From positions 12,302-76,301 of IMG/VR virus record IMGVR_UViG_3300023172_000022: a stretch of DNA of 64,000 nt; one strand, written 5' to 3'. This DNA is from a virus (lineage: Duplodnaviria > Caudoviricetes). Within the stretch, counting starts at the first letter, position 1; the number at the start of each line of letters is the position of its first letter. Positions 1 through 64,000 of the stretch are shown one piece after another. Made by a program: the position numbers and the translations under genes. The notes beneath the pieces are model-generated. The model saw only the letters and a program-made list of their open reading frames with translations, searched no databases and had not been told where the DNA came from.

Positions 1-282
1 ATGATTTGATATATCATTGTTCTTATTTGATTTCATTATAAAATTATCAGATATATTGTCATATAAAGTAAAACTTTTATTCTTATAGTAACAAAATTTC
101 ATACCATCATTACTATAAGAATAGATATAACCGTTATCATATTTAATAGGAAATGTTGTTACATTTTTTTCTAGAAATACTTCATTCTTTAAAAAATATT
201 TTTTATAATTTTGGCCAGACTTTGGATCTCGCTCAAAACTAGAATAAACAATATTTCCTGTATCTACATTTAACTCCAACAT
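1..282 (-). CDS. Hypothetical protein, partial (runs off the window start; MLELNVDTGNIVYSSFERDPK...)
   Basis: Not in the ORF track. Hand translation gives 94 open codons from an ATG at 282-280, which overlaps the upstream stop (TAATG coupling). Confidence 0.7.
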   Translation of the reverse strand, partial: MLELNVDTGNIVYSSFERDPKSGQNYKKYFLKNEVFLEKNVTTFPIKYDNGYIYSYSNDGMKFCYYKNKSFTLYDNISDNFIMKSNKNNDISNH

Positions 283-869
283 TAGAAAGTTCCAAACTCT
301 TTCCAATCACTACCATTATAATAATATATTGTATTTGTATCGGTGGTTGTTGCAAAATCACCAAACGAACCAGTTGGTAAATTTGATTGAGTAGAAACGA
401 CTGTTGTTGTAACATTCGAAGGTATTGTAATTTCCCCCTTGTATTTGTTGTCTGTAGAATCGTATACAAGAAAATCATTCGTTGATAAGGTGGCATGATC
501 TATGTCTCTAAAATCGGAAAATTCTAATGTATCCCAAGACATATTAGTTCCGTTCGTAGTTAAAAATTTATCAGTTTGACCATCCTGTTCTGGTAATTCT
601 TTTCCAGTCGTGGTATCTGGTGTTACAATATCCAACATTTTTGCTACTGCGTTAGATAGGTCGGAAACCTCATCAACAGTTGATGCGCTTGCCAATAATG
701 TACTGACTCTAGAATTTAGTAAGCTTTCTAGGTTGATATTTTCTGTCTGTTTTATACTTTTAATCATTCTAGCAAATACTAAAAGATCGGCAGTAGTAGC
801 CGATGGAATATCAGATGTTAATTGATTTATTATGGTTTGTATATTACCATCAAACAAACTATCTGCCAT
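282..869 (-). CDS. Putative fibre-associated virion protein, paralog 3 of a 3-gene family
   Basis: Shares the N-terminal helical block, LPEQDGQTDKFLTTNG..SW and YYYNGSDW motifs with the two upstream genes. These motifs are typical of phage fibre proteins. Confidence 0.6.
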   Translation of the reverse strand: MADSLFDGNIQTIINQLTSDIPSATTADLLVFARMIKSIKQTENINLESLLNSRVSTLLASASTVDEVSDLSNAVAKMLDIVTPDTTTGKELPEQDGQTDKFLTTNGTNMSWDTLEFSDFRDIDHATLSTNDFLVYDSTDNKYKGEITIPSNVTTTVVSTQSNLPTGSFGDFATTTDTNTIYYYNGSDWKEFGTF

Positions 870-870
870 T

Positions 871-1434
871 TTATGCTCCTATACCCTGCCAGGCACTGCC
901 ATCCCAATAATGTATTTTTGAAGATTCGTTACTATAATATAAGTCTCCAGTTGTATTACCCGTAGTTGGCAAGTCTGCATCAAGAGTTACAGTTTTTATT
1001 GCCAAATCACTTGGTTTAAATTTTGTTCCGTCATGTAATAAAATTTGATCATTTTGTGGAGACGTATCGTCTATTTCTAATACATTTTTAGTAATCAAAC
1101 CATTCCAATCATCATTAGAACCGTCAGTTGACAAAAATGTTCCATCGGAACCATTTTGTGATGGAATGATTTCCCCTTGCGTAATCGTTATCGATTTACT
1201 CATCATCAAAGAAACAGTGCGTCCTAATTTAGATAAATCGGATGTGGTGGCATTGACCGCAAGAGTCCCAACCCTAGTGTTAATTGCCTGCTCTAAGGTT
1301 GTATTTTCTTCTTCACCAATATATGTTCCCGTTCTGGAAATTTTATATAATTCATCTACAGATGCATTGGTGACTAAAGACAAAATTCTTGTGAGAATTG
1401 CACTTTGAGATGTTGATAAATTTGCGTCTGTCAT
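871..1434 (-). CDS. Putative fibre-associated virion protein, paralog 2
   Basis: Same architecture: IPSQNGSDGTFLSTDG..W, DQILLHDG and HYWDGSAW. Confidence 0.6.
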   Translation of the reverse strand: MTDANLSTSQSAILTRILSLVTNASVDELYKISRTGTYIGEEENTTLEQAINTRVGTLAVNATTSDLSKLGRTVSLMMSKSITITQGEIIPSQNGSDGTFLSTDGSNDDWNGLITKNVLEIDDTSPQNDQILLHDGTKFKPSDLAIKTVTLDADLPTTGNTTGDLYYSNESSKIHYWDGSAWQGIGA

Positions 1435-1444
1435 TTATTATTTC

Positions 1445-2632
1445 CTATTCTATGGGCGGCGATGTAAAGCTTGTGGTATATCTTGCAACATTACTAATTC
1501 TAAAATGTTTTATGTATGCAGAATCGATACCATTATTTTGGGTTTCATGTCCATATAATTTTACTCTACTAATATTGGGTGTTCCTGCATTTGTACTGAA
1601 AGAGGCAACCTGATTGCCATTGTGATATACTTTAGCGTTCATTGAAGATTGATACACAATTGCGTGATGAACCCACTGACCAGTTGCATTTGCTGTCGAA
1701 GCAGTTATATTTGTATTTGTTGTTCCCCCTGCACCAGAAAATTTAATGTTGTCCGTCCTATATTCGACCATACCCGTATCAAACCAATATGCTGGAGTAC
1801 TACCAAGAGTATCAATATATCCCCAGAATTCTACTGTAAAATTTGACCCCATTGAAAATGATGAGAAGTTGTATTCGACACCACCCGAATTGATATTTTT
1901 TAATGCATTCCCTGATATACCAGTACTAGTTGCACTGACTACAGCAGTGTTTCCATTTACTTGATTAGTACCACCATTGCCATAATTTGCAATCTGTTCG
2001 TTTCTATTTGTGTCATATGACGCATACCAGATAGTATTTGCATCTATCCAATTGAAAGGAATTGATGTGGTTATTTCATTCCATGAACTTCCATCCCAAT
2101 AGTGAAAACTATCTTCTGCAATTGCATATGCAATCTTACCTGTAGTGTCTGAGACTGGCAATCCAGCAACATTTGCATAAGTTTCAAATGACTTTGTAGG
2201 AGAAACAACATTAACCAAATCACTATTTACGTCTATCGATAAAGTATCTCCAGCTGTTGGGGATGTTACGTTTACATTATTAATATCATTTAAATTTGCC
2301 TTCACCCAACTTAAAGATAAACCATTTGTTTGTAAAAGTTTATTGATATTACTTGTTTGACTTGGTAAGTCTACTCCATCAACAAAATCTGCCTCTAGCA
2401 TATTTCCTATTGCTCTTGCAATATAATTTTTTTGTGTTGTAGAAAGAGATGCTTGTAATAGTGTATTAAATCTATTTACAAATGCAGTTTCAGCTGTTGT
2501 ATCTTCGGTTTTCCCAATCGCTTTAAGACATACACTAATTTCGTATAATTCTTTTGTTCCTGCCGTTGGAATTAATGTAATTGCTCTCGCTAATAGTTGA
2601 TCTATACCTGTATTAAAATTTGAATCTGGCAT
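1445..2632 (-). CDS. Putative fibre/receptor-binding protein with C-terminal LamG/concanavalin-like domain, paralog 1
   Basis: Family N-terminus followed by the LamG signature NFTVEFW...QWVHHAIV...KVYHNG...YIKHFRISNVARYT..FT.P. Confidence 0.7.
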   Translation of the reverse strand: MPDSNFNTGIDQLLARAITLIPTAGTKELYEISVCLKAIGKTEDTTAETAFVNRFNTLLQASLSTTQKNYIARAIGNMLEADFVDGVDLPSQTSNINKLLQTNGLSLSWVKANLNDINNVNVTSPTAGDTLSIDVNSDLVNVVSPTKSFETYANVAGLPVSDTTGKIAYAIAEDSFHYWDGSSWNEITTSIPFNWIDANTIWYASYDTNRNEQIANYGNGGTNQVNGNTAVVSATSTGISGNALKNINSGGVEYNFSSFSMGSNFTVEFWGYIDTLGSTPAYWFDTGMVEYRTDNIKFSGAGGTTNTNITASTANATGQWVHHAIVYQSSMNAKVYHNGNQVASFSTNAGTPNISRVKLYGHETQNNGIDSAYIKHFRISNVARYTTSFTSPPIE

Positions 2633-2636
2633 TCTA

Positions 2637-3617
2637 TTATCCTATCGTAACCAACAATAATTCAGCTCCCAATTCTTGGCCATTATTGAATTTAATCTGC
2701 GAATCCGTATATATTTCATATTTTGATGGAGAAACCAACATACCATTGCAATAAAGTTGTACCCACTCTCTATTTATAAAGATTTGTACTCCTGCTCTTG
2801 TTTGAAAATCATATATGAGTTTTCCCTGATTATCTACTGTAATATCTTTTGAATAAACGAGTTTTGGTCTATTTTTAAGTGTACTGTAATCATTAGTATT
2901 TAAGTCTGGTTTATTTTGTATTTGTTTCCATTCTACTGGTAAATTATTTAAATTTGGTTTATTTAAAAGTGTATTGTAATCTATCAAACTAAACTTATCG
3001 TCAATCTTTTTTAAAATACTATCTACAAGAGCAGTTTCGCTTTTTGTTGTTGTAATTTTTATCCATTCATTTCCTGTAGAGTAATAAAGATTTCCTGTGT
3101 CTCTTGCGATTGTTACCATCCCACTATGATTGCCTGGTTCTGGAAACTTTGCAAGATTTGCATATCCAGATCTCCACTTAAAATGATCTTTAACTGTGGA
3201 TGTTTCTGTAGTAACATCAAAAGTATTAATTTCTGGAAATTTAAATACTGTCACCGTGCCATTACAAACTTTATCAAAAGTTAACTCTATTGTAGTTGTA
3301 TCTTGATATGTGACTTTATAATCAGATGATAAATCTTTATCTATATAAACAAAAAAAGTACAAGAACTTGTTTTGAAATTGTGATTGATAATCCATTTTC
3401 TTTTATTTTCGCTTTGAATATGAAAATAGGTATCTCTTTTTTCTGTAAGTTGATACCACGTTTTAATACCATCTAACTCCGTATAAACATATAATGCACC
3501 CAATACAAGAGCCGTTTCTCCAACCTCTGGATACATAGGAAATTCTTTATAATTTGTTGCAAAAGTTAAGGTGCCCTTAATGCTTACATTAGTTAAGTTT
3601 AAAGTTCTATTTTTCAT
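2637..3617 (-). CDS. Putative fibre-associated structural protein
   Basis: Contains a KWIINHNF module, YYSTGNEW, three (Y/W)xxLxNKP-type fibre repeats and a C-terminal Ig-like VQLYCNG..Y...IKF module. Confidence 0.55.
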   Translation of the reverse strand: MKNRTLNLTNVSIKGTLTFATNYKEFPMYPEVGETALVLGALYVYTELDGIKTWYQLTEKRDTYFHIQSENKRKWIINHNFKTSSCTFFVYIDKDLSSDYKVTYQDTTTIELTFDKVCNGTVTVFKFPEINTFDVTTETSTVKDHFKWRSGYANLAKFPEPGNHSGMVTIARDTGNLYYSTGNEWIKITTTKSETALVDSILKKIDDKFSLIDYNTLLNKPNLNNLPVEWKQIQNKPDLNTNDYSTLKNRPKLVYSKDITVDNQGKLIYDFQTRAGVQIFINREWVQLYCNGMLVSPSKYEIYTDSQIKFNNGQELGAELLLVTIG

Positions 3618-3840
3618 TTTCCTCGTCCATGTATCTTATATCTTGTGCTGTTCCTACAAAAAATACTTTACCTTCTAAAGCTTGATTAATTATATCAAAC
3701 AATTTAAACTGATATCTCAAAAATCCAAGTTTTTCAACATTGGGAGCTTCATCATACAAATCAAAATTTTCAATATTTTTTTCTAATTTTTGTAACCAAG
3801 CGATTAATTGTGTTGCATGAATTGTTCTTCTATTTCCCAT
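3607..3840 (-). CDS. Hypothetical protein (77 aa)
   Basis: ORF overlaps both neighbours in an operon-like way. Confidence 0.6.
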   Translation of the reverse strand: MGNRRTIHATQLIAWLQKLEKNIENFDLYDEAPNVEKLGFLRYQFKLFDIINQALEGKVFFVGTAQDIRYMDEENEK

Positions 3841-4036
3841 CTAGCATCAACTCCAATGCAGTATAATATTTTTGAACATTTTTAACTTGTTCAGAGTATT
3901 TTTTCCTTGCATTCACATCATGAAAATTTGTCAATAAAGCATTTTGTTTTAATATTGCTATTGATTCTATCAAAACACTTTTTATTTCTTTACTACTATT
4001 TAAAGTAGTTATATCATAATACTTCATCTCAATCAT
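3830..4036 (-). CDS. Hypothetical protein (68 aa)
   Basis: ORF coupled to its neighbours. Confidence 0.55.
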   Translation of the reverse strand: MIEMKYYDITTLNSSKEIKSVLIESIAILKQNALLTNFHDVNARKKYSEQVKNVQKYYTALELMLDGK

Positions 4037-4130
4037 TTAATTCCAAAACCTTTGCCATTGATATTTCTGGCAGTTTACAAATGTAATAATAAATAGTCCA
4101 GAAAATTAAATTATAAATAAGTATTTCCAT
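4029..4130 (-). CDS. Small hydrophobic protein, 33 aa (MEILIYNLIFWTIYYYICKLPEISMAKVLELND)
   Basis: Below the ORF-track cutoff. It has an AAGGAG RBS, a TATAAATA promoter directly upstream, and a stop overlapping the next gene start. Confidence 0.7.
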   Translation of the reverse strand: MEILIYNLIFWTIYYYICKLPEISMAKVLELND

Positions 4131-4148
4131 AATAAAACTCCTTTCAAC

Positions 4149-4156
4149 TATTTATA
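4149..4156 (-). promoter_or_regulatory. T4-type late promoter TATAAATA
   Basis: Exact consensus, between a terminator and an RBS. Confidence 0.8.
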
Positions 4157-4158
4157 CT

Positions 4159-4183
4159 AAAAAAAAGAGGGCCGTGGCCCTCT
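4159..4183 (-). terminator. Rho-independent terminator
   Basis: AGAGGGC/GCCCTCT stem followed by a T8 run on the minus strand, just after the 990-aa gene. Confidence 0.8.
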
Positions 4184-4208
4184 CCAAAATTTAAAATTTC
4201 ATTAAAAA

Positions 4209-7181
4209 TTAAATATTTGTCATAGACATAACTGAAACTCTGATATGTCTAGATTCTGTAAGATATATTGTCAATGTGTTTGCATTTGTTTCTTCGACAG
4301 GAACAACATCATTTGCATAAACACCTTGATCGTCTAAAACCATCACTTGGAAAAGTAAATGGTTTGAATTCAAATTGTGATTAATGGTATGTGTTGTTGC
4401 AGTTGCAGTTGATTGATATGTAAATCTTAAATTATTTACAGATGTTCTAATAGAACTATCTCCAGAAGTTCTTTGTGCAATTTCTGTTGATAGGTCTGAT
4501 TCAACATCAAGTACCAGAGATTCTAAACTATCAAAGTTATCTTTAATTGCAGTGTCTAACAAAATATCCGCATTGGCCAGACTTGTTGCAGTATCAATAT
4601 AATTACTACCAGATGGTTGATTGTATGCGCCAGTGGATAATAATCCAGCCCCCGCTTGTGTGTTGTCCAACTCACCTTGAATACCGCCCGCACCTACGCT
4701 ATTGTTTAGTGTTGCAATGTCATCTGCATTTTGTTTTATTTGAATGTCGAGTAAATTATCAGCGTCTTTTAGTGATGTCGCATTACTAATATAATTTGCT
4801 GTTGGAATTGCACTGTACGATCCGGCTGGTGAAAGTCCGGCCCCAACTTCTATTGCATCAACTTCAGTTTGAAGATTAGTAATATCAGTAGTATTTGTTG
4901 AAATATCTGATATAACTGATGCATCAACACGCAAACCAGATGAAGATTTACTGAGTGTGTTTCCATCAATTTTAACAGAAAGTTGTGCAGCTGTATCTGT
5001 AGAATCTGCTGCGCCGTCTAATGTAAGGAACAAACCACTGTCTGATCTTAAATCCAGTCCAACTTCGTCACTTGGTAATTCAACAACACCAGCACCAAAA
5101 TTTAAGAATATCTCATTACCATTTTTCTGAATACCTGCACCAGCAATAATTTGCCCTGCACCTGAGAATTGTTCCCAAACCATTGCTGATGAACCAACGG
5201 TAATACTACCATCTGTTACAAGCACATATCCATTGTCTGCGTTTGCTGTACCTTCTTCAACAAATACAAACACACCAGATGTCATCTCTGCGTTATCGTC
5301 TGCATCACTTGCGCGACTCAGAGAACCATTTCCGGCAGCAGAATATTCATAAATACCATTTTGTGACGCAGTAGTTTGATCTTTCAGAAGTACTCTGTCA
5401 CCATCTGCAAGTGCAATTCCATCAATTGTTGTTACACTAGTCAGGTTTGCAACATTTGCGGTTGATGCAACTCTGACTGATGCCTTAACATCCAAACCAG
5501 TTGCAACGGAATCAACATATTCTTTGTTAGCTGCATCTGTAGGATCAACTGGCGTAGCAACACTAATAATTCTATTTGTGCCCATATCCAGATTGCCAGA
5601 CATGGTGTCGCCAGTTTTAGAAACTTTTCCAGTAATGGCAGTTTCATTTGCATATATTGCAACCGATAATTTATTATCTGCATCTTTCAATGATGTTGCA
5701 GTATTAATATACTGCGCTGTGTTATTTGCACTATAACTGCCGTTCGCGTTTAGGCCAGCCCCAGTCTGTGACGCATCCAATTCACTCTGTACATTACCAA
5801 CTGCTGTATCTAGATCACCTATAGAATCTGCGATTGATGTTGATAAATTTATATAATTCGTGCCATTAAAGGCAACAAATCCACCAGAAGCAGTCAATCC
5901 AACAGAATTTTCAATAACATCAACTTCAAATTGTAAATTAGGAATGGTTGTTCCTGTGATTGTTACAATATCATCAGCATTTGTTTTTACTTGTGTGTCT
6001 AAAAGATCATCTGCATTTTGCAAATCTGTTGCTGAGGAAATATAATTAGCACTACCATTCGCAGTGTAACTACCATCGGCGTTAAGACCAGCCCCAGTTT
6101 GAGTTGTATTAACTTCTGTTTGCAGTGTTGCAATTGTTGTATTAATAGTTGTATCAGCAGAAATTCTATCCGTAATTTCTTGAGCAATATCATCGGCGTT
6201 TGTTTTTGCCTGCGTATCTAACTTATCGTCTGCATCCTTCAGAGATGTAGCGGTGTTGATATAGTTAGCACTACCATTTGCAGTATAAACACCTGTAGAA
6301 CCAAGTCCAGCGCCGTTTTGAGTTGCGTCTAGTTCGCCTTGAACACCATCAATAGCTGCGTCTAAAAGTTCGTCTGCATTTTTGAGAGATGTTGCCCCAG
6401 TAAGATAAGTTGTCGTGCCATTTGCAAGATAACTTCCATCCGACTGCAATCCGGCGCCGGTTTCGATTGCGTCCAACTCCGCCTGTGCTTCAGCTGGGAA
6501 GTCGGATGTGCTCAGAACACCTTTCATCGTTGATGGATGATTTTCACATACATAATATAGTGTGTCTGGTGCATCATGTGGGACTTTAAATATTAATGTG
6601 CCACTTGTTTGTCCTTGTGCATTTGCACCTGTAACTACATTTCCAGCGCCATCGTCGTGACTCAATCCTTCATTATAATAGTTTGCACTAAAATTACTTG
6701 TTACTGCCGCATCTAACAATAAGAAAGGATGTGTAGAAACATTCAATTCAAACTTATATGTAATGCCAGGATGAATATCTATAGATTGATTTGCACTACC
6801 ATCTAAAAGATACGAATTAGAAGCGTCATTAGTTACTGTGATAGTAATTTGTGCATCGTGTGCATCAAGATTGCCAGTTACTGTATCTATTTGATTTTGT
6901 AAATTTGTGTCGGCGGCTTGTCTTGCAGTAGACTCTGCCGTGATAGAAGCGTTTAGTGTGGCTACTTCTGCTTGTAATTCTGCAAGTGAAACAGCTTGTT
7001 GAATCTGGACTGCGCCTTGAGCGTCAAGGGAGGAAAATTTAAATACTTTGTCAGTAGTATTATACCATAATCTGCCAGGTTCTGTGGGTGTTGGATCGGC
7101 TGACAATTGCTCGATACGCATATTTTCAATGTACGAATTATCAGCAAGTTTTAACCCATGAAACTTTACATAGTTCGGCAT
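4209..7181 (-). CDS. Long fibre protein (990 aa) with cupredoxin-like domain and repeated GAGL..GxY...NYI..ATSL.DAD..LD modules
   Basis: Contains the tail-fibre motif DAANKEYVD...DGDRVLLKDQTTASQNGIY, about 7 internal repeats, HPF...YYVCENHPSTM and a C-terminal TINHNL module. Confidence 0.7.
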   Translation of the reverse strand: MPNYVKFHGLKLADNSYIENMRIEQLSADPTPTEPGRLWYNTTDKVFKFSSLDAQGAVQIQQAVSLAELQAEVATLNASITAESTARQAADTNLQNQIDTVTGNLDAHDAQITITVTNDASNSYLLDGSANQSIDIHPGITYKFELNVSTHPFLLLDAAVTSNFSANYYNEGLSHDDGAGNVVTGANAQGQTSGTLIFKVPHDAPDTLYYVCENHPSTMKGVLSTSDFPAEAQAELDAIETGAGLQSDGSYLANGTTTYLTGATSLKNADELLDAAIDGVQGELDATQNGAGLGSTGVYTANGSANYINTATSLKDADDKLDTQAKTNADDIAQEITDRISADTTINTTIATLQTEVNTTQTGAGLNADGSYTANGSANYISSATDLQNADDLLDTQVKTNADDIVTITGTTIPNLQFEVDVIENSVGLTASGGFVAFNGTNYINLSTSIADSIGDLDTAVGNVQSELDASQTGAGLNANGSYSANNTAQYINTATSLKDADNKLSVAIYANETAITGKVSKTGDTMSGNLDMGTNRIISVATPVDPTDAANKEYVDSVATGLDVKASVRVASTANVANLTSVTTIDGIALADGDRVLLKDQTTASQNGIYEYSAAGNGSLSRASDADDNAEMTSGVFVFVEEGTANADNGYVLVTDGSITVGSSAMVWEQFSGAGQIIAGAGIQKNGNEIFLNFGAGVVELPSDEVGLDLRSDSGLFLTLDGAADSTDTAAQLSVKIDGNTLSKSSSGLRVDASVISDISTNTTDITNLQTEVDAIEVGAGLSPAGSYSAIPTANYISNATSLKDADNLLDIQIKQNADDIATLNNSVGAGGIQGELDNTQAGAGLLSTGAYNQPSGSNYIDTATSLANADILLDTAIKDNFDSLESLVLDVESDLSTEIAQRTSGDSSIRTSVNNLRFTYQSTATATTHTINHNLNSNHLLFQVMVLDDQGVYANDVVPVEETNANTLTIYLTESRHIRVSVMSMTNI

Positions 7182-7206
7182 TTGTTTACTCCAAATCTTT
7201 TAGTTC

Positions 7207-7214
7207 TATTTATA
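7207..7214 (-). promoter_or_regulatory. T4-type late promoter TATAAATA
   Basis: Exact intergenic consensus upstream of the GGAG RBS of the 990-aa gene. Confidence 0.8.
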
Positions 7215-7225
7215 TTTATCTTCAT

Positions 7226-7645
7226 CTACGCTGATAATAGCACATCATTATTAAAGAAAACTTCTACATGACCAGTGATACTTTCTGATAAATGCACTCT
7301 AAAAGAATCTGCATCAATTGTTTCGACAAACGCATAAAATCTGTCTCCATTTGCATCATACAATTTTTCTGAGTATGATGTTGTGTTTTTATCGTGTTGT
7401 ATAATCCATGTTGTGGCTGCTGTATTTATTTCATATCTATATATTCTAACAATAGGCTTGTCAGTCAAATCTGTAAAACTACCAGAGGCGGCAACCGTAG
7501 AAAGTCCTAAATTATTTCTAGCATCATTCGCATTTGTCGCACCAGTTCCACCGTGAACCAAATCAATGGACTCTCCAGTTTGAAACTCTGAAAGTCCAGT
7601 TGTATTATCGTTTTCATCCTTTAATACTCTAATAGGTATAGTCAT
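7226..7645 (-). CDS. Small fibre adaptor-like protein
   Basis: GGTGATNANDARNNLGL and VAASGSFTDLTDKP fibre motifs plus a WIIQH module. Confidence 0.6.
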   Translation of the reverse strand: MTIPIRVLKDENDNTTGLSEFQTGESIDLVHGGTGATNANDARNNLGLSTVAASGSFTDLTDKPIVRIYRYEINTAATTWIIQHDKNTTSYSEKLYDANGDRFYAFVETIDADSFRVHLSESITGHVEVFFNNDVLLSA

Positions 7646-7661
7646 TTTATATCACCAAAAA

Positions 7662-10600
7662 TTAACTATTAAGTAGTGCAGTAGAAATAAATGTGGTATT
7701 AACACCAAAACCACCTTGCAAAAATAAAATTCTCATTCCATTTCCGTAAGCATTTGTACTACCCAATCCTCTATAAAGTCTTCTTCTATCATTAGTTCCT
7801 GTTGTAGAAAATCTGTCACTAGAAAGAATAGTATCTTCACCAACTGCTCCAGCATCTACAAATCCAATAAGATCTATTTCCTTACCAGTATAAAGGTATC
7901 TGTATGAACCTATTCTGGTTGGGAATTGAATTACAAGTTGTCCATCGTCATTTAATGATAATTGCTCCAATGGATTAATAACCGCATGGGAGTCTCTTTC
8001 ATTAATACCGGCAAACACATGTCTACCCCAAGGTTTCAATATGTCTTTTTCTCTGACGACAAATCTTCTAAATCGTCCTTGTTCATTTAAATCGAAGGCC
8101 TTAATATCTTCTTCAACAACTTCATCTACAACAAATTCCGAAACATAATTTCCGTCAATATCATAAATTCCATCATATGCAAGAGAATTTGATCTACCAG
8201 TAGTTTCAGTTTTAAAGAACGGTGTCAAATCAGAGTATAATACTGGTGGTTCGCTGGATGCATATATACAATGAACAGGTTGTGTTGGTGATGTAAAATC
8301 AGGTTCACCAGTGGTTGAATCTACATGCCTTTGAATGCAGAAAAATGCATTTCTACCTTCTTGTGTGTGCGATTCGTGGTCCTTGATATGGAATACCATT
8401 CCATGATTTGCAATCGTTAATGTATATGTCATTGGATATGAAGCTGCCAGATTTCCAGTTCTACCAGTTCTTCTATAAAATCCTTTTTGTACTCTAACAT
8501 TTGATGTATTATATGGCGTATCATTCAAAAGTTCTGTTGAACTACCCAGTAGATATGAATCTTCATACCTGTATTCACCATCATCTAAAATGCCATTGGT
8601 TACAGTTCCAGTACCAACTGTATAAGTTACACTATATGAATTGCTACTAGTCCAAACGTCTGGGACGCTATTGAAACCATCAACCGTCGAATGATAAAGT
8701 CCAACTCGTCCAGCGTCTGTGTTCATTTTATTTGCCAAGACACCTTTTAACAAATCTCTTTGTGAATATGGATTATTTTTATGAACAGTTGCGCCAAGAT
8801 ATCCTTGATACTGCGGTCTCATACCACCCATGAATCCAGGCTCTCTTTTTGTAATTTTTTGAGTTATATCACTATTGGCTGCAACTTCAGTAACATCACC
8901 ATTTGATAATAATTGATATTCTGTTGCGGCATGAACTGTTAAATACTCAAACTGAGAGCCTTTACCAGTCTGCCCCGAACCAACCTGCAAAAAGCCTTCA
9001 TTAATATATGGAGATGTTTCTGTAAGTTCTTCTCCTCTACTAACATCAAGTCTAAGTCGCCAAGGTTGCGAATTATCAACTCCACCCAAGTTGGTTCTTT
9101 CGTCTGTTTCAAATACAAGTGGGCCCATACTTCTATCGGTAATATATTCAAAAGTATCTATTTCTAAATCCGAAGTATGTGTTTCAAATTGTTTATATGA
9201 TGTATTTCCTAGATTGATTCCGTTATGAGTAGAATTTGGATGTAATTGTCTAAGATTAAAATCAAAAGAAACTTCTGGACCAACAGGTCGTGTTAATCTA
9301 GTACTACTATTGTCATCATCCAATACCAAACTATGATAACTCACTGGATAATTACATGAAGTTGCCCTATCCGCACCAACAGATACGCCCATAGATCCCT
9401 TGCGAACTGGATTGGCCAATGTTCCAAGATCTCTTGCAAGTGGGAAAGACATTCTAATTCTTCCAACATTAGAAAGAGCTGCGGCCCGTGTCTCGGTTAA
9501 AGTAAAATTTATAGGTCCATTATTGCCTGTGTCATCAAAGTCTGTTTCTTCTTCAACTTCTAAAGTTACAGAAAATCTAGCTGCGTCTGGAATGTCCCAA
9601 GTATACATTGAATTCATCCATTCGTCGTCGCGGTTTTTACTTTGAGTATACCAAGCAAGAGGACTTACCATTTTTATTGGTGGCGGCGAATTAGGATCTT
9701 GAGAATATTCAAAAGTAGGATCAAATTTAAGTCTTAAAACATTTGCCATTGCCAAAGCGTCCTTTTGATAACTGAGGCGAATTTCCCCGTCCACCCTATT
9801 TGAGATTGCATCAATTTCCGTATCCGCGCTGGCTGCCCCATTGTATGCAATTTTTGGAGTATTTGCCAAATTAACATAGTTAGGGTCTGTTGTTCCATCA
9901 AGGAACGTTGTTGCTGTATGATTTGTAATTGGCGTGATTGTGTTCAAGGAACCGTTTGCCGCCATAAGATCTTGATTACCATTATAATAATCTATAAGTT
10001 TATTACCAAAAATTGTTCCATCATTGTAAATCCAATAATTTTCTCCGTCTTGATCAGCAGTTCTTGTAGTAATATTTGACGGAGCATTAAACAATCCCCA
10101 TGCTCTGTCATCTCCGTTTGATGATAGATACTTCTGATATTTTGTGTTCCTGATCATATATGCCGATGAATCTTCATTATATTCTATTCTCAATTCAGTA
10201 CCAACAATATCTATATTCATGTATTTTTGAGTATAAGGACAGTCAGATGATTCTAAAAACGCTTCTAGATCTACCAAAAGAGTACTCGCAGTGCTATATG
10301 GTTTTTTCGCTTCAAAAGAATAAGAAATGTCAATTGTATTTTCCCAAGGAGTGTCAGAATCTTCATCAACAAGCCCTGTTAAATTTATAGTAAATATGTC
10401 ACCTTTATTTGCTCCAGTGAATCCACTAACATTGACACTATGAACATAGCCAGGGATAGAATCTGTATAGTGATAATTGTAGAAGTTTAAGTCAGCATTC
10501 GTTACTTGCCAATTATAATAGCCATAGTAATAGCTATAACTTTGTATTGCTCCAATCTGATAATGACAATTTCTTACTGAAACGTCCCTGTTCAGAAAGA

Positions 10601-12203
10601 ACATATCAGCGGCTTTATCTTTTGTTATATCATTATCCAAGTTTGGCCATCCATTTCCAGATGGGAATTTATCCCAAGGGCCAAAAGTAACCGAGTACCC
10701 ATGAGTTCTGAAGGGATCATAGTGGAACGTTGTGTTACTCGCCCCCATCGTCTGTGTGACAAATCCTGTCGGGTGATTAGTTGCTATCGCATTGGTTGTT
10801 CCATCTTCTGGACTTTCTTTGTACCCCCTTGATGAGTTTTGGACGGCTTCCCTGCGCGAGGCGTGATATTTTAAAGATATTGCAGTATCCAAAGCAGCTG
10901 CAGTCGCTGCCGCTAAATCAGTATAAGTATACGCTCGATTCAAAGAGGGACTGCTGCCGCCGAATAAACTTCCCCTTCTTGCCGTTGATGAAGATTGTCC
11001 CCTACCGTGTTCTATAATAGTATTTACAAAGGAATATGTTAGTCCAGATAAAAGAGTTCTTGCGGTTCTTGTGAAAGTCAGCCCCCAATCAATAGATTGC
11101 GTTGAAGCTTCAAAATTTGTTACTGTTCCTTCTGGTATCCCACCATCTGGACTGAGAGATCTGAAAACACCACTAACTTTACTCAAAACATTACTTTTAA
11201 GTAGATGATTGTGAACCTCTTGAGCAAAATCTTCTATATCTTCAGCGACAGCTATAAAAGAAACACTTTCGCTTAATGTAGTGTTATCTGACAATTTTGT
11301 TCCAGTAAATGTTAGAGTATATTGATCGTCAGGCTGTACTCTGTCTGCCCCAGCTGCAAATTCAATATTGAAAACGCCTTGAAATGTTTCATTCTCTGTT
11401 ACATCAGCAGGGAAAAACTGTTCACCTTTATATGTCGTTATCCAAAAATGATGAATAATCGCCCCAGAAGGTTTTCTTTCTTCTTTGTAGTGCCTTAAAT
11501 TACCTTCTGTATCAATACCAGAAGCTCGATCTGGAAATGCAACTACATTTCTTGCTGGGTTTGTTAGTAATCTTTTAATTTTATTAAATTCATTTTCATA
11601 AACAAGTTGTGACAGTCTAGGCAACCCAATATAACCTTGTTGACTAGTCGCTGTTGTTTGGATTGCAACATTTGGAGGAATTCTCTTTAACCAATTTCCA
11701 TCTGCATCTCTATTATCGGGATGTGGATTCAAATATGAAAATAATTCGGCGTTTGGACCAAGAAATTTTGTCTTTTCCATCGGTGACGCCCATGCGGTGG
11801 AGTTCGACGATTGAGGTAACTGCATAGCTATAAAATCATTCCAAGTAGGACTTGCATAGGTATTGTCTTCTATAACTTTTGGTTTTAACTGGTTTCCGTC
11901 ATAGAAATAGTCTGTAATATATGTAACAGGATCACCGGAAGTCCAATCTCCGACGCCAAATGCGCCCTCGTTTGGAGCCGTCGTCGTTGAATCGTAGTAA
12001 TATACAATGAAACTGTCAATATATCTGGTAAGAGCATCATCTGATATAGTAATTTTGACCATATCTGGGCCAACATCTTTAAATCCATTAGAAAGTAAAT
12101 CTGTCGCCAACCTAGATAATAGGGGGGTTTCTTCCTGTCTTTCGGGATCCCAATCATATGCATCTAAATGTAGAATATCTTGTTGTTCTATTGCAACGCT
12201 CAT
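7662..12203 (-). CDS. Large virion structural protein, split-core paralog family member D (1513 aa)
   Basis: C-terminal core YPMTY...IQRHVD...PVHCIY...RFVVREKDILKPW...INPLEQL...GNGMRI is shared with three other genes in the window. Confidence 0.65.
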   Translation of the reverse strand: MSVAIEQQDILHLDAYDWDPERQEETPLLSRLATDLLSNGFKDVGPDMVKITISDDALTRYIDSFIVYYYDSTTTAPNEGAFGVGDWTSGDPVTYITDYFYDGNQLKPKVIEDNTYASPTWNDFIAMQLPQSSNSTAWASPMEKTKFLGPNAELFSYLNPHPDNRDADGNWLKRIPPNVAIQTTATSQQGYIGLPRLSQLVYENEFNKIKRLLTNPARNVVAFPDRASGIDTEGNLRHYKEERKPSGAIIHHFWITTYKGEQFFPADVTENETFQGVFNIEFAAGADRVQPDDQYTLTFTGTKLSDNTTLSESVSFIAVAEDIEDFAQEVHNHLLKSNVLSKVSGVFRSLSPDGGIPEGTVTNFEASTQSIDWGLTFTRTARTLLSGLTYSFVNTIIEHGRGQSSSTARRGSLFGGSSPSLNRAYTYTDLAAATAAALDTAISLKYHASRREAVQNSSRGYKESPEDGTTNAIATNHPTGFVTQTMGASNTTFHYDPFRTHGYSVTFGPWDKFPSGNGWPNLDNDITKDKAADMFFLNRDVSVRNCHYQIGAIQSYSYYYGYYNWQVTNADLNFYNYHYTDSIPGYVHSVNVSGFTGANKGDIFTINLTGLVDEDSDTPWENTIDISYSFEAKKPYSTASTLLVDLEAFLESSDCPYTQKYMNIDIVGTELRIEYNEDSSAYMIRNTKYQKYLSSNGDDRAWGLFNAPSNITTRTADQDGENYWIYNDGTIFGNKLIDYYNGNQDLMAANGSLNTITPITNHTATTFLDGTTDPNYVNLANTPKIAYNGAASADTEIDAISNRVDGEIRLSYQKDALAMANVLRLKFDPTFEYSQDPNSPPPIKMVSPLAWYTQSKNRDDEWMNSMYTWDIPDAARFSVTLEVEEETDFDDTGNNGPINFTLTETRAAALSNVGRIRMSFPLARDLGTLANPVRKGSMGVSVGADRATSCNYPVSYHSLVLDDDNSSTRLTRPVGPEVSFDFNLRQLHPNSTHNGINLGNTSYKQFETHTSDLEIDTFEYITDRSMGPLVFETDERTNLGGVDNSQPWRLRLDVSRGEELTETSPYINEGFLQVGSGQTGKGSQFEYLTVHAATEYQLLSNGDVTEVAANSDITQKITKREPGFMGGMRPQYQGYLGATVHKNNPYSQRDLLKGVLANKMNTDAGRVGLYHSTVDGFNSVPDVWTSSNSYSVTYTVGTGTVTNGILDDGEYRYEDSYLLGSSTELLNDTPYNTSNVRVQKGFYRRTGRTGNLAASYPMTYTLTIANHGMVFHIKDHESHTQEGRNAFFCIQRHVDSTTGEPDFTSPTQPVHCIYASSEPPVLYSDLTPFFKTETTGRSNSLAYDGIYDIDGNYVSEFVVDEVVEEDIKAFDLNEQGRFRRFVVREKDILKPWGRHVFAGINERDSHAVINPLEQLSLNDDGQLVIQFPTRIGSYRYLYTGKEIDLIGFVDAGAVGEDTILSSDRFSTTGTNDRRRLYRGLGSTNAYGNGMRILFLQGGFGVNTTFISTALLNS

Positions 12204-12237
12204 GGCGCAAACTCCTATTTGTTCTATAGTTTCTTAC

Positions 12238-12245
12238 TATTTATA
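12238..12245 (-). promoter_or_regulatory. T4-type late promoter TATAAATA
   Basis: Exact intergenic consensus. Confidence 0.8.
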
Positions 12246-12267
12246 AAAAACAAAAATGTAAAATTAT

Positions 12268-13935
12268 TTAATTTATTTCTAAATTGATATTATCTATTGT
12301 TCCATCTGACATTGTAAAATTTAAATAAGATTCTTGTAAGGTATTTCCTAAAAACAGAGAAACTAATGGTATGTCATCACGTACTCCAGTGTGATTAACA
12401 AATGGAATAAAATTGTTAAAATCGTCTGCTCCACCAACCGACTGAACAGTTGAAAATGTATATTTATTTGTATTGGTGTCATATACCAAAAATGTTGTAC
12501 CCGAAGTAGGAATATCTGATATATTATGCCCAGTGTAACTAAAATTCTGAAGATTGGTATTTATAGTATTAATTGCTGATTGGTTTGTTAGAATTGTATT
12601 TCTATTTTCGAGAAGGGTAATGTCTAAATCATATTGTGCAACTTCCAAATCATTTAATATTTCAAAGACATCAGCCAATTGAGAACCAATATTTGTATTT
12701 CCAGCAAGAGCATCTTGTATTTCTTTTAGCGTATCAAAATCTAGACTTACATTATCTAAAAGTATATCGAACCTGTCTTTAATTGCCTTTCTAAAACTTC
12801 CTGTAGTTTGATCATCACCATCTACAATTGCCATCTGAGATTGTAATGTATTAATATCAGATTCCATTGTAGTTATATTGGTATTCAATCCAGACAGAGC
12901 TCCACCAACCAAAGCGTCAAATTCACTTTCTAGAGCATTAAAATCTGCAACATGTGAATTAAAATCATTTACATGATTTGTAAAATCTGTAGATACAAAG
13001 TCACCAAGGGCATCCGCAATTTCTTTAAGGGTATCTCTGTCAGAACTGACACCATCTAATAGAATATCAAATCTGTCTTTTATCGCCTTTCTAAAACTTC
13101 CTGTAGTTTGATCATCACCATCTATAGTATCAATGCGACTAGTTTGTGTGGTTAAATCAGTTTCAACTCTTGCAATTTCAGAGGTTAAATCGGTTTCAAC
13201 TCTTGTAATTTCGGTGTCTAAAATAATATCTGCGTCAAATAAAGAAGTTGCAGAACCAATATAATTAGAGTTGGTATCTGGAGAATAATTTCCATTGATT
13301 GGTTGAAGTCCAGAACCTAAAACTATAGTATTTCGAAAAGTTTCAAAATCTGTTCTAAAATTTAAGGTGTCTCCTAAAGAATCTGCGATTTCTTTTAAAG
13401 TATCTAACTCTGGTATAACACCATCCAATAATTCATCAAATCTTTGTTTTATTAAATATCTTATCGAATCTGGAGTATTTTCGTCTGCCTCTATTATATC
13501 TAATCTTGCTTCAATATCTGCTACATCAATAGTAATTGTACCAGCTTTTGTGGAAGGATCATAAGAAAAGTTGACTCTACCTTCAAATATAAATTTTTCC
13601 ACACCAACTTCGTTTACTATAACACCGTCTACTGAAGTGCCAGTAGTGATCGAAGAACCAATTTGTTGCCACACATTATTGTGAGAATAGTATAAAAGTC
13701 CCGTCTGAGAATCTTTTGCCAATCTTTTGTCTAAAGGACTAGTATCAAAATCAGAAAGAGTGTCAAACTCAGTATACCTGATTAATTGTAAACTATCTCT
13801 GGCTCCTTGTGCGGTAGAGGCCCCAGTGCCACCTTGTGCAATAGCTACAAAATCTCCGTCAGTAAATTCTGCCAGAATTACTTCGCCGTCACCTTGTAAT
13901 ATCGCCTTGATAGGTCTTACTGTATCAAATGCCAC
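12268..13935 (-). CDS. Coiled-coil fibre protein (555 aa) with DTLKEIxDAL repeats
   Basis: N-terminal GGTGAS..AR..L motif, three DTLKEI repeats and heptad-like segments; GTG start with GAGGA RBS. Confidence 0.65.
   Translation of the reverse strand: MAFDTVRPIKAILQGDGEVILAEFTDGDFVAIAQGGTGASTAQGARDSLQLIRYTEFDTLSDFDTSPLDKRLAKDSQTGLLYYSHNNVWQQIGSSITTGTSVDGVIVNEVGVEKFIFEGRVNFSYDPSTKAGTITIDVADIEARLDIIEADENTPDSIRYLIKQRFDELLDGVIPELDTLKEIADSLGDTLNFRTDFETFRNTIVLGSGLQPINGNYSPDTNSNYIGSATSLFDADIILDTEITRVETDLTSEIARVETDLTTQTSRIDTIDGDDQTTGSFRKAIKDRFDILLDGVSSDRDTLKEIADALGDFVSTDFTNHVNDFNSHVADFNALESEFDALVGGALSGLNTNITTMESDINTLQSQMAIVDGDDQTTGSFRKAIKDRFDILLDNVSLDFDTLKEIQDALAGNTNIGSQLADVFEILNDLEVAQYDLDITLLENRNTILTNQSAINTINTNLQNFSYTGHNISDIPTSGTTFLVYDTNTNKYTFSTVQSVGGADDFNNFIPFVNHTGVRDDIPLVSLFLGNTLQESYLNFTMSDGTIDNINLEIN
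12785..13124. repeat. Intragenic 40-nt exact direct repeat (12785-12824 and 13085-13124)
   Basis: gcctttctaaaacttcctgtagtttgatcatcaccatcta occurs twice, 300 nt apart. Confidence 0.9.
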
Positions 13936-13960
13936 CGATTATCCTCTCTTTTATTTGTAT

Positions 13961-15046
13961 TTATGAAACGGCGCCTTCCGAACCTTCACCAATTTGAACT
14001 ACACTACCTCCACTGGATTCTAAATTGATATTAGAAATAAGTGAGTTGTTATTGCTTTGTACGCACGGAACAGGCCGTCTTGCAGCGGACCAACCAGCCT
14101 TTCCGTCTGATGAAGGTCCTCTACTATAATTTCTTATTGTTAAATTATCACTTTGATTCCCGCCGATAATTTCTATTGTGGTATCAGTCTTGTTTCCTGT
14201 CGCAATTCCAACATGTCCCTTTCCAGAATTTTTATAACTTCTCCAAAAAACAATAATGTCACCCCTTTGAATATCATCCCAACCTACTGGAGTGCCATAT
14301 CCTTCATAATTTCTTGCCGTGGCGCTTGCCAGATGTTTATGTCCAGATCTTTTTAGTGTTGCACCAACAAAAACTGCACACCAATGATTATAACCACCAC
14401 TTGGTAAAAATGCATATTGTCCTAAACCAACCTCTTTCCATAACGAAATAATATTTTGATTATTACCCTGTTCTGTCCATCTTCTTGTAGTCATTGCCTC
14501 GTAAGCAACATCAAACGGATTTCTTAATGGCACATCTTCGCAATTTCTAGAAGATAGTTCTTCTACATTCTCATCTTGAATTTCAGCCGTATCCGGCAAT
14601 CCTAAACCACCCTCACTGGGCGGTAATTGTGATATATTACCCCCACCAGAACTTTCTGTATTACTAGGTTGTGAATCTGTAAAGTCTGGATGTGGGATTG
14701 GACTAAATTTAATTTCTGGAAACTTTGGTGGTGTATATTTTTCTGTACTATCTCCGGCGTTTACATTTCCACTTCCAGTTCTTATAAAGGAACCACAACT
14801 AATTGGGTCCATCTCTCGCGCCACACCTTTTTTATTTACAAAAACTGATCCAGACCCTTTGGAAATATTGCCTGCGTGTGGTGGAACATTGGGACATGCA
14901 TGTGGTTTAAAAATGTCAACCTTTTCTCTTAAAGTTGGTTTTCCATTCGTAATTACATTATTACTACCAGCTGGACAAGTTCTTGGGGGAAAACAACCAT
15001 GTCCTGTGCATGGATCTGTATTTTGTCCTCTACTTACATTTGGCAT
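13961..15046 (-). CDS. PAAR (gp5.4-like) spike-tip protein fused to a TIGR02594/NlpC-P60(CHAP)-like cell-wall hydrolase domain
   Basis: The N-terminal ~100 aa have the PAAR pattern (D.CTGHGCFPP...GS.NV..NG.P...HAC...H.G.I..GS.SVFVN.K.VAR..D.ISCG...GS.NV.AG). The C-terminal part has HWCAVFV...ARNY...RGDIIVF.R...GHVG...IGGNQS. Start is probably the ATG at 15046 (GAGGA RBS). Confidence 0.85.
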   Translation of the reverse strand: MPNVSRGQNTDPCTGHGCFPPRTCPAGSNNVITNGKPTLREKVDIFKPHACPNVPPHAGNISKGSGSVFVNKKGVAREMDPISCGSFIRTGSGNVNAGDSTEKYTPPKFPEIKFSPIPHPDFTDSQPSNTESSGGGNISQLPPSEGGLGLPDTAEIQDENVEELSSRNCEDVPLRNPFDVAYEAMTTRRWTEQGNNQNIISLWKEVGLGQYAFLPSGGYNHWCAVFVGATLKRSGHKHLASATARNYEGYGTPVGWDDIQRGDIIVFWRSYKNSGKGHVGIATGNKTDTTIEIIGGNQSDNLTIRNYSRGPSSDGKAGWSAARRPVPCVQSNNNSLISNINLESSGGSVVQIGEGSEGAVS

Positions 15047-18000
15047 AAGCACTATATCCTCTTGTCGTCACCAGTATATCAGTTACTTGTTGATAATAGG
15101 CACTTTCACTATCGGGTCTTATTGCACAATTAAGTAACAATGGTTCTATATTTTCCAACCTTTCCGCTTCTATGGATGATACTGCAACATTACCCAAACT
15201 CATTTCTAACAATAAAATATCAAATTCTTCTTTAGTCATATTTAGTTGTCCTAAATCATAAAGTTCTTGTAGTTCAACTTTAGAATTTTCCATTTCTGTT
15301 TTGTTTAAATCGTTGTTAAATCTACCATATCCAGCTTCCCTTAATTTTTTAATTTTTTCTGTTCTAGTTAATATCTCGCCTTCCCAATATCCAAGTTGTG
15401 TATCCGGCAAGGTTTGTTCTTCTGGTTTAACTTTATTCGTATGCAACCATAGATCTCTGTCAAAAGAATAATTATTATGAACTTTTAATTCAAAGTTAAT
15501 TTCTTTTTTAAGTCCACCAGTCCCATCTTGTTCAAAATTAAATAATAAGTATTGTCTATCATCTTCTATATTTGTTATATATTTTTGTTCTACAACGAAA
15601 TTTGTATCAGTTATGACCAAATATGAATATGCAGCCAATTGATTGATTTGTTCATTTAGACTGTCTATCTGTTCCTGTAATATTTCTATTAAAACTTGAT
15701 CGGTAGTATTATTCAATTCTTGTTGAATTTCATCTCTTTTATTTGTTGCAACAATTTCTGCCTGAATTGCAGTGAGGTCGTATTCCGATGTTTCAGTATA
15801 TTGCTCAAAATCAAAGTCAAAATTTCTGTCCACTTCTACCTCAAAAGTCCATACATTTTTTATTACTGGTGATTGATTAGAATTAAAAATAACGGGAAAT
15901 AATTCTGGGCCTGTTGGAGAAGAAGAGATTCTCGCCCTAGAAGTGACTCCTGTTGTGCTGTTATGTTGTTCTACTGTGTCGCCAAAAGAAGGTAAAACTG
16001 CGTCATCTGGTTCTACGATTTGTATTATTCCTCTAGATATAGCACTCGCTAATATTTTATATTTAAATGTTCTAGGAGTTTTCATATCAAAATCTGTCCA
16101 ATCCAAATCTATTGGTGGATGATGTCCTTCGTCAGTCACCCAATTTTCTGTCGCATACTTATTTAAAAATATATCCATATCACTGATTTGTCCCGTCAAT
16201 CTACCATCTGTCGTTAATGTCAAACACTCAAGAAGTCTGTTATCACTTAAAAATTCGTAAGACCAAATATATCTACCAGCCTCTATTCCTTTACCATTTT
16301 TTGAACCAGTATTCATATTAAAATTAACAAATTCAAATTCATATAGTGGGTCATCTTCTCCTAAAGTAAGAGTTATTTCATATTTTATTTCTGATGTACT
16401 CATAGTAGAAGTTTTAATGTATTCCATTGGCACGAAATGATGCCCATAATAAAGTTTTGGTAAATTTACTGCTTCGTGACCATAAGCTTCAGAACCACCA
16501 GACTTTATTCTGCCTATTGATGATTGAATTTTCATTGGTTCAAAATTTGGCAAACTTTTTACATTGTGATAATAGGTTTGTCCTACAAACAAATCAAAAA
16601 CAAAAAATGGAGTTGACTCATATACAACTTGATTACCACTATATTTGCCGGAAGATTTTCCAAAAACTACAAAATCTGAAATTTGTGCAGTTGAAAATCT
16701 CTGTCCAAATTTTGGATATTGCGATTGAACACTTTCGTATTTTGCTTTTTGTATTGGGTATTGAGATTGTATGCCTTCATATGTTGGTTTCTGAACTGGA
16801 TATTGAGATTGTATGCCTTCATATGTTGGTTTCTGAACTGGATATTGAGATTGTATGCCTTCATATGTTGGTTTCTGAACTGGATAATGAGATTCAATAC
16901 CTTTCAAAGATGCTCTGAAAACCTCTTCTACCATTTTAAACTTAAATATATTAATGTCAGTGTATTGTGTTGGTAAATTTACATAACTTTCATCATTAAC
17001 AAAATAAGAGTATGGTTGTGTATAAACGGCAGGAACCATATTTTCATTTTGAGTCATATTATCCAAATCTAAGAAGAAAAGTTTGTGTAAGAATGTTTTT
17101 TCTTCTTCCTCTTTTAGATATGGACTATAATCTACTTCATATTCATTTAGTTTAGAAAATTGTAAATTTTCTTCAAAGGTTTTATCTGTAGGCCCGACAA
17201 TATAATCCATTTTTACATGCAGCGGATTAAATCTATGAATTCCACTTATAGGTACAAAAGTTTTGTCTGGTGGGCCAATAACCATTGGTTGTATGTAAGT
17301 TGTCTTGGTGGATTCTCTTATTTGAATTAAACCACTATCACCTTGTATTATGAGATCTTTCCCAGAATCAAATCCTGAGTCAATTATTTCGTGCAAGTCT
17401 GTTTTTCTCAAATAATCATTATCTGAAGAAATAATTAATAAATCATCTCTTTGTAAGAAACTATCTATTTCTTTTATCAGTGTAGAAGATTCTAATACAG
17501 TATCTAATGTTCCTTGGAATAATGGTTCACTAGATTTTAAATAATCACTAAATTTGTTTCCAATAGAAAAGAGTTGAGATTCTAAAGTATATTCTCCACT
17601 TTTTTCTATTAAAGACTTTGCTCTTTTTAAAAAATCTTTAGGACTGGTGCTCAATAATACAGATGGAACAATTACATCTTCTATTAATTTTGAATTTAAT
17701 TTTTCATTTATTGTGAATATTGATAAATTTTCTTCAATATAATTGGATGCAGCAACAACAACATCGATAAGGCCATCGGCACCTATAGTTCTTAATTTAT
17801 TTAAGGAATTTATTAATACTTCGGAATCGTTACCATACTTAGTAAGACTTTCGATTATTTGTCTATAATATTGTTTAGCGTCATTATAAGATAATGTACC
17901 TACATTACTGAAAAACCCCTTGTCTTTTCTGAAAATTTGTTTTTCCAACATAGGCAGGAAAACTTCAAAGAAACTATTATCATCAGAAACTGAATTCAAA

Positions 18001-18278
18001 GAATTTAATAGTTCAGTTGCTAAATACTCTGTTTGGAATGATTTTCCGATTGATAGTATTTCGTAATCATTACTAACTGTTCCGACAAATGTTGAATCTT
18101 CGGGCGTAGATTGGATAGAATAAATTGACTCAATATAAGTTGAATTAGAAACATTATTTTCAAAAAATTGACTATATATTTGCACATCAACTTCAGATTT
18201 TGATGTATATATTATGTTGTCAAAGAAAATGGTCTTAGCTTTTACTCTAATTCCATTACTGCCTATAATCTGAGTCAT
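15030..18278 (-). CDS. Large putative virion protein (1082 aa) with a 14-aa tandem repeat and an Ig-like segment
   Basis: Long ORF with QKPTYEGIQSQYPV repeats. YIWS...LTLTTDGRLTG resembles a putative Ig module. Confidence 0.55.
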   Translation of the reverse strand: MTQIIGSNGIRVKAKTIFFDNIIYTSKSEVDVQIYSQFFENNVSNSTYIESIYSIQSTPEDSTFVGTVSNDYEILSIGKSFQTEYLATELLNSLNSVSDDNSFFEVFLPMLEKQIFRKDKGFFSNVGTLSYNDAKQYYRQIIESLTKYGNDSEVLINSLNKLRTIGADGLIDVVVAASNYIEENLSIFTINEKLNSKLIEDVIVPSVLLSTSPKDFLKRAKSLIEKSGEYTLESQLFSIGNKFSDYLKSSEPLFQGTLDTVLESSTLIKEIDSFLQRDDLLIISSDNDYLRKTDLHEIIDSGFDSGKDLIIQGDSGLIQIRESTKTTYIQPMVIGPPDKTFVPISGIHRFNPLHVKMDYIVGPTDKTFEENLQFSKLNEYEVDYSPYLKEEEEKTFLHKLFFLDLDNMTQNENMVPAVYTQPYSYFVNDESYVNLPTQYTDINIFKFKMVEEVFRASLKGIESHYPVQKPTYEGIQSQYPVQKPTYEGIQSQYPVQKPTYEGIQSQYPIQKAKYESVQSQYPKFGQRFSTAQISDFVVFGKSSGKYSGNQVVYESTPFFVFDLFVGQTYYHNVKSLPNFEPMKIQSSIGRIKSGGSEAYGHEAVNLPKLYYGHHFVPMEYIKTSTMSTSEIKYEITLTLGEDDPLYEFEFVNFNMNTGSKNGKGIEAGRYIWSYEFLSDNRLLECLTLTTDGRLTGQISDMDIFLNKYATENWVTDEGHHPPIDLDWTDFDMKTPRTFKYKILASAISRGIIQIVEPDDAVLPSFGDTVEQHNSTTGVTSRARISSSPTGPELFPVIFNSNQSPVIKNVWTFEVEVDRNFDFDFEQYTETSEYDLTAIQAEIVATNKRDEIQQELNNTTDQVLIEILQEQIDSLNEQINQLAAYSYLVITDTNFVVEQKYITNIEDDRQYLLFNFEQDGTGGLKKEINFELKVHNNYSFDRDLWLHTNKVKPEEQTLPDTQLGYWEGEILTRTEKIKKLREAGYGRFNNDLNKTEMENSKVELQELYDLGQLNMTKEEFDILLLEMSLGNVAVSSIEAERLENIEPLLLNCAIRPDSESAYYQQVTDILVTTRGYSAYAKCK
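16717..16904. repeat. 42-nt tandem repeat, three exact copies (16759-16884) plus degenerate flanks
   Basis: Unit tattgagattgtatgccttcatatgttggtttctgaactgga. Confidence 0.95.
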
Positions 18279-18280
18279 TT

Positions 18281-20332
18281 TTACAACTTCATACTTCTGT
18301 TGATGCCATTTCTATCGATAAATGGGCCTATAACGCTATTTAGTCCTGTAATTTCACCCAATATTGTTACTGGTCTTAAATGATAATAAGTTAAAGTTCC
18401 TCCATGTAATCTTATAACCCCCTTAGATATTCCACCACCAACTAAACTATCGTCAGAACCTATTCCTTGTTCACCAAGATTATCCTCTCCAACATTTCCT
18501 ATAATAGACTCTTCTTCTCTGTCATCTTGACCGACATTGGGTGTTACTGTGTCATCTGTGGTGTCGTCTTGTCCCACATTAGGAGTTACAGTGTCATCTG
18601 TAGTATCATCTTGGCCTAAGTTTGTTGTAATGGCATCATCTGTGGTGTCGTCTTGTCCCACATTAGGAGTTACAGTGTCATCTGTAGTATCATCTTGGCC
18701 TAAGTTTGTTGTAATGGCATCATCTGTGGTGTCGTCTTGTCCCACATTAGGAGTTACAGTGTCATCTGTAGTATCATCTTGGCCTACTGATGGTGTCGCC
18801 ACTTCGTCAGTTGCATCTTCTTCATTAATTGTAGTAGAGATTGTAGAATCTATTAAGTCACTAGAGTCTAAATTTGGTGTTAAGACAACATCTTCTAGTT
18901 CGTCAGTACTAATATTTGGTAATGTAGTTGCAAACTCTCTAACTAGTCTTTCTAAAACTTCGATTGACTCGTCTGTCGTAAGTCTATTTAATTCTTCTAT
19001 AATATCAGGTGTTATAAGATCAAGTTGTTTTAATTCATTTATTAAATCTTCTTCAGTAAGATTTTTTTCTCTCAATTCTTCTACTAAAACTTCAGCAACA
19101 ATTGTTTTTTCTAACAACTCTTCGTCTTGTTTTAAAAACTCTAAAACCTGTTTTTGTAGTTCTTCTCTTAGAGAATCTTCTGTTTTTATTAGTTCTTGAC
19201 CGACAAGTTCCTCTACAAATTCTCCTATATTTGTATCTAATAAAAATTCTCTAACTGTAAGTTCGTTTAAATTTATTTCATTAATATTAGATTTTTCTAA
19301 TTCTTCAAAGAAGAATTGTCCAAAAGTCTGTTCAACTAATGTTAATTCTTCTTTTTCTAAATTGCCCAACTCTACAATGTCGGTTTCTTCTGTGACAAGT
19401 TTTTCTATGATAGAAAGAACTTCCCTATCAATAAATGAATCTAAAACATTTACTGCTGCCTTTTCTAATTCTTCTATAAAAATACTTTGTTTAGTTTCTA
19501 TTATATCTGCTATTTCGTTTATTGCAGTTTCTTTGAATTCAGATACAATATTATCTATAATTTGTTCTGGTAAATCTTTTACAAAATCTCTTAAAACATC
19601 ATCCGATAAGATTGCAGTTTTTATTTCTTCTTCTACTAAAGAAGTTTCTATTATCTCAGCGAGAGCCTCTGTGCTTATAAGTTCTGTAAGTTCTGTGACT
19701 CTTGTTTGATTATCAAATAAATCTGAAATATCTCTAGTGCTTATAAGATCAGACTCAGATTCTGCAACAACGGCCTTTACCGACTGTGTTATAGACTCTA
19801 TCAAACTTGTTTTTATTTTTGCAGCGACATCAGCTATTGTTTCTGTGCTGGGTAATGTATCTGCAACTTCAGTTTCTGGTGCGGGTTCTTGTGATAATTG
19901 AGAATCTGCGACTTGATCTTCTGGCACTTCAACCTGAACTATGACAACGGGCAAAGTTTCTCTTACCTGTTCGTAACTTTCTGAATCGGATGATAATGTA
20001 GAAGATACTTCTGTGGGCAAACTTGCAGTATTAAATAAAGAAACGTGCCATTCCATTGCAATTGCGCCGGCGACAGTATAGTTATAAACTGAAGTTTGAT
20101 CGATTGTTGGATTTGTTACTTTTAGTTGAATAGTGTCACCATTATTAAATGATGCAGAATTTCCAACATCAATCCCATTTTTAATAATGGTTCCAGTGTT
20201 AAAAGTAACATTAACTGGTTGTGAACTTAAATCTGTAACAGTTACTATTTCTGAAAAGAGCTCACTTGGACTCGTGAGTCCAGAGCTCATTTCAACATAG
20301 TCTGGTATAAAGAAACTGTCTATGAGTGCCAT
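18281..20332 (-). CDS. Highly acidic putative virion protein (683 aa) with an N-terminal Ig-like module and Asp/Thr-rich repeats
   Basis: N-terminal SEIVTV...IKNG...NNGDTIQLKVT motif, Glu-rich helical middle and TPNVGQDDTTDDTV repeats. Confidence 0.6.
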   Translation of the reverse strand: MALIDSFFIPDYVEMSSGLTSPSELFSEIVTVTDLSSQPVNVTFNTGTIIKNGIDVGNSASFNNGDTIQLKVTNPTIDQTSVYNYTVAGAIAMEWHVSLFNTASLPTEVSSTLSSDSESYEQVRETLPVVIVQVEVPEDQVADSQLSQEPAPETEVADTLPSTETIADVAAKIKTSLIESITQSVKAVVAESESDLISTRDISDLFDNQTRVTELTELISTEALAEIIETSLVEEEIKTAILSDDVLRDFVKDLPEQIIDNIVSEFKETAINEIADIIETKQSIFIEELEKAAVNVLDSFIDREVLSIIEKLVTEETDIVELGNLEKEELTLVEQTFGQFFFEELEKSNINEINLNELTVREFLLDTNIGEFVEELVGQELIKTEDSLREELQKQVLEFLKQDEELLEKTIVAEVLVEELREKNLTEEDLINELKQLDLITPDIIEELNRLTTDESIEVLERLVREFATTLPNISTDELEDVVLTPNLDSSDLIDSTISTTINEEDATDEVATPSVGQDDTTDDTVTPNVGQDDTTDDAITTNLGQDDTTDDTVTPNVGQDDTTDDAITTNLGQDDTTDDTVTPNVGQDDTTDDTVTPNVGQDDREEESIIGNVGEDNLGEQGIGSDDSLVGGGISKGVIRLHGGTLTYYHLRPVTILGEITGLNSVIGPFIDRNGINRSMKL
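18517..18810. repeat. 42-nt tandem repeat (about 7 units) with 84-nt higher-order period
   Basis: Identical blocks begin at 18553, 18637 and 18721. Confidence 0.9.
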
Positions 20333-20359
20333 GCAAACCCCCTCATATTATTTATTATT

Positions 20360-20387
20360 AAAAAAGGGAACCGAAGTTCCCTTTTTT
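20360..20387 (-). terminator. Rho-independent terminator with C(UUCG)G tetraloop
   Basis: AAAAAAGGGAAC-TTCG-GTTCCCTTTTTT on the minus strand; the UUCG loop is typical of T4-like phages. Confidence 0.9.
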
Positions 20388-20401
20388 ATTTTACGCCTCT
20401 A

Positions 20402-23400
20402 TTAAGAAACGTCTGGGGGAATGAAATCACTGTATTCTGGTCTGATAGAACCACCTCTTACTAAAAGCATAATTCTCATCCCATTACCATATGGTAGCGT
20501 TGAATGCATACCAAGATAGGTTCTTTCAGAAGAAGTTGTTGCAGAATTTGTTCCGGTGTGCCAAGTATATGGAAAACGGAAATTCAATTCTTCAGAACTA
20601 TTGGTTCCTGTGCCGGCTGTGTCTCCAGTTACCGAAGAGCTCTGCACACTATCCAAATCATACTTTGCGTTGTTGGCACCAACATTAACAAAACCTCCCA
20701 TAGTACTTGCATCTGCTGATGTATAACAAATCAAATCCATTTCATCTTCTGGGTAGATATATCTCTGACTTGTCATTGGGGTTGGAAAGAAAGTAACCAA
20801 AGTTTTTCTATCTGTTAGTGCAAGTTGTTCGTATGGATTAATAATAGCAGGACTATCCACTTGTGGAATAATAGCCGACACATGTTTGTCCCAAGGTTTT
20901 AATACATCTTGTTCCCTGATACAGAATCTATAAATCGCTTTAGACTCGTTGTGTGGATTCATCCAAGATGCCGGAATATCTGGGTCCGATGGCAATTCAA
21001 TCAGATATTGAGATGTTGCATTAGGATCAATGGCATAATTCTCATATGCAATAGTTACTACTTGAGAATTTGCAATTTCATCTCTAACGTATAGATGATC
21101 CGTTTGCAACATATATGCATAAACATTTTGTTCGTTTCCAAAAACGGGTATTTGAGTAAACTGTGGAACACCATCAGAATCTACAATATATTCTTCAGGA
21201 GCAACCGCAGCGTTTATTTCAACATTACTGACATATACACTCAACAAACTCGTATTTTCAAGAGGACCCGTCCCATCACCACTTCTGCCAACTGGATTGA
21301 TATATCTATTTTGATATCCCGCACCTTTCCATCTATAATTAACTAAAACTTTTGGTTTTTGTCTGGCGATGGTGCCGCCAGACGTGTTGAGCGGATCATA
21401 AGACCAATCTGTATCTGTGTCATTAATTTCGTGAATAACTAATTGTCTTAACGAATTATTAACTGGATTTTCTACAGGATGCAAAAACTTAATGCCAAAT
21501 CTTTTTACTGGATAGGTTTCACCCCTAAATGTATTTGTAAAATTATCAATTGCTTGTACTTCTAATTCCCAATGCACACCCCTTTCCAATTCAACATAGT
21601 CTTGGAATTTATATTCGGAGTGCCATCTTGCCAAATAAATAGATTCAATTTCCAACCCTTGGCCCGCTGGTCCCAATCCCCATTGATATGCAGTATTAAA
21701 ATTAACTAGTTCTGTATAATCTACCCCAAGATATGCAATATCGGGTGCTTGGGAGGAGATCGTCGGATCCTTGGTAGTAGCAATAGTAGGAAAATCTGAC
21801 ACATGAGCTGCCGTAATATAATCTGTGCCAACGGTAAATCCGGGCGAAGTAAGAGAACCAACCTCCGATAAATTGGTATTTGCAACCAAATAATTGTTAA
21901 AGTTTCCAAAAGTTGTGCCAGTTGTAGTTGCAAATATTCTATCTTTATCTGTTATAATACTTGAAACTACTCTATCGGTAGATTTTAACTGTCTACCATC
22001 AATATCATAAATATCACCTAATTGATCATATTGTAGGTTAACTTGACCGGTAATTGAATTTACAGTTTTACTCCAATTTTGATACAATGCAATATTGGTA
22101 TTAGAGGCCTCGACAGCTCTTTTACTTGGCGAATAAACGCAGTGTATAGGAGATTTTCCTTCTTCCAATTCTATTTTACCAGATGTATTATTTACATGTC
22201 TTTGTATTACAAACCATGCATAGTCATCATCTTGATCTACAGATGCATGATCCCACATAAACAAACCAAGACCGTGGTCTGTGACAGTAAGTCTATATTT
22301 TACAGGATATGTTGGAGTAATTAGAGGGTCATCTTTGCCTGCACGTCTGAACCAACCAGAGCGAGACTTTCTAAAGCCATCACTACTATCATAAAAAATA
22401 TCACATAACTCGCCAGGCCGTCTAAAAGTTGGTCCTTTGATACCATCACGACCTTGTGTACTACTTAAAGTTCCATTATCTGAAATTTGATATTTTGTGC
22501 CAGCAAAAACATTAATTTCATCTTTTTGTTCATTATATTCAAACATCAATCTCCATTTTTGTGGAGCTCTACCCTCCAACCAAGCAGAAGATGCAACCAG
22601 ATCTGTTGGAACTGTAATTCCTGAAGGTATAATATCTTTTTTTGAAGAAAGAATATCAACACCTTTTTCGGATTCTACAATAAATCTCGATCCAATTCTA
22701 CGAATACAATTCATTACATCAGACTGATTTTGTTGACCATTTTCATCAATTACTGGATAAGAATTTGCGTCTGGACTTGAATATGGATAAATGATATTGA
22801 ACGATTGTTGTTCTATTTCTTCTTCTGGAATAGACATTCTCCAACTATTTGCGGCATAACGAACTCCAGAAATCATATCTGGTTCTAAATTATTTTCATC
22901 TTGTGTAAATGGTGTTAAAATTGTCCCGAATGCAATTGTACCATCGTTAGAAATAGATTCAATACGAACTTCACCTCTGCCATATTCTTGGATGATTCTT
23001 TTCTGCAAATCATCAGACGAGAAAACTGCATCAGTACCTGTTATTTTAACATTCACTGATGAGTTGGTTTGATTTGACGCATACGAAACTACGATTGTTC
23101 CGTTTTTCATTTTTGAATCAGACCAATCATATGTGTAATGATTTGCATAAGGATGTAAAGTTAAATCCATTGCTAATTGTTTTAAAACGCCATCTTCATA
23201 ATTACTATAATACTGTGTTTTGGTAAAATAATCTAATATAAGTCGATCATTTGGATTTGGAATCGAAGCATTATTCAATGTAATTGAACCATATGGCGCT
23301 ACTGACGGAACAATTATAATAATGTTATCAGTTCCTGTAGATGGAGTATTATAAAATGTTATGTTTTGGCCATTTACCAAATAGTCATTATTGATTTGTA

Positions 23401-23989
23401 ATAAACTACCATCTACATAAATTTCTAAATCTCTAGGATCAGATATAGTCGAAACTACAGTAAATATAGTTGTTCCGAGTTTTCTAACATTTATTGTTGA
23501 ACCTACTGATGGAGCTGTATTAAATGTAATTTCATTATTACTAACACCACCAATTGTATAATCTGTGCCATGAGTTTGCAAAGAACCATCAATAGAAACT
23601 TGGTCGGTTGTTGATGGAGTAAAATTCGTCACCGTAAAATTAGTTATGGTTCCATCACCAGAAAAAGCTTGCGTCAGATCACCAACACCATCAAAAGACT
23701 CTCTGACAGCAGGAGATGGAGGCGTGTAATAAAACTGCCCTCCATTACTAAAACTATTGTCTCCTTCTAAATTATCTAGTAACAATATCTGACCTGTCTG
23801 ATCGATCTTTGCTCGAATTACCAAAGTATTTGTTAATTCCGTATCTACATGTCTAGAAAGTGAATATGATGTTGTAGAACCATCACTTACAAAGTATTCT
23901 CTAAACATGGGTTGTTGCATAGAAATGAGTTCTATTCTAGATATGGAAAACCCACTGCTTTTGTATTTTGAGTCTAAACTATTAGCCAT
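20402..23989 (-). CDS. Large virion structural protein, split-core paralog family member C (1195 aa)
   Basis: Shared core motifs plus nested F.GDG...FT...DG....DY...ITF..AP Ig-like modules. Confidence 0.65.
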   Translation of the reverse strand: MANSLDSKYKSSGFSISRIELISMQQPMFREYFVSDGSTTSYSLSRHVDTELTNTLVIRAKIDQTGQILLLDNLEGDNSFSNGGQFYYTPPSPAVRESFDGVGDLTQAFSGDGTITNFTVTNFTPSTTDQVSIDGSLQTHGTDYTIGGVSNNEITFNTAPSVGSTINVRKLGTTIFTVVSTISDPRDLEIYVDGSLLQINNDYLVNGQNITFYNTPSTGTDNIIIIVPSVAPYGSITLNNASIPNPNDRLILDYFTKTQYYSNYEDGVLKQLAMDLTLHPYANHYTYDWSDSKMKNGTIVVSYASNQTNSSVNVKITGTDAVFSSDDLQKRIIQEYGRGEVRIESISNDGTIAFGTILTPFTQDENNLEPDMISGVRYAANSWRMSIPEEEIEQQSFNIIYPYSSPDANSYPVIDENGQQNQSDVMNCIRRIGSRFIVESEKGVDILSSKKDIIPSGITVPTDLVASSAWLEGRAPQKWRLMFEYNEQKDEINVFAGTKYQISDNGTLSSTQGRDGIKGPTFRRPGELCDIFYDSSDGFRKSRSGWFRRAGKDDPLITPTYPVKYRLTVTDHGLGLFMWDHASVDQDDDYAWFVIQRHVNNTSGKIELEEGKSPIHCVYSPSKRAVEASNTNIALYQNWSKTVNSITGQVNLQYDQLGDIYDIDGRQLKSTDRVVSSIITDKDRIFATTTGTTFGNFNNYLVANTNLSEVGSLTSPGFTVGTDYITAAHVSDFPTIATTKDPTISSQAPDIAYLGVDYTELVNFNTAYQWGLGPAGQGLEIESIYLARWHSEYKFQDYVELERGVHWELEVQAIDNFTNTFRGETYPVKRFGIKFLHPVENPVNNSLRQLVIHEINDTDTDWSYDPLNTSGGTIARQKPKVLVNYRWKGAGYQNRYINPVGRSGDGTGPLENTSLLSVYVSNVEINAAVAPEEYIVDSDGVPQFTQIPVFGNEQNVYAYMLQTDHLYVRDEIANSQVVTIAYENYAIDPNATSQYLIELPSDPDIPASWMNPHNESKAIYRFCIREQDVLKPWDKHVSAIIPQVDSPAIINPYEQLALTDRKTLVTFFPTPMTSQRYIYPEDEMDLICYTSADASTMGGFVNVGANNAKYDLDSVQSSSVTGDTAGTGTNSSEELNFRFPYTWHTGTNSATTSSERTYLGMHSTLPYGNGMRIMLLVRGGSIRPEYSDFIPPDVS

Positions 23990-24023
23990 TTAATTTTGCC
24001 TTTATTCGTTTTAGTATTATTTA

Positions 24024-27000
24024 TTACGCAGGCGATGCACCTTCTACAACATCTGTCCATTTAATACTACTTCCAGAAACTTGTAAGAATACTCTCATAC
24101 CATTTCCATTTGGCATAGTACTCATCATACCCTCATATTTTCTCTTGTTTCTTTTCCAGAAATAAGTATCACCAGTTGGTCCAACATGGCCACCCCATTC
24201 AAAGTCATCTCCGGCATCATTTGGACTTGGGTCAATATCAATACCATCAATATTTAAGACATTTCCACTCAAACCATTAGAATCTTGATACTTGTCAATC
24301 TCAATAGAACCAGACTGAGTTGAGAAATCAGCAGAAGAAATACAAATCAAATCTAATTCACTTCTTGGATAATAGAATCTTTGTGATGTAAGTTGTGTTG
24401 GGAATGAGAATACAAAATCTCTATCCTGTGTAATTGACAACTGTTCTTGCGGATTAATAACCGCATGAGAATCAACTTCGTGCATTGTAGCGGAAACATG
24501 GTAATCCCAAGGTTTCAACACATCCTGTTCTCTTACAACAAATCTATTAATAGTTTTTTCCTTGTTTTGATTTCTTTCTGGGAAATCTCTATCAGCAGGA
24601 CTAGTAATATAATATGAGTTTCTAGCTGGATCACTATAAACATAGTTAATTAATTTTATAATTAATTCAGAACTATGTCTTGGAGCAGTTCTAAAGAATA
24701 ATGTTTGATTGAAGAAATCGTAAATATATCTTTGTCTGTCATCCCCACTTGAAAAGACTGGGTCTCCAGGCAGTTTACCTGTCAATACACTTGTTGCAGT
24801 AATAGTAGACTTTATTAAATGATTTCTTGCATCATGGTCAGCACTATCTGCCTCAAGAATTGTTCCCTCGTTGCCGTAATATTTTACAGCCAACCATCCA
24901 AGAACTTGATTTGTCGATTGTTGCCTATATGTATTCTGTGGATCTATGTATTTGAAAAACCTATCATACAATTCAACTGATAAATGCACACTATATGTGT
25001 CGTTTGTAGTATCATTTCTATATGTTTGTGTTGCACCAGAACCAGTACTAGGATCGAAATCAATACGATTTTCCAGACCAAGAATAATATTGACAATTTC
25101 TTGTGGAATAATAAGGTGTTCTACTTCTACAGGCGTATCTGGAGCTCCATCTACAGTTCTTAATTCAGTAACAGTTTCTGTAAATGCGGGAAGTCTAAAA
25201 TATCTACCAAGTTCATTAACTCCAGCAGCATCAAGAGACTGAATAAAGCGGCCGCAGGCCTGAGGATCGCCACTTCTTACCCACTCATCATATTGAAGTA
25301 TATATCCTTTAGTGTCTCTTTCAAGTTCCTCACCATCAACAGCAACAACCATTGATTCCATAACTTTTTCCATATTCTGAACATTTTCATTGTAAAGAAT
25401 ATCAAGTAATGCATATGATGGGTCACTCCATTCACCAAGTGATGCACCAGTTACTGAGTCATTAATCGCAGTATTATTTGCAGCAGCCGCTTGGAAAGAT
25501 GAAACTCTTTCAATTCTATTTGTAGGGAATACAACATTACCAGAATAATGTGGTGCAAGAGTTGCGTCAACCAACCAAATAGAACCGTCAGCAACTGCGT
25601 TGGAGTTGTTTTGCGCGCTTCCGCCAGGAGGAGTAACTTGTTGTCCGTCCCTTGGCAAAGTCTCAAATCCAACAATTTGAAGATCATTAACCTTTGATCT
25701 ATTTTCAACAAGTTGTCCAGAAGCAATCTTAACCGTTATAGTAGTAGTACTAGGGTCAATTGGTTGGCTTTGATTTATTCTTTGACTAATAGGATTTAAA
25801 GAACCTGTGCCGCCAAAAAATGTAATAAATTTTGCTTGTCTGTCTATAATATAATCTTCACCCGCAACCAATGTTAATGTGTTACCTGCGTTTGGGATGT
25901 CTTTATATGTGACCACAATTTCTCTATCACCTAAATCATAATTGTCTGTCCAAAAATCCCAAAGCGGAAATGAGCTAGGATCGGGAAATGCGGGATCATG
26001 CTGTCCGCCAAAATCTCCAATCACTTCTGGATTGCCATTAACTGGAACTAATTGGGTCAACAATGCAACATTCTGTTTAGATCTTAGAGCGTCAACACTA
26101 GAACTACCTGGCGCTGTTTCCCACGTAGCTAACGACCAGTAATCAGTTGTGTTAGTAGTGGCACCACCAATAATCCCTCTATCCAACTCCTGTTTAACAC
26201 CCTGATTAAGATTTTGAACATTTGTTGCACTCAAAAGACCTGCCGTATAACCATATCCTGTAAAATCTAATGCATTTGTATATCCATTAAATACTGGTGT
26301 TGCACCAGTTGCACTTATATACATTGTTGGACCTTCTGTTTCTAGCATTTGTCCCAATGATGTGTAAATATTTGGAGATTTTGTCAAATCATTTACATCA
26401 GACGAAGAATAATACTGATTTAGGTCAGAAATGTCTACTGGACGTTTGGCAGGAGAATACACGCAATGTACTGGAGACTTTTGTGTAAACTCTGGTTGTC
26501 CTGTTGTTTGATCAACGTGTCTTTGAACAACAAACCATGAGTAATCATCGTCTTGATCTACAGAAGCCTGATCCCAAAGAAACAATCCCATTCCATGATC
26601 GGTAACTGTTATTCTGTATGACATTGGATAAGTTCTAGAAATATTATCTTCAGTTTTTCCAGATCTTCTAAACCAGTGTGACTTTGCCTTTACCATTTCA
26701 TAACCAATTGTTCTACCAGTATTTGGTTCTAAGTATACATCACACAATTCTCCTGGCTCTCTATAAATTGGAGATTTAATACCATCTCTAGTTTGACCAG
26801 ATGATACAGACATATCATCTAACAATTGATATTCAGTTGCCACATTAACTTTAATTGACTGTAGTTTACGATCCCACTCAAATCTAATTCTCCATTTTTG
26901 TGGTCGTCTTTGACTTTGCACCTGATAATATTCTGGAATCAGATTATCATCAGATAATAGATCGACTCCTTTTGTAGACTCCACCAAAAACGAATCCGTG

Positions 27001-28679
27001 ATATCTCTAAGTGCTGCCTTAACAGCTGTTGGAGTATTTGAAACTGGTTTTGGATAAATTAAGTTAAATCCCGGCTGGAATTTTTCATTTTCTTCATAGA
27101 AGAGCATAAACGCATCACTATTTTTTACCTTAGTCAACTCCAAAAGTGCTGTATGAGATTCACTAGATGTAAATTGAAGGGTATAGTCTCCAGTAACCGT
27201 TGCAGCAACATCTAATTGTAATGTCGCAGTTGGCCAATAGCCAGGAACATTTGTGCCTGTTCCAGTATTTACATTACCACTAACAACGACTCCATCTGGG
27301 TCCAAAATAACAAATTGATCGTTGTGATTAATTGTGATTGCGCTACCAGTAACATTACTACTTACATCACCCTGCACAAAACCAAATTTAATAACCTCTC
27401 TTCTATCTCTTAAAGTTTCGGAGTAATATGTATTAATCTGATAATGGTTTGGATCGTTCAGATCAGTTGAACTTACATCAATTTCAATATACCCAGTATT
27501 ATCGGTTGTACCAAAGGGATTTGTCGTAGGATCGGATTTTGGTGGTTGATGGCGAATAACAGATACTGCTACGTCATCCAAAGTTGTTGCTTCAGATTTT
27601 AACGCATTTGTTAAATCATAATCTTCACTATCAAGAGCCTCTTGTATTGGTCCATATCCTAGTTTTCCGATCATAGCTCCATAAGGAACATCCAAAGAAT
27701 GTTTCCAAATATACGAAATTTCAACATCAACATCAGAACGATCTAACACCCATCCCCAAGTTTTGGCACTTTCTAAGAAAATTCTAAATCTACTTGTTCT
27801 ATTAACTCTGTCAGAAGAAACAGACCACGCAGAATCTGGAATCACTTTACCATCAACAGCGATTCTAAATTCTCCGTCACCTAAGTCATTGAGGGTTAAT
27901 GGAAAATTACCAATATATAAATCTGTTTCGTCTACACCAGTAGCTGGCGTAAATGAATGATTTTTAAATGTAAAACTAAATTCTTTTACACTTCTAAAAA
28001 TTTTAGAACCAATTCTTGCACTTTCCAATTGATCCGTAAATGCATAATCTTGTTCTACACCAAATTTATTATCTAGTCCATATACTGTAGTGTATTGATC
28101 AATTTCTGCTGGCAATATATTCGCTGCAGGAACAAACGCAGAATGATCTGTTTTAAGTACATAATTTGCCTTTTCGGGAATATTTCTAAAAACTTCTGGA
28201 GTTTCGAATGGATGCACTGTTAAGTCTTTTGCAAGTTGATATAAAAGTCCACCATCAGTTCCTGTCCAATTATCTTCTGATTCTTGATAACCAATAGTTA
28301 CTTTTTCACCAGAAACTGGCGCAGTTTGCGGTAAAAATTCCAAAGCTCCATGTTCGCCTATGTTAGTAATATATCGAACAACACCCAAACCAGCGTCCAA
28401 AGAGCCTTCGGTATAGGTATTTGCTTGCCAATTATTAAATTCTATCAATGGTGATTGTGTAGAATCTGCGAGCAAGTTGTTGCCGGTGTTTCTGTTCAGA
28501 GCGATTCTTATTTCTCCAATTTTAATTTCCCAAACCCAAGTTTTATCTTGAAAATCTGGTTTTGAGCGCAGAACATAAATCGTATTTGAACCAATAGCAG
28601 TATGTGTTTCCACATTCTGTCTATGAGGAATATCTATAATCTCTGTTCTTTGTATGCTATACCCACTTGAGAGCGCCAT
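24024..28679 (-). CDS. Large virion structural protein, split-core paralog family member B (1551 aa)
   Basis: Shared core; its N-terminal SGYSIQRTEII matches SGFSISRIELI of member C. Confidence 0.65.
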   Translation of the reverse strand: MALSSGYSIQRTEIIDIPHRQNVETHTAIGSNTIYVLRSKPDFQDKTWVWEIKIGEIRIALNRNTGNNLLADSTQSPLIEFNNWQANTYTEGSLDAGLGVVRYITNIGEHGALEFLPQTAPVSGEKVTIGYQESEDNWTGTDGGLLYQLAKDLTVHPFETPEVFRNIPEKANYVLKTDHSAFVPAANILPAEIDQYTTVYGLDNKFGVEQDYAFTDQLESARIGSKIFRSVKEFSFTFKNHSFTPATGVDETDLYIGNFPLTLNDLGDGEFRIAVDGKVIPDSAWSVSSDRVNRTSRFRIFLESAKTWGWVLDRSDVDVEISYIWKHSLDVPYGAMIGKLGYGPIQEALDSEDYDLTNALKSEATTLDDVAVSVIRHQPPKSDPTTNPFGTTDNTGYIEIDVSSTDLNDPNHYQINTYYSETLRDRREVIKFGFVQGDVSSNVTGSAITINHNDQFVILDPDGVVVSGNVNTGTGTNVPGYWPTATLQLDVAATVTGDYTLQFTSSESHTALLELTKVKNSDAFMLFYEENEKFQPGFNLIYPKPVSNTPTAVKAALRDITDSFLVESTKGVDLLSDDNLIPEYYQVQSQRRPQKWRIRFEWDRKLQSIKVNVATEYQLLDDMSVSSGQTRDGIKSPIYREPGELCDVYLEPNTGRTIGYEMVKAKSHWFRRSGKTEDNISRTYPMSYRITVTDHGMGLFLWDQASVDQDDDYSWFVVQRHVDQTTGQPEFTQKSPVHCVYSPAKRPVDISDLNQYYSSSDVNDLTKSPNIYTSLGQMLETEGPTMYISATGATPVFNGYTNALDFTGYGYTAGLLSATNVQNLNQGVKQELDRGIIGGATTNTTDYWSLATWETAPGSSSVDALRSKQNVALLTQLVPVNGNPEVIGDFGGQHDPAFPDPSSFPLWDFWTDNYDLGDREIVVTYKDIPNAGNTLTLVAGEDYIIDRQAKFITFFGGTGSLNPISQRINQSQPIDPSTTTITVKIASGQLVENRSKVNDLQIVGFETLPRDGQQVTPPGGSAQNNSNAVADGSIWLVDATLAPHYSGNVVFPTNRIERVSSFQAAAANNTAINDSVTGASLGEWSDPSYALLDILYNENVQNMEKVMESMVVAVDGEELERDTKGYILQYDEWVRSGDPQACGRFIQSLDAAGVNELGRYFRLPAFTETVTELRTVDGAPDTPVEVEHLIIPQEIVNIILGLENRIDFDPSTGSGATQTYRNDTTNDTYSVHLSVELYDRFFKYIDPQNTYRQQSTNQVLGWLAVKYYGNEGTILEADSADHDARNHLIKSTITATSVLTGKLPGDPVFSSGDDRQRYIYDFFNQTLFFRTAPRHSSELIIKLINYVYSDPARNSYYITSPADRDFPERNQNKEKTINRFVVREQDVLKPWDYHVSATMHEVDSHAVINPQEQLSITQDRDFVFSFPTQLTSQRFYYPRSELDLICISSADFSTQSGSIEIDKYQDSNGLSGNVLNIDGIDIDPSPNDAGDDFEWGGHVGPTGDTYFWKRNKRKYEGMMSTMPNGNGMRVFLQVSGSSIKWTDVVEGASPA

Positions 28680-28716
28680 TATTTTCTCCTCTAAGCCTTT
28701 TTTAGTTACTTAATTC

Positions 28717-28724
28717 TATTTATA
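28717..28724 (-). promoter_or_regulatory. T4-type late promoter TATAAATA
   Basis: Exact intergenic consensus upstream of a GAGGAG RBS. Confidence 0.8.
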
Positions 28725-28743
28725 AAAAAACAATACACATTAT

Positions 28744-30684
28744 TTAAATATTAATATCACTATTATAGATATTTTGGGCCTGCACCAAGCACATAACTCT
28801 CATTCCATTTCCATTGGGTAGAGTTGACCTTATACCTTGATATCTTCTATAATCTATGTTTGTACCATCGTATTTGTATGTTTGCATTGGGACATTACTA
28901 CTTTCCGCGACAACTTCAGCAGACGAGAAACAAATCAAGTCCATTTCTTCTTTAGGATACATGTACCTTTGACTGGTAAGTCCTGTAGGAAATGTAATTA
29001 CAAATCTGTTATCGTCCGTAATTGCAAGTTGTTCTTGCGGATTTATAATTGCATTACTATCTGTCTGGTGTTTTGTAGCTCGTTTGTGTGCGTCCCAAGG
29101 TTTCAATATATCCATTTCTCTAATAACAAATCTCCATATTTTTTTCTCTAAAAATTCATCTGCGAGATAGTCTTCTCTATCATAAGGATTTAAAATGTAT
29201 AGTGAATCTGTTAACTCAGAAACATTATAACTATTTCCTTGTGGATCGTATATCGGCCCCAATTCGTTGTCTACTGTTTGTAAGTTTGCAGCAGATTCTG
29301 AAAAATAAACCCCAAAATCTCTAGGCGTTATTCCTTCTCTAGAACATGAATAAATGCAGTGTACAGGAAAACGACTGGCCTCATCAGTTCTTGGCAATCC
29401 AGTTTCGTTATTAACTGTTCTTTGACAACAAATCCATGCATAGTTATCATTTTCATCTACGCCAGCTTCATTGTATAATGCTAAGAAAAATCCTCTTTCT
29501 GTAAGGGTGACTCTGTATGTTATTGGATATGTGCCGGCAACATTTGGATTTGCATCAGACGCAAGTGGAAATCTTTTAAACCAACCGGGCCCTTTTCGTT
29601 TATTTCTAAATCTAACAGAACGGGAATCAGAAGCAGGTTTGGTAACAACAATAACTGCACCATCAGCTGGGGCCACAGTAAAAGTTATATTATTTCCACT
29701 AACTGTATAATCTACTGCAAGAGTTTTAGTTGTTCCATCTACAACAACCGTATCTGTATTTGCAAATGATGGAATTTGTGTTATTGTAAATAGAGTTGTT
29801 TCCCCATCGCCCACAAATTGTTCTGATTGCGCCGTAGCAACCCAAGTAATATCTTCGTGATTGATATCTACAATTTCCCCAGGCAATCTAGAGACAGCTG
29901 TATTAATTGTTAATCCATTTTCGAGTGTAATTAATCCATCATTATAAGATAAATTATCTGACGTATTACCATCAATAAAAATTTGATTTTTAGTTCCAGT
30001 TTGAATTTTTAACCATGTGTAGGCTGGATTTGGAATACCAATACTATTTTCCCAACCTGTATTTAACAAAACATTAATTTGGTTATATCCTATATGTGCT
30101 GGAAATGCTTGCGCAAACTCTGTGTCATCTATTGTATTTCCAGTGACATATTCTACACCACCAATTTCTCTCAATTTAATATTTAATTGGTATAGTTCGT
30201 AGGCAAATTCTTTGTCTTCAGCATACAACCTTGGTCTTTCGTCGTATTCCATTCTCATTCTATATTTTTGATCTACACCTCTGGTTACTGTTCCTTGATT
30301 TGGTGACATATAATCAGATGTTTCCAGAATCACCACATGCTGTAATTTTATTCCGGCTCTAGGAGAAGAAGGTGCGTCTACTCCAAAGTTTGCTGTACCA
30401 GAATAATCCAATCCAGCGCTTGGATCCCCAATTTCTGTAAAAAAGTTTCTGGTTATATCGTTACCAGTGACTGCATCTACAAGTTTATTCGATTGCTCAG
30501 GAACACCATCCCACATTTGCCAAGATCTTATCAAATCTTGTCTAAGAGTATCTAACAAGCCAGCATTATCAATTGGGGCCCCACTACTAGAAAACCCGCC
30601 TGGTCCCTCAATTTTAGTAAGACCTACTCTTATAGTTGATGCCCCATAATGTTTAAATGTATTTAAATCTATCGGTGTCGTCAT
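28744..30684 (-). CDS. Virion structural protein, split-core paralog family member A (646 aa, shortest)
   Basis: Shared core with a single Ig-like FVGDG insert. Confidence 0.65.
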   Translation of the reverse strand: MTTPIDLNTFKHYGASTIRVGLTKIEGPGGFSSSGAPIDNAGLLDTLRQDLIRSWQMWDGVPEQSNKLVDAVTGNDITRNFFTEIGDPSAGLDYSGTANFGVDAPSSPRAGIKLQHVVILETSDYMSPNQGTVTRGVDQKYRMRMEYDERPRLYAEDKEFAYELYQLNIKLREIGGVEYVTGNTIDDTEFAQAFPAHIGYNQINVLLNTGWENSIGIPNPAYTWLKIQTGTKNQIFIDGNTSDNLSYNDGLITLENGLTINTAVSRLPGEIVDINHEDITWVATAQSEQFVGDGETTLFTITQIPSFANTDTVVVDGTTKTLAVDYTVSGNNITFTVAPADGAVIVVTKPASDSRSVRFRNKRKGPGWFKRFPLASDANPNVAGTYPITYRVTLTERGFFLALYNEAGVDENDNYAWICCQRTVNNETGLPRTDEASRFPVHCIYSCSREGITPRDFGVYFSESAANLQTVDNELGPIYDPQGNSYNVSELTDSLYILNPYDREDYLADEFLEKKIWRFVIREMDILKPWDAHKRATKHQTDSNAIINPQEQLAITDDNRFVITFPTGLTSQRYMYPKEEMDLICFSSAEVVAESSNVPMQTYKYDGTNIDYRRYQGIRSTLPNGNGMRVMCLVQAQNIYNSDINI

Positions 30685-30729
30685 ATTTTTACTCTTTTTG
30701 ATTTATAGATAATTATATTTATCTCGTTT

Positions 30730-31320
30730 TCAGCCTTCTATTCCATAAAATCCAATTTTAACTGCAATATCATATAAACCAGAACCATTGGGTATAAATT
30801 CTTCATCATCTGAAAATGCCAATACTGCTATTTGGTGGTCAGATAATTGTGGTATGAAAAAACTAGAAACTATTTCTCCCCCAACTGTCCCATCATCTTT
30901 TTCCAATGCCGCGCCAATCTCTTCGTTTACAAAAAGATTATTAGCCCAAGTTTGCGAATCTTCCATCAAAAAATAACCAATTGTGTAAAATCCATTTGTT
31001 TTAAATTTTAAATCTACATTAATTGTAGTTAAAGCGATTGGACATTCATTTGGATCTATGCCTAAATCTATTAGACTTTGATTTGTCACAAGTGGGCCAC
31101 GAAATGCAACATCTCTAATTGGCGTATAAAGCGCTGGTTGCAATGTTGAATGATAACTCTTTAACATTACATTTGCATTAATGTTTGTCCCATATATAGT
31201 GCCAGCTGATACTGATTGAGTGGCATTTTCAAGACCCTGCAACCTAACAGAATAAACAAAATTATCTTCTTGATTTGAACTTGTCCAAGGACTTGTCACT
31301 ATAGTATCCATTATCTCCAC
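30730..31320 (-). CDS. Hypothetical protein (196 aa)
   Basis: ORF coupled to the upstream gene. Confidence 0.6.
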   Translation of the reverse strand: MEIMDTIVTSPWTSSNQEDNFVYSVRLQGLENATQSVSAGTIYGTNINANVMLKSYHSTLQPALYTPIRDVAFRGPLVTNQSLIDLGIDPNECPIALTTINVDLKFKTNGFYTIGYFLMEDSQTWANNLFVNEEIGAALEKDDGTVGGEIVSSFFIPQLSDHQIAVLAFSDDEEFIPNGSGLYDIAVKIGFYGIEG

Positions 31321-33356
31321 CCACTTCCTCTATGTTTAATTGTATAATATGTCATATCATAAGAAGAATGCTGACGGGAAACACCGTCCGGTCCAGTGAC
31401 ATAAAAATCAAACTTATTTTTGTCTCTCCACTCATAATATGCGATCCAAATCGGATAGTATTTATCTTTAGTGAGATAAACATTACCACTTGTGTTACAT
31501 TTGTAACGACGGTTTCCAAGATACCCCGTCACTTTATTACTATCAGTCGATTGTCCAAATCCTTTATCTTTACCACCATGAACTGCGTGTCTACCAAGCC
31601 AAATAGCAGAACCATCATCCGAACATACTGTAAATTTAAAATGTCCAGTTTGTTTCGGAACAAAAAATCCTCTCCATTCATAAGTGTCAAGCAGCAAACG
31701 AGTGCCACCTCTGTCTATTTGTATTTTCCCAGTTCTGGTTGCCGTATAGGTTCCACCAACACCAAATCCAGAAGGGCCCCCATAGCTAAGTCTTAAATTT
31801 CCTGTGTCGTGATAATACTCCAAAAATCCATTTCCATATGTTGGTAAATCTTGAATATAGTTTCTCAATATATCACCAACTTTTGGTTTATCTCCATCAT
31901 AGTAAAGAGTTTTTCCATTGTCACCAGTTATTTTCCAATCTCTTGTGCCAACCGAGTCAACATCAACTTTTGCAACTCGACTTCTACCATCATATCGATC
32001 AACTTCAACAATTGAATCGCCTATCATTTCTGGTTCACTAAAAGTTGTTAAATTTCTTGCAATTGAAGTGTCTGTAGTAAAGTGTGGATAAACCTTTTTC
32101 CAAGAACCATTTTCCTTTACCCAAATATCTTTAGGTTCTTTCCAAACATTACTGTCTTTTACAAATATTTCTTTGGGAACCCACCATTTTGCTGTGCCAT
32201 CATCTATTGACATTGGACTATCAATTGGTGACTTTATTGTTTGTGGCTTAATCAATGAAATTATATTTCTGTCGAACGTTGTACCCTTTACTGACAATCT
32301 GTACCATTTATAAGTAGAAGGAGTTTCGAGTTTTGCACTTACATATAAATTACTATCTATATCTAGTCCACCATCGCCATACAAATCATTAAATGTCCCA
32401 TCGGTATTAAAAGTGAAGTGAAATTTTCTTTTCTGTTTTATAGTTTTTTCTATTTCTTTGTAAGTCGTAACATTTGAAATTCCAAATCTATGTTTTTGTC
32501 TTTCTGGACCATTTGGTTTGTTATATCTAAACTGTAAAATATGTTGTCCTGTTAAATGTTTAACTTTAAATTTATAATTAGTCCATACAGTATCAGAATC
32601 AGAATTTAAAGTAATTTTCAGCAGTTTTTGCGCACCTTCGGCCAATTCGACATTATCATCCAAACCACGAACATCTACTATCAATGTTTCGTCACTGAGG
32701 GGCGTTTTTCCTCCGTTTGAATTATTACCAACAATTGCCCAAAACTCAATATAATCACTATCTGTCAAATCTAATGGTAAAGGAAATATTCCACCACCAG
32801 CCGATGATGCAGACTCACCCCAATTATCTGGAGAAAATGATCTATATCCTGTTATTTTATCAAATTCCGAATTACTTGGTTTTGCAAAATCACCACCATC
32901 TCCCGATCCATTTCCAAAATTGTGTCTGCGCACATCAAGTTTTTGATTGTATGTTTTTCTTGAATAACTCGAAGGTATCGAACCGGAACCAATTCTTCCA
33001 ACCTCATACCAAGGTCCGTTAAAATCTACCGCACCTTCGAGTTTAACTATATCTTCTTTTGCGCCAAATGCCTCTGTCCAATCAACGTCCACTCTAATTG
33101 CTAGGTTATTATCAGAATCTTTGTATGAGTGGTTTGGACCAATAGAAAATGGTGGTGTGTAAACTCTCTGAGGAATATTGACTAAACTTTGTAAGAGATT
33201 ACCTTCTGGCGGATAAACTTCTCGCAGATCTTCATATAATCTAGATTCTTCTCTTGGCAAACCTATAGCCTTTTTTCTATCCCAACGCAAATTTATATTT
33301 GTCGAGATTTCAGTTGAAGTTTGAGAGATTGTATCGTCTTTGATTAGTAATGGCAT
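31311..33356 (-). CDS. Putative receptor-binding protein with C-terminal PA14/GLEYA carbohydrate-binding domain
   Basis: EWRGFFVPKQTGHFKF...SDDGSAIWLG...YYPIWIAY.E...F...GPDG PA14 pattern, plus a central VK...WK...WVK.NGSWKKVY docking motif. Confidence 0.7.
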   Translation of the reverse strand: MPLLIKDDTISQTSTEISTNINLRWDRKKAIGLPREESRLYEDLREVYPPEGNLLQSLVNIPQRVYTPPFSIGPNHSYKDSDNNLAIRVDVDWTEAFGAKEDIVKLEGAVDFNGPWYEVGRIGSGSIPSSYSRKTYNQKLDVRRHNFGNGSGDGGDFAKPSNSEFDKITGYRSFSPDNWGESASSAGGGIFPLPLDLTDSDYIEFWAIVGNNSNGGKTPLSDETLIVDVRGLDDNVELAEGAQKLLKITLNSDSDTVWTNYKFKVKHLTGQHILQFRYNKPNGPERQKHRFGISNVTTYKEIEKTIKQKRKFHFTFNTDGTFNDLYGDGGLDIDSNLYVSAKLETPSTYKWYRLSVKGTTFDRNIISLIKPQTIKSPIDSPMSIDDGTAKWWVPKEIFVKDSNVWKEPKDIWVKENGSWKKVYPHFTTDTSIARNLTTFSEPEMIGDSIVEVDRYDGRSRVAKVDVDSVGTRDWKITGDNGKTLYYDGDKPKVGDILRNYIQDLPTYGNGFLEYYHDTGNLRLSYGGPSGFGVGGTYTATRTGKIQIDRGGTRLLLDTYEWRGFFVPKQTGHFKFTVCSDDGSAIWLGRHAVHGGKDKGFGQSTDSNKVTGYLGNRRYKCNTSGNVYLTKDKYYPIWIAYYEWRDKNKFDFYVTGPDGVSRQHSSYDMTYYTIKHRGSGWR

Positions 33357-33366
33357 TTAAATATCC

Positions 33367-34254
33367 TTATATTCTATACCAAACATCACCATTATTTCCA
33401 ACACTGTTGTTAGGATTTGCAGATGAAATATACTGATCGTGAACCGACTGATTACCTAAATTTCTATATGTAATAGATGTAATATGTCCAGCGGAATCTG
33501 TAGTAACTTTCCTAATGACTGTAGTACCCGTCATAGTATCCGAAGATGGATTAGTTCCTTGCAATGCGTGTGACAAAGTAACATCATTACCACTCACACT
33601 TCTTGTAATTAAAGAATTATCTGATAATACATTAGACGCAGATATTTTACCATCAATTTCTGTTGCTGAACTAGCTATTGCAGAACCAACATATCCTAGT
33701 GCAGTCCTAATTGCAGAGACTTCTGCATCCAATGCTAGAACATCTAACTTAACATTATTGTTATTTGCAATTGTACCATCCGTATCTATATTACCATCTG
33801 CATCAAAACCCAAAGATGTTAGTAATGAACTAATAAGTGAATCTGTCGCATTAGCCTGTACTTGTACTACCGAAGTAGCACTAGTTAGTGTTGAATTTAC
33901 ATTATTAAGAGATTGTGTTAGTGTCTGATTGAGAGAATTAACACTACTATCAATCTGACCCGACAAATCACCAGACAATTTAACGTGTAAGGACTCAATA
34001 GTGTTACTAATACTAGTCCCTCTATAACTAGCATCAATATCAGTTAAATTTCCAACAAGCGTTTCGACATTATCTGTTTTTGTTTTAACTTCGTTCACAG
34101 CACCAACAACATTTTGGGCCGTAGTGTTTAATCCATCGTCGGCACCAATCAAGTTCTGTGTATATAAAAGACTTGCTCTGTTTTGATTTGTTTTAGTTGC
34201 CCATGAATCAAATGTATCAGTTCTTAATACTTCAGATGTTGTTGGATATGTCAT
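33367..34254 (-). CDS. Short fibre/baseplate-attached coiled-coil protein
   Basis: N-terminal TDTFDSW..KTN and LNTTAQNVVGAVNE motifs; C-terminal P....GNNGDVWY motif. Confidence 0.6.
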   Translation of the reverse strand: MTYPTTSEVLRTDTFDSWATKTNQNRASLLYTQNLIGADDGLNTTAQNVVGAVNEVKTKTDNVETLVGNLTDIDASYRGTSISNTIESLHVKLSGDLSGQIDSSVNSLNQTLTQSLNNVNSTLTSATSVVQVQANATDSLISSLLTSLGFDADGNIDTDGTIANNNNVKLDVLALDAEVSAIRTALGYVGSAIASSATEIDGKISASNVLSDNSLITRSVSGNDVTLSHALQGTNPSSDTMTGTTVIRKVTTDSAGHITSITYRNLGNQSVHDQYISSANPNNSVGNNGDVWYRI

Positions 34255-34255
34255 T

Positions 34256-34465
34256 TTAATTTCTCTCTAAAAGTTTAGTTAACATTTGTTTTATTTCACT
34301 TACATCAGACTTTAGTTTTTCAATTTCTTCTCTCTTGTCTTGTTCCCTTGAAACTCGTTTAAGGTATTTAAGATATGCAGTATCGTCATTATTAATAATT
34401 GCTTTAGAAAATGAATCTCTTAATAAATTTTTATCTTCTTTTACAATTAATTTTTTATTTTCCAT
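34256..34465 (-). CDS. Conserved small protein of marine T4-like phages, typically downstream of the DUF4815 gene
   Basis: L.RD..S.AIIN.D...Y..Y...EI..LK.DV.EIK.ML..LL pattern. Start placed at the second ATG because the first overlaps the promoter. Confidence 0.7.
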   Translation of the reverse strand: MENKKLIVKEDKNLLRDSFSKAIINNDDTAYLKYLKRVSREQDKREEIEKLKSDVSEIKQMLTKLLERN

Positions 34466-34470
34466 ACTCA

Positions 34471-34478
34471 TATTTATA
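34471..34478 (-). promoter_or_regulatory. T4-type late promoter TATAAATA
   Basis: Exact consensus in a short intergenic gap. Confidence 0.7.
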
Positions 34479-34487
34479 AACCTTTAT

Positions 34488-37400
34488 TTACTTCGCCAAT
34501 GCAATAATTCTAAGATCTGTGACTTTTGGAACCACAGCTGTGTTATTTGACTTCAATACTATTTTGACACCCAAAGAAACAAATTCTTCTAAATTTTGAA
34601 CATCAAATTCATAATCTATAAAGCTACCATCGGGCGTGGGATTCGAAAATCCTTGTGGTTTAGTGAATTCTACATAAGGCATTTCTCTGTATATATCACC
34701 TTCGGAAGTTTTTATTTTATAATAGAAATCTATATCTGTATCAACTGGTTTTGAAACCGCAACCCTCATATTAATAGATGTTGCTGGATTTGCAAGTTTA
34801 ATTTCTCTTGTGATATATTTCGCAAGTCCCGCGCCGCCCTGTGCGCTAGTTTCAAGATCCTCTTCTGGAGTATTTGAAACTACAAGTGGATTATTAATTC
34901 TATTAGAAATAAGAGTTGCACTCACTCGTTGAAGATCTAACATTGGCGAAAGGTGAGATACATCACTGTTCAGTGTAATTTTATAAACAAGAGATTTCCT
35001 ATCTACATTATTACTTTGTCCAGCGAACCAATCTTCGTTAATAGAGTTTGAAACGAGTCTTGGAGTTTTAAAGAATGTATTTTCATTTGGTTCAAAATCT
35101 CTGTACAACAAATCTTTAACGCCAGGAGTATAAATTGTCTGACCAAGTGAGCCACCAGATGTTGTTTTCATTTGATATCTTATACTTGTATTTGGATAAG
35201 TTGTAGTTGTCAGTTGAGGACAAATAATATCATATCTGTAATTTACTAAAACATATGCAGAATCGATATCAGTTCTATATGGGTCTACGACAGCATCAAA
35301 CCTACCACTACTAGAAGCTGTTTCTGACGAACCAGGCAGTGGCCACAAGGTCTTTACAAAATCAGATGGAGCTCTGGAATAAGTTTGAGTACTACCACCA
35401 AATTGTGTTGCCAATACGGCCGGATCAGTAGAAGTTAGATTATTTGTGTGATCTTGTATAGTAGATTGTTTTTGATTGTTTATATCAATTGTAAAAGAGT
35501 CTACATCAAACGCAACAACTTTATGGAAGCCGTTTATTTTACCACCACGAATTCCAGATGTGGCGCCAGTATCAGTTGTACCACCATAAATTGTCGTAGA
35601 AAGAAGTCCATCAATACCAACATAAAAGTTATTTGTATAATTTACTTCATCTACAATACCGTGATTTGGACAATGAATTTTGACTAATGTAGAATCTTTT
35701 GTTGTTTCAATTGACCTTTTACCAAGTTTTACCTTTTGTACAATTTTAGAATTATCATCTTTTGGAGAATTTACAAAATAAACTTCTGATGGTCTAGAAT
35801 TATCAAATTCCTGTCTGTAGAGTGTAAATTTAATATCTTCGTTTTGTTCTGCATTCCATGCTTGGTTATTTGAAGATTTAAACATAACTCCTGCATTTGG
35901 TTGTTTTGAGATAATACCAGAACCATCAAGTGCTTGTTCTCCCAACCGTGACACATGTAATCTATAATCAACCGAGTCGGTGATAACTACAAAACACACT
36001 TGAGTTCCTTCTTCTACATATACTGGTGAAGGAAATTTAAAATTAGTAGCTACACTACCATCAGCTGATGTAAATATTTTTTGACCAACATATGAAGCTT
36101 CACCGGTCGTTTCATCAATTTCAACCCCCCAAGCTGGTTCTAATACTGCCGCTTCCCCAATAATCATTTGGCCAGGATATCCATTAACAACATTTCTCAA
36201 TTCTACTCTAATTGGAGTAAGATCCTTTGTTGGAATTCTTTGGAAAAACAAATCAATTGATGAAAGATAACATCCCCCAGCTGCTTCTGTCGAATCCAAC
36301 TCAAAAGTTTGTGCAATTGGGTCAAAGAAAAAGAAAAACGTGGCAGCTGCCGCGAGTGCACCTCTGCCATCAGAGCCTCTGCCATCAGAGCCGCTATCAG
36401 TTTCCTGAACTGGAGCCGGTAAAGTTCCATTTCCAGTAATAACTCTTCTGGTATCATTTTCAATAAGAGTTCTATTATCACTTAAAGCTGTATTGGTAAA
36501 ATTAGGAACCCTCGTGTTTACAAAAGTTTCTTGTTTAGTGTCGATAAATCCAGAAGCAGCAAACATCGCAGATGCCTCAGTACCAACATCAGTAGAATTT
36601 GGAGTTGGCTGATCAGACAATCTGAATTCTTTTTCTCCGACTCTAAATCTAATGTTATCCGAGGATGGTAAATCGAAGAAACCACGAATAACTCCATTAC
36701 TATTAGTTCTTAATGTTGCACTATCAAATTCTGACAAAAATCTACCAACAGGCATGGAGAGATCGCCTTGGAGTACAGACCCTTCCCCACCTCTAATAGT
36801 TAGTTGCATAGGTTCCCCAGCATTTGGGTCAGTTCCTTGGAAATCAATCCCCTCCAATGGTTCATCAGTTCTAGTAGTAAAGAATCTTAAACTATTTGTA
36901 GAAACATATTCTACTCCATACACAATTCTTTCGGCGCCACTAGTTAATCCAACAAGTCTGGCCACCCCTAATTGTCTATTAATAAAATCAAAAAGCATTC
37001 CGTTTGGTCTAGAATCAGTTACACCCTGTCCTAATATTTCAAGAGCAGTTTGACCTAATGAGTCTACGACAACTTCATCAATTGGTGTGCAGAATTCAGA
37101 CACATCAATACCATCAAATGTTGCATAAAGTTTTGTAGTTTCCTTCATACCAGAGCCAGTAAAGAAAATTCTTTTTTCTCTCATAAAAGGTATAATCTCA
37201 GTACTGATCATTCTATCACCAAAACTATCAGTAACAATAGAAGAATTGAGGTCAACTCGTCTACCCGTTCTTTCCTGATCCGTTAAAATATTAAATGATT
37301 CAGTAACACTATCTTCCCAAGTAAGTGTGTTCCAATTTTCATCTCTTTCATTTTCTACCCTACTTACTATTTCCTCGCCTACATTTGTTGTTTGCCAAGA

Positions 37401-40400
37401 ATTCCAATGTGTGCCCAAAATCCCCATTTCGTTTGCAAGGAATTCAAAGTTATCAAACATATTATCTCTATTAATTTCCAAATCTGGTCTTCTATCAACT
37501 TCTCTCCAATCATCTGAACTTGGAGATAAAATTAGATTGCCCTTATACATTGCCTCTGCAAATGGATTTGGATTTACATATTTTGACGAAACTGTATTTT
37601 GGGCGACTACACTTTGACCAGCGAAAGGTAGATAAATTTGTCCATTGTGCATTTCATAATTATTAGAAACAACATCTGTCAAAACCATATTGACATTTCT
37701 TTCATCACCCTTTGGTCTCATAAGACGTTTTTTACCATCAACTGCAATAGAGTAATTGGGATCGAAAACATCACCAATGCCATGACCTACAAACGGCTCA
37801 ACAATAAATCCATTTTTAAATCTGTCTAAACCATTTTCATCCAAAATAACTAGATCTTTTGTTTCTTTTTCGAGCAAAGAAAGTGTAGTGTAGTATTCTA
37901 ATGTGTTAATTCTTTTTTCAAGTTTTCCGATATCTCGCATCGTGTATCGTTTATTTTCAACTTTTTCTATGATAATATCTTTTGGACTTAAAGTGAATGG
38001 TCTGTTTGACAATTTAAATAAAACCATACCTTCACTTGGGTCTTTTGGATATTGCGGACTCATAGAAGAAGCACCATAAATAACTTCAAATTGACCGTTC
38101 TTGGTCAATATTACTTTATCTTTCCTTGGCAGATATTGACGATAATCAGTAATAACTGTCGTTTCATTTATAGGAAAATATACGTTATTTGCTGTTTCTC
38201 CAACTTTCAAAAAAACTTTATCAGGGTTAGTTGTGGCTGTAACAGCGGGTCTAAAATCAAGAACATCTGTTAAAAAATTACCTTCAAATTTTGGAATGCT
38301 TCTATAATCAACATTTCCATATGAGTTTACAGAAGCATAATCTCCTGAACTATGTGAAAAATAATCATAAACAACTACAGGTCTACCAGCACAAATAGTT
38401 TCTCTTGGTTTCAGTCTGGCCTGCCCAAGTTTAAGTACGCCTGGTCTCTGTCCATTATCAAAATCGTAACTATCGGTGATGTCTAAAATTTTTGCCGGTT
38501 GTGAAATGCCGTTTCCAAAATTATATCCATGCGCCTGCGCTGGTGTATTTGGGATAGGAGTTCCTGCCGCAATAGCTATATTGTATTCTTTTGCAAACGG
38601 CGCATCTGGATAAAGAGCAGGATCGAGGTTATACGGATTTGTAACACCAGTTGCCTCGTAGTAACTCCAAGCCTTATAGGCAAACTCAAAGTCTTCCTTA
38701 GTCATATCACTAATATATTTTACCGTTCCAAAAATATCTGTTTGAAAGACCACATTCCAAGGATGGCATGTATCATAAATTGCGTGTAATTTAGAAATAT
38801 CTGAATTTTTTAGTTGTAGATAATCTAAACTATAAGAAACTGAATTGGCATCACTAAACGTGCCGTTAAAAGAATTACCCAAGGTTCCTATGGCGTCACC
38901 TTCCGCCCCAAACTTATCATCAGTTTCCATAATGGTGGGTGTTATTGTCTCTGGATTTGTCGGTTTAGTTAAATCTGCGCCCGAAGAAGAATCTAACAAA
39001 CTATACGGTAAGTCAACTTGTCCCAACACCAAAGTTTTAGTTTTTTCTTGTGGGACACTAATCACTGTTGGTGCTAGGAGAACAATTTGCGAAATGCCGA
39101 GCGGGATTTGCTCTATAGTTATCTCTCTATTTCCTACAGCACTATTAAAACTAACCTCAATATTTCCAGCAAACTCAGTATCACTTAATTTGGGTTGGTT
39201 GTCTATAATTTCACCATATGTGGGAGTTGCACCACCACTGGTTTTTGTGTAAATTTGGTATCCATCATTAGAATCACTCCAAATTGGGTAAAAAGATTCA
39301 TTCAAATTTGAAGTTACAATAGTTGCCGCCTGATTAGTAACTGAAGCTGTGTATTCTTTCAATAACGTATATGTTGTGTCATTTGTAATTGAACCAGTCT
39401 GTTCATCAACATTTCTCAAAGAACTCACAAATTTACTTCCAGTTTTTACTATGTTAGAACCACCAGTTTCAAATACATTTTGGTGACTATAAATTTGAGC
39501 GGTAAGTGATAATTCTGATCTTACTTCATCCTCAAACGCAATTCTTTCATTCGATGTCAGAATGCTATTAAAACCAGCATTTGTTCCGACTGTATTACCA
39601 TATCCTAGAGTCTTTACCAGAATATTGTTGTCTTCAGATGTATGATATACAATACCCAAAGAAGCTGGTAATGACGAACTTGGTGGACGATCTTTGCTCT
39701 TTATAATTTTTTTATCAATGCCACTAACGACTGCACTTGCATTATATAATTTATATTGACTTAGAACTGACCCAGTGAAATTAGGTTTTAAGTTAGAAGT
39801 ATTGCCTGACGATTGTGAAATATACTCTGTGCCCGCGATACCACGAACATCTTCCCAAGAATATCTGTCCTTTTTAAGTCCAGTGTATGCATCTACATAT
39901 TCTGGAGTTCTGAATTCTACATCATACAAATAAACTTTGTAAATTAAATTTGTTCCCTGAGGAAGTGAACCGGGCGATGTGATCGTACCTGATGTAGCAA
40001 ACAAAGATTTTTCATAATCATTTTCAAAATCGCCTGCATAATATTCAATAGATTTTATTTTTGCGGTCCCTACAACATCAATTTGATGTATATTCGCAGT
40101 TGTAATTGCATTAGTATCTGGCCATAGTTCTGATGTTGTATCTGAGGTTGTTACAAATCCGTTAGTTGTAGTATTATAGTAGTAAGTATTGCCTTGATAC
40201 CAAGTGGTGTTTACAAGAATTGCTCTATCATTTATTTTTGGCAAAGACATCAAATCACTAACATAAATGTAATTGCCTAAATTTACAGGCAGTCTCACAT
40301 TATTTTCTTGTTTTTCATCAAGTGCTCTTTTATAATTAATATGAGTTTTGCCAATTGTGTTAATTCTATATCCTTGCACATAAGCTTTACCACTGTCAAT

Positions 40401-41702
40401 ACCTAAATCCATATTTGCCCTAAGCGCGTCCAAAAGGTTTTGATGTGTTCTGCCAGGATAATATTTAGTTCCAGTTGTATCTAATCCTTGATCTGGATAT
40501 GCAGTTAAATCTGTATTTGTGATTACATGTGCGTAACCTTCTTTTGTGACTGAATTAACCATTCCAGTGTAATCGGCAAAATTATTTCTTGCATATTCTT
40601 TGGCGTCAAGTTCAGTCGCAAATTCATATGATGCCATAGTTTTGACGCCACGATTGCCATTTTCATTAAAAAGATTTTTAACTTCTAATTGAAACGGTTT
40701 TACAGTATAATTTCCAGATTCCTCAAAAGTTCTTCTTGCCAAAGTATCTTCTATTACAGAATATTCAGTAGAGTTTGTAAAACTTTTTAAAACCCCATTT
40801 TTCAATTCAATTAACAAAACAAAATTAGAAGTATCTTTTGAATCGATAGCTCTTTTTACCAAATTCAAACGCATACGATATCTATCTGCGCCGGGCGCCT
40901 GAAAGTTTGTAGTACCTTGTGCATTATCAAGTAAAGAATTGTCCGTACTCGAAGTAATAATATCTTCGATAACTTCCAAACCTACTTTATATGTTGACAA
41001 ATTAGTGTATTTATCAAGTGCAATTGTTTGTGCAGCAACTATAGTCATAAATCCTTGAACATAATATATACCATCTTCGATTAGTGCCAAACAACCAAGA
41101 CCAGTAGGTCTTTCTGAAAGTGGCCTTACTTGACATTCATAGGTACTCTTATTTGGTTCAATTACTGTTTTGATAACCTCACCAGGCAAAAATTTACTAT
41201 TGGAACCAATCTCTAAATTAAATGCTGCGAGTGCTTCTGCTTGAGTTGTGTATGTGGTTCCGCCATCTGAAATTGCAGTAAAATTTGTTGATGATACATC
41301 ACTAACTCCAGATTGATATTTCAAATAAAGCGTATCAGGATCATCACTTGATGTGGTGCCTGTTTTACTTTCGGCATGAACAACTAATGCGCGAATTCCT
41401 GTTGTTCCACCAACAACAGTTCTGCCCACAAAGTCCTGTGGGGTGTTGTAACTGTTTGCACTATTAAAATCTATTTTAATAAAATCTGCTGCCAAGTCCA
41501 CTGATGGTGCGCCAGGGACAACCATCGCACCTTCCTTGAAAAAATGATTTGCCATTTTACTGACTTGATTCTGCAAAATGGTCTGTGTCTGAGTCAATTC
41601 TCTTGCTTGCACAGAATGTCCAGGCCTAAACAGAATTCTTAAATAACTTTTTTCTATATCGTAATCGTCATAATATGGAGTTATGTTGAAATTGGTTGCC
41701 AT
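34488..41702 (-). CDS. DUF4815/VrlC-like large baseplate structural protein (2404 aa)
   Basis: N-terminal NFNITPYYDD...RILFRPG.SVQARELTQ.Q.ILQNQ, APGADR, RYTMRDIGKLE.RI..LEYYT.LSLLE, DPIAQTF and C-terminal DLRIIAL motifs. Confidence 0.9.
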   Translation of the reverse strand: MATNFNITPYYDDYDIEKSYLRILFRPGHSVQARELTQTQTILQNQVSKMANHFFKEGAMVVPGAPSVDLAADFIKIDFNSANSYNTPQDFVGRTVVGGTTGIRALVVHAESKTGTTSSDDPDTLYLKYQSGVSDVSSTNFTAISDGGTTYTTQAEALAAFNLEIGSNSKFLPGEVIKTVIEPNKSTYECQVRPLSERPTGLGCLALIEDGIYYVQGFMTIVAAQTIALDKYTNLSTYKVGLEVIEDIITSSTDNSLLDNAQGTTNFQAPGADRYRMRLNLVKRAIDSKDTSNFVLLIELKNGVLKSFTNSTEYSVIEDTLARRTFEESGNYTVKPFQLEVKNLFNENGNRGVKTMASYEFATELDAKEYARNNFADYTGMVNSVTKEGYAHVITNTDLTAYPDQGLDTTGTKYYPGRTHQNLLDALRANMDLGIDSGKAYVQGYRINTIGKTHINYKRALDEKQENNVRLPVNLGNYIYVSDLMSLPKINDRAILVNTTWYQGNTYYYNTTTNGFVTTSDTTSELWPDTNAITTANIHQIDVVGTAKIKSIEYYAGDFENDYEKSLFATSGTITSPGSLPQGTNLIYKVYLYDVEFRTPEYVDAYTGLKKDRYSWEDVRGIAGTEYISQSSGNTSNLKPNFTGSVLSQYKLYNASAVVSGIDKKIIKSKDRPPSSSLPASLGIVYHTSEDNNILVKTLGYGNTVGTNAGFNSILTSNERIAFEDEVRSELSLTAQIYSHQNVFETGGSNIVKTGSKFVSSLRNVDEQTGSITNDTTYTLLKEYTASVTNQAATIVTSNLNESFYPIWSDSNDGYQIYTKTSGGATPTYGEIIDNQPKLSDTEFAGNIEVSFNSAVGNREITIEQIPLGISQIVLLAPTVISVPQEKTKTLVLGQVDLPYSLLDSSSGADLTKPTNPETITPTIMETDDKFGAEGDAIGTLGNSFNGTFSDANSVSYSLDYLQLKNSDISKLHAIYDTCHPWNVVFQTDIFGTVKYISDMTKEDFEFAYKAWSYYEATGVTNPYNLDPALYPDAPFAKEYNIAIAAGTPIPNTPAQAHGYNFGNGISQPAKILDITDSYDFDNGQRPGVLKLGQARLKPRETICAGRPVVVYDYFSHSSGDYASVNSYGNVDYRSIPKFEGNFLTDVLDFRPAVTATTNPDKVFLKVGETANNVYFPINETTVITDYRQYLPRKDKVILTKNGQFEVIYGASSMSPQYPKDPSEGMVLFKLSNRPFTLSPKDIIIEKVENKRYTMRDIGKLEKRINTLEYYTTLSLLEKETKDLVILDENGLDRFKNGFIVEPFVGHGIGDVFDPNYSIAVDGKKRLMRPKGDERNVNMVLTDVVSNNYEMHNGQIYLPFAGQSVVAQNTVSSKYVNPNPFAEAMYKGNLILSPSSDDWREVDRRPDLEINRDNMFDNFEFLANEMGILGTHWNSWQTTNVGEEIVSRVENERDENWNTLTWEDSVTESFNILTDQERTGRRVDLNSSIVTDSFGDRMISTEIIPFMREKRIFFTGSGMKETTKLYATFDGIDVSEFCTPIDEVVVDSLGQTALEILGQGVTDSRPNGMLFDFINRQLGVARLVGLTSGAERIVYGVEYVSTNSLRFFTTRTDEPLEGIDFQGTDPNAGEPMQLTIRGGEGSVLQGDLSMPVGRFLSEFDSATLRTNSNGVIRGFFDLPSSDNIRFRVGEKEFRLSDQPTPNSTDVGTEASAMFAASGFIDTKQETFVNTRVPNFTNTALSDNRTLIENDTRRVITGNGTLPAPVQETDSGSDGRGSDGRGALAAAATFFFFFDPIAQTFELDSTEAAGGCYLSSIDLFFQRIPTKDLTPIRVELRNVVNGYPGQMIIGEAAVLEPAWGVEIDETTGEASYVGQKIFTSADGSVATNFKFPSPVYVEEGTQVCFVVITDSVDYRLHVSRLGEQALDGSGIISKQPNAGVMFKSSNNQAWNAEQNEDIKFTLYRQEFDNSRPSEVYFVNSPKDDNSKIVQKVKLGKRSIETTKDSTLVKIHCPNHGIVDEVNYTNNFYVGIDGLLSTTIYGGTTDTGATSGIRGGKINGFHKVVAFDVDSFTIDINNQKQSTIQDHTNNLTSTDPAVLATQFGGSTQTYSRAPSDFVKTLWPLPGSSETASSSGRFDAVVDPYRTDIDSAYVLVNYRYDIICPQLTTTTYPNTSIRYQMKTTSGGSLGQTIYTPGVKDLLYRDFEPNENTFFKTPRLVSNSINEDWFAGQSNNVDRKSLVYKITLNSDVSHLSPMLDLQRVSATLISNRINNPLVVSNTPEEDLETSAQGGAGLAKYITREIKLANPATSINMRVAVSKPVDTDIDFYYKIKTSEGDIYREMPYVEFTKPQGFSNPTPDGSFIDYEFDVQNLEEFVSLGVKIVLKSNNTAVVPKVTDLRIIALAK

Positions 41703-41738
41703 GTTATTTCTTCTCTTTTAATATTTTTTTTATTCAAA

Positions 41739-43412
41739 TTAGAATTCAAATACAACTTTAATATCTTCGATTTGATCTACTGCCCGTGTGATTGGATGTC
41801 TATTTTCTACATATAAAACTTTTCCAGAACCACCTACAATATTAAATTGAGTATCACCATCGTTATATTCACTATTGGCAGGACCTCTGTATGTAGTTTG
41901 GGATGCAAGTTTGTTTGTATAAACATCCACTGGATCAGCAATAATACTTACCTGTCTAAATGCGGAAGTAGAACCAGTTACAGGGAAAACTGATTTTGTT
42001 ACCGAATTTCTTGTGTCTGGTTCATCATATTCCAGTTTGACTGCGACCATTGCATAGTAACCATTCAATTCTTCTACTGGATTATGACCATGACCAACTT
42101 CTGGTGAAATTTGTGGTTCAACTTTCGCAGAAGATACACTAGTTGGGTCGACTGTACCACGAACTTCGGCAGTAGCGTATGTATATCCACTACCAATATT
42201 AGTAATAATAATTTCAGAAACTTGATCTCCGGTCAAATGTGCATAAGCAGAAAATCCTGTTCCATCGCCGGTTGTAAGAACGACATTTGGCGCTATACTT
42301 ACTACGCCAGTGCCATCGCCCTCTCCAGCTGCAAAGGCACTTTCGATAGTTACGGTAGCTGTGTTTGTGTTTGAATCAAAAGACCAACCTGTAATTTTTC
42401 TTTGATTTGCAGTAGCAGCACCATCTTTCAGATAAACTAATGCATAATCTGTGTAATCACTAGCTGCAGCTGCGATATTTGCACCACCAGTTATTCCCAA
42501 TGATATTGTAGTTGTGCCTTCGCCTGGAGTAGTAGAAGATTCTACAATCATTGCATTGTAACCACTACCACCGGCATGGCCGCTATTATCGTTGTCGTCG
42601 ACAATATCAATCCACTCAATTGCGCCTGGAGATGCAGCTGCGTTTTGTTGGACTTGCCACTGTACATAGTCGGCAGAAGAAGTATCGGATGGAATTGAAG
42701 TGATATATTTTACTGGAAAATAATCTTTCGTTAGAAATTTTAATGCTTGATCTAATTTAATTGAATACATATATTTCCAAACATATCCATCGGTTGTGTG
42801 AATTAATGCGTTGCTTGTGCCTGTAGGTTTGACCGTAGATGCAGTTGGTTGCACACCTTGTGACGAATTAAGATATCTTTTGTTATTAATAACTTTATAG
42901 ACATTATACTGATTGTTTGCTTCCGTCAAAACATATGAATTTGGTATCACTTCTTCACTACTTTTATAATTATACATTGTATATTGTGTATTAGTAGTCC
43001 AATTGATTCTTGGAACTGCTAGGGTAATTGTGTCAGCATTAACTTTTTTCACAGCTGTAAGTGCGTTCTTTGCGGAATTTCTTCCAGAGATAGAATCTTC
43101 TGGAGTTGGCGGCAAATTATCATCCTCCCAAGATGTGTGTTTACCAATTCCCAAGAACAAATTATTAAAAATAGATTTGTTGTAAAATGCCCAGTTAACA
43201 CCACCATCACTGACAACACCAGTTACGTGAGTTGGTGCATTTGGTCCTGCTGTACCATCCGATACTGCAACATATAAATTTGATGCATTAAGAACTACTT
43301 GTCCTTCAGTATATGCTTCTCCAGTTGACCATAATGCAGTTTGTTCATTTACGGCCTCAATAAACTGTTGAGCATTAAAAATTCTAAGTTTATTGGTAAT
43401 TATTGCTGACAT
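41739..43412 (-). CDS. gp8: Baseplate wedge subunit gp8-like
   Basis: MSAIIT..LRI.NA..F, VPR.NW, DGYVWKYMY, P..GHG.NP..EL and C-terminal I.R..DQ.EDIK.V.EF. Confidence 0.9.
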   Translation of the reverse strand: MSAIITNKLRIFNAQQFIEAVNEQTALWSTGEAYTEGQVVLNASNLYVAVSDGTAGPNAPTHVTGVVSDGGVNWAFYNKSIFNNLFLGIGKHTSWEDDNLPPTPEDSISGRNSAKNALTAVKKVNADTITLAVPRINWTTNTQYTMYNYKSSEEVIPNSYVLTEANNQYNVYKVINNKRYLNSSQGVQPTASTVKPTGTSNALIHTTDGYVWKYMYSIKLDQALKFLTKDYFPVKYITSIPSDTSSADYVQWQVQQNAAASPGAIEWIDIVDDNDNSGHAGGSGYNAMIVESSTTPGEGTTTISLGITGGANIAAAASDYTDYALVYLKDGAATANQRKITGWSFDSNTNTATVTIESAFAAGEGDGTGVVSIAPNVVLTTGDGTGFSAYAHLTGDQVSEIIITNIGSGYTYATAEVRGTVDPTSVSSAKVEPQISPEVGHGHNPVEELNGYYAMVAVKLEYDEPDTRNSVTKSVFPVTGSTSAFRQVSIIADPVDVYTNKLASQTTYRGPANSEYNDGDTQFNIVGGSGKVLYVENRHPITRAVDQIEDIKVVFEF

Positions 43413-43452
43413 GACGTTACCCTTTGTCGGTTGTGTATTAATTTGTTTCTTT

Positions 43453-43460
43453 TATTTATA
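43453..43460 (-). promoter_or_regulatory. T4-type late promoter TATAAATA
   Basis: Exact intergenic consensus. Confidence 0.8.
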
Positions 43461-43474
43461 ATATTTTTTATCGC

Positions 43475-46400
43475 CTAAATTTGTTCAAGAGAATTTAACT
43501 CATTCCAAGTAGTAGGAGCACTGGAATATGCCGTTGTAATAGATTCGTGAGCTATGTTGGTTTTAATGTTTGATTTATTTTCAATATTTTCGATTGTTTC
43601 TAAATACAACTCATTATCGATGCTCTGTGGAGTTTGATTGAATTTCATTCTCTCCACAGAATTATAATTCATACCACTATTTAATCTATTGTTAGGGTCT
43701 TTTGGTGTAGTTACTCGCATAATTTTTGGATAAACATTAATCTCAGAATCTAAGTTTATATTTTGACCACGATCGTATGAATCTACAATCTGGCCCCAAA
43801 TCATTTCATAGAATTCGTGCGACTCTAGACTTGAATATGGATTTCTAGATGTTACATAACCATATTCTTCTTCACCATTTGGATTTTGTTGAACTCTCAC
43901 AATACCAGCAAGAGTTTTCTTTTGTGGGTGTAATTCTGCCTCATCTTCACTACTAAATCTATATCTGACTAATTTTTCGAAAGGAATTTCTCTGTCAAAT
44001 CTGAATTTAATTCTATCCAAACTTCTATACTGATTACTCAATGATGGAACTTCTTCACCAATAGAATCTATCATAATTACGAATTTTTCATCTCTTGGAT
44101 CCGCACCATCTCTAATCGCACCAACCCAATATCTATTGACTCTTTCAACATTTCCCCTAAAAACCTTGTCCCATCTAAATTCGACTTTATCGCCAGGGGT
44201 CGCACTCAGAGAACATACACCAAAACTTGTTAAATGTGTAACTTCAAATTCTACATATAAATCATTTTCGTAATGTGTGGTGTCAATCACTTTGAATTTT
44301 GCAAATGGTCTAGTTGTTTCATCTGTAATATCTATATCATAAATTGTGAAGTTTCTCTGTACAGTATTTTCTGTATAAAATTTAGTCAAGTCAAGTCCAT
44401 TTTCATCTCTTACATTTACAAGGACATATTTTATTTCACTCCAATTTGATGCTGTTGGAATTGGATCTCTATTAACATCTAAAAGTTTATATCTACCATC
44501 TCCAGTATCAACTGTTTGTCCCACAGGCGTGTCGTCACCTACACCAGACATTGGGCCCCCTGTTTGATAATTATCGTATACAAAGGTATATCCATGAGAA
44601 AGAAGATCATTAACATTAATAGGCGTCGAGTCTGAGCCTGTCCATCTACCCAAACCATCCATGTTTTTAACACTAACGTCTGCATTTTTTACAATTTCAA
44701 ACAAAAACTGCAAATACAGACTTTGTAGCTTTTTAGGTTCGGGGTTTGATATAAGATTCACCTCACCAAACATCATTAACCCTGATGGGTGCAACAATTT
44801 CTTTACGATATAACGCCACTGATCGATATTTCTGGAAGTTCTCAATACATAAGAATAATCCTGCCACAAGTAACCATCTTGAATTCTGTTTTCGTCAGAC
44901 AAAAATCCTTTGTCGTTAAAAAAGAATCCATCTCTTTTTAGCAAAGGTCCCAAAATTGGAGTAATTTGCGCGTTACCGTCGCCCAAGGTTGATAAATCTA
45001 TAGTGGGCGCAACGGTATATCCAACCCCAAAACCATCAGAAGCAGAATCTGGAGAATTTGTAATTTTAATTTCTGATATAGAACCAATATTACTACCTTT
45101 GGGTTGAAGTATTGCGTTCGTTCCAATAGAATTGTATCCAGATGTAGAATTTGATATCGATGCAAATGGAAATTTTTCATAACCATCACCACCACTATAG
45201 ACATCAATCTTTACTATTGGCCCATGTGGATGATTGATAAAATCCATTTTTACAGTCCAATTATCAGGTACAATAAATGGTTCGGCTGCCAATCCATACT
45301 GCGCGATCTGACTTGAAATTGTTGATGCAAAACTACTGTTGTCTGTCCAATTGTTTACATCAGGTTCTGATGTTAACTTAAATATTACTAATCTGTCATT
45401 AACTACGTCAAAATAATACTGAGCTGGCCGATTAGTTTCTTTTGTAATATGATATGCACTATAAAAGTTTTGAATTGGATCTAATTCCCAAGATTTAATA
45501 TATGTAGTACCAGAAGAAGTATATTCTGTATATCTTTCATCAGAAGTTACTCTAAAAGAACTATAATGGCCTAAATTATAATCGTAATAAGAACCAGACG
45601 GACTTAAAGAACTACCAAGGGTAACTAGATAAGAGTCGAGAGATTCAAACATTGCAGTATATGCATCTTCGCCATTCAATCCATTAAACAAAATATTTGA
45701 CCAAGTGGATGCATCTTGACTATGACATGCGTATCCCCATTGTGATGAACCACTAAACAAACTGGCCCAAGAATAACCATCATCAACCAATTCCGAAAGA
45801 CTGAATGTAAATTCAGTATTTACATCTATGTTACTATTATCAGTTTCTACTGAAGTTGTAAATTGAGAAACCGAGGTAGTAAATGTGTCTCCATTTCTTA
45901 TTGCTCTTAGTCTACTATAAAGTCCTGCCCAACCTCCAGACTGCGCGGGCGCAAGAGAATTACCATTAAACACCACCACTTGATCCGCCTGCAAATAGTT
46001 ATAGACAACTTGATATCCCCCCGTATTCAACATACCACCTTGAGCTCTTAGTAGAGATAATGTATGTTCTTTACCATCATCATCAATTACAAACGCAATA
46101 ACTAAACCAATAGTATCATCGTCCGTAGAGGTTGAAGAAATTGTAGCAGAAAAATCGTATTCAGAAAACTTTTCAGATTCTAATGAATAAAAACCAACAT
46201 ATGTGCTTGTGTTTGCTGTACAAACAATTGTATCATTAGCGGAATTATAAACAAAAGCCGTTGTTTCGCCCGCATTTGCTGGATAAGTTCCACTAGAATT
46301 GTGCGAAAATCTATTCCATGTATTAAAAACGGTTTGTCTGGTTGGTGCAGATTGGATAAACCCACCAGCAAGAATTTTTCTTTCACCGTTTATATGCAAT

Positions 46401-48382
46401 TTTATTTCTGTTTCGCTTACATATAATGAAATATGATTCCACTGTCCCTCCCAATCAACTGGCACCGGAGCCGTGTATTCTGTGCCAGAAATCTCTACAA
46501 TAAGATTTCCTGTTTTTGCTGTGCCGGAACCTTCTTCAATAATTCTAATACTATTAGCATTAAATGCAACATCGTTAAGTGCAAAAAGAGTTCCACCAGT
46601 ATCTGTGCCGTTGATATCATCTGGATAAATCCAAAAATCTACACTAAAACTATCTAAAGAATCTTTCAAATGGTCTTTATACAAATCTGATAAAAGAATA
46701 TATCCATTTTCTCCTTTTGCAGATTTAGAACCCCACTTTGGTCCACCAGCCGGATTAATTAAATTTACGCCGTATCTGAAGCTTTCTTGTTCAAATTTCG
46801 AATCCACAAACCCACTACCATTTTCATGTACATTTTCAAAATCTAAAAATATTAAAACGTCATCCCATTTGTGATCTGTGTTAGAAATCGTGACTTTTCT
46901 ATCCCTAGAATACGAATCTGAATAATCAATACTAGGATAATCAGACAAACTATAATAAAAAGATGGATTGTCTTCGTCTTGAACCCAAGAAACAGTTTCT
47001 GTTGTAAATTCATTTGGTTCAACAGCACTTATGTAGGCAGATGCGGCAGAACCAGAGCCATATGAACCTATAGAAACCTGTTCTCCTGTGATATAGTTAC
47101 TACCACCAGAAATAATTTCAACAGCTTCGACTGGTCCTTTTGATGTGTTAGATATTTTCGCAGATAATCCAACTCCATCGCCGGGGTCTGAAATATATTG
47201 ATTTAAATAGAAATTGTTTGGATAATTTGAACCACCATTATCAATATCAAAACCAACAATACAATCATACAAAGTTTCTGTAATTGTTACACCATTACTC
47301 ATGAGTATTTCTATTTCTTCTCTTGATGTAAAAGTGCCAAAAACGTGAGTAACAAAATATTCCCTAACTGGCGAATCTGAAATACTAAATTCCAAAAATC
47401 TTTCAACTGTTGCACTTGCACCACTAGTCTTTCCCACAATTCTAACTGGATTACTAACAGTTTTGTTACTAGGTATAGTACGAACACTTCTCTCTTCGAC
47501 CCAAGTATTGTCGCTTGGTTTCATAATATTGTCTTTTGGATAATAAAATTCTACATCTTCGTTGAATAAAGATCTAAACAAAAATTGATACGAACTTTCA
47601 GAACCTTTTGATTGATAAAATTCTTTCATCAATTTTAAAAAAAGCTTTTTGTTTGAGTATTTTGTTTTTTTATATTTTTTGTTTATAAATTCTTGAGTGA
47701 CACCAGATTTCTTGCGAAGATGATAGGCAATTTTGATAATTGTTTGTTCGGGCAATGGTTTTAAGGTGCCTGGGTCAACATCGGGACTGGGGTCTACAAA
47801 TTTTATTTCTTTATTGCTATCATCTAATACATAATCTGTACCTTCAGTCAATAAAGTGTAATCGGTCGGAAAGGTATATTCATCAAGCAAATCTGCTAAT
47901 CCAGAAGTGCCGGATTGTGAACTGGCATCGACACTATAAACTTTTATTTCAACCGCACTCGTATCAAAATCTCGAATTTCGTAATATACGGGACTATAAT
48001 ATGACAATGGAAAGACCGAATTTACACCACCAGACAAATAATTATCATACTCTATATACTCTAACTTAGAATCCGAATCCCCAGAAAAATTCAAGGCCGC
48101 TCGTAAATCAGTCGTTAGTTCTTCCCTATCTTTGATTCGAGAAAACTGTGGAAAATCCTTTGCAAGAACATTCTGATATTCATCAACAAAAATATCTAAA
48201 GTTTCATCCAAATCACTAAAATTTTCTATTTGATTTCCAATTGCGGCAGGATTTCTGTCACTTTCTAACCATTTATAGTAAAGTTCGATAAAATGAACAA
48301 ATTGTTGATAATCTTCGTCCGATTTCAAATAAAACGGAAGTTGATCGACAACACTAGCTGATATTTTTTTGTGTTCTCTCAT
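43475..48382 (-). CDS. gp7: Baseplate wedge gp7-like protein with inserted LamG/lectin domains
   Basis: F..F...YY.WLE, FYQSKGS..SY.FLFR.LF, IQD...WQDYSYV...W...VK.L.HP.G..MFGE; lies between gp6 and gp8. Confidence 0.8.
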   Translation of the reverse strand: MREHKKISASVVDQLPFYLKSDEDYQQFVHFIELYYKWLESDRNPAAIGNQIENFSDLDETLDIFVDEYQNVLAKDFPQFSRIKDREELTTDLRAALNFSGDSDSKLEYIEYDNYLSGGVNSVFPLSYYSPVYYEIRDFDTSAVEIKVYSVDASSQSGTSGLADLLDEYTFPTDYTLLTEGTDYVLDDSNKEIKFVDPSPDVDPGTLKPLPEQTIIKIAYHLRKKSGVTQEFINKKYKKTKYSNKKLFLKLMKEFYQSKGSESSYQFLFRSLFNEDVEFYYPKDNIMKPSDNTWVEERSVRTIPSNKTVSNPVRIVGKTSGASATVERFLEFSISDSPVREYFVTHVFGTFTSREEIEILMSNGVTITETLYDCIVGFDIDNGGSNYPNNFYLNQYISDPGDGVGLSAKISNTSKGPVEAVEIISGGSNYITGEQVSIGSYGSGSAASAYISAVEPNEFTTETVSWVQDEDNPSFYYSLSDYPSIDYSDSYSRDRKVTISNTDHKWDDVLIFLDFENVHENGSGFVDSKFEQESFRYGVNLINPAGGPKWGSKSAKGENGYILLSDLYKDHLKDSLDSFSVDFWIYPDDINGTDTGGTLFALNDVAFNANSIRIIEEGSGTAKTGNLIVEISGTEYTAPVPVDWEGQWNHISLYVSETEIKLHINGERKILAGGFIQSAPTRQTVFNTWNRFSHNSSGTYPANAGETTAFVYNSANDTIVCTANTSTYVGFYSLESEKFSEYDFSATISSTSTDDDTIGLVIAFVIDDDGKEHTLSLLRAQGGMLNTGGYQVVYNYLQADQVVVFNGNSLAPAQSGGWAGLYSRLRAIRNGDTFTTSVSQFTTSVETDNSNIDVNTEFTFSLSELVDDGYSWASLFSGSSQWGYACHSQDASTWSNILFNGLNGEDAYTAMFESLDSYLVTLGSSLSPSGSYYDYNLGHYSSFRVTSDERYTEYTSSGTTYIKSWELDPIQNFYSAYHITKETNRPAQYYFDVVNDRLVIFKLTSEPDVNNWTDNSSFASTISSQIAQYGLAAEPFIVPDNWTVKMDFINHPHGPIVKIDVYSGGDGYEKFPFASISNSTSGYNSIGTNAILQPKGSNIGSISEIKITNSPDSASDGFGVGYTVAPTIDLSTLGDGNAQITPILGPLLKRDGFFFNDKGFLSDENRIQDGYLWQDYSYVLRTSRNIDQWRYIVKKLLHPSGLMMFGEVNLISNPEPKKLQSLYLQFLFEIVKNADVSVKNMDGLGRWTGSDSTPINVNDLLSHGYTFVYDNYQTGGPMSGVGDDTPVGQTVDTGDGRYKLLDVNRDPIPTASNWSEIKYVLVNVRDENGLDLTKFYTENTVQRNFTIYDIDITDETTRPFAKFKVIDTTHYENDLYVEFEVTHLTSFGVCSLSATPGDKVEFRWDKVFRGNVERVNRYWVGAIRDGADPRDEKFVIMIDSIGEEVPSLSNQYRSLDRIKFRFDREIPFEKLVRYRFSSEDEAELHPQKKTLAGIVRVQQNPNGEEEYGYVTSRNPYSSLESHEFYEMIWGQIVDSYDRGQNINLDSEINVYPKIMRVTTPKDPNNRLNSGMNYNSVERMKFNQTPQSIDNELYLETIENIENKSNIKTNIAHESITTAYSSAPTTWNELNSLEQI

Positions 48383-48390
48383 GACGAGTC

Positions 48391-50271
48391 CTAATTATTT
48401 CTTATGGTTTTTACATTTTGAGTTGTAATATCATAATTATTATTATAATCATCTGTATCTTCTTCAACCGTCACTGTCACATCTTCTTTTAAAATTACAA
48501 GGACTTGATTTCTTCTTGGAAATACATCAAGTCCGGCCGGTACGCATTCGAGTCTAAAAACTTCCAATGAACCCTCGACGGCCTCAATATTTACCGGATC
48601 AATATTTATTGTGCCAGTTTCGTAATTTACACTACCAGTAATTTTAGTTGAATATATTTTTTTATCATTCACATCAAAGGTGTAAAATTTTAATTTTCCA
48701 TCATAATTTGAAGTTTCTTCTACATAGTAAATTCTAGTATCTCCTACAACTCTAACACCAACAGATTTTATACTACCTTTTTTAATTTTATTGTTGAAAT
48801 TAAAAACATAAAATGCAGATGTATTAAACAAAACTGTCTGTTCATTTATAAGTCCAACGTAAGTTTCATTATTCGTGATCGATTGATCCAGAGTATCTAT
48901 CCAATTTACAAAATTAGAGTATCTAAAATAATCATTGAAATCGTCTAGATATTTTTTACTGAAAGAAACAATACCATTAGAAACAATATTTTTAATATCC
49001 GATTGACTGAGAGATGTAGTTTCATTATCATACTGAACTGTAGTATTAATTTTCAACTTTGTATATTCTGCATCAACTATTTGTGGTTCGATTGAGAGAA
49101 CAGAATAATCTTTTCTAAGTTTTTTTCTAATTTCTTCTTTTGTATACTCAGAAAGAAAAAATCCAGTATCTGGACGAATTGAAATATACACTCTACCATA
49201 AGTGGGTGGAATATTATCTTCTCCACCCCATATGTTTAATGATTGAGTTGAAGGATAAATTTGTGGGATAATAGTTTTATAGTCATTAACAGTGACGGCT
49301 CTACCTTGTCCGCCAAAAGTTTTTGGTGCGTGAAATTTTATAGATTCAATATCCTCTTCGTCGGCACCACCAGCACTTCTACTAACAACTTCGATACTAT
49401 CAAGTATTTCATAATTACTAATTTTGCCCTTTGCATCAATTTTTACTATTTCATTGCCAGCAGATCCGGAAGTTGTTAAATAATTTATTTCTATCATTTG
49501 TCCAGACTCTATTTGAGCCCCTAAGACACCATCCCCAAAATAAATTTCATAATTACCACCTCTACCTTCTTGAAGGAAAAACGCCTTCTCAAGTTCAGAT
49601 AATTTCATATTATCATTAGATCTTTTAAACTCTTGTTTTTCTGGAAAATCTGGATTATCGTATACAAAAACTGTAATTGTACTAGTATCTACATCACTAT
49701 TTGTCAATAAATACCTTTGATTTGGATCATTTGTATTTACAATATAATTTTCCGTTACATATGTACCTTGAATTAAAACAACATCTTTAACCGAAAAAAC
49801 ATTTGTAAAAGTGCCATCAGATCTTGCCAAAGATGAAACTTTCGGCACTATTACATTGTTTTTTGGTCTGAATTTATAAGATATTCCATCTTTTGTTGCA
49901 GTAAATTCGAAATCTTTATTTAACATGAAAGTTTCATATACATTACTAGAAGATTTTGGTACTGTACCTTGAAATTCTAAATTTACAACCATCTCTGCGG
50001 CCTTTTTTGACCTTGGGGTATAATTTAGCATTTTTGCTTTAGATACAACATTATCTCTAATTCTAGCGGTATCCAAAAACATTTCGTTAGAAATGGCATT
50101 CATATAATATGAATTAATATGAGTGTTAGTTGCAAGAATATCGATAAGAGTATTCAAACCAGACGCTTGAAAATCGTAATCTTTGAATTCTTTTTTGGAA
50201 CTCATATAATTTATAATACTAGTTTTTATTTCTTCAAAGTCTAATTCTGTAATTTCTATTGTCTTTGCCAT
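48391..50271 (-). CDS. gp6: Baseplate wedge subunit gp6
   Basis: ELDFE.IK...F.DYDF..SGL..LID.LA.NTH, EMFLDTA..R..VVS.AK.L.Y.P, FGDG..G, RAVT..DY and WGGED..PP.YG.V.ISI.P. Confidence 0.95.
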   Translation of the reverse strand: MAKTIEITELDFEEIKTSIINYMSSKKEFKDYDFQASGLNTLIDILATNTHINSYYMNAISNEMFLDTARIRDNVVSKAKMLNYTPRSKKAAEMVVNLEFQGTVPKSSSNVYETFMLNKDFEFTATKDGISYKFRPKNNVIVPKVSSLARSDGTFTNVFSVKDVVLIQGTYVTENYIVNTNDPNQRYLLTNSDVDTSTITVFVYDNPDFPEKQEFKRSNDNMKLSELEKAFFLQEGRGGNYEIYFGDGVLGAQIESGQMIEINYLTTSGSAGNEIVKIDAKGKISNYEILDSIEVVSRSAGGADEEDIESIKFHAPKTFGGQGRAVTVNDYKTIIPQIYPSTQSLNIWGGEDNIPPTYGRVYISIRPDTGFFLSEYTKEEIRKKLRKDYSVLSIEPQIVDAEYTKLKINTTVQYDNETTSLSQSDIKNIVSNGIVSFSKKYLDDFNDYFRYSNFVNWIDTLDQSITNNETYVGLINEQTVLFNTSAFYVFNFNNKIKKGSIKSVGVRVVGDTRIYYVEETSNYDGKLKFYTFDVNDKKIYSTKITGSVNYETGTINIDPVNIEAVEGSLEVFRLECVPAGLDVFPRRNQVLVILKEDVTVTVEEDTDDYNNNYDITTQNVKTIRNN

Positions 50272-50702
50272 TATCTTATTCTTTCTATACTAAATTGAGT
50301 AGAAAATACTTCTTCGGATGCTGGTACTTGATATGTTAATACTATAACTAGAGTATTTTCGTCTTTAAGTGGCTTGAAATTTATACTTAATTCTCTTACT
50401 CTAGGCTCAAAATTTGAAATTGCGTTTTCCATTCTATTTTTTATATTTATTACAGACATATCATCCAATGGTTCAAATATATCTTCCCAAATATTTCCAC
50501 CAAAGCTTGGTTGAAATGGTCTTTCGAAAAAATTTGTTAGAATTAAATTTTTCAAAGATTGGTTCACTGCGGCCGCATCTCTTTTTTTTCTAACATCATT
50601 TGTAATTGGATTTTTTTTAAATGATAAATCAAAATCAACAAATTGATTTTGTTTACTTTTTAATACTCCAAGTCTGTTTTCTAAATTTACTAATTCTGAC
50701 AT
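50271..50702 (-). CDS. gp25: Baseplate wedge subunit gp25
   Basis: D.DLSF..NP.T.D...D..AV.QS.KNL.LT...ERPF.P.FG...FEPRV. Confidence 0.95.
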   Translation of the reverse strand: MSELVNLENRLGVLKSKQNQFVDFDLSFKKNPITNDVRKKRDAAAVNQSLKNLILTNFFERPFQPSFGGNIWEDIFEPLDDMSVINIKNRMENAISNFEPRVRELSINFKPLKDENTLVIVLTYQVPASEEVFSTQFSIERIR

Positions 50703-50711
50703 TTTTAAAAC

Positions 50712-52226
50712 CTATGGATTTAAATCTATTTTTGGTGCTTTGATTGTGTGGTTGCCACCGGAAGTTATATCTATTTTGCCACCGACACCTGTAGTTGATT
50801 TTTTACCAACTACTAAATTAAAGTTTCCTTCGACCACTATAGTTAAATTACCACCAACATGTAAATTTTTATTACCCATAACTAAATCAAAACCATCTCC
50901 AACTGTTTTAGAAACCTTTTTCCCGTCTGGATGATATTCTTCAAAAGAACCAGATCTGTGATAAGTATGAATTCTTTCTGCGCCTGGAGTATCGTCAATT
51001 TCTAATACATGGCCTGTAGGAGTCCTTATCGCTTGATTATATGGATAAACGGCGGCATAAGGAGATTCTGGCTCAGTAAATTTAGAATTACTGACAAGTT
51101 CATTTTTTGTTTCTGAACATTCGGATTGTGGTTCATCCGGCAAACCACATCTTGTGGGCAAATCAGAATCTGCTGTTTGCGTAGGAGTTTGTGAACTATT
51201 AGTACTATTAACAGTACGATTGCCAGATTGATTATTAGTATTTACACTTTGACTTATTTCATTAGAAATACTATTCATTGATCTTTGATTTCTTTGATCA
51301 ATAACATCATCTGGTGATAACGCTGCAGCTGGGGTTCCTGTTGGGTCAGACAAAAACATCGCCCTCTCTTCCTGTCTTCTAGTTGCCAATGCATCAATAG
51401 TTTGTCCACTTGCCTTATTGTATAGTAACATTTTGTTTGCAATGGTTTCATTGTCTCTTGTACCATTATTAGTCAATTGGTCAAGTCCGCCGGGCCCAAG
51501 ATTATACGCAAAGGAAGTTAGAGCATCTCTTTGTCTTTCGTTCCAAGTGTAACCGTATTGTTTTTCTTTTTCCAAAACATATCCTCTATATTTTGCTATA
51601 TTTTGTGATAATCTAGCTTCGGCCTCTTGCTCATCAATCACTTCGCCCGGATAATTTGCCTTTGTACCATAACCAATTGAGTGTTGTTTATGATCCCAAT
51701 ATGATTTAGAACTATATCCTTCTTTTGCTTTCAAAAAACTTACCAAATCTTTACTCGCTGCATCATTAAAGGTGGTATCGGATATTTGCGAAACTTTTTG
51801 TCCACTTGGAACAACTCCTGTACCTTGTCCTGTTCCGCCATTAGCAACATCCTTAGAATAATTTCGTAGTGTTTGAGGAACTTCTTCACCTCTACCATTT
51901 CTATTGATTCCCTCACCCTGACTCCCTTTAGTGCCGGGCAAAGTGCCCCATATTATAGGTTCTTGTGCATACTCACCATCTCTAAAGAAACCGATAACCC
52001 AAGAATCGGTTCTAACACCAGTTGGACTTTGACCAATTCCACCAACTGACGCACTTGTAATTGGCATAATCGGAAGAGCCCAAGGCAAATCTTCTGTTTC
52101 AATGCCTTCATCATAAAAACCAAAAATTCTTACTTTAACTCTGCCAATTTTCAAAGGATCTTTTTCAAAATCTTCGACAACACCTGTCCACCAAACAAAA
52201 TTGTCTTTTCCAATAAAATTTAACAT
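50712..52226 (-). CDS. gp5: Baseplate central spike gp5 with OB-fold, GH24 lysozyme and beta-helix
   Basis: WWTGVVE..DPLK.GRVKVR OB-fold; EGY....YWD....SIGYG...DAL.SFAYNLG...RR.EE..MF lysozyme; YPYN...GH..E.DDTPG.ERI...H.SG; ends KIDLNP. Confidence 0.95.
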   Translation of the reverse strand: MLNFIGKDNFVWWTGVVEDFEKDPLKIGRVKVRIFGFYDEGIETEDLPWALPIMPITSASVGGIGQSPTGVRTDSWVIGFFRDGEYAQEPIIWGTLPGTKGSQGEGINRNGRGEEVPQTLRNYSKDVANGGTGQGTGVVPSGQKVSQISDTTFNDAASKDLVSFLKAKEGYSSKSYWDHKQHSIGYGTKANYPGEVIDEQEAEARLSQNIAKYRGYVLEKEKQYGYTWNERQRDALTSFAYNLGPGGLDQLTNNGTRDNETIANKMLLYNKASGQTIDALATRRQEERAMFLSDPTGTPAAALSPDDVIDQRNQRSMNSISNEISQSVNTNNQSGNRTVNSTNSSQTPTQTADSDLPTRCGLPDEPQSECSETKNELVSNSKFTEPESPYAAVYPYNQAIRTPTGHVLEIDDTPGAERIHTYHRSGSFEEYHPDGKKVSKTVGDGFDLVMGNKNLHVGGNLTIVVEGNFNLVVGKKSTTGVGGKIDITSGGNHTIKAPKIDLNP

Positions 52227-52244
52227 AAAAAAATCCTTTTTTAG

Positions 52245-52252
52245 TATTTATA
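52245..52252 (-). promoter_or_regulatory. T4-type late promoter TATAAATA between the two gp5 genes
   Basis: Exact intergenic consensus. Confidence 0.8.
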
Positions 52253-52258
52253 ATTAAA

Positions 52259-53071
52259 TTATGGGTTTAGTTCTATTTTACTACCATCAGCCTTTATTGT
52301 GATTTCTGCACCACCCAATAAATCTTTTTCCTGTGAAATTTCTTCACTATAATCACCTTTAACTAATATTTCTAAATTTTTTTGTGTTAGAATTTCATAA
52401 TCACCAGACACATGAATATATAAATCTTCAGCATATATGTCGTATGAATCATTTATGATTCTTTCTTTATAATTACCATTCGGTGCATATTCTTCATAAC
52501 TACCACTGACATGATATTTTGACAATCTTTCATTACCACCAGTGTCTGCGAGCTCTGAATGGTGGCCAGACCTACTACTATATGAGCCAGTTGTATTTGG
52601 ATATACTATATCATCTTGACTTGATGGTTCTGTTATCCTAGAAGTTTCTTTGTATTCTGATATAGTATCCTCTTTCACTTCTCTATTGATTCTATTGACA
52701 TCAGATTCAGTAACTTCACTACGTCCAACTAAAGGCCCAGTACCCTCATCTCCATACTGATCCTGTAGTGCATCATCATTAGTCACTCCGTAAATTGTAC
52801 CCCAAACTAAAGGGTCTTGTGCCGTGTGTCCATCTCTAAAAAAACCAACGCACCACGAACCCTTTACAACTCCAACTGGAGATTGACCAATATTATTTAC
52901 ACATGCACTTGTAATTGGCATGATAGGTAGGGCCCACGGTAAATCTTCTTCAGAAATGTCGTCATCATGGAATCCATAAATTCTTACTTTTACTCTACCT
53001 ATTTTTAGTGGGTCATCCTTTACATTTTCAATAACACCTGTCCACCATAAAAAATCTTTCTCATTAAACAT
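52259..53071 (-). CDS. gp5: Second gp5-like spike protein lacking the lysozyme domain
   Basis: Closely similar OB-fold, YPN...SGH..E..DT.G.ER....H.SGSYEEY, short beta-helix; ends KIELNP. Confidence 0.85.
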   Translation of the reverse strand: MFNEKDFLWWTGVIENVKDDPLKIGRVKVRIYGFHDDDISEEDLPWALPIMPITSACVNNIGQSPVGVVKGSWCVGFFRDGHTAQDPLVWGTIYGVTNDDALQDQYGDEGTGPLVGRSEVTESDVNRINREVKEDTISEYKETSRITEPSSQDDIVYPNTTGSYSSRSGHHSELADTGGNERLSKYHVSGSYEEYAPNGNYKERIINDSYDIYAEDLYIHVSGDYEILTQKNLEILVKGDYSEEISQEKDLLGGAEITIKADGSKIELNP

Positions 53072-54336
53072 TAAAATGCACCTGTCGAATCATAATCATA
53101 ATACGGCAAACCAGTTTTAATTGGTTGTGGTTGAGGATATGGATCGCCTTGCGAATCTCTAACACATTCCACACTAGAAAGATAACCATTTTTTGGAGAA
53201 AATGTATGTTTCACGGCTGTCACCAACCAATTTCCTGATATTTTTGGATTTTCCGCACCGGCCGAACCAAAAACAAAAGATGGGAAAGTAATGTCTATAA
53301 GTTTACCAGCATTTACTTGCGTATCTCCAAAGGCAGTAAAAACCAGTTTTAAATTATCAAATAATTGTAGTTGGGCTTTACGTCTTAGAAAAGTTTGTTC
53401 ATAATTATATGTCATATCTGTATTTTCTGGTAAAAGAAATAAAGAATCTGGATGAAATTGTTTGCCTTGTCCACTTATATCAAATAATGGTTGAGACTCT
53501 ATTCTATCTACACTATTATATTGATCATAAATGTTATATTCTATACCAGTCACATTTTTGTTTATAATGTCTATCAATTTAGCTTTACCACCATACATAC
53601 TTTTTATCATATTTTGCATCACATTAAAATGAGATTCAAATTTAAATGTTATTATGTTTTTATCTTCAGTATTTGCATCCAATGTAACATTTGGAATACC
53701 ATACTTGTAAAAAAACTGTGGTTCTGCATTGGTTAATTCTGACAGACTTTGGAAATTATGTCCTTGAACATCTTCCCAAAATAAAAAATCAGCGGCCCCT
53801 TGTCTAAACGCCTTAGTTGCCATCCAATTAATTGCTTTCATAGGTGTCATCCCAGGCACTATTAGTTTTTGATTATCTTCCGAAGAAGATTTTATCAACC
53901 CCCGCTGAGAACCTAGAGTATTATATAACTCTTGCACAATATCAGATGCCGCGCCTTCAAATGCACGCGATATTCTTGTTTCGTAGTTTGTAATTTGTTC
54001 AGGAGTCACAAGATGAAGAGTAAAGCTTGTCGTGCCCTGATCGACAGAAAAATCAGTTAGTTTATACACAACCATATTTAATTCTATAGGTAATCTGGTA
54101 TCGCCCGGATGATTGACTTTTATACGCACAGTTTCTTGGCCAATAATTGGCAATGCATCAATCAAATCTTGTGTTGTTACAATACTAATAGTTGCAGTTA
54201 TACTATCTCCAAAAATATCTTCATAGATTTCAACTAATGTGTATGTTGCTTCCAATTTCATTGTATAACCATTATGTCCTGTTATGGACAATTCCATCAT
54301 GTCATAATCGCCTGGCTTTGTTATTCCTACTGACAT
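53071..54336 (-). CDS. gp27: Baseplate hub protein, gp27-like
   Basis: IYEDIF...LPIIGQE.V, P...P..AI.W, FLFWE...G.NF.SL, GD....AG..I, SG.WLVT.V.H; lies between gp53 and gp5. Confidence 0.75.
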   Translation of the reverse strand: MSVGITKPGDYDMMELSITGHNGYTMKLEATYTLVEIYEDIFGDSITATISIVTTQDLIDALPIIGQETVRIKVNHPGDTRLPIELNMVVYKLTDFSVDQGTTSFTLHLVTPEQITNYETRISRAFEGAASDIVQELYNTLGSQRGLIKSSSEDNQKLIVPGMTPMKAINWMATKAFRQGAADFLFWEDVQGHNFQSLSELTNAEPQFFYKYGIPNVTLDANTEDKNIITFKFESHFNVMQNMIKSMYGGKAKLIDIINKNVTGIEYNIYDQYNSVDRIESQPLFDISGQGKQFHPDSLFLLPENTDMTYNYEQTFLRRKAQLQLFDNLKLVFTAFGDTQVNAGKLIDITFPSFVFGSAGAENPKISGNWLVTAVKHTFSPKNGYLSSVECVRDSQGDPYPQPQPIKTGLPYYDYDSTGAF

Positions 54337-54347
54337 AATTTATCCTA

Positions 54348-54956
54348 TCAAATTTTAATCATTTTTTCAAATTCAGTTATAAAATCTTCTAAATAATTTA
54401 ATCTTAGTAATTTTATAACTCTATTTTTTTCATTTCTATCAAACTCATACTCGTAAACCGAATATTTTTCAAAAGTTTTAAACTGGTAGTATGTGATTTT
54501 GTTAAACGGCGGTGTTAAATCGCCGGCGTCTTCTTTAGGATTCTCGAATTTATTCTTAAACCAATTATTAATCAACATATAAGTTGATGGACTCATTTTA
54601 GTAGAATTGTTGTAATAGTAATATGCGTTTTCAGTTTCTTTTATATCTTCGTATTTCTCGTCCATATATCTTTGAAAATTTTCACTTGATTTTGGCCACT
54701 CAGAATAATAATCACGTATGTCATTAAAAAACAAAATTATCCACCAATAGTTTGGATTTTCATAATAAAGTTCAGCAATTTTCCAAGGCGTTTCACCATC
54801 TTTAATTTCGTATTCATAATGAGTTAAAGGATTATTTGCAAATGCATCTACAACTTTCGTTGTGATAAATATATTTTTCATCAGTTTTGGTTCGTTTAGT
54901 AACTGAATATCATATTTTATATTGGGTAATTTAGAAAAAAGTGTAGAACCCGCCAT
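54348..54956 (-). CDS. gp53: Baseplate wedge protein gp53 (LysM-like)
   Basis: FSKLPNI.Y, Y.I.DGETP..IA...Y.....WIIL..N.I.D...EWP, and EYE...NE..R.IKLL. Confidence 0.9.
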   Translation of the reverse strand: MAGSTLFSKLPNIKYDIQLLNEPKLMKNIFITTKVVDAFANNPLTHYEYEIKDGETPWKIAELYYENPNYWWIILFFNDIRDYYSEWPKSSENFQRYMDEKYEDIKETENAYYYYNNSTKMSPSTYMLINNWFKNKFENPKEDAGDLTPPFNKITYYQFKTFEKYSVYEYEFDRNEKNRVIKLLRLNYLEDFITEFEKMIKI

Positions 54957-55778
54957 TTAAAATCCTTTCTCTACATCATCTTGTGTTACTTGGAGAAGTT
55001 CTAAAAATGTTAAATTCATTTCAGTAAATAATGGAGTACCATCTCTTAATATTTCAAAAGAACCTTCTCCACCATAATTTACTTCACAGGAAGTTAAGAC
55101 ACAAGGTTTAAATCTATGAAGTACGGTTGATGCAGGACCGTGATATGATATTAAAAATGTTTGTGGTGCCTTATAAAAGAATTTTTCATAATCAATATTA
55201 GGCATCATTGCACTCCTAAAAGATTTAACAATCTGAGTAACCGCCGGTGCTTCAGTGTCATTTTTTGGTACAAATTTGTAATTGAAACTAAATTGTCTAA
55301 AAGATGGACCCTCTAATAGTTGATATTGTGCTGCATTTCCGATCATATCGTTATTTTCTCGCAAAGCACCTTCTGAACCAATTAGAGTGTCTAAGGCACT
55401 GAAGCCGCCACCAAGAGCGATGCCTGATATAGCACCAGTTAACGCCTCTCCTATGCCTTTTGTACTTTTTTGTGCTAAGGCAGCTGCGCCTCTTGACTCA
55501 TCCTGTTTATATGCAACATCGTGCGTGACACTAATTTGTTCTGGAATATAAAGGTCAATAACTGTGTGAATATTCCCAGCCTCGAAATTCAATCCACCAG
55601 CTTCTTTCACATGTTGAATTGGTTTTTGTGTAGATATACCAAACTTTACAAAACTATGTAAATCAATCATACCTAAATTAGAAGGATACTTGAGAGAACT
55701 AGTTTGATACCCCTTTGATTGATTGCCGTGCATGACAGAAAATGGCCCGTCATTTTTTGCATAACCTGCGTAATTCAC
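54957..55778 (-). CDS. gp48: Baseplate tail tube cap gp48
   Basis: I.LY.P, GP.FR.FSF.YKF.P.N..EA..V..IV..FR..M.P and F..CVLT...VNY; GTG start with AGGAG RBS. Confidence 0.85.
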   Translation of the reverse strand: MNYAGYAKNDGPFSVMHGNQSKGYQTSSLKYPSNLGMIDLHSFVKFGISTQKPIQHVKEAGGLNFEAGNIHTVIDLYIPEQISVTHDVAYKQDESRGAAALAQKSTKGIGEALTGAISGIALGGGFSALDTLIGSEGALRENNDMIGNAAQYQLLEGPSFRQFSFNYKFVPKNDTEAPAVTQIVKSFRSAMMPNIDYEKFFYKAPQTFLISYHGPASTVLHRFKPCVLTSCEVNYGGEGSFEILRDGTPLFTEMNLTFLELLQVTQDDVEKGF

Positions 55779-55807
55779 TTTATTATCTCCTAAATATTCT
55801 TTACCAC

Positions 55808-55815
55808 TATTTATA
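55808..55815 (-). promoter_or_regulatory. T4-type late promoter TATAAATA driving the leftward baseplate operon
   Basis: Exact consensus in the divergent gp48/gp4 gap. Confidence 0.8.
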
Positions 55816-55831
55816 AAGGTTTTTTTATGTA

Positions 55832-56278
55832 ATGCACAAGAGATTTACCTATAAAGGAAAATATACGCCCCAAAATCCAGAAAAATACAAAGGTAATTCT
55901 AAAAATATCATATATCGGTCTATGTGGGAGCGTAGATTCATGAAATATTGCGACAACAATCCATCTGTACTTGCATGGGCAAGTGAAGAATTGGTTATTC
56001 CATACCTTTCTCCAGTAGACAATAAAAAACATCGTTACTATCCTGATTTTGTGGTAAGATTACTAGACAAAGATAACGAAATAAAAACGATAGTCATAGA
56101 AGTCAAGCCAAAAAGAGAAACAGCACCGCCCAAAAAAAGAAAAAATAAAACCTTTAAGTATTTAGAAGAAGTTCGAGTATGGGGAGTCAATGACGCAAAA
56201 TGGAAAGCTGCAAAAAAGTTTTGTGAAGAAAAAGGATGGGAGTTTAAAATTTTAACAGAGGATCATTTGGTTAAATAA
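55832..56278 (+). CDS. gp4: Head completion protein gp4 (TnsA-like nuclease fold)
   Basis: YKGKY.P.NP.KY.G....I.YRS.WER.FM.YCD, W.SEE..IPY..P.D...HRY.PDF, IEVKP, N.AKW.AA. Confidence 0.95.
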   Translation: MHKRFTYKGKYTPQNPEKYKGNSKNIIYRSMWERRFMKYCDNNPSVLAWASEELVIPYLSPVDNKKHRYYPDFVVRLLDKDNEIKTIVIEVKPKRETAPPKKRKNKTFKYLEEVRVWGVNDAKWKAAKKFCEEKGWEFKILTEDHLVK

Positions 56279-56283
56279 AGTCA

Positions 56284-56291
56284 TATAAATA
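56284..56291 (+). promoter_or_regulatory. T4-type late promoter TATAAATA
   Basis: Exact consensus upstream of the GGAG RBS of gp2. Confidence 0.8.
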
Positions 56292-56315
56292 TGAACAAAG
56301 ACTTTTGGAGTAACT

Positions 56316-56897
56316 ATGGCGGCAAATTTCGATATATTACTAAACAGAATGCTACGGGCGGGGGTGACCCCCAACACAACCGCAGCTAGAAACTGGTTTA
56401 GAAACAAAATTAGAGATGCAAGAGTGTCTAGACAATCATTGTTATCTGATGGTGATAGGAGAAGGGCGCGCCCTACTATTGGTAGAATGTATTGTTATGC
56501 ATATGATCCAAAATACGGAGAAAAATTACCATATTACGATGAATTTCCACTAATTTTTATGGTAAAACCAGAGCCAGGCGGGTTTTTAGGAATAAATCTA
56601 CACTATGTATCGCCGAGAAACAGAATTATAATAATGGATTCTCTTTCAAAAATTGCAAATAATAATAAATATGATGATTCTACCAAACTGCAACTAACTT
56701 GGAAAGCATTAACTAATCTATCAAAGTTTAATATGATAAAACCATGCGTAAAAAAGTATCTATATAGTCAGGTTAGATCAAAATTTGTCATGATTGATGC
56801 AAACGAATGGGACTTGGGAATATTTTTACCTGTACAAAAATTCAAAAAGGCATCTGCATCAAAAGTTTGGTCAGATTCCGCACAAATGGGAAGATAA
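56316..56897 (+). CDS. gp2: DNA end protector protein gp2
   Basis: G.MY.Y.YDPK....LPYYD.FPL, GF.G.NLHY, PC.K.YL...V.S and W....FLP...F.K.....VW.DS. Confidence 0.95.
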   Translation: MAANFDILLNRMLRAGVTPNTTAARNWFRNKIRDARVSRQSLLSDGDRRRARPTIGRMYCYAYDPKYGEKLPYYDEFPLIFMVKPEPGGFLGINLHYVSPRNRIIIMDSLSKIANNNKYDDSTKLQLTWKALTNLSKFNMIKPCVKKYLYSQVRSKFVMIDANEWDLGIFLPVQKFKKASASKVWSDSAQMGR

Positions 56898-57707
56898 ATG
56901 TTTAGCGTAGACACAATAAAAAATACATTCAATAAAACTGGAGTTACAAAAGGTAACAAATATGCCTTGGAAATTGTAAAACCAGTTGGAATGGTAGGAA
57001 TTCAAGATATCGATTTACAAGATATTCGAGTGAGAATTAATTCTGTAGAATTGCCAGGAAAACAAGTCGCAACAAGTGAAGTTAAATATTATGGACCACT
57101 AACAAAAAGACCTTATGGACAAATTTTTGAGGATTTAACTTGCGAGATTATTTGTTCTGCAAATTTGATTGAAAGAAGATTTTTTAGTCACTGGATGGAC
57201 TTTGCATACGATCCAGTACAAGCAAGAGCTGGATATTACCAAGAATATGTAACACAAACCAAGTTTAAATCGTTTGGAGAACACGGCGGAGAATTTTTAT
57301 ATGAATGCACATTTGATGAGTGTTATCCGATTTCGATAGGACCTCTAAATTATGCTTATGGGAATGAAGATTTACTCACAATGCAAGTAACTTTTGCATA
57401 CAAAAAGTGGTATGATCAACATAACAACTTCCCGTCAGGTGGTAATGCTGCCACGGGGTTTGATGCATATGACAGTACAATAAGTGCCAGTCTAAATCAA
57501 GCAACAGAATATATGAACGCACTTCAGTCTGGATTGCAAAACCTTTCAGTCGAGTTTGGTCCATATGGTATTAATTTTAATGGAATTCCAGAAATACCAA
57601 ACATTGATATTCATCAAACATTGGGAGGCGCAGCAAGATCGTTGTCTGGAAATTTAAAAAATAATGCTAAAAATAGTTTGAATAATTTTATAAGTCGTGC
57701 ATTTTAA
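56898..57707 (+). CDS. gp54: Baseplate tail tube initiator gp54-like (tube fold)
   Basis: V.LPG......E..Y.G.....PY...F, ER.FF..W, YP..IG...Y.......L....VTFAY..W. Confidence 0.75.
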   Translation: MFSVDTIKNTFNKTGVTKGNKYALEIVKPVGMVGIQDIDLQDIRVRINSVELPGKQVATSEVKYYGPLTKRPYGQIFEDLTCEIICSANLIERRFFSHWMDFAYDPVQARAGYYQEYVTQTKFKSFGEHGGEFLYECTFDECYPISIGPLNYAYGNEDLLTMQVTFAYKKWYDQHNNFPSGGNAATGFDAYDSTISASLNQATEYMNALQSGLQNLSVEFGPYGINFNGIPEIPNIDIHQTLGGAARSLSGNLKNNAKNSLNNFISRAF

Positions 57708-57732
57708 TTGATTATATTATAGGAGAAAAATT

Positions 57733-58476
57733 ATGACTTTACCAGTGTTGGACCAACCAACTTATGAATTGACTTTACCATCTACATCTAAAAAAATCAG
57801 ATATCGTCCTTTCTTAGTAAAGGAAGAAAAAATATTATTGATGGCTCAAGAAGGTGGAGATTTAGGAGAGCAAATAGAATCTGTCAAACAGATTATTAGA
57901 AACTGTATTATTACTAAAGATGTGAAAATAGAAAAATTATCTACGTTTGATATTGAATACATTTTTGTAAAAATTAGATCAAAATCTGTAGGACAAAATA
58001 TAGAGTTGCAATATAGAAGAGATGATTGTAAAGAAGTTTTGGATGAAGATAATAATCCGCCACCAAGAACTTGTCAAATCGATTTTATAGTCAATTTAGA
58101 TGAAGTTTATATTGACAAAGTGGATACACACACAAATAAAATTCAATTAACAGACAATATTGGAATTTTTATGAAATATCCAGATTTTAAGATGTTGCAT
58201 AAAATATCAACAATGAATAATTATGAAGAAATGATAGAAGTTATTGGTGATTGTATTGAAACAATTTATATGAATGAAGAACTATACGATCCAAAAGAAT
58301 ATACAAACGAAGAATTAAATAATTTTCTAGAAAGTTTTTCTCAAGAACAATTTCAAAGGGTTAGTAATTTTTTTGATACAATGCCACAAACAGCATATGA
58401 CGCACAAATGGTTTGCAGAAAGTGTGGATGGAGAAATGAATTAAAATTGAGAGGAATTACGGATTTTTTCGTATAA
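57733..58476 (+). CDS. gp26: Baseplate hub assembly protein gp26-like
   Basis: LP....P.YEL.LPS..K.I.YRPFLVKEEK.LL.A, FDIEY.F..IR.KSVG, MKYP, FF..MP, and C-terminal L.G..DFF. Confidence 0.9.
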   Translation: MTLPVLDQPTYELTLPSTSKKIRYRPFLVKEEKILLMAQEGGDLGEQIESVKQIIRNCIITKDVKIEKLSTFDIEYIFVKIRSKSVGQNIELQYRRDDCKEVLDEDNNPPPRTCQIDFIVNLDEVYIDKVDTHTNKIQLTDNIGIFMKYPDFKMLHKISTMNNYEEMIEVIGDCIETIYMNEELYDPKEYTNEELNNFLESFSQEQFQRVSNFFDTMPQTAYDAQMVCRKCGWRNELKLRGITDFFV

Positions 58477-58643
58477 GCTTATATCATGAAAGTCTGGTAT
58501 CTCTGTACCAGACAAATTTTTCTCTTATGCAATATCATAAATACAGTTTAACAGAGTTAGAAAATATGATACCTTGGGAACGAGAAATATATATAACAAT
58601 GTTGATTAACTATATTAAAGAATTGGAAAGCAAAAGAGGATAG
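58464..58643 (+). CDS. gp51: gp51-like baseplate hub assembly catalyst, probably expressed as a -1 frameshift extension of gp26
   Basis: Absent from the ORF track. The -1 frame reads FFRISLYHESLVSLYQTNFSLMQYHKYSLTELENMIPWEREIYITMLINYIKELESKRG*, matching the marine gp51 pattern. The first in-frame ATG is at 58527, inside the conserved block. Confidence 0.85.
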   Translation, partial: FFRISLYHESLVSLYQTNFSLMQYHKYSLTELENMIPWEREIYITMLINYIKELESKRG

Positions 58644-58644
58644 T

Positions 58645-58890
58645 ATGGAAACGACCGAAAACAGAGAAAACAAGTTTCAATCTTGGATTGATTTAGCACA
58701 AGCAATAGATTCTTGGAGAATATTCCCAAGAATTTTTATCACAACATATATCTATCTACTCTATGCTGTAGTATCTTGGTTTATGACACTATCAAATCCA
58801 AATCTAGAACAATCTGGCTTAGTGAGTATTGTAGTAGGCGCAGGGGCTGCTTGGTTTGGATTGTATCTTGGTTCAGGAGGCAAGAAATAA
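58645..58890 (+). CDS. Small two-TM membrane protein (possible holin)
   Basis: D.WRIFPR, two hydrophobic helices and a basic C-terminus; GAGGA RBS. Confidence 0.6.
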   Translation: METTENRENKFQSWIDLAQAIDSWRIFPRIFITTYIYLLYAVVSWFMTLSNPNLEQSGLVSIVVGAGAAWFGLYLGSGGKK

Positions 58891-61242
58891 ATGGCCCAAC
58901 CAGCCTCATTAGAAATGATTGCCAGTAATATTAGTCAATTTAATGGTAATTATAGAAAACTTTCCGAAACACTTAAACAAACATCTGAAAGATTGGATAC
59001 AGGTTCCGCATCAGTAGCTTTGCAACAGTTGGGAGATGTGATTTCTGCATCACAAGACTTATCTGTTGGAGAGTTGAAAAAAACAAGAAAAGATCTTAGT
59101 ATATTAAAAGAACAAGTAAACCAATCAAACAGAATTTCAGAAGGCGATAGAGAAAATATCTTATCTCTAATTTCAAATCAGGAAAAAATTGTTTCGCAAA
59201 ATACAACTCTAGCAAAAAGAGCGGCAGATTTCGTACAAACAAAGGTGAAAGAAAATTCTATTGATATTACTGGTGTAGTTTCTGGTGCGTTAGCAGAGTC
59301 TCCAGCTCTCGCCATGGGCGTTACATTCATTGGTAATAAAATAAAGGAAATGCGTGAGGCCGCAAAGGAGAGAAAGGCACAAAGGGCGGAAAGAATTGCC
59401 GCACTACAAGAGCAGGAAAGAATACAAGACCAAGAATACGAAGCACTTCGCGGCGTCATAACGAATCAACAAACATTAGAAAAAATGAATATGTCTCAAG
59501 AAGAGGCAACCCAAAATGCAATCGCGGCAGGCAAAGATTATCAAGAGTATGTAGACGAACTAAAAAATACATTAATTACCGAATCTAGAAGTAGGGCCCA
59601 ACGAGAACAACTAGAAAAAGATAGGATTGAGGCACTAGACAGTCTCAGAGAAAAATACGCAATTTCAGTTGGTGGGGAAACAACCGATTCTAATGATAGT
59701 CCAGTATCAACACCCAACAAATCACCATCAGTTAGTGGCGGCGGAGATGGGTTTGAAAGAATAGAAGATGGTTTGCATGAAGGAACTCCATACTTAGCGC
59801 AGATAAGAGATCTATTAAGTTTCATGGGAGATGAAACTACAGGTGATATAGAAACGCAAAGAGAATCAAAAAGACTCGAACTAAAAAAACTGACTGAAGC
59901 AGAAAGAACAAATGAACTACTAGAAAAACTTTTAAAGGTTGGTGGAGTGGGCGGTGGAGCAGGAAACGAAGGTTCACTATTAGATACCGCCGGTGATATC
60001 GGCGGGGCACTTGCTCTTGGTTCAGCGGCATTGACACAAGTAAAAGGACTTTTTGGTAAAGTTAAGAGCTTCTTTGGATTTGGTGGAGCTCCAGAAGGAA
60101 AAGCAAAAGTAAAGTCAACAGCAAAACCGATTAAACCAAGAGGAAGATTTGGCAATCTTTTCAGGCTTGGTACAAAAATTACTGCGACAGCTGGTGGATT
60201 TTTAGGACTTAATAAACTATTTGGTGGCGCTGATGATGCAGTTGCCCCAAAACCCGCAGCATCTAAAGGATTTTTAAGAAATACATTTGATAAACTAAGG
60301 GGCGTAAACAATACCCCAGAAGTAGTTACTAGAACAGCTCCAACGGTTGGTAGAGATGCAACAACAGGAAGATTTACAAAATTGCCTGCGGCCCCACCAC
60401 CACCAAAACCATCAATTATCGCAAAATCTTTTAATAGTGTGAAAAATATAATACCAAAAGGAATGTTTGGTAGAAGTTTGGGATTATTGAGTGTGGGATT
60501 TGGTGCATATGATGTTGCGCAAATATTAAAAGACGAAGATTTATCAAAAAATGAAAAAACAGAAGAAGTTTCTGCTGTAGTGGGTGGCACAGGCGGTGCA
60601 ATGGCTGGAGCTGCAGCTGGAGCTATAGCGGGCTCAGTAGTACCAGTTGTAGGAACTTTACTTGGCACACTTATAGGTGGTGCCGCAGGTTATTTTCTTG
60701 GAGACAAAGTGGGTAGAGAAGCTTCTAATATTTTTAAAGCTCCAGAAAGTGTAGAACTAAATGAAGAAGGTAAAATCATAACTAAAAAAATTGAACCAAT
60801 GATTGGTGAAAATTTACCGGAAAAGGTCGAACCCAGACCAGAAAGAGTTGGAAGAATGATGCCAGGCCAGGCTGCAGAACTAAAAAGGAAACAATCTGAA
60901 TGGGACGCCTTATACGGATTAAGTTACGACAAGGACGGCAACTTACTTTCACAAGAAAGACAGAGTATAAATATAAAGTCAGATGAAATACAAAAACAAC
61001 TAATGTTGACAGACAGACAAAAAGCAGCTTTGTTAGCAAGTCAACAAAGGAATTCTGCTATGAAAGAAAACGCATTGAATTCGGCACTACCAAGTGCCGT
61101 GGATGGTGCAAAGACAGCTATTGTCAATGCACCTACATCAGTAACGAACAATAGTTCGTCAACTGCGATAGTAATGCCTAGTGTTAGAAATAATGAAATG
61201 GCACTACTACAGTCTCATAACCTACTTAAAGGAGGATGGTAA
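58891..61242 (+). CDS. Tape measure protein (gp29-like)
   Basis: Lies after gp26/gp51. Helical charged N-terminal half, Gly/Ala-zipper hydrophobic segments and a C-terminal IVNAPT.V.NN motif. Confidence 0.7.
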   Translation: MAQPASLEMIASNISQFNGNYRKLSETLKQTSERLDTGSASVALQQLGDVISASQDLSVGELKKTRKDLSILKEQVNQSNRISEGDRENILSLISNQEKIVSQNTTLAKRAADFVQTKVKENSIDITGVVSGALAESPALAMGVTFIGNKIKEMREAAKERKAQRAERIAALQEQERIQDQEYEALRGVITNQQTLEKMNMSQEEATQNAIAAGKDYQEYVDELKNTLITESRSRAQREQLEKDRIEALDSLREKYAISVGGETTDSNDSPVSTPNKSPSVSGGGDGFERIEDGLHEGTPYLAQIRDLLSFMGDETTGDIETQRESKRLELKKLTEAERTNELLEKLLKVGGVGGGAGNEGSLLDTAGDIGGALALGSAALTQVKGLFGKVKSFFGFGGAPEGKAKVKSTAKPIKPRGRFGNLFRLGTKITATAGGFLGLNKLFGGADDAVAPKPAASKGFLRNTFDKLRGVNNTPEVVTRTAPTVGRDATTGRFTKLPAAPPPPKPSIIAKSFNSVKNIIPKGMFGRSLGLLSVGFGAYDVAQILKDEDLSKNEKTEEVSAVVGGTGGAMAGAAAGAIAGSVVPVVGTLLGTLIGGAAGYFLGDKVGREASNIFKAPESVELNEEGKIITKKIEPMIGENLPEKVEPRPERVGRMMPGQAAELKRKQSEWDALYGLSYDKDGNLLSQERQSINIKSDEIQKQLMLTDRQKAALLASQQRNSAMKENALNSALPSAVDGAKTAIVNAPTSVTNNSSSTAIVMPSVRNNEMALLQSHNLLKGGW

Positions 61243-61476
61243 ATGGAGATCTTAAATAAAGTAAAGACATGGGCAGGCGCCTTAGCCGAGGCGGGTGTTA
61301 GTCTTATTGGATTGGGAATCGTATTGGAAATTTTGTTTAGTGGTATGAATGTCCCTTTCTGGCCAGATGTTGCTGTGACATCTAATATTTTAGGATTGCT
61401 AGGAAACTTTAGTGACCAAGGTCTAGTAGGACTTGTTGCTCTTGCAATTTTGTGGCATATTTGGAATAAAAAATAA
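61243..61476 (+). CDS. Small membrane protein (77 aa)
   Basis: Two hydrophobic segments, AAGGAGG RBS and a KK C-terminus. Confidence 0.75.
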   Translation: MEILNKVKTWAGALAEAGVSLIGLGIVLEILFSGMNVPFWPDVAVTSNILGLLGNFSDQGLVGLVALAILWHIWNKK

Positions 61477-61484
61477 TTTCAACA

Positions 61485-61619
61485 ATGTTTCATAAAAATT
61501 TGGATGGCATTAGTTTAATTATTTTAGGATTGATTATTCTTTTGGCCAAACCAGTTGCAACACTTGCAGCATATGTAGCCATAGTAGTTGGTGCATATTC
61601 GATTTATAAAAAATTTTAA
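61485..61619 (+). CDS. Small membrane protein, 44 aa (MFHKNLDGISLIILGLIILLAKPVATLAAYVAIVVGAYSIYKKF)
   Basis: Below the ORF-track cutoff. It fills the gap up to the terminator and has a helical-hairpin pattern; the RBS is weak. Confidence 0.65.
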   Translation: MFHKNLDGISLIILGLIILLAKPVATLAAYVAIVVGAYSIYKKF

Positions 61620-61621
61620 AT

Positions 61622-61652
61622 AAGAAAAAAGAGGGCGAATTTCGCCCTCTTT
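61622..61652. terminator. Terminator between convergent transcription units (stronger on minus strand)
   Basis: AAAGAGGGCG-AATTT-CGCCCTCTTT hairpin with a T6 tail on the minus strand. Confidence 0.85.
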
Positions 61653-61799
61653 CCAACCGTAAGATAACTTATTATTTTTTTCTCCTAAAATACTTCAAAT
61701 AATTTGTTATCGAAGCTTCTCTTTTGTGTATCGGTCTTTTTAGGTGGTGTTATCTACCGTTTTATGGTCTGCTTCACCAAGGAATTATCCGACTTACCT

Positions 61800-62708
61800 T
61801 TAGTCCTCATTCGCAAGTTTCTGAAAATAAGATAATGAGTCGTCATCATCTTCATCTTCATCAGTTTCAAAACTAGAAAGTTTCTCCGCATACGATTTAG
61901 ACTCTACTACTGGAGTTCGAATTGTTTCACTTTCTGTGATAATTTCTTCCTCAGCAGTAGTAGTTGCTTGCACTGTACCTAATACTTTATCCAAGCGTTC
62001 TTTGAGTTGTTCATATGATTTAAACACCTCAGGCGAAACAAACTCTTCCAGAGAATGTTGCATATTATATATATTTTCAAGTTCTTCATCACTATCTGAC
62101 AAAGGGGCGGAGATATCAAATTCTGATTTATCATAATTCTGATAACCATCAACTTTACGGATTTTTAGTTTAAAGTTTGCACCACTCCAAAAATCAAATG
62201 GGTTGATTGGATCTTCGTCCTCAAACTCTGGACGCATTAGGTCTTGCAATTTGTCAAAGATTTTCTTACCATACTGATAGAGAAAAACTTTACCTTCATT
62301 GTCTGGATTAGCAGGATCTTTGACAACGTAAATGTTAGAGATATATTTCAACTTACGTTTTCTATCTCTAACGATGTTCTGGTTCGCAGTCGAACCAGTG
62401 TTCCACAACTCTGTATTGGCCTCGCAGACGGGGCATTTCTTGTTGATAGTTGTTAAACAATTATCAATCAGCCAACCGCCAGGGCCTTTGAAACCGTGAT
62501 TAAACACACGGGCCCAAGGCAAATCCTCACCATCAGGCGCTGGGAGGAAACGAAAAACCGCATAACCATTTCCTGTTTTATCTACAGATGGTTTCCAAAA
62601 TCTTTCATCTCTATTTGATGATGTTTGTTGTGGGGATACCGTTTTTTCTAATTCTTGTGTAAGTTTAGAAAAGTTAGAACGATTCTTCTTTAATGTAGCA
62701 AAAGACAT
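61800..62708 (-). CDS. gp32: Single-stranded DNA-binding protein gp32
   Basis: DERFWKP..DK.GNGYAV.RFLP, H.F.GPGGW.I.NC.TT....CPVC Zn site, NPFDFW.GANFKLK, acidic tail ending LSYFQKLA. Confidence 0.97.
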   Translation of the reverse strand: MSFATLKKNRSNFSKLTQELEKTVSPQQTSSNRDERFWKPSVDKTGNGYAVFRFLPAPDGEDLPWARVFNHGFKGPGGWLIDNCLTTINKKCPVCEANTELWNTGSTANQNIVRDRKRKLKYISNIYVVKDPANPDNEGKVFLYQYGKKIFDKLQDLMRPEFEDEDPINPFDFWSGANFKLKIRKVDGYQNYDKSEFDISAPLSDSDEELENIYNMQHSLEEFVSPEVFKSYEQLKERLDKVLGTVQATTTAEEEIITESETIRTPVVESKSYAEKLSSFETDEDEDDDDSLSYFQKLANED

Positions 62709-62780
62709 GTATTTCTCCTAATATTCGTTGTATGTTTTTGTATTCGATTAAGTTATAGTCTAACTCAAACTATAAGAAAG

Positions 62781-62809
62781 ACTATAACACTATTTATAAC
62801 ACTTGTCAA
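62781..62809 (-). promoter_or_regulatory. Composite promoter: sigma70-like TTGACA-17nt-TATAGT (extended TG) with late TATAAATA (62791-62798) inside the spacer
   Basis: Minus strand reads TTGACA AGTGTTATAAATAGTGT TATAGT upstream of gp32. Confidence 0.8.
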
Positions 62810-62827
62810 TAGTGTTTTTCAAAAAAC

Positions 62828-63799
62828 TTATAATCCATTCGGTAAAATTACATAATGAATTGCAAGTACAAGAGCAACAGAAGCACCCAATCCTACCATC
62901 ATTTTACCAAAGTCTTTTGCAACCAATGGAAATACTGATTTGGTTTTCTTCTTACCAAAGTAAGTGGCCATTGCAAGTTCACGACCTGCAAGTAAACCAA
63001 CAAACACCCAAGTAGTTGACATTGGAATATCATTCAACTCTTTGAAGAAGTATAAACACAACCAATAGAATAAGTCAATCAAAGTCGCAGATCTTACATA
63101 TCTTGTGTTATGTTTTTCTAAAACGATTTGTTGGATTTTACCACCACGTTCACGAAACATAAAAAACAAACCAGAAACAAATACTATCGAAATGAATATC
63201 ATCAAATCTACTGGTACTTGTCTTGGCAAGAAAACAGCAATGTTTGCGATATCATGACTTAACCAAGTCCACCATAAACCACCAGTGGCAACCCACTGTG
63301 CAATTCTCCAATAATTTTTATTTTTTTCGTTTACTGGTTTTGTTTCATCAAACCAATGATGAAAAAACTTATTCAGTCCAAACCAAACTACATATGCAAA
63401 TGCAGCCGCTACACCATAACCCATAATAGATTTCATCAACATTTTTTCCAACACAAAAGTTGAAGCAAATACTGATAAAACTAAGAATGATGTAGAAACT
63501 GGTACACCTATTCGTGTTAATGCAACAAGTAGAGCTGGGGCCATTGCATGATACCACTGGACTTCTTGCCACGGAATTTTATTTAATCTACCATAACTGA
63601 TGTCACCACCATTCATACTCCAACCATACCAGAGTGTTGCTAATAGGACAGCGGAAGCCGCAATCCATAATGTTTTATAGGAAAATCTCTCATTATTAGA
63701 TGCCATCCATGTGCCGAGAGTTTGCACAGAATCGTTTGCAATAACTGCATATGCAGCTAACAGAAAGCCCACTAGGGCCCATAGTGTGAGTGCGTCCAT
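62828..63799 (-). CDS. PiT/Pho4-family-like inorganic phosphate transporter (auxiliary metabolic gene)
   Basis: Multi-TM protein with two-fold repeated signatures: ANDSVQTLG / SHDIANIA and PVSTS / PMSTT, resembling the PiT GAND.AN and P.STT motifs. Confidence 0.7.
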   Translation of the reverse strand: MDALTLWALVGFLLAAYAVIANDSVQTLGTWMASNNERFSYKTLWIAASAVLLATLWYGWSMNGGDISYGRLNKIPWQEVQWYHAMAPALLVALTRIGVPVSTSFLVLSVFASTFVLEKMLMKSIMGYGVAAAFAYVVWFGLNKFFHHWFDETKPVNEKNKNYWRIAQWVATGGLWWTWLSHDIANIAVFLPRQVPVDLMIFISIVFVSGLFFMFRERGGKIQQIVLEKHNTRYVRSATLIDLFYWLCLYFFKELNDIPMSTTWVFVGLLAGRELAMATYFGKKKTKSVFPLVAKDFGKMMVGLGASVALVLAIHYVILPNGL

Positions 63800-63855
63800 G
63801 TTTAATCCTTTCTTTTCTGCTTGCAGGCTTTACCCCTGCGCTCACATCAGTAATA

Positions 63856-64000
63856 CTATGTTTCAGTATTACCTTTTGGATTAGTAATTTTCTTCCAACC
63901 TACTTTTGTTTTTACTAAAACATTATCTGCTGTTTTAAAATCTACTCCAGCAGAACCAGTAGCCTCCGCAACCTCTTTTTTGTGTTTTTGTATTAACATA
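63856..64000 (-). CDS. Hypothetical protein, probably the C-terminal part (...VKTKVGWKKITNPKGNTET)
   Basis: Open frame from the window end to TAG at 63858-63856. Confidence 0.55.
   Translation of the reverse strand, partial: MLIQKHKKEVAEATGSAGVDFKTADNVLVKTKVGWKKITNPKGNTET

Follow-up and report, generated by a model that had tools for sequence, protein, structure and literature searches.

The closest described counterparts of the protein reported here are gp5.4, the tip of the phage T4 central tail spike, and the extended PAAR proteins of T6SSs. A preprint on T4 gp5.4 describes its metal site as composed of three His and one Cys (PMC12407873). According to a review of 224 jumbo phages, phage PAARs are stand-alone tips that sharpen the spike and bear nothing else, whereas PAARs with cargo are particular to T6SSs (PMC7824862), and another article places NlpC/P60 toxin domains among the T6SS polymorphic toxins (PMC3482391). 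Our literature search found no description of a phage PAAR fused to a hydrolase, a result to be read with the proviso that supplementary tables (e.g., those of PMC8651086) could hold cases. Here we describe an uncultured marine T4-like phage in which a needle-tip PAAR protein is fused to a predicted cell-wall peptidase (PAAR-CHAP). The protein is probably the tip of the central spike, a PAAR monomer seated on a gp5 trimer and tethering a peptidase that would cut peptidoglycan at entry.

Architecture of the PAAR-CHAP gene and protein

Within the window (the whole 64,000-nucleotide stretch of DNA analysed), PAAR-CHAP is encoded by an open frame that begins slightly upstream of the ATG at 15046. 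This ATG is the likely true start because homologues begin MPAV..., and the gene's first 17 nt are shared with the upstream 1082-aa ORF, whose stop codon occupies 15030-15032. The protein has four parts: a PAAR domain, a linker, an NlpC/P60-CHAP core and a tail.

13961-15052, minus strand: open frame (ORF listing)
15057..15063, minus strand: Shine-Dalgarno-like AAGAGGA, 10 nt 5' of the ATG (sequence reading)
13964..15046, minus strand: PAAR-linker-CHAP CDS, 361 aa (Pfam, NCBIfam and PHROG matches; start from homologue N-termini)
14753..15046, minus strand: PAAR spike-tip domain, residues 1-98 (PF05488, NF033420, phrog_281 and PDB matches; complex model)
14543..14752, minus strand: Pro/Ser/Glu/Gly-rich linker, residues 99-168, predicted to be disordered (composition, pLDDT, alignments)
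14057..14542, minus strand: NlpC/P60-CHAP (TIGR02594-like) peptidase core, residues 169-330 (profiles, invariant columns, Foldseek)
13964..14056, minus strand: C-terminal tail, residues 331-361 (alignments, pLDDT)
13961-13963, minus strand: stop codon

Profile searches matched the expected family in each half of the protein. Residues 26-86 match the PAAR motif (PF05488) with 35.5 bits, above the Pfam cut-off of 27, and the PAAR half also matches phrog_281 (E 8.2e-26) and the T6SS PAAR model NF033420 (T6SS_PAAR_dom; E 5e-20), the latter with 71.4 bits, under its NCBIfam cut-off of 124 bits. The solved PAARs matched by sequence were 4jiw_D (E 6.6e-11), 4jiv_D (E 8e-9) and T4 gp5.4 (5iv5_ZA; E 1.5e-3). 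H16, H49, H57 and C84 align with the H/H/H/C residues of 4jiw_D, which we take to be its metal ligands, suggesting a putative three-His-one-Cys site and agreeing with the sequence-only reading of this DNA, which had proposed an N-terminal PAAR with Cys/His ligands. H16 is invariant in 8/8 fused homologues; H49, H57 and C84 are lost in one subtype (P0014/L007).

The same reading had noted a Pro/Ser/Gly-rich linker of ~70 aa, and the computed composition of residues 99-168 bears this out (Pro 14%, Ser 14%, Glu 11%, Gly 9%). From about residue 120 onward, alignments show the linker to be homologous to that of a cassette borne by gp5 in other phages, and tblastn matches in those gp5-CHAP loci begin at PAAR-CHAP query residues 118-169. 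The tail ends in a conserved GG-x-V-(T/S/V) motif that is also common to the gp5-borne cassette. Both linker and tail have pLDDT <50 in an AF2 monomer model built from an 8-row alignment; the model has a mean pLDDT of 49.1, leaves the PAAR part unfolded at ~30, and was used for the CHAP half only.

Residues 218-297 match the CHAP family (PF05257) with 28.8 bits against a Pfam cut-off of 26. Residues 220-309 match TIGR02594 with 52.9 bits (E 4.6e-14), under the curated NCBIfam cut-off of 70.55 bits, and by that cut-off the core is a relative of TIGR02594, not a member; thus the CHAP-like assignment made from the sequence stands and membership of TIGR02594 does not. The predicted Cys/His dyad within WC...GHVG...GGNQ held up in alignments: WC (C223), GHVG (H278) and GGNQ (N297, Q298) are invariant in 10/10 aligned relatives, and the same four residues in 8/8 fused homologues in a separate alignment, making C223, H278 and N297/Q298 candidate catalytic residues. 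A conserved Cys pair, C169 and C328, flanks the core. Among PHROG families, phrog_1259, annotated 'baseplate hub subunit and tail lysozyme', matches the CHAP half best (E 2.6e-21), through its CHAP-like C-terminal part, and 7cfl_A was matched in the PDB by sequence (E 6.9e-4). The CHAP half is predicted to have a papain-like alpha+beta fold, in a model that is moderate there (block means 64-87); Foldseek returned 7cfl_A (E 2.1e-4), followed by MepS, CwlO and other NlpC/P60 chains, with 13 matches at E <=1e-3. Since these structural neighbours are DL-endopeptidases, 'endopeptidase' fits the predicted enzyme better than 'amidase'; of the amidase or peptidase cargo suggested earlier, the NlpC/P60 peptidase part is retained.

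The gp5 paralogues and predicted docking of the PAAR domain

The sequence-only reading had assumed a single gp5, followed directly by gp25, with the PAAR gene ~36 kb away among accessory genes. The order of gp5 and gp25 was confirmed, as was the separation (~35.7 kb between PAAR-CHAP and the long gp5); the window contains, however, two adjoining gp5 paralogues, one of them lysozyme-less.

52262..53071, minus strand: short gp5 paralogue, 270 aa, Gp5_OB plus beta-helix, without lysozyme
50715..52226, minus strand: long gp5 paralogue, 504 aa, Gp5_OB plus T4-type lysozyme plus beta-helix
50274..50702, minus strand: gp25-like baseplate wedge gene, directly after the long gp5

The window has no gp5.4-like ORF between the long gp5 and gp25. 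PAAR-CHAP itself belongs to one uninterrupted block of baseplate and fibre genes on the minus strand of this T4-like myophage, and its neighbours are not accessory genes, as had been thought, but large structural and fibre-like genes, the downstream one encoding a 555-aa fibre-like protein. The 31 larger window ORFs scanned here gave T4-like structural or replication families or no family. The phage is of T4-like lytic type. This gene context supports a role at the spike tip.

We modelled docking with the short gp5 only, using three copies of its residues 165-270 together with PAAR-CHAP residues 1-105 and shallow alignments that we built ourselves. The complex reached an ipSAE of 0.87, compared with 0.01 for the best of three controls, and passed a mark that is reached by 58/80 solved complexes and 2/110 mismatched pairs. 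The runs agree in >=93% of contacts, with pLDDT >=91 for the partner and 92 for the PAAR. In the modelled interface, each of the three gp5 copies contributes residues 261 and 263-270, which face PAAR residues 28-35, 65-72 and 92-102. The pairing of PAAR with a gp5 trimer had been suggested beforehand, and in silico the PAAR monomer is predicted to cap the blunt C-terminal end of the short gp5 beta-helix trimer. Because similar complexes have been solved (VgrG-PAAR, gp5-gp5.4), passing the mark indicates likeness, not proven binding.

These predictions lead us to propose that PAAR-CHAP would be incorporated into the virion as the tip protein of the central tail spike, a functional counterpart of T4 gp5.4, with a single copy of its N-terminal PAAR cone capping the gp5 beta-helix trimer at its blunt C-terminal end. 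The lysozyme-less 270-aa gp5 is the most likely partner, and its orthologue lies directly upstream of PAAR-CHAP in a relative (L007); the lysozyme-bearing gp5 is a possible alternative because it carries the same C-terminal KI(D/E)LNP motif. The flexible linker of ~70 residues would tether one NlpC/P60-CHAP cysteine peptidase per virion. Upon sheath contraction, the spike would pass through the outer membrane and carry the enzyme to the periplasm, where, if catalytically active, it would cut peptide stems or cross-links of the peptidoglycan around the entry site. The predicted peptidase would thereby complement the glycan-cutting gp5 lysozyme, although, with that lysozyme already present, it is not obvious why the phage would require another enzyme.

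Carriers of the cassette and alternative roles

The PAAR-CHAP fusion is not an assembly artefact: its layout is conserved in homologues and it is intact in independent assemblies. Seven fused homologues of 342-361 aa (34-55% identity) keep the PAAR-CHAP layout, the identical PAAR-CHAP sequence occurs on four contigs, and, among the best 150 representatives of 50%-identity clusters, those that extend across PAAR and CHAP together number at least 12. Contigs from two other metagenome runs span positions 13500-15500 of the window with 8 and 10 substitutions and no indel, and 6/7 of those falling inside the gene are synonymous. Contigs from RNA libraries match parts of the gene at 100% identity (five pieces in X15, three in X16), possibly through DNA carry-over; such matches are no evidence of transcription, nor do the gaps between them count against it.

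Among the IMG/VR loci examined (the best 80 of 380 CHAP relatives), 16/80 have the PAAR-CHAP architecture. In one relative (L002) the order of genes around PAAR-CHAP is the same as in the window. In L007 the order is gp27-like, short gp5, PAAR-CHAP, gp25, gp6, and PAAR-CHAP thus occupies the slot of T4 gp5.4, flanked by gp25 and a gp5 that lacks lysozyme. A second PAAR-CHAP clade (L024-L032) has the gene among nucleotide-metabolism genes, not tail genes. Each computational check proposed in the sequence-only reading and carried out here favoured its interpretation. One of them, the survey of relatives, revealed the CHAP cargo on different carriers, PAAR or gp5: in 11/11 gp5OB-CHAP loci examined, the gp5 C-terminus bears the same linker-CHAP-tail cassette, and the next ORF downstream is a stand-alone PAAR in all 11. 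An AU test of the four T4-like PAAR-fused CHAP rows as one clade, a group chosen after seeing the tree, gave p 0.126, which is compatible with one origin or with several. Ten other proteins with a CHAP domain (266-957 aa) were compared with PHROGs, and in each the CHAP part alone could be assigned.

When 50,697 phage records were searched by tblastn, 0/411 matching records covered >=80% of PAAR-CHAP (<=40% among the matches listed), and 0/2237 covered >=80% of a gp5-CHAP protein (P0011). Extended-looking PAARs in ACP17 and Atu_ph07 were rejected, being short or unannotated stand-alone PAAR ORFs. Ten other extended PAARs from the representative search were scanned for cargo, which yielded three DUF6402 domains and one endonuclease domain; lacking genomic context, they are probably bacterial T6SS proteins and say nothing on phages.

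A different reading of the locus is that some other, stand-alone PAAR is the real tip and that PAAR-CHAP is a soluble or differently mounted lysin with a PAAR-like fold. Such a PAAR could lie in the missing part of the record (G000), because the record is only ~38% complete; the ~36 kb between PAAR-CHAP and gp5 would also suit this reading, and the two gp5 paralogues could take two different tips. The sequence-only reading had itself raised such a separate PAAR, and our searches revealed none: this record has a single PF05488 match, relatives that are 70% (G001) and 73% (G002) complete have one each, and the Tox-PAAR-like profile gave no match in the searched genomes. A DUF4280 search was blank too, but it carries no information since no control genome matched either. 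Moreover, the L007 gene lies in the gp5.4 slot, the PAAR half has retained its metal-ligand residues and docks at the gp5 end in the model, and, according to the T4 gp5.4 preprint, tip genes need not adjoin spike genes (PMC12407873). We regard a different tip as quite improbable. It is unlikely, though a little easier to envisage, that the PAAR cone is a structural tip whose C-terminal domain does not cut peptidoglycan and instead binds the wall, acts on another periplasmic target (for instance, a lipoprotein-wall link), or serves in superinfection exclusion or lysis from without. Invariance of the Cys/His/GGNQ residues argues against this, as do the nearest sequence and fold matches, which are peptidoglycan hydrolases, and the L007 record, which has a single short gp5 and no lysozyme-type gp5. 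The sub-threshold TIGR02594 score, the conserved tail behind the enzyme core and the delivery of a single copy per virion by a phage that also has a gp5 lysozyme would nevertheless fit a non-cutting domain.

The remaining alternatives place the protein outside the tail. An endolysin or lysis-module enzyme that reuses a PAAR-like region as a wall-binding or regulatory module would account for the weak 'endolysin' PHROG matches of the CHAP half (phrog_21357, E 4.7e-6; two others, E 0.002 and 0.0065) and for the many CHAP-domain relatives of endolysin size among the best 80 of 380, but the gene lies in a structural block with translational overlap, the best PHROG match is to baseplate-hub proteins, and the cassette is otherwise borne by gp5, making this role very improbable. 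Finally, PHROGs files the PAAR family under 'moron/auxiliary', NF033420 is a T6SS model, and the nearest bacterial matches of PAAR-CHAP are extended T6SS-type PAAR proteins, all of which would suit a moron encoding an evolved-PAAR toxin that is loaded on the host T6SS against competitors. Such a function is hardly credible for a phage of T4-like lytic type in which the gene keeps its position within the tail module or beside gp5; none of the scanned window ORFs is annotated as Hcp-, VgrG- or Tss-type, and none stands out as an immunity gene.

Comparison with known spike tips and effectors

Taking PAAR-CHAP as a loaded spike tip, the family represents a phage tip bearing predicted enzymatic cargo, which related phages carry on their spike protein instead, and it may be viewed as a phage counterpart of the 'loaded tips' of T6SSs. 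It would add a class of predicted virion-associated peptidoglycan hydrolase, to which standard annotation gives a wrong label ('moron' or 'PAAR motif of membrane proteins'), and it lends itself to studying how a baseplate accommodates a protein carried at the tip, how that protein gets across the outer membrane, and whether phages set a precedent for T6SS loading. We tentatively raise a broader scheme of modular spike loading, possible but doubtful at present, in which the linker-CHAP-tail cassette moved between the gp5 C-terminus (in the manner of an 'evolved VgrG', with a stand-alone PAAR as its constant neighbour) and the PAAR tip (in the manner of an 'evolved PAAR'), with an independent PAAR fusion in a second phage lineage. 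Bare and lysozyme-bearing gp5 share the docking motif, so one genome could build virions with different enzyme loads, and loaded tips would be a trait of phages, perhaps passed down to T6SSs and not their own invention.

With T4 gp5.4 (PDB 4KU0, 5IV5; PMC12407873), PAAR-CHAP shares the PAAR fold family, the ligand pattern of three His and one Cys, and a monomer capping the gp5 beta-helix, the last by model only here; the gp5-gp25 slot is shared in L007 only. Unlike gp5.4, a stand-alone protein of 97 aa, PAAR-CHAP has 361 aa with enzyme cargo, its gene lies ~36 kb from gp5 and the sequence similarity is weak (E 1.5e-3); it is therefore no gp5.4 orthologue in the sense of a free-standing ~97-aa tip whose gene adjoins gp5.

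Evolved PAAR effectors of T6SSs have the same succession of N-terminal PAAR, linker and enzymatic cargo, the T6SS PAARs 4jiw and 4jiv are the best solved sequence matches of the PAAR half, and related phages, which have the cargo attached to the spike protein instead, recall evolved VgrGs. PAAR-CHAP differs from these effectors in belonging to a phage tail module without T6SS genes, in having no evident immunity gene and in its presumed purpose, genome entry rather than the killing of rivals; with respect to the NF033420 family, its score is under the cut-off and its context is one of phage baseplate and fibre genes.

Like T4 gp5-type tail lysozymes and PHROG 1259, PAAR-CHAP would place a predicted peptidoglycan hydrolase on the central spike for local wall digestion, and relatives bear the same CHAP cassette on the gp5 C-terminus. 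Here, however, the carrier is the PAAR tip and not gp5, which would therefore give one copy per virion instead of three, and the enzyme has a peptidase fold, not that of a muramidase. The predicted enzyme resembles DL-endopeptidases (Acd24020, 7CFL; MepS; CwlO) in its papain-like Cys-His fold and WC...GHVG...GGNQ pattern, and is distinguished from them by the flanking conserved Cys pair, the C-terminal tail and its predicted tethering to a virion protein in place of secretion or a lipid anchor.

Domains and genomic setting of PAAR-CHAP

The sequence-only reading described a PAAR domain joined through a Pro/Ser/Gly-rich linker to a peptidoglycan hydrolase-like domain with a Cys/His dyad, and this layout was borne out by Pfam, PHROG, solved-structure and Foldseek matches. 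The gene for this protein (PAAR-CHAP, from an ORF search) and the other large genes considered with it are:

13961-15052, minus strand: PAAR-CHAP ORF, 361 aa when read from the ATG at 15046
15030-18278, minus strand: 1082-aa ORF without a family match
7662-12203, 20402-23989, 24024-28679 and 28744-30684, all minus strand: large paralogous proteins of 646-1551 aa
34488-41702, minus strand: 2404-aa protein matching phrog_358 (function unknown; E 0)
58891-61242, plus strand: 783-aa tape-measure or gp29-like protein with a glycine-zipper segment

In the alignment, homologues of PAAR-CHAP begin with the same MPAV... N-terminus as the product read from the ATG at 15046, and an AAGAGGA lies 10 nt 5' of this ATG. 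At its start the gene shares 17 nt with the end of the 1082-aa ORF upstream, and the gene that follows begins 26 nt past the stop, indicating that PAAR-CHAP lies in a tightly packed, co-oriented block.

By Pfam thresholds the protein belongs to both the PAAR family (PAAR_motif, residues 26-86, 35.5 bits against a cut-off of 27) and the CHAP/NlpC-P60 family (CHAP, residues 218-297, 28.8 bits against 26). It falls short of the NCBI thresholds for membership of TIGR02594 and NF033420; nevertheless, T6SS_PAAR_dom (E 5e-20, 71.4 bits, curated cut-off 124) and TIGR02594 (E 4.6e-14, 52.9 bits, curated cut-off 70.55) are clear relatives of the two halves despite the sub-cut-off scores. Among PHROGs, phrog_281 (PAAR) matches at E 8.2e-26, and residues 178-312 match positions 992-1123 of the 1179-position profile phrog_1259, “baseplate hub subunit and tail lysozyme” (E 2.6e-21). 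The N-terminal half matches solved T6SS PAAR structures (4jiw_D, E 6.6e-11; 4jiv_D, E 8e-9) and T4 gp5.4 (5iv5_ZA, E 1.5e-3), with the H/H/H/C positions of 4jiw aligning with H16, H49, H57 and C84, while residues 199-307 match the autolysin domain 7cfl_A (E 6.9e-4). The linker (residues 99-168; 14% Pro, 14% Ser, 11% Glu and 9% Gly) was modelled as disordered by AF2, and the AF2 monomer, poor overall (mean pLDDT 49.1), was usable for residues ~170-330 (block means 64-87). Foldseek with this portion returned 7cfl_A (E 2.1e-4), followed by MepS, CwlO and others, placing it among NlpC/P60 peptidoglycan endopeptidases. C169 and C328 (window 13964-14542 region) flank the CHAP core and may form a disulfide, judging from their conservation in PAAR-borne and gp5-borne forms alike. 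The two forms also share the invariant motif RR-x(3)-C and, at the end of the tail (residues 331-361 in PAAR-CHAP), a conserved GG-x-V.

The IMG/VR record is 76.3 kb long and 38% complete by CheckV, and the window covers 64 kb of it. PHROG matches identified gp4, gp2, gp3 and gp26-like head-completion and tail genes, a tape-measure-like protein, gp32, gp48, gp53, a gp27-like protein, two gp5 paralogues, gp25, gp6, gp7 and gp8. Judged by gp6, the nearest isolates are T4-like cyanophages (~34% identity) and, at 35.5%, Pelagibacter phage HTVC008M. The source phage is a deep-branching marine T4-like myophage. PAAR-CHAP is flanked by the 1082-aa protein and a 555-aa fibre-like repeat protein, and the genes around it encode a series of very large structural proteins, so the earlier description of its neighbours as accessory genes is inexact. 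The four large paralogues listed above share a C-terminal domain matching phrog_12249 “tail sheath” (E 1e-38 to 1e-49), and they look less like sheaths than like a fibre or baseplate-appendage family whose members have an anchoring domain in common. In the 1082-aa protein, a 14-residue repeat (QSQYPVQKPTYEGI-like; window ~16670-16890, minus strand) occurs in about four tandem copies and also yields spurious repeated ORFs on the plus strand. The 783-aa protein matches “tail associated lysin” PHROGs (phrog_1047, E 6.6e-18), and no Pfam hydrolase domain was found in it.

Conservation of the fusion and the carriers of its cargo

A search of 5.8 billion proteins recovered a sequence identical to PAAR-CHAP on four contigs and seven fused homologues of 342-361 aa (34-55% identity). 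C223, H278, N297 and Q298, together with the tail residues R323, R324 and C328, are invariant in all 10 aligned sequences. When 1.84 billion cluster representatives were searched with a profile, 9733 proteins matched at E 1e-3 or better, and among the best 150 of these, 12 proteins of 320-360 aa matched both domains in one stretch. Moreover, two additional metagenome runs, neither flagged as a possible source, have contigs that span window 13500-15500 in one piece with 8 and 10 substitutions and no indels; six of the seven substitutions within the gene are synonymous, the seventh being T153A in the linker. These comparisons indicate that the fusion is real and under selection. Near-identical DNA to window 13500-15500 occurs mainly in salt-marsh metagenome runs, with one freshwater-labelled and two marine-labelled runs, and parts of it are present in salt-marsh metatranscriptome libraries.

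Relatives of PAAR-CHAP are encoded by 380 IMG/VR stretches. When the CHAP-bearing ORFs of the best 80 of these 380 loci were sorted with local HMMs, 16 were PAAR-fused, 11 were fused to a gp5 OB domain, 3 were 5'-truncated and 50 were of other kinds, mostly 160-316 aa with several of 684-957 aa; the 50 also include a 521-aa ORF (L023) whose N-terminal part matched neither HMM. In the 141-kb record of locus L002 (70% complete), local gene order is the same as in the window and both gp5 paralogues lie ~35 kb from PAAR-CHAP. In the 123-kb record of locus L007 (73% complete), in which the only gp5 found lacks a lysozyme, the order is gp27-like, short gp5 (258 aa), PAAR-CHAP (335 aa), gp25 and gp6, placing the fused gene exactly at the position of T4 gp5.4.

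In three proteins (P0011-P0013) and the 11 gp5-CHAP loci (L009-L012, L014-L019 and L021), a gp5 OB domain and beta-helix are followed by the linker-CHAP-tail cassette of PAAR-CHAP. In these gp5-borne cassettes the CHAP region is 42-49% identical to that of the window protein, and both share a ...C-G-E/Q-x-P...NPYD motif and an RRAxxC...GG-x-V end. A stand-alone PAAR ORF (~100-125 aa) directly follows gp5-CHAP in all 11 loci (e.g., L010, gp5-CHAP at 3952-5460 and PAAR at 5460-5759), with gp25 next in L017 and L010; for two of the stand-alone PAARs, Pfam confirmed the domain with scores of 38.0 and 30.6 bits (cut-off 27). Three more kinds of CHAP protein (L052, L066 and L079/L080) also directly precede a stand-alone PAAR. 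The cassette is thus persistently tied to the spike and tip pair, with a variable attachment point.

A second PAAR-CHAP clade (L024-L032; 326-350 aa, 29-33% identity; e.g., L028 3727-4779) belongs to a different phage type, its genes lying among nucleotide-metabolism genes (ribonucleotide reductase small subunit, thioredoxin-like and deoxyribonucleotidase genes). One of its records measures 72 kb at 21% estimated completeness, suggesting a very large phage. In a quick maximum-likelihood tree of 61 CHAP cores, one clade (SH-aLRT 99) held both the PAAR-fused and the gp5-fused forms of the T4-like phages, and the second PAAR-fused clade lay in another part of the tree (SH-aLRT 99). Given the well-supported branches, the PAAR-fused label must have changed at least twice; a single origin of the PAAR fusion inside the T4-like clade was not rejected (AU p 0.126).

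The spike and its candidate tip

The earlier reading placed gp25 directly after gp5. The adjacency holds, but there are two adjacent gp5 genes:

52262-53071, minus strand: short gp5, 270 aa, Gp5_OB and beta-helix without lysozyme
50715-52226, minus strand: long gp5, 504 aa, Gp5_OB, T4-type lysozyme (PF00959) and Gp5_C

The two proteins share 64% identity in the OB domain and end alike in KI(E/D)LNP. The pair, which could form alternative or mixed spikes, is kept in the 70%-complete relative (G001); the 73%-complete relative (G002) and relative G004 have short gp5 only, and relative G006 has gp5-CHAP only.

The records were searched for another tip. PF05488 has one match in this 38%-complete record and a single match, the fused gene, in each of the two relatives of 70% and 73% completeness; no second PF05488 PAAR was found in any of the three. 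A profile search found no Tox-PAAR-like domain (PF13665), and the blank result of the DUF4280 profile carries no weight, since that profile matched no control genome. The gaps between the two gp5 genes and gp25 are too short to hold a gp5.4-like ORF.

Three copies of short gp5 residues 165-270 were modelled with PAAR residues 1-105, from alignments built for this analysis. The median ipSAE was 0.87, versus 0.01 for the best of three controls, a pass that may reflect likeness and is not proof of binding, since similar complexes have been solved (VgrG-PAAR, gp5-gp5.4); when the tool was calibrated, 58 of 80 solved complexes attained the pass mark, as did 2 of 110 mismatched pairs. Runs agreed in at least 93% of contacts, with partner pLDDT of at least 91, and the interface comprised gp5 residues 261 and 263-270 of all three copies and PAAR residues 28-35, 65-72 and 92-102. 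In the model, therefore, a PAAR monomer caps the blunt end of the short gp5 trimer, and the shared end motif suggests that long gp5 could be capped too.

Proposed action and comparison with known systems

PAAR-CHAP is a real and conserved protein that probably works as a phage spike tip with a peptidoglycan peptidase as its cargo. Its domains, conservation and genomic context are seen directly and its docking comes from a model; incorporation into virions, peptidase activity, bond specificity and any linker processing are inferred. The PAAR cone would cap the spike, and the linker would leave one peptidase free to hang alongside the tip or behind it. Contraction would drive the spike through the outer membrane, and the cargo would act in the periplasm, to which the spikes of P2 and T4 are delivered, according to one account (PMC12407873). 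There the tethered peptidase would cut peptide stems or cross-links locally, and the gp5 lysozyme would cut glycan strands.

No account of a PAAR-hydrolase fusion in a phage turned up in literature searches. None of 50,697 phage records matched the PAAR-CHAP fusion across 80% or more of its length, and gp5-CHAP, over the same fraction of its length, was not found in the isolate phage collection. In a PAAR census, viruses account for 0.36% of 47,625 PAAR proteins, and its main text contains neither “peptidoglycan” nor “NlpC” (PMC8651086). A passage of a jumbo-phage comparative review describes phage PAAR proteins as “standalone ... unfused to any effector domain” (PMC7824862), a generalisation that PAAR-CHAP contradicts.

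T4 gp5.4 is a stand-alone protein of 97 aa, and PAAR-CHAP is not its strict orthologue. NlpC/P60 toxin domains are described among bacterial T6SS and PVC toxins (PMC3482391), and the principle behind PAAR-CHAP, which offers a tractable system, is already familiar from the T6SS and gp5-type tail lysins. Given its phage tail context, PAAR-CHAP is not a T6SS component. It would, however, work like an “evolved PAAR” effector of the T6SS, and the gp5-borne cassette proteins of relatives would work like an “evolved VgrG”; the phage arrangement of gp5-CHAP with a directly following PAAR resembles that of an evolved VgrG plus PAAR.
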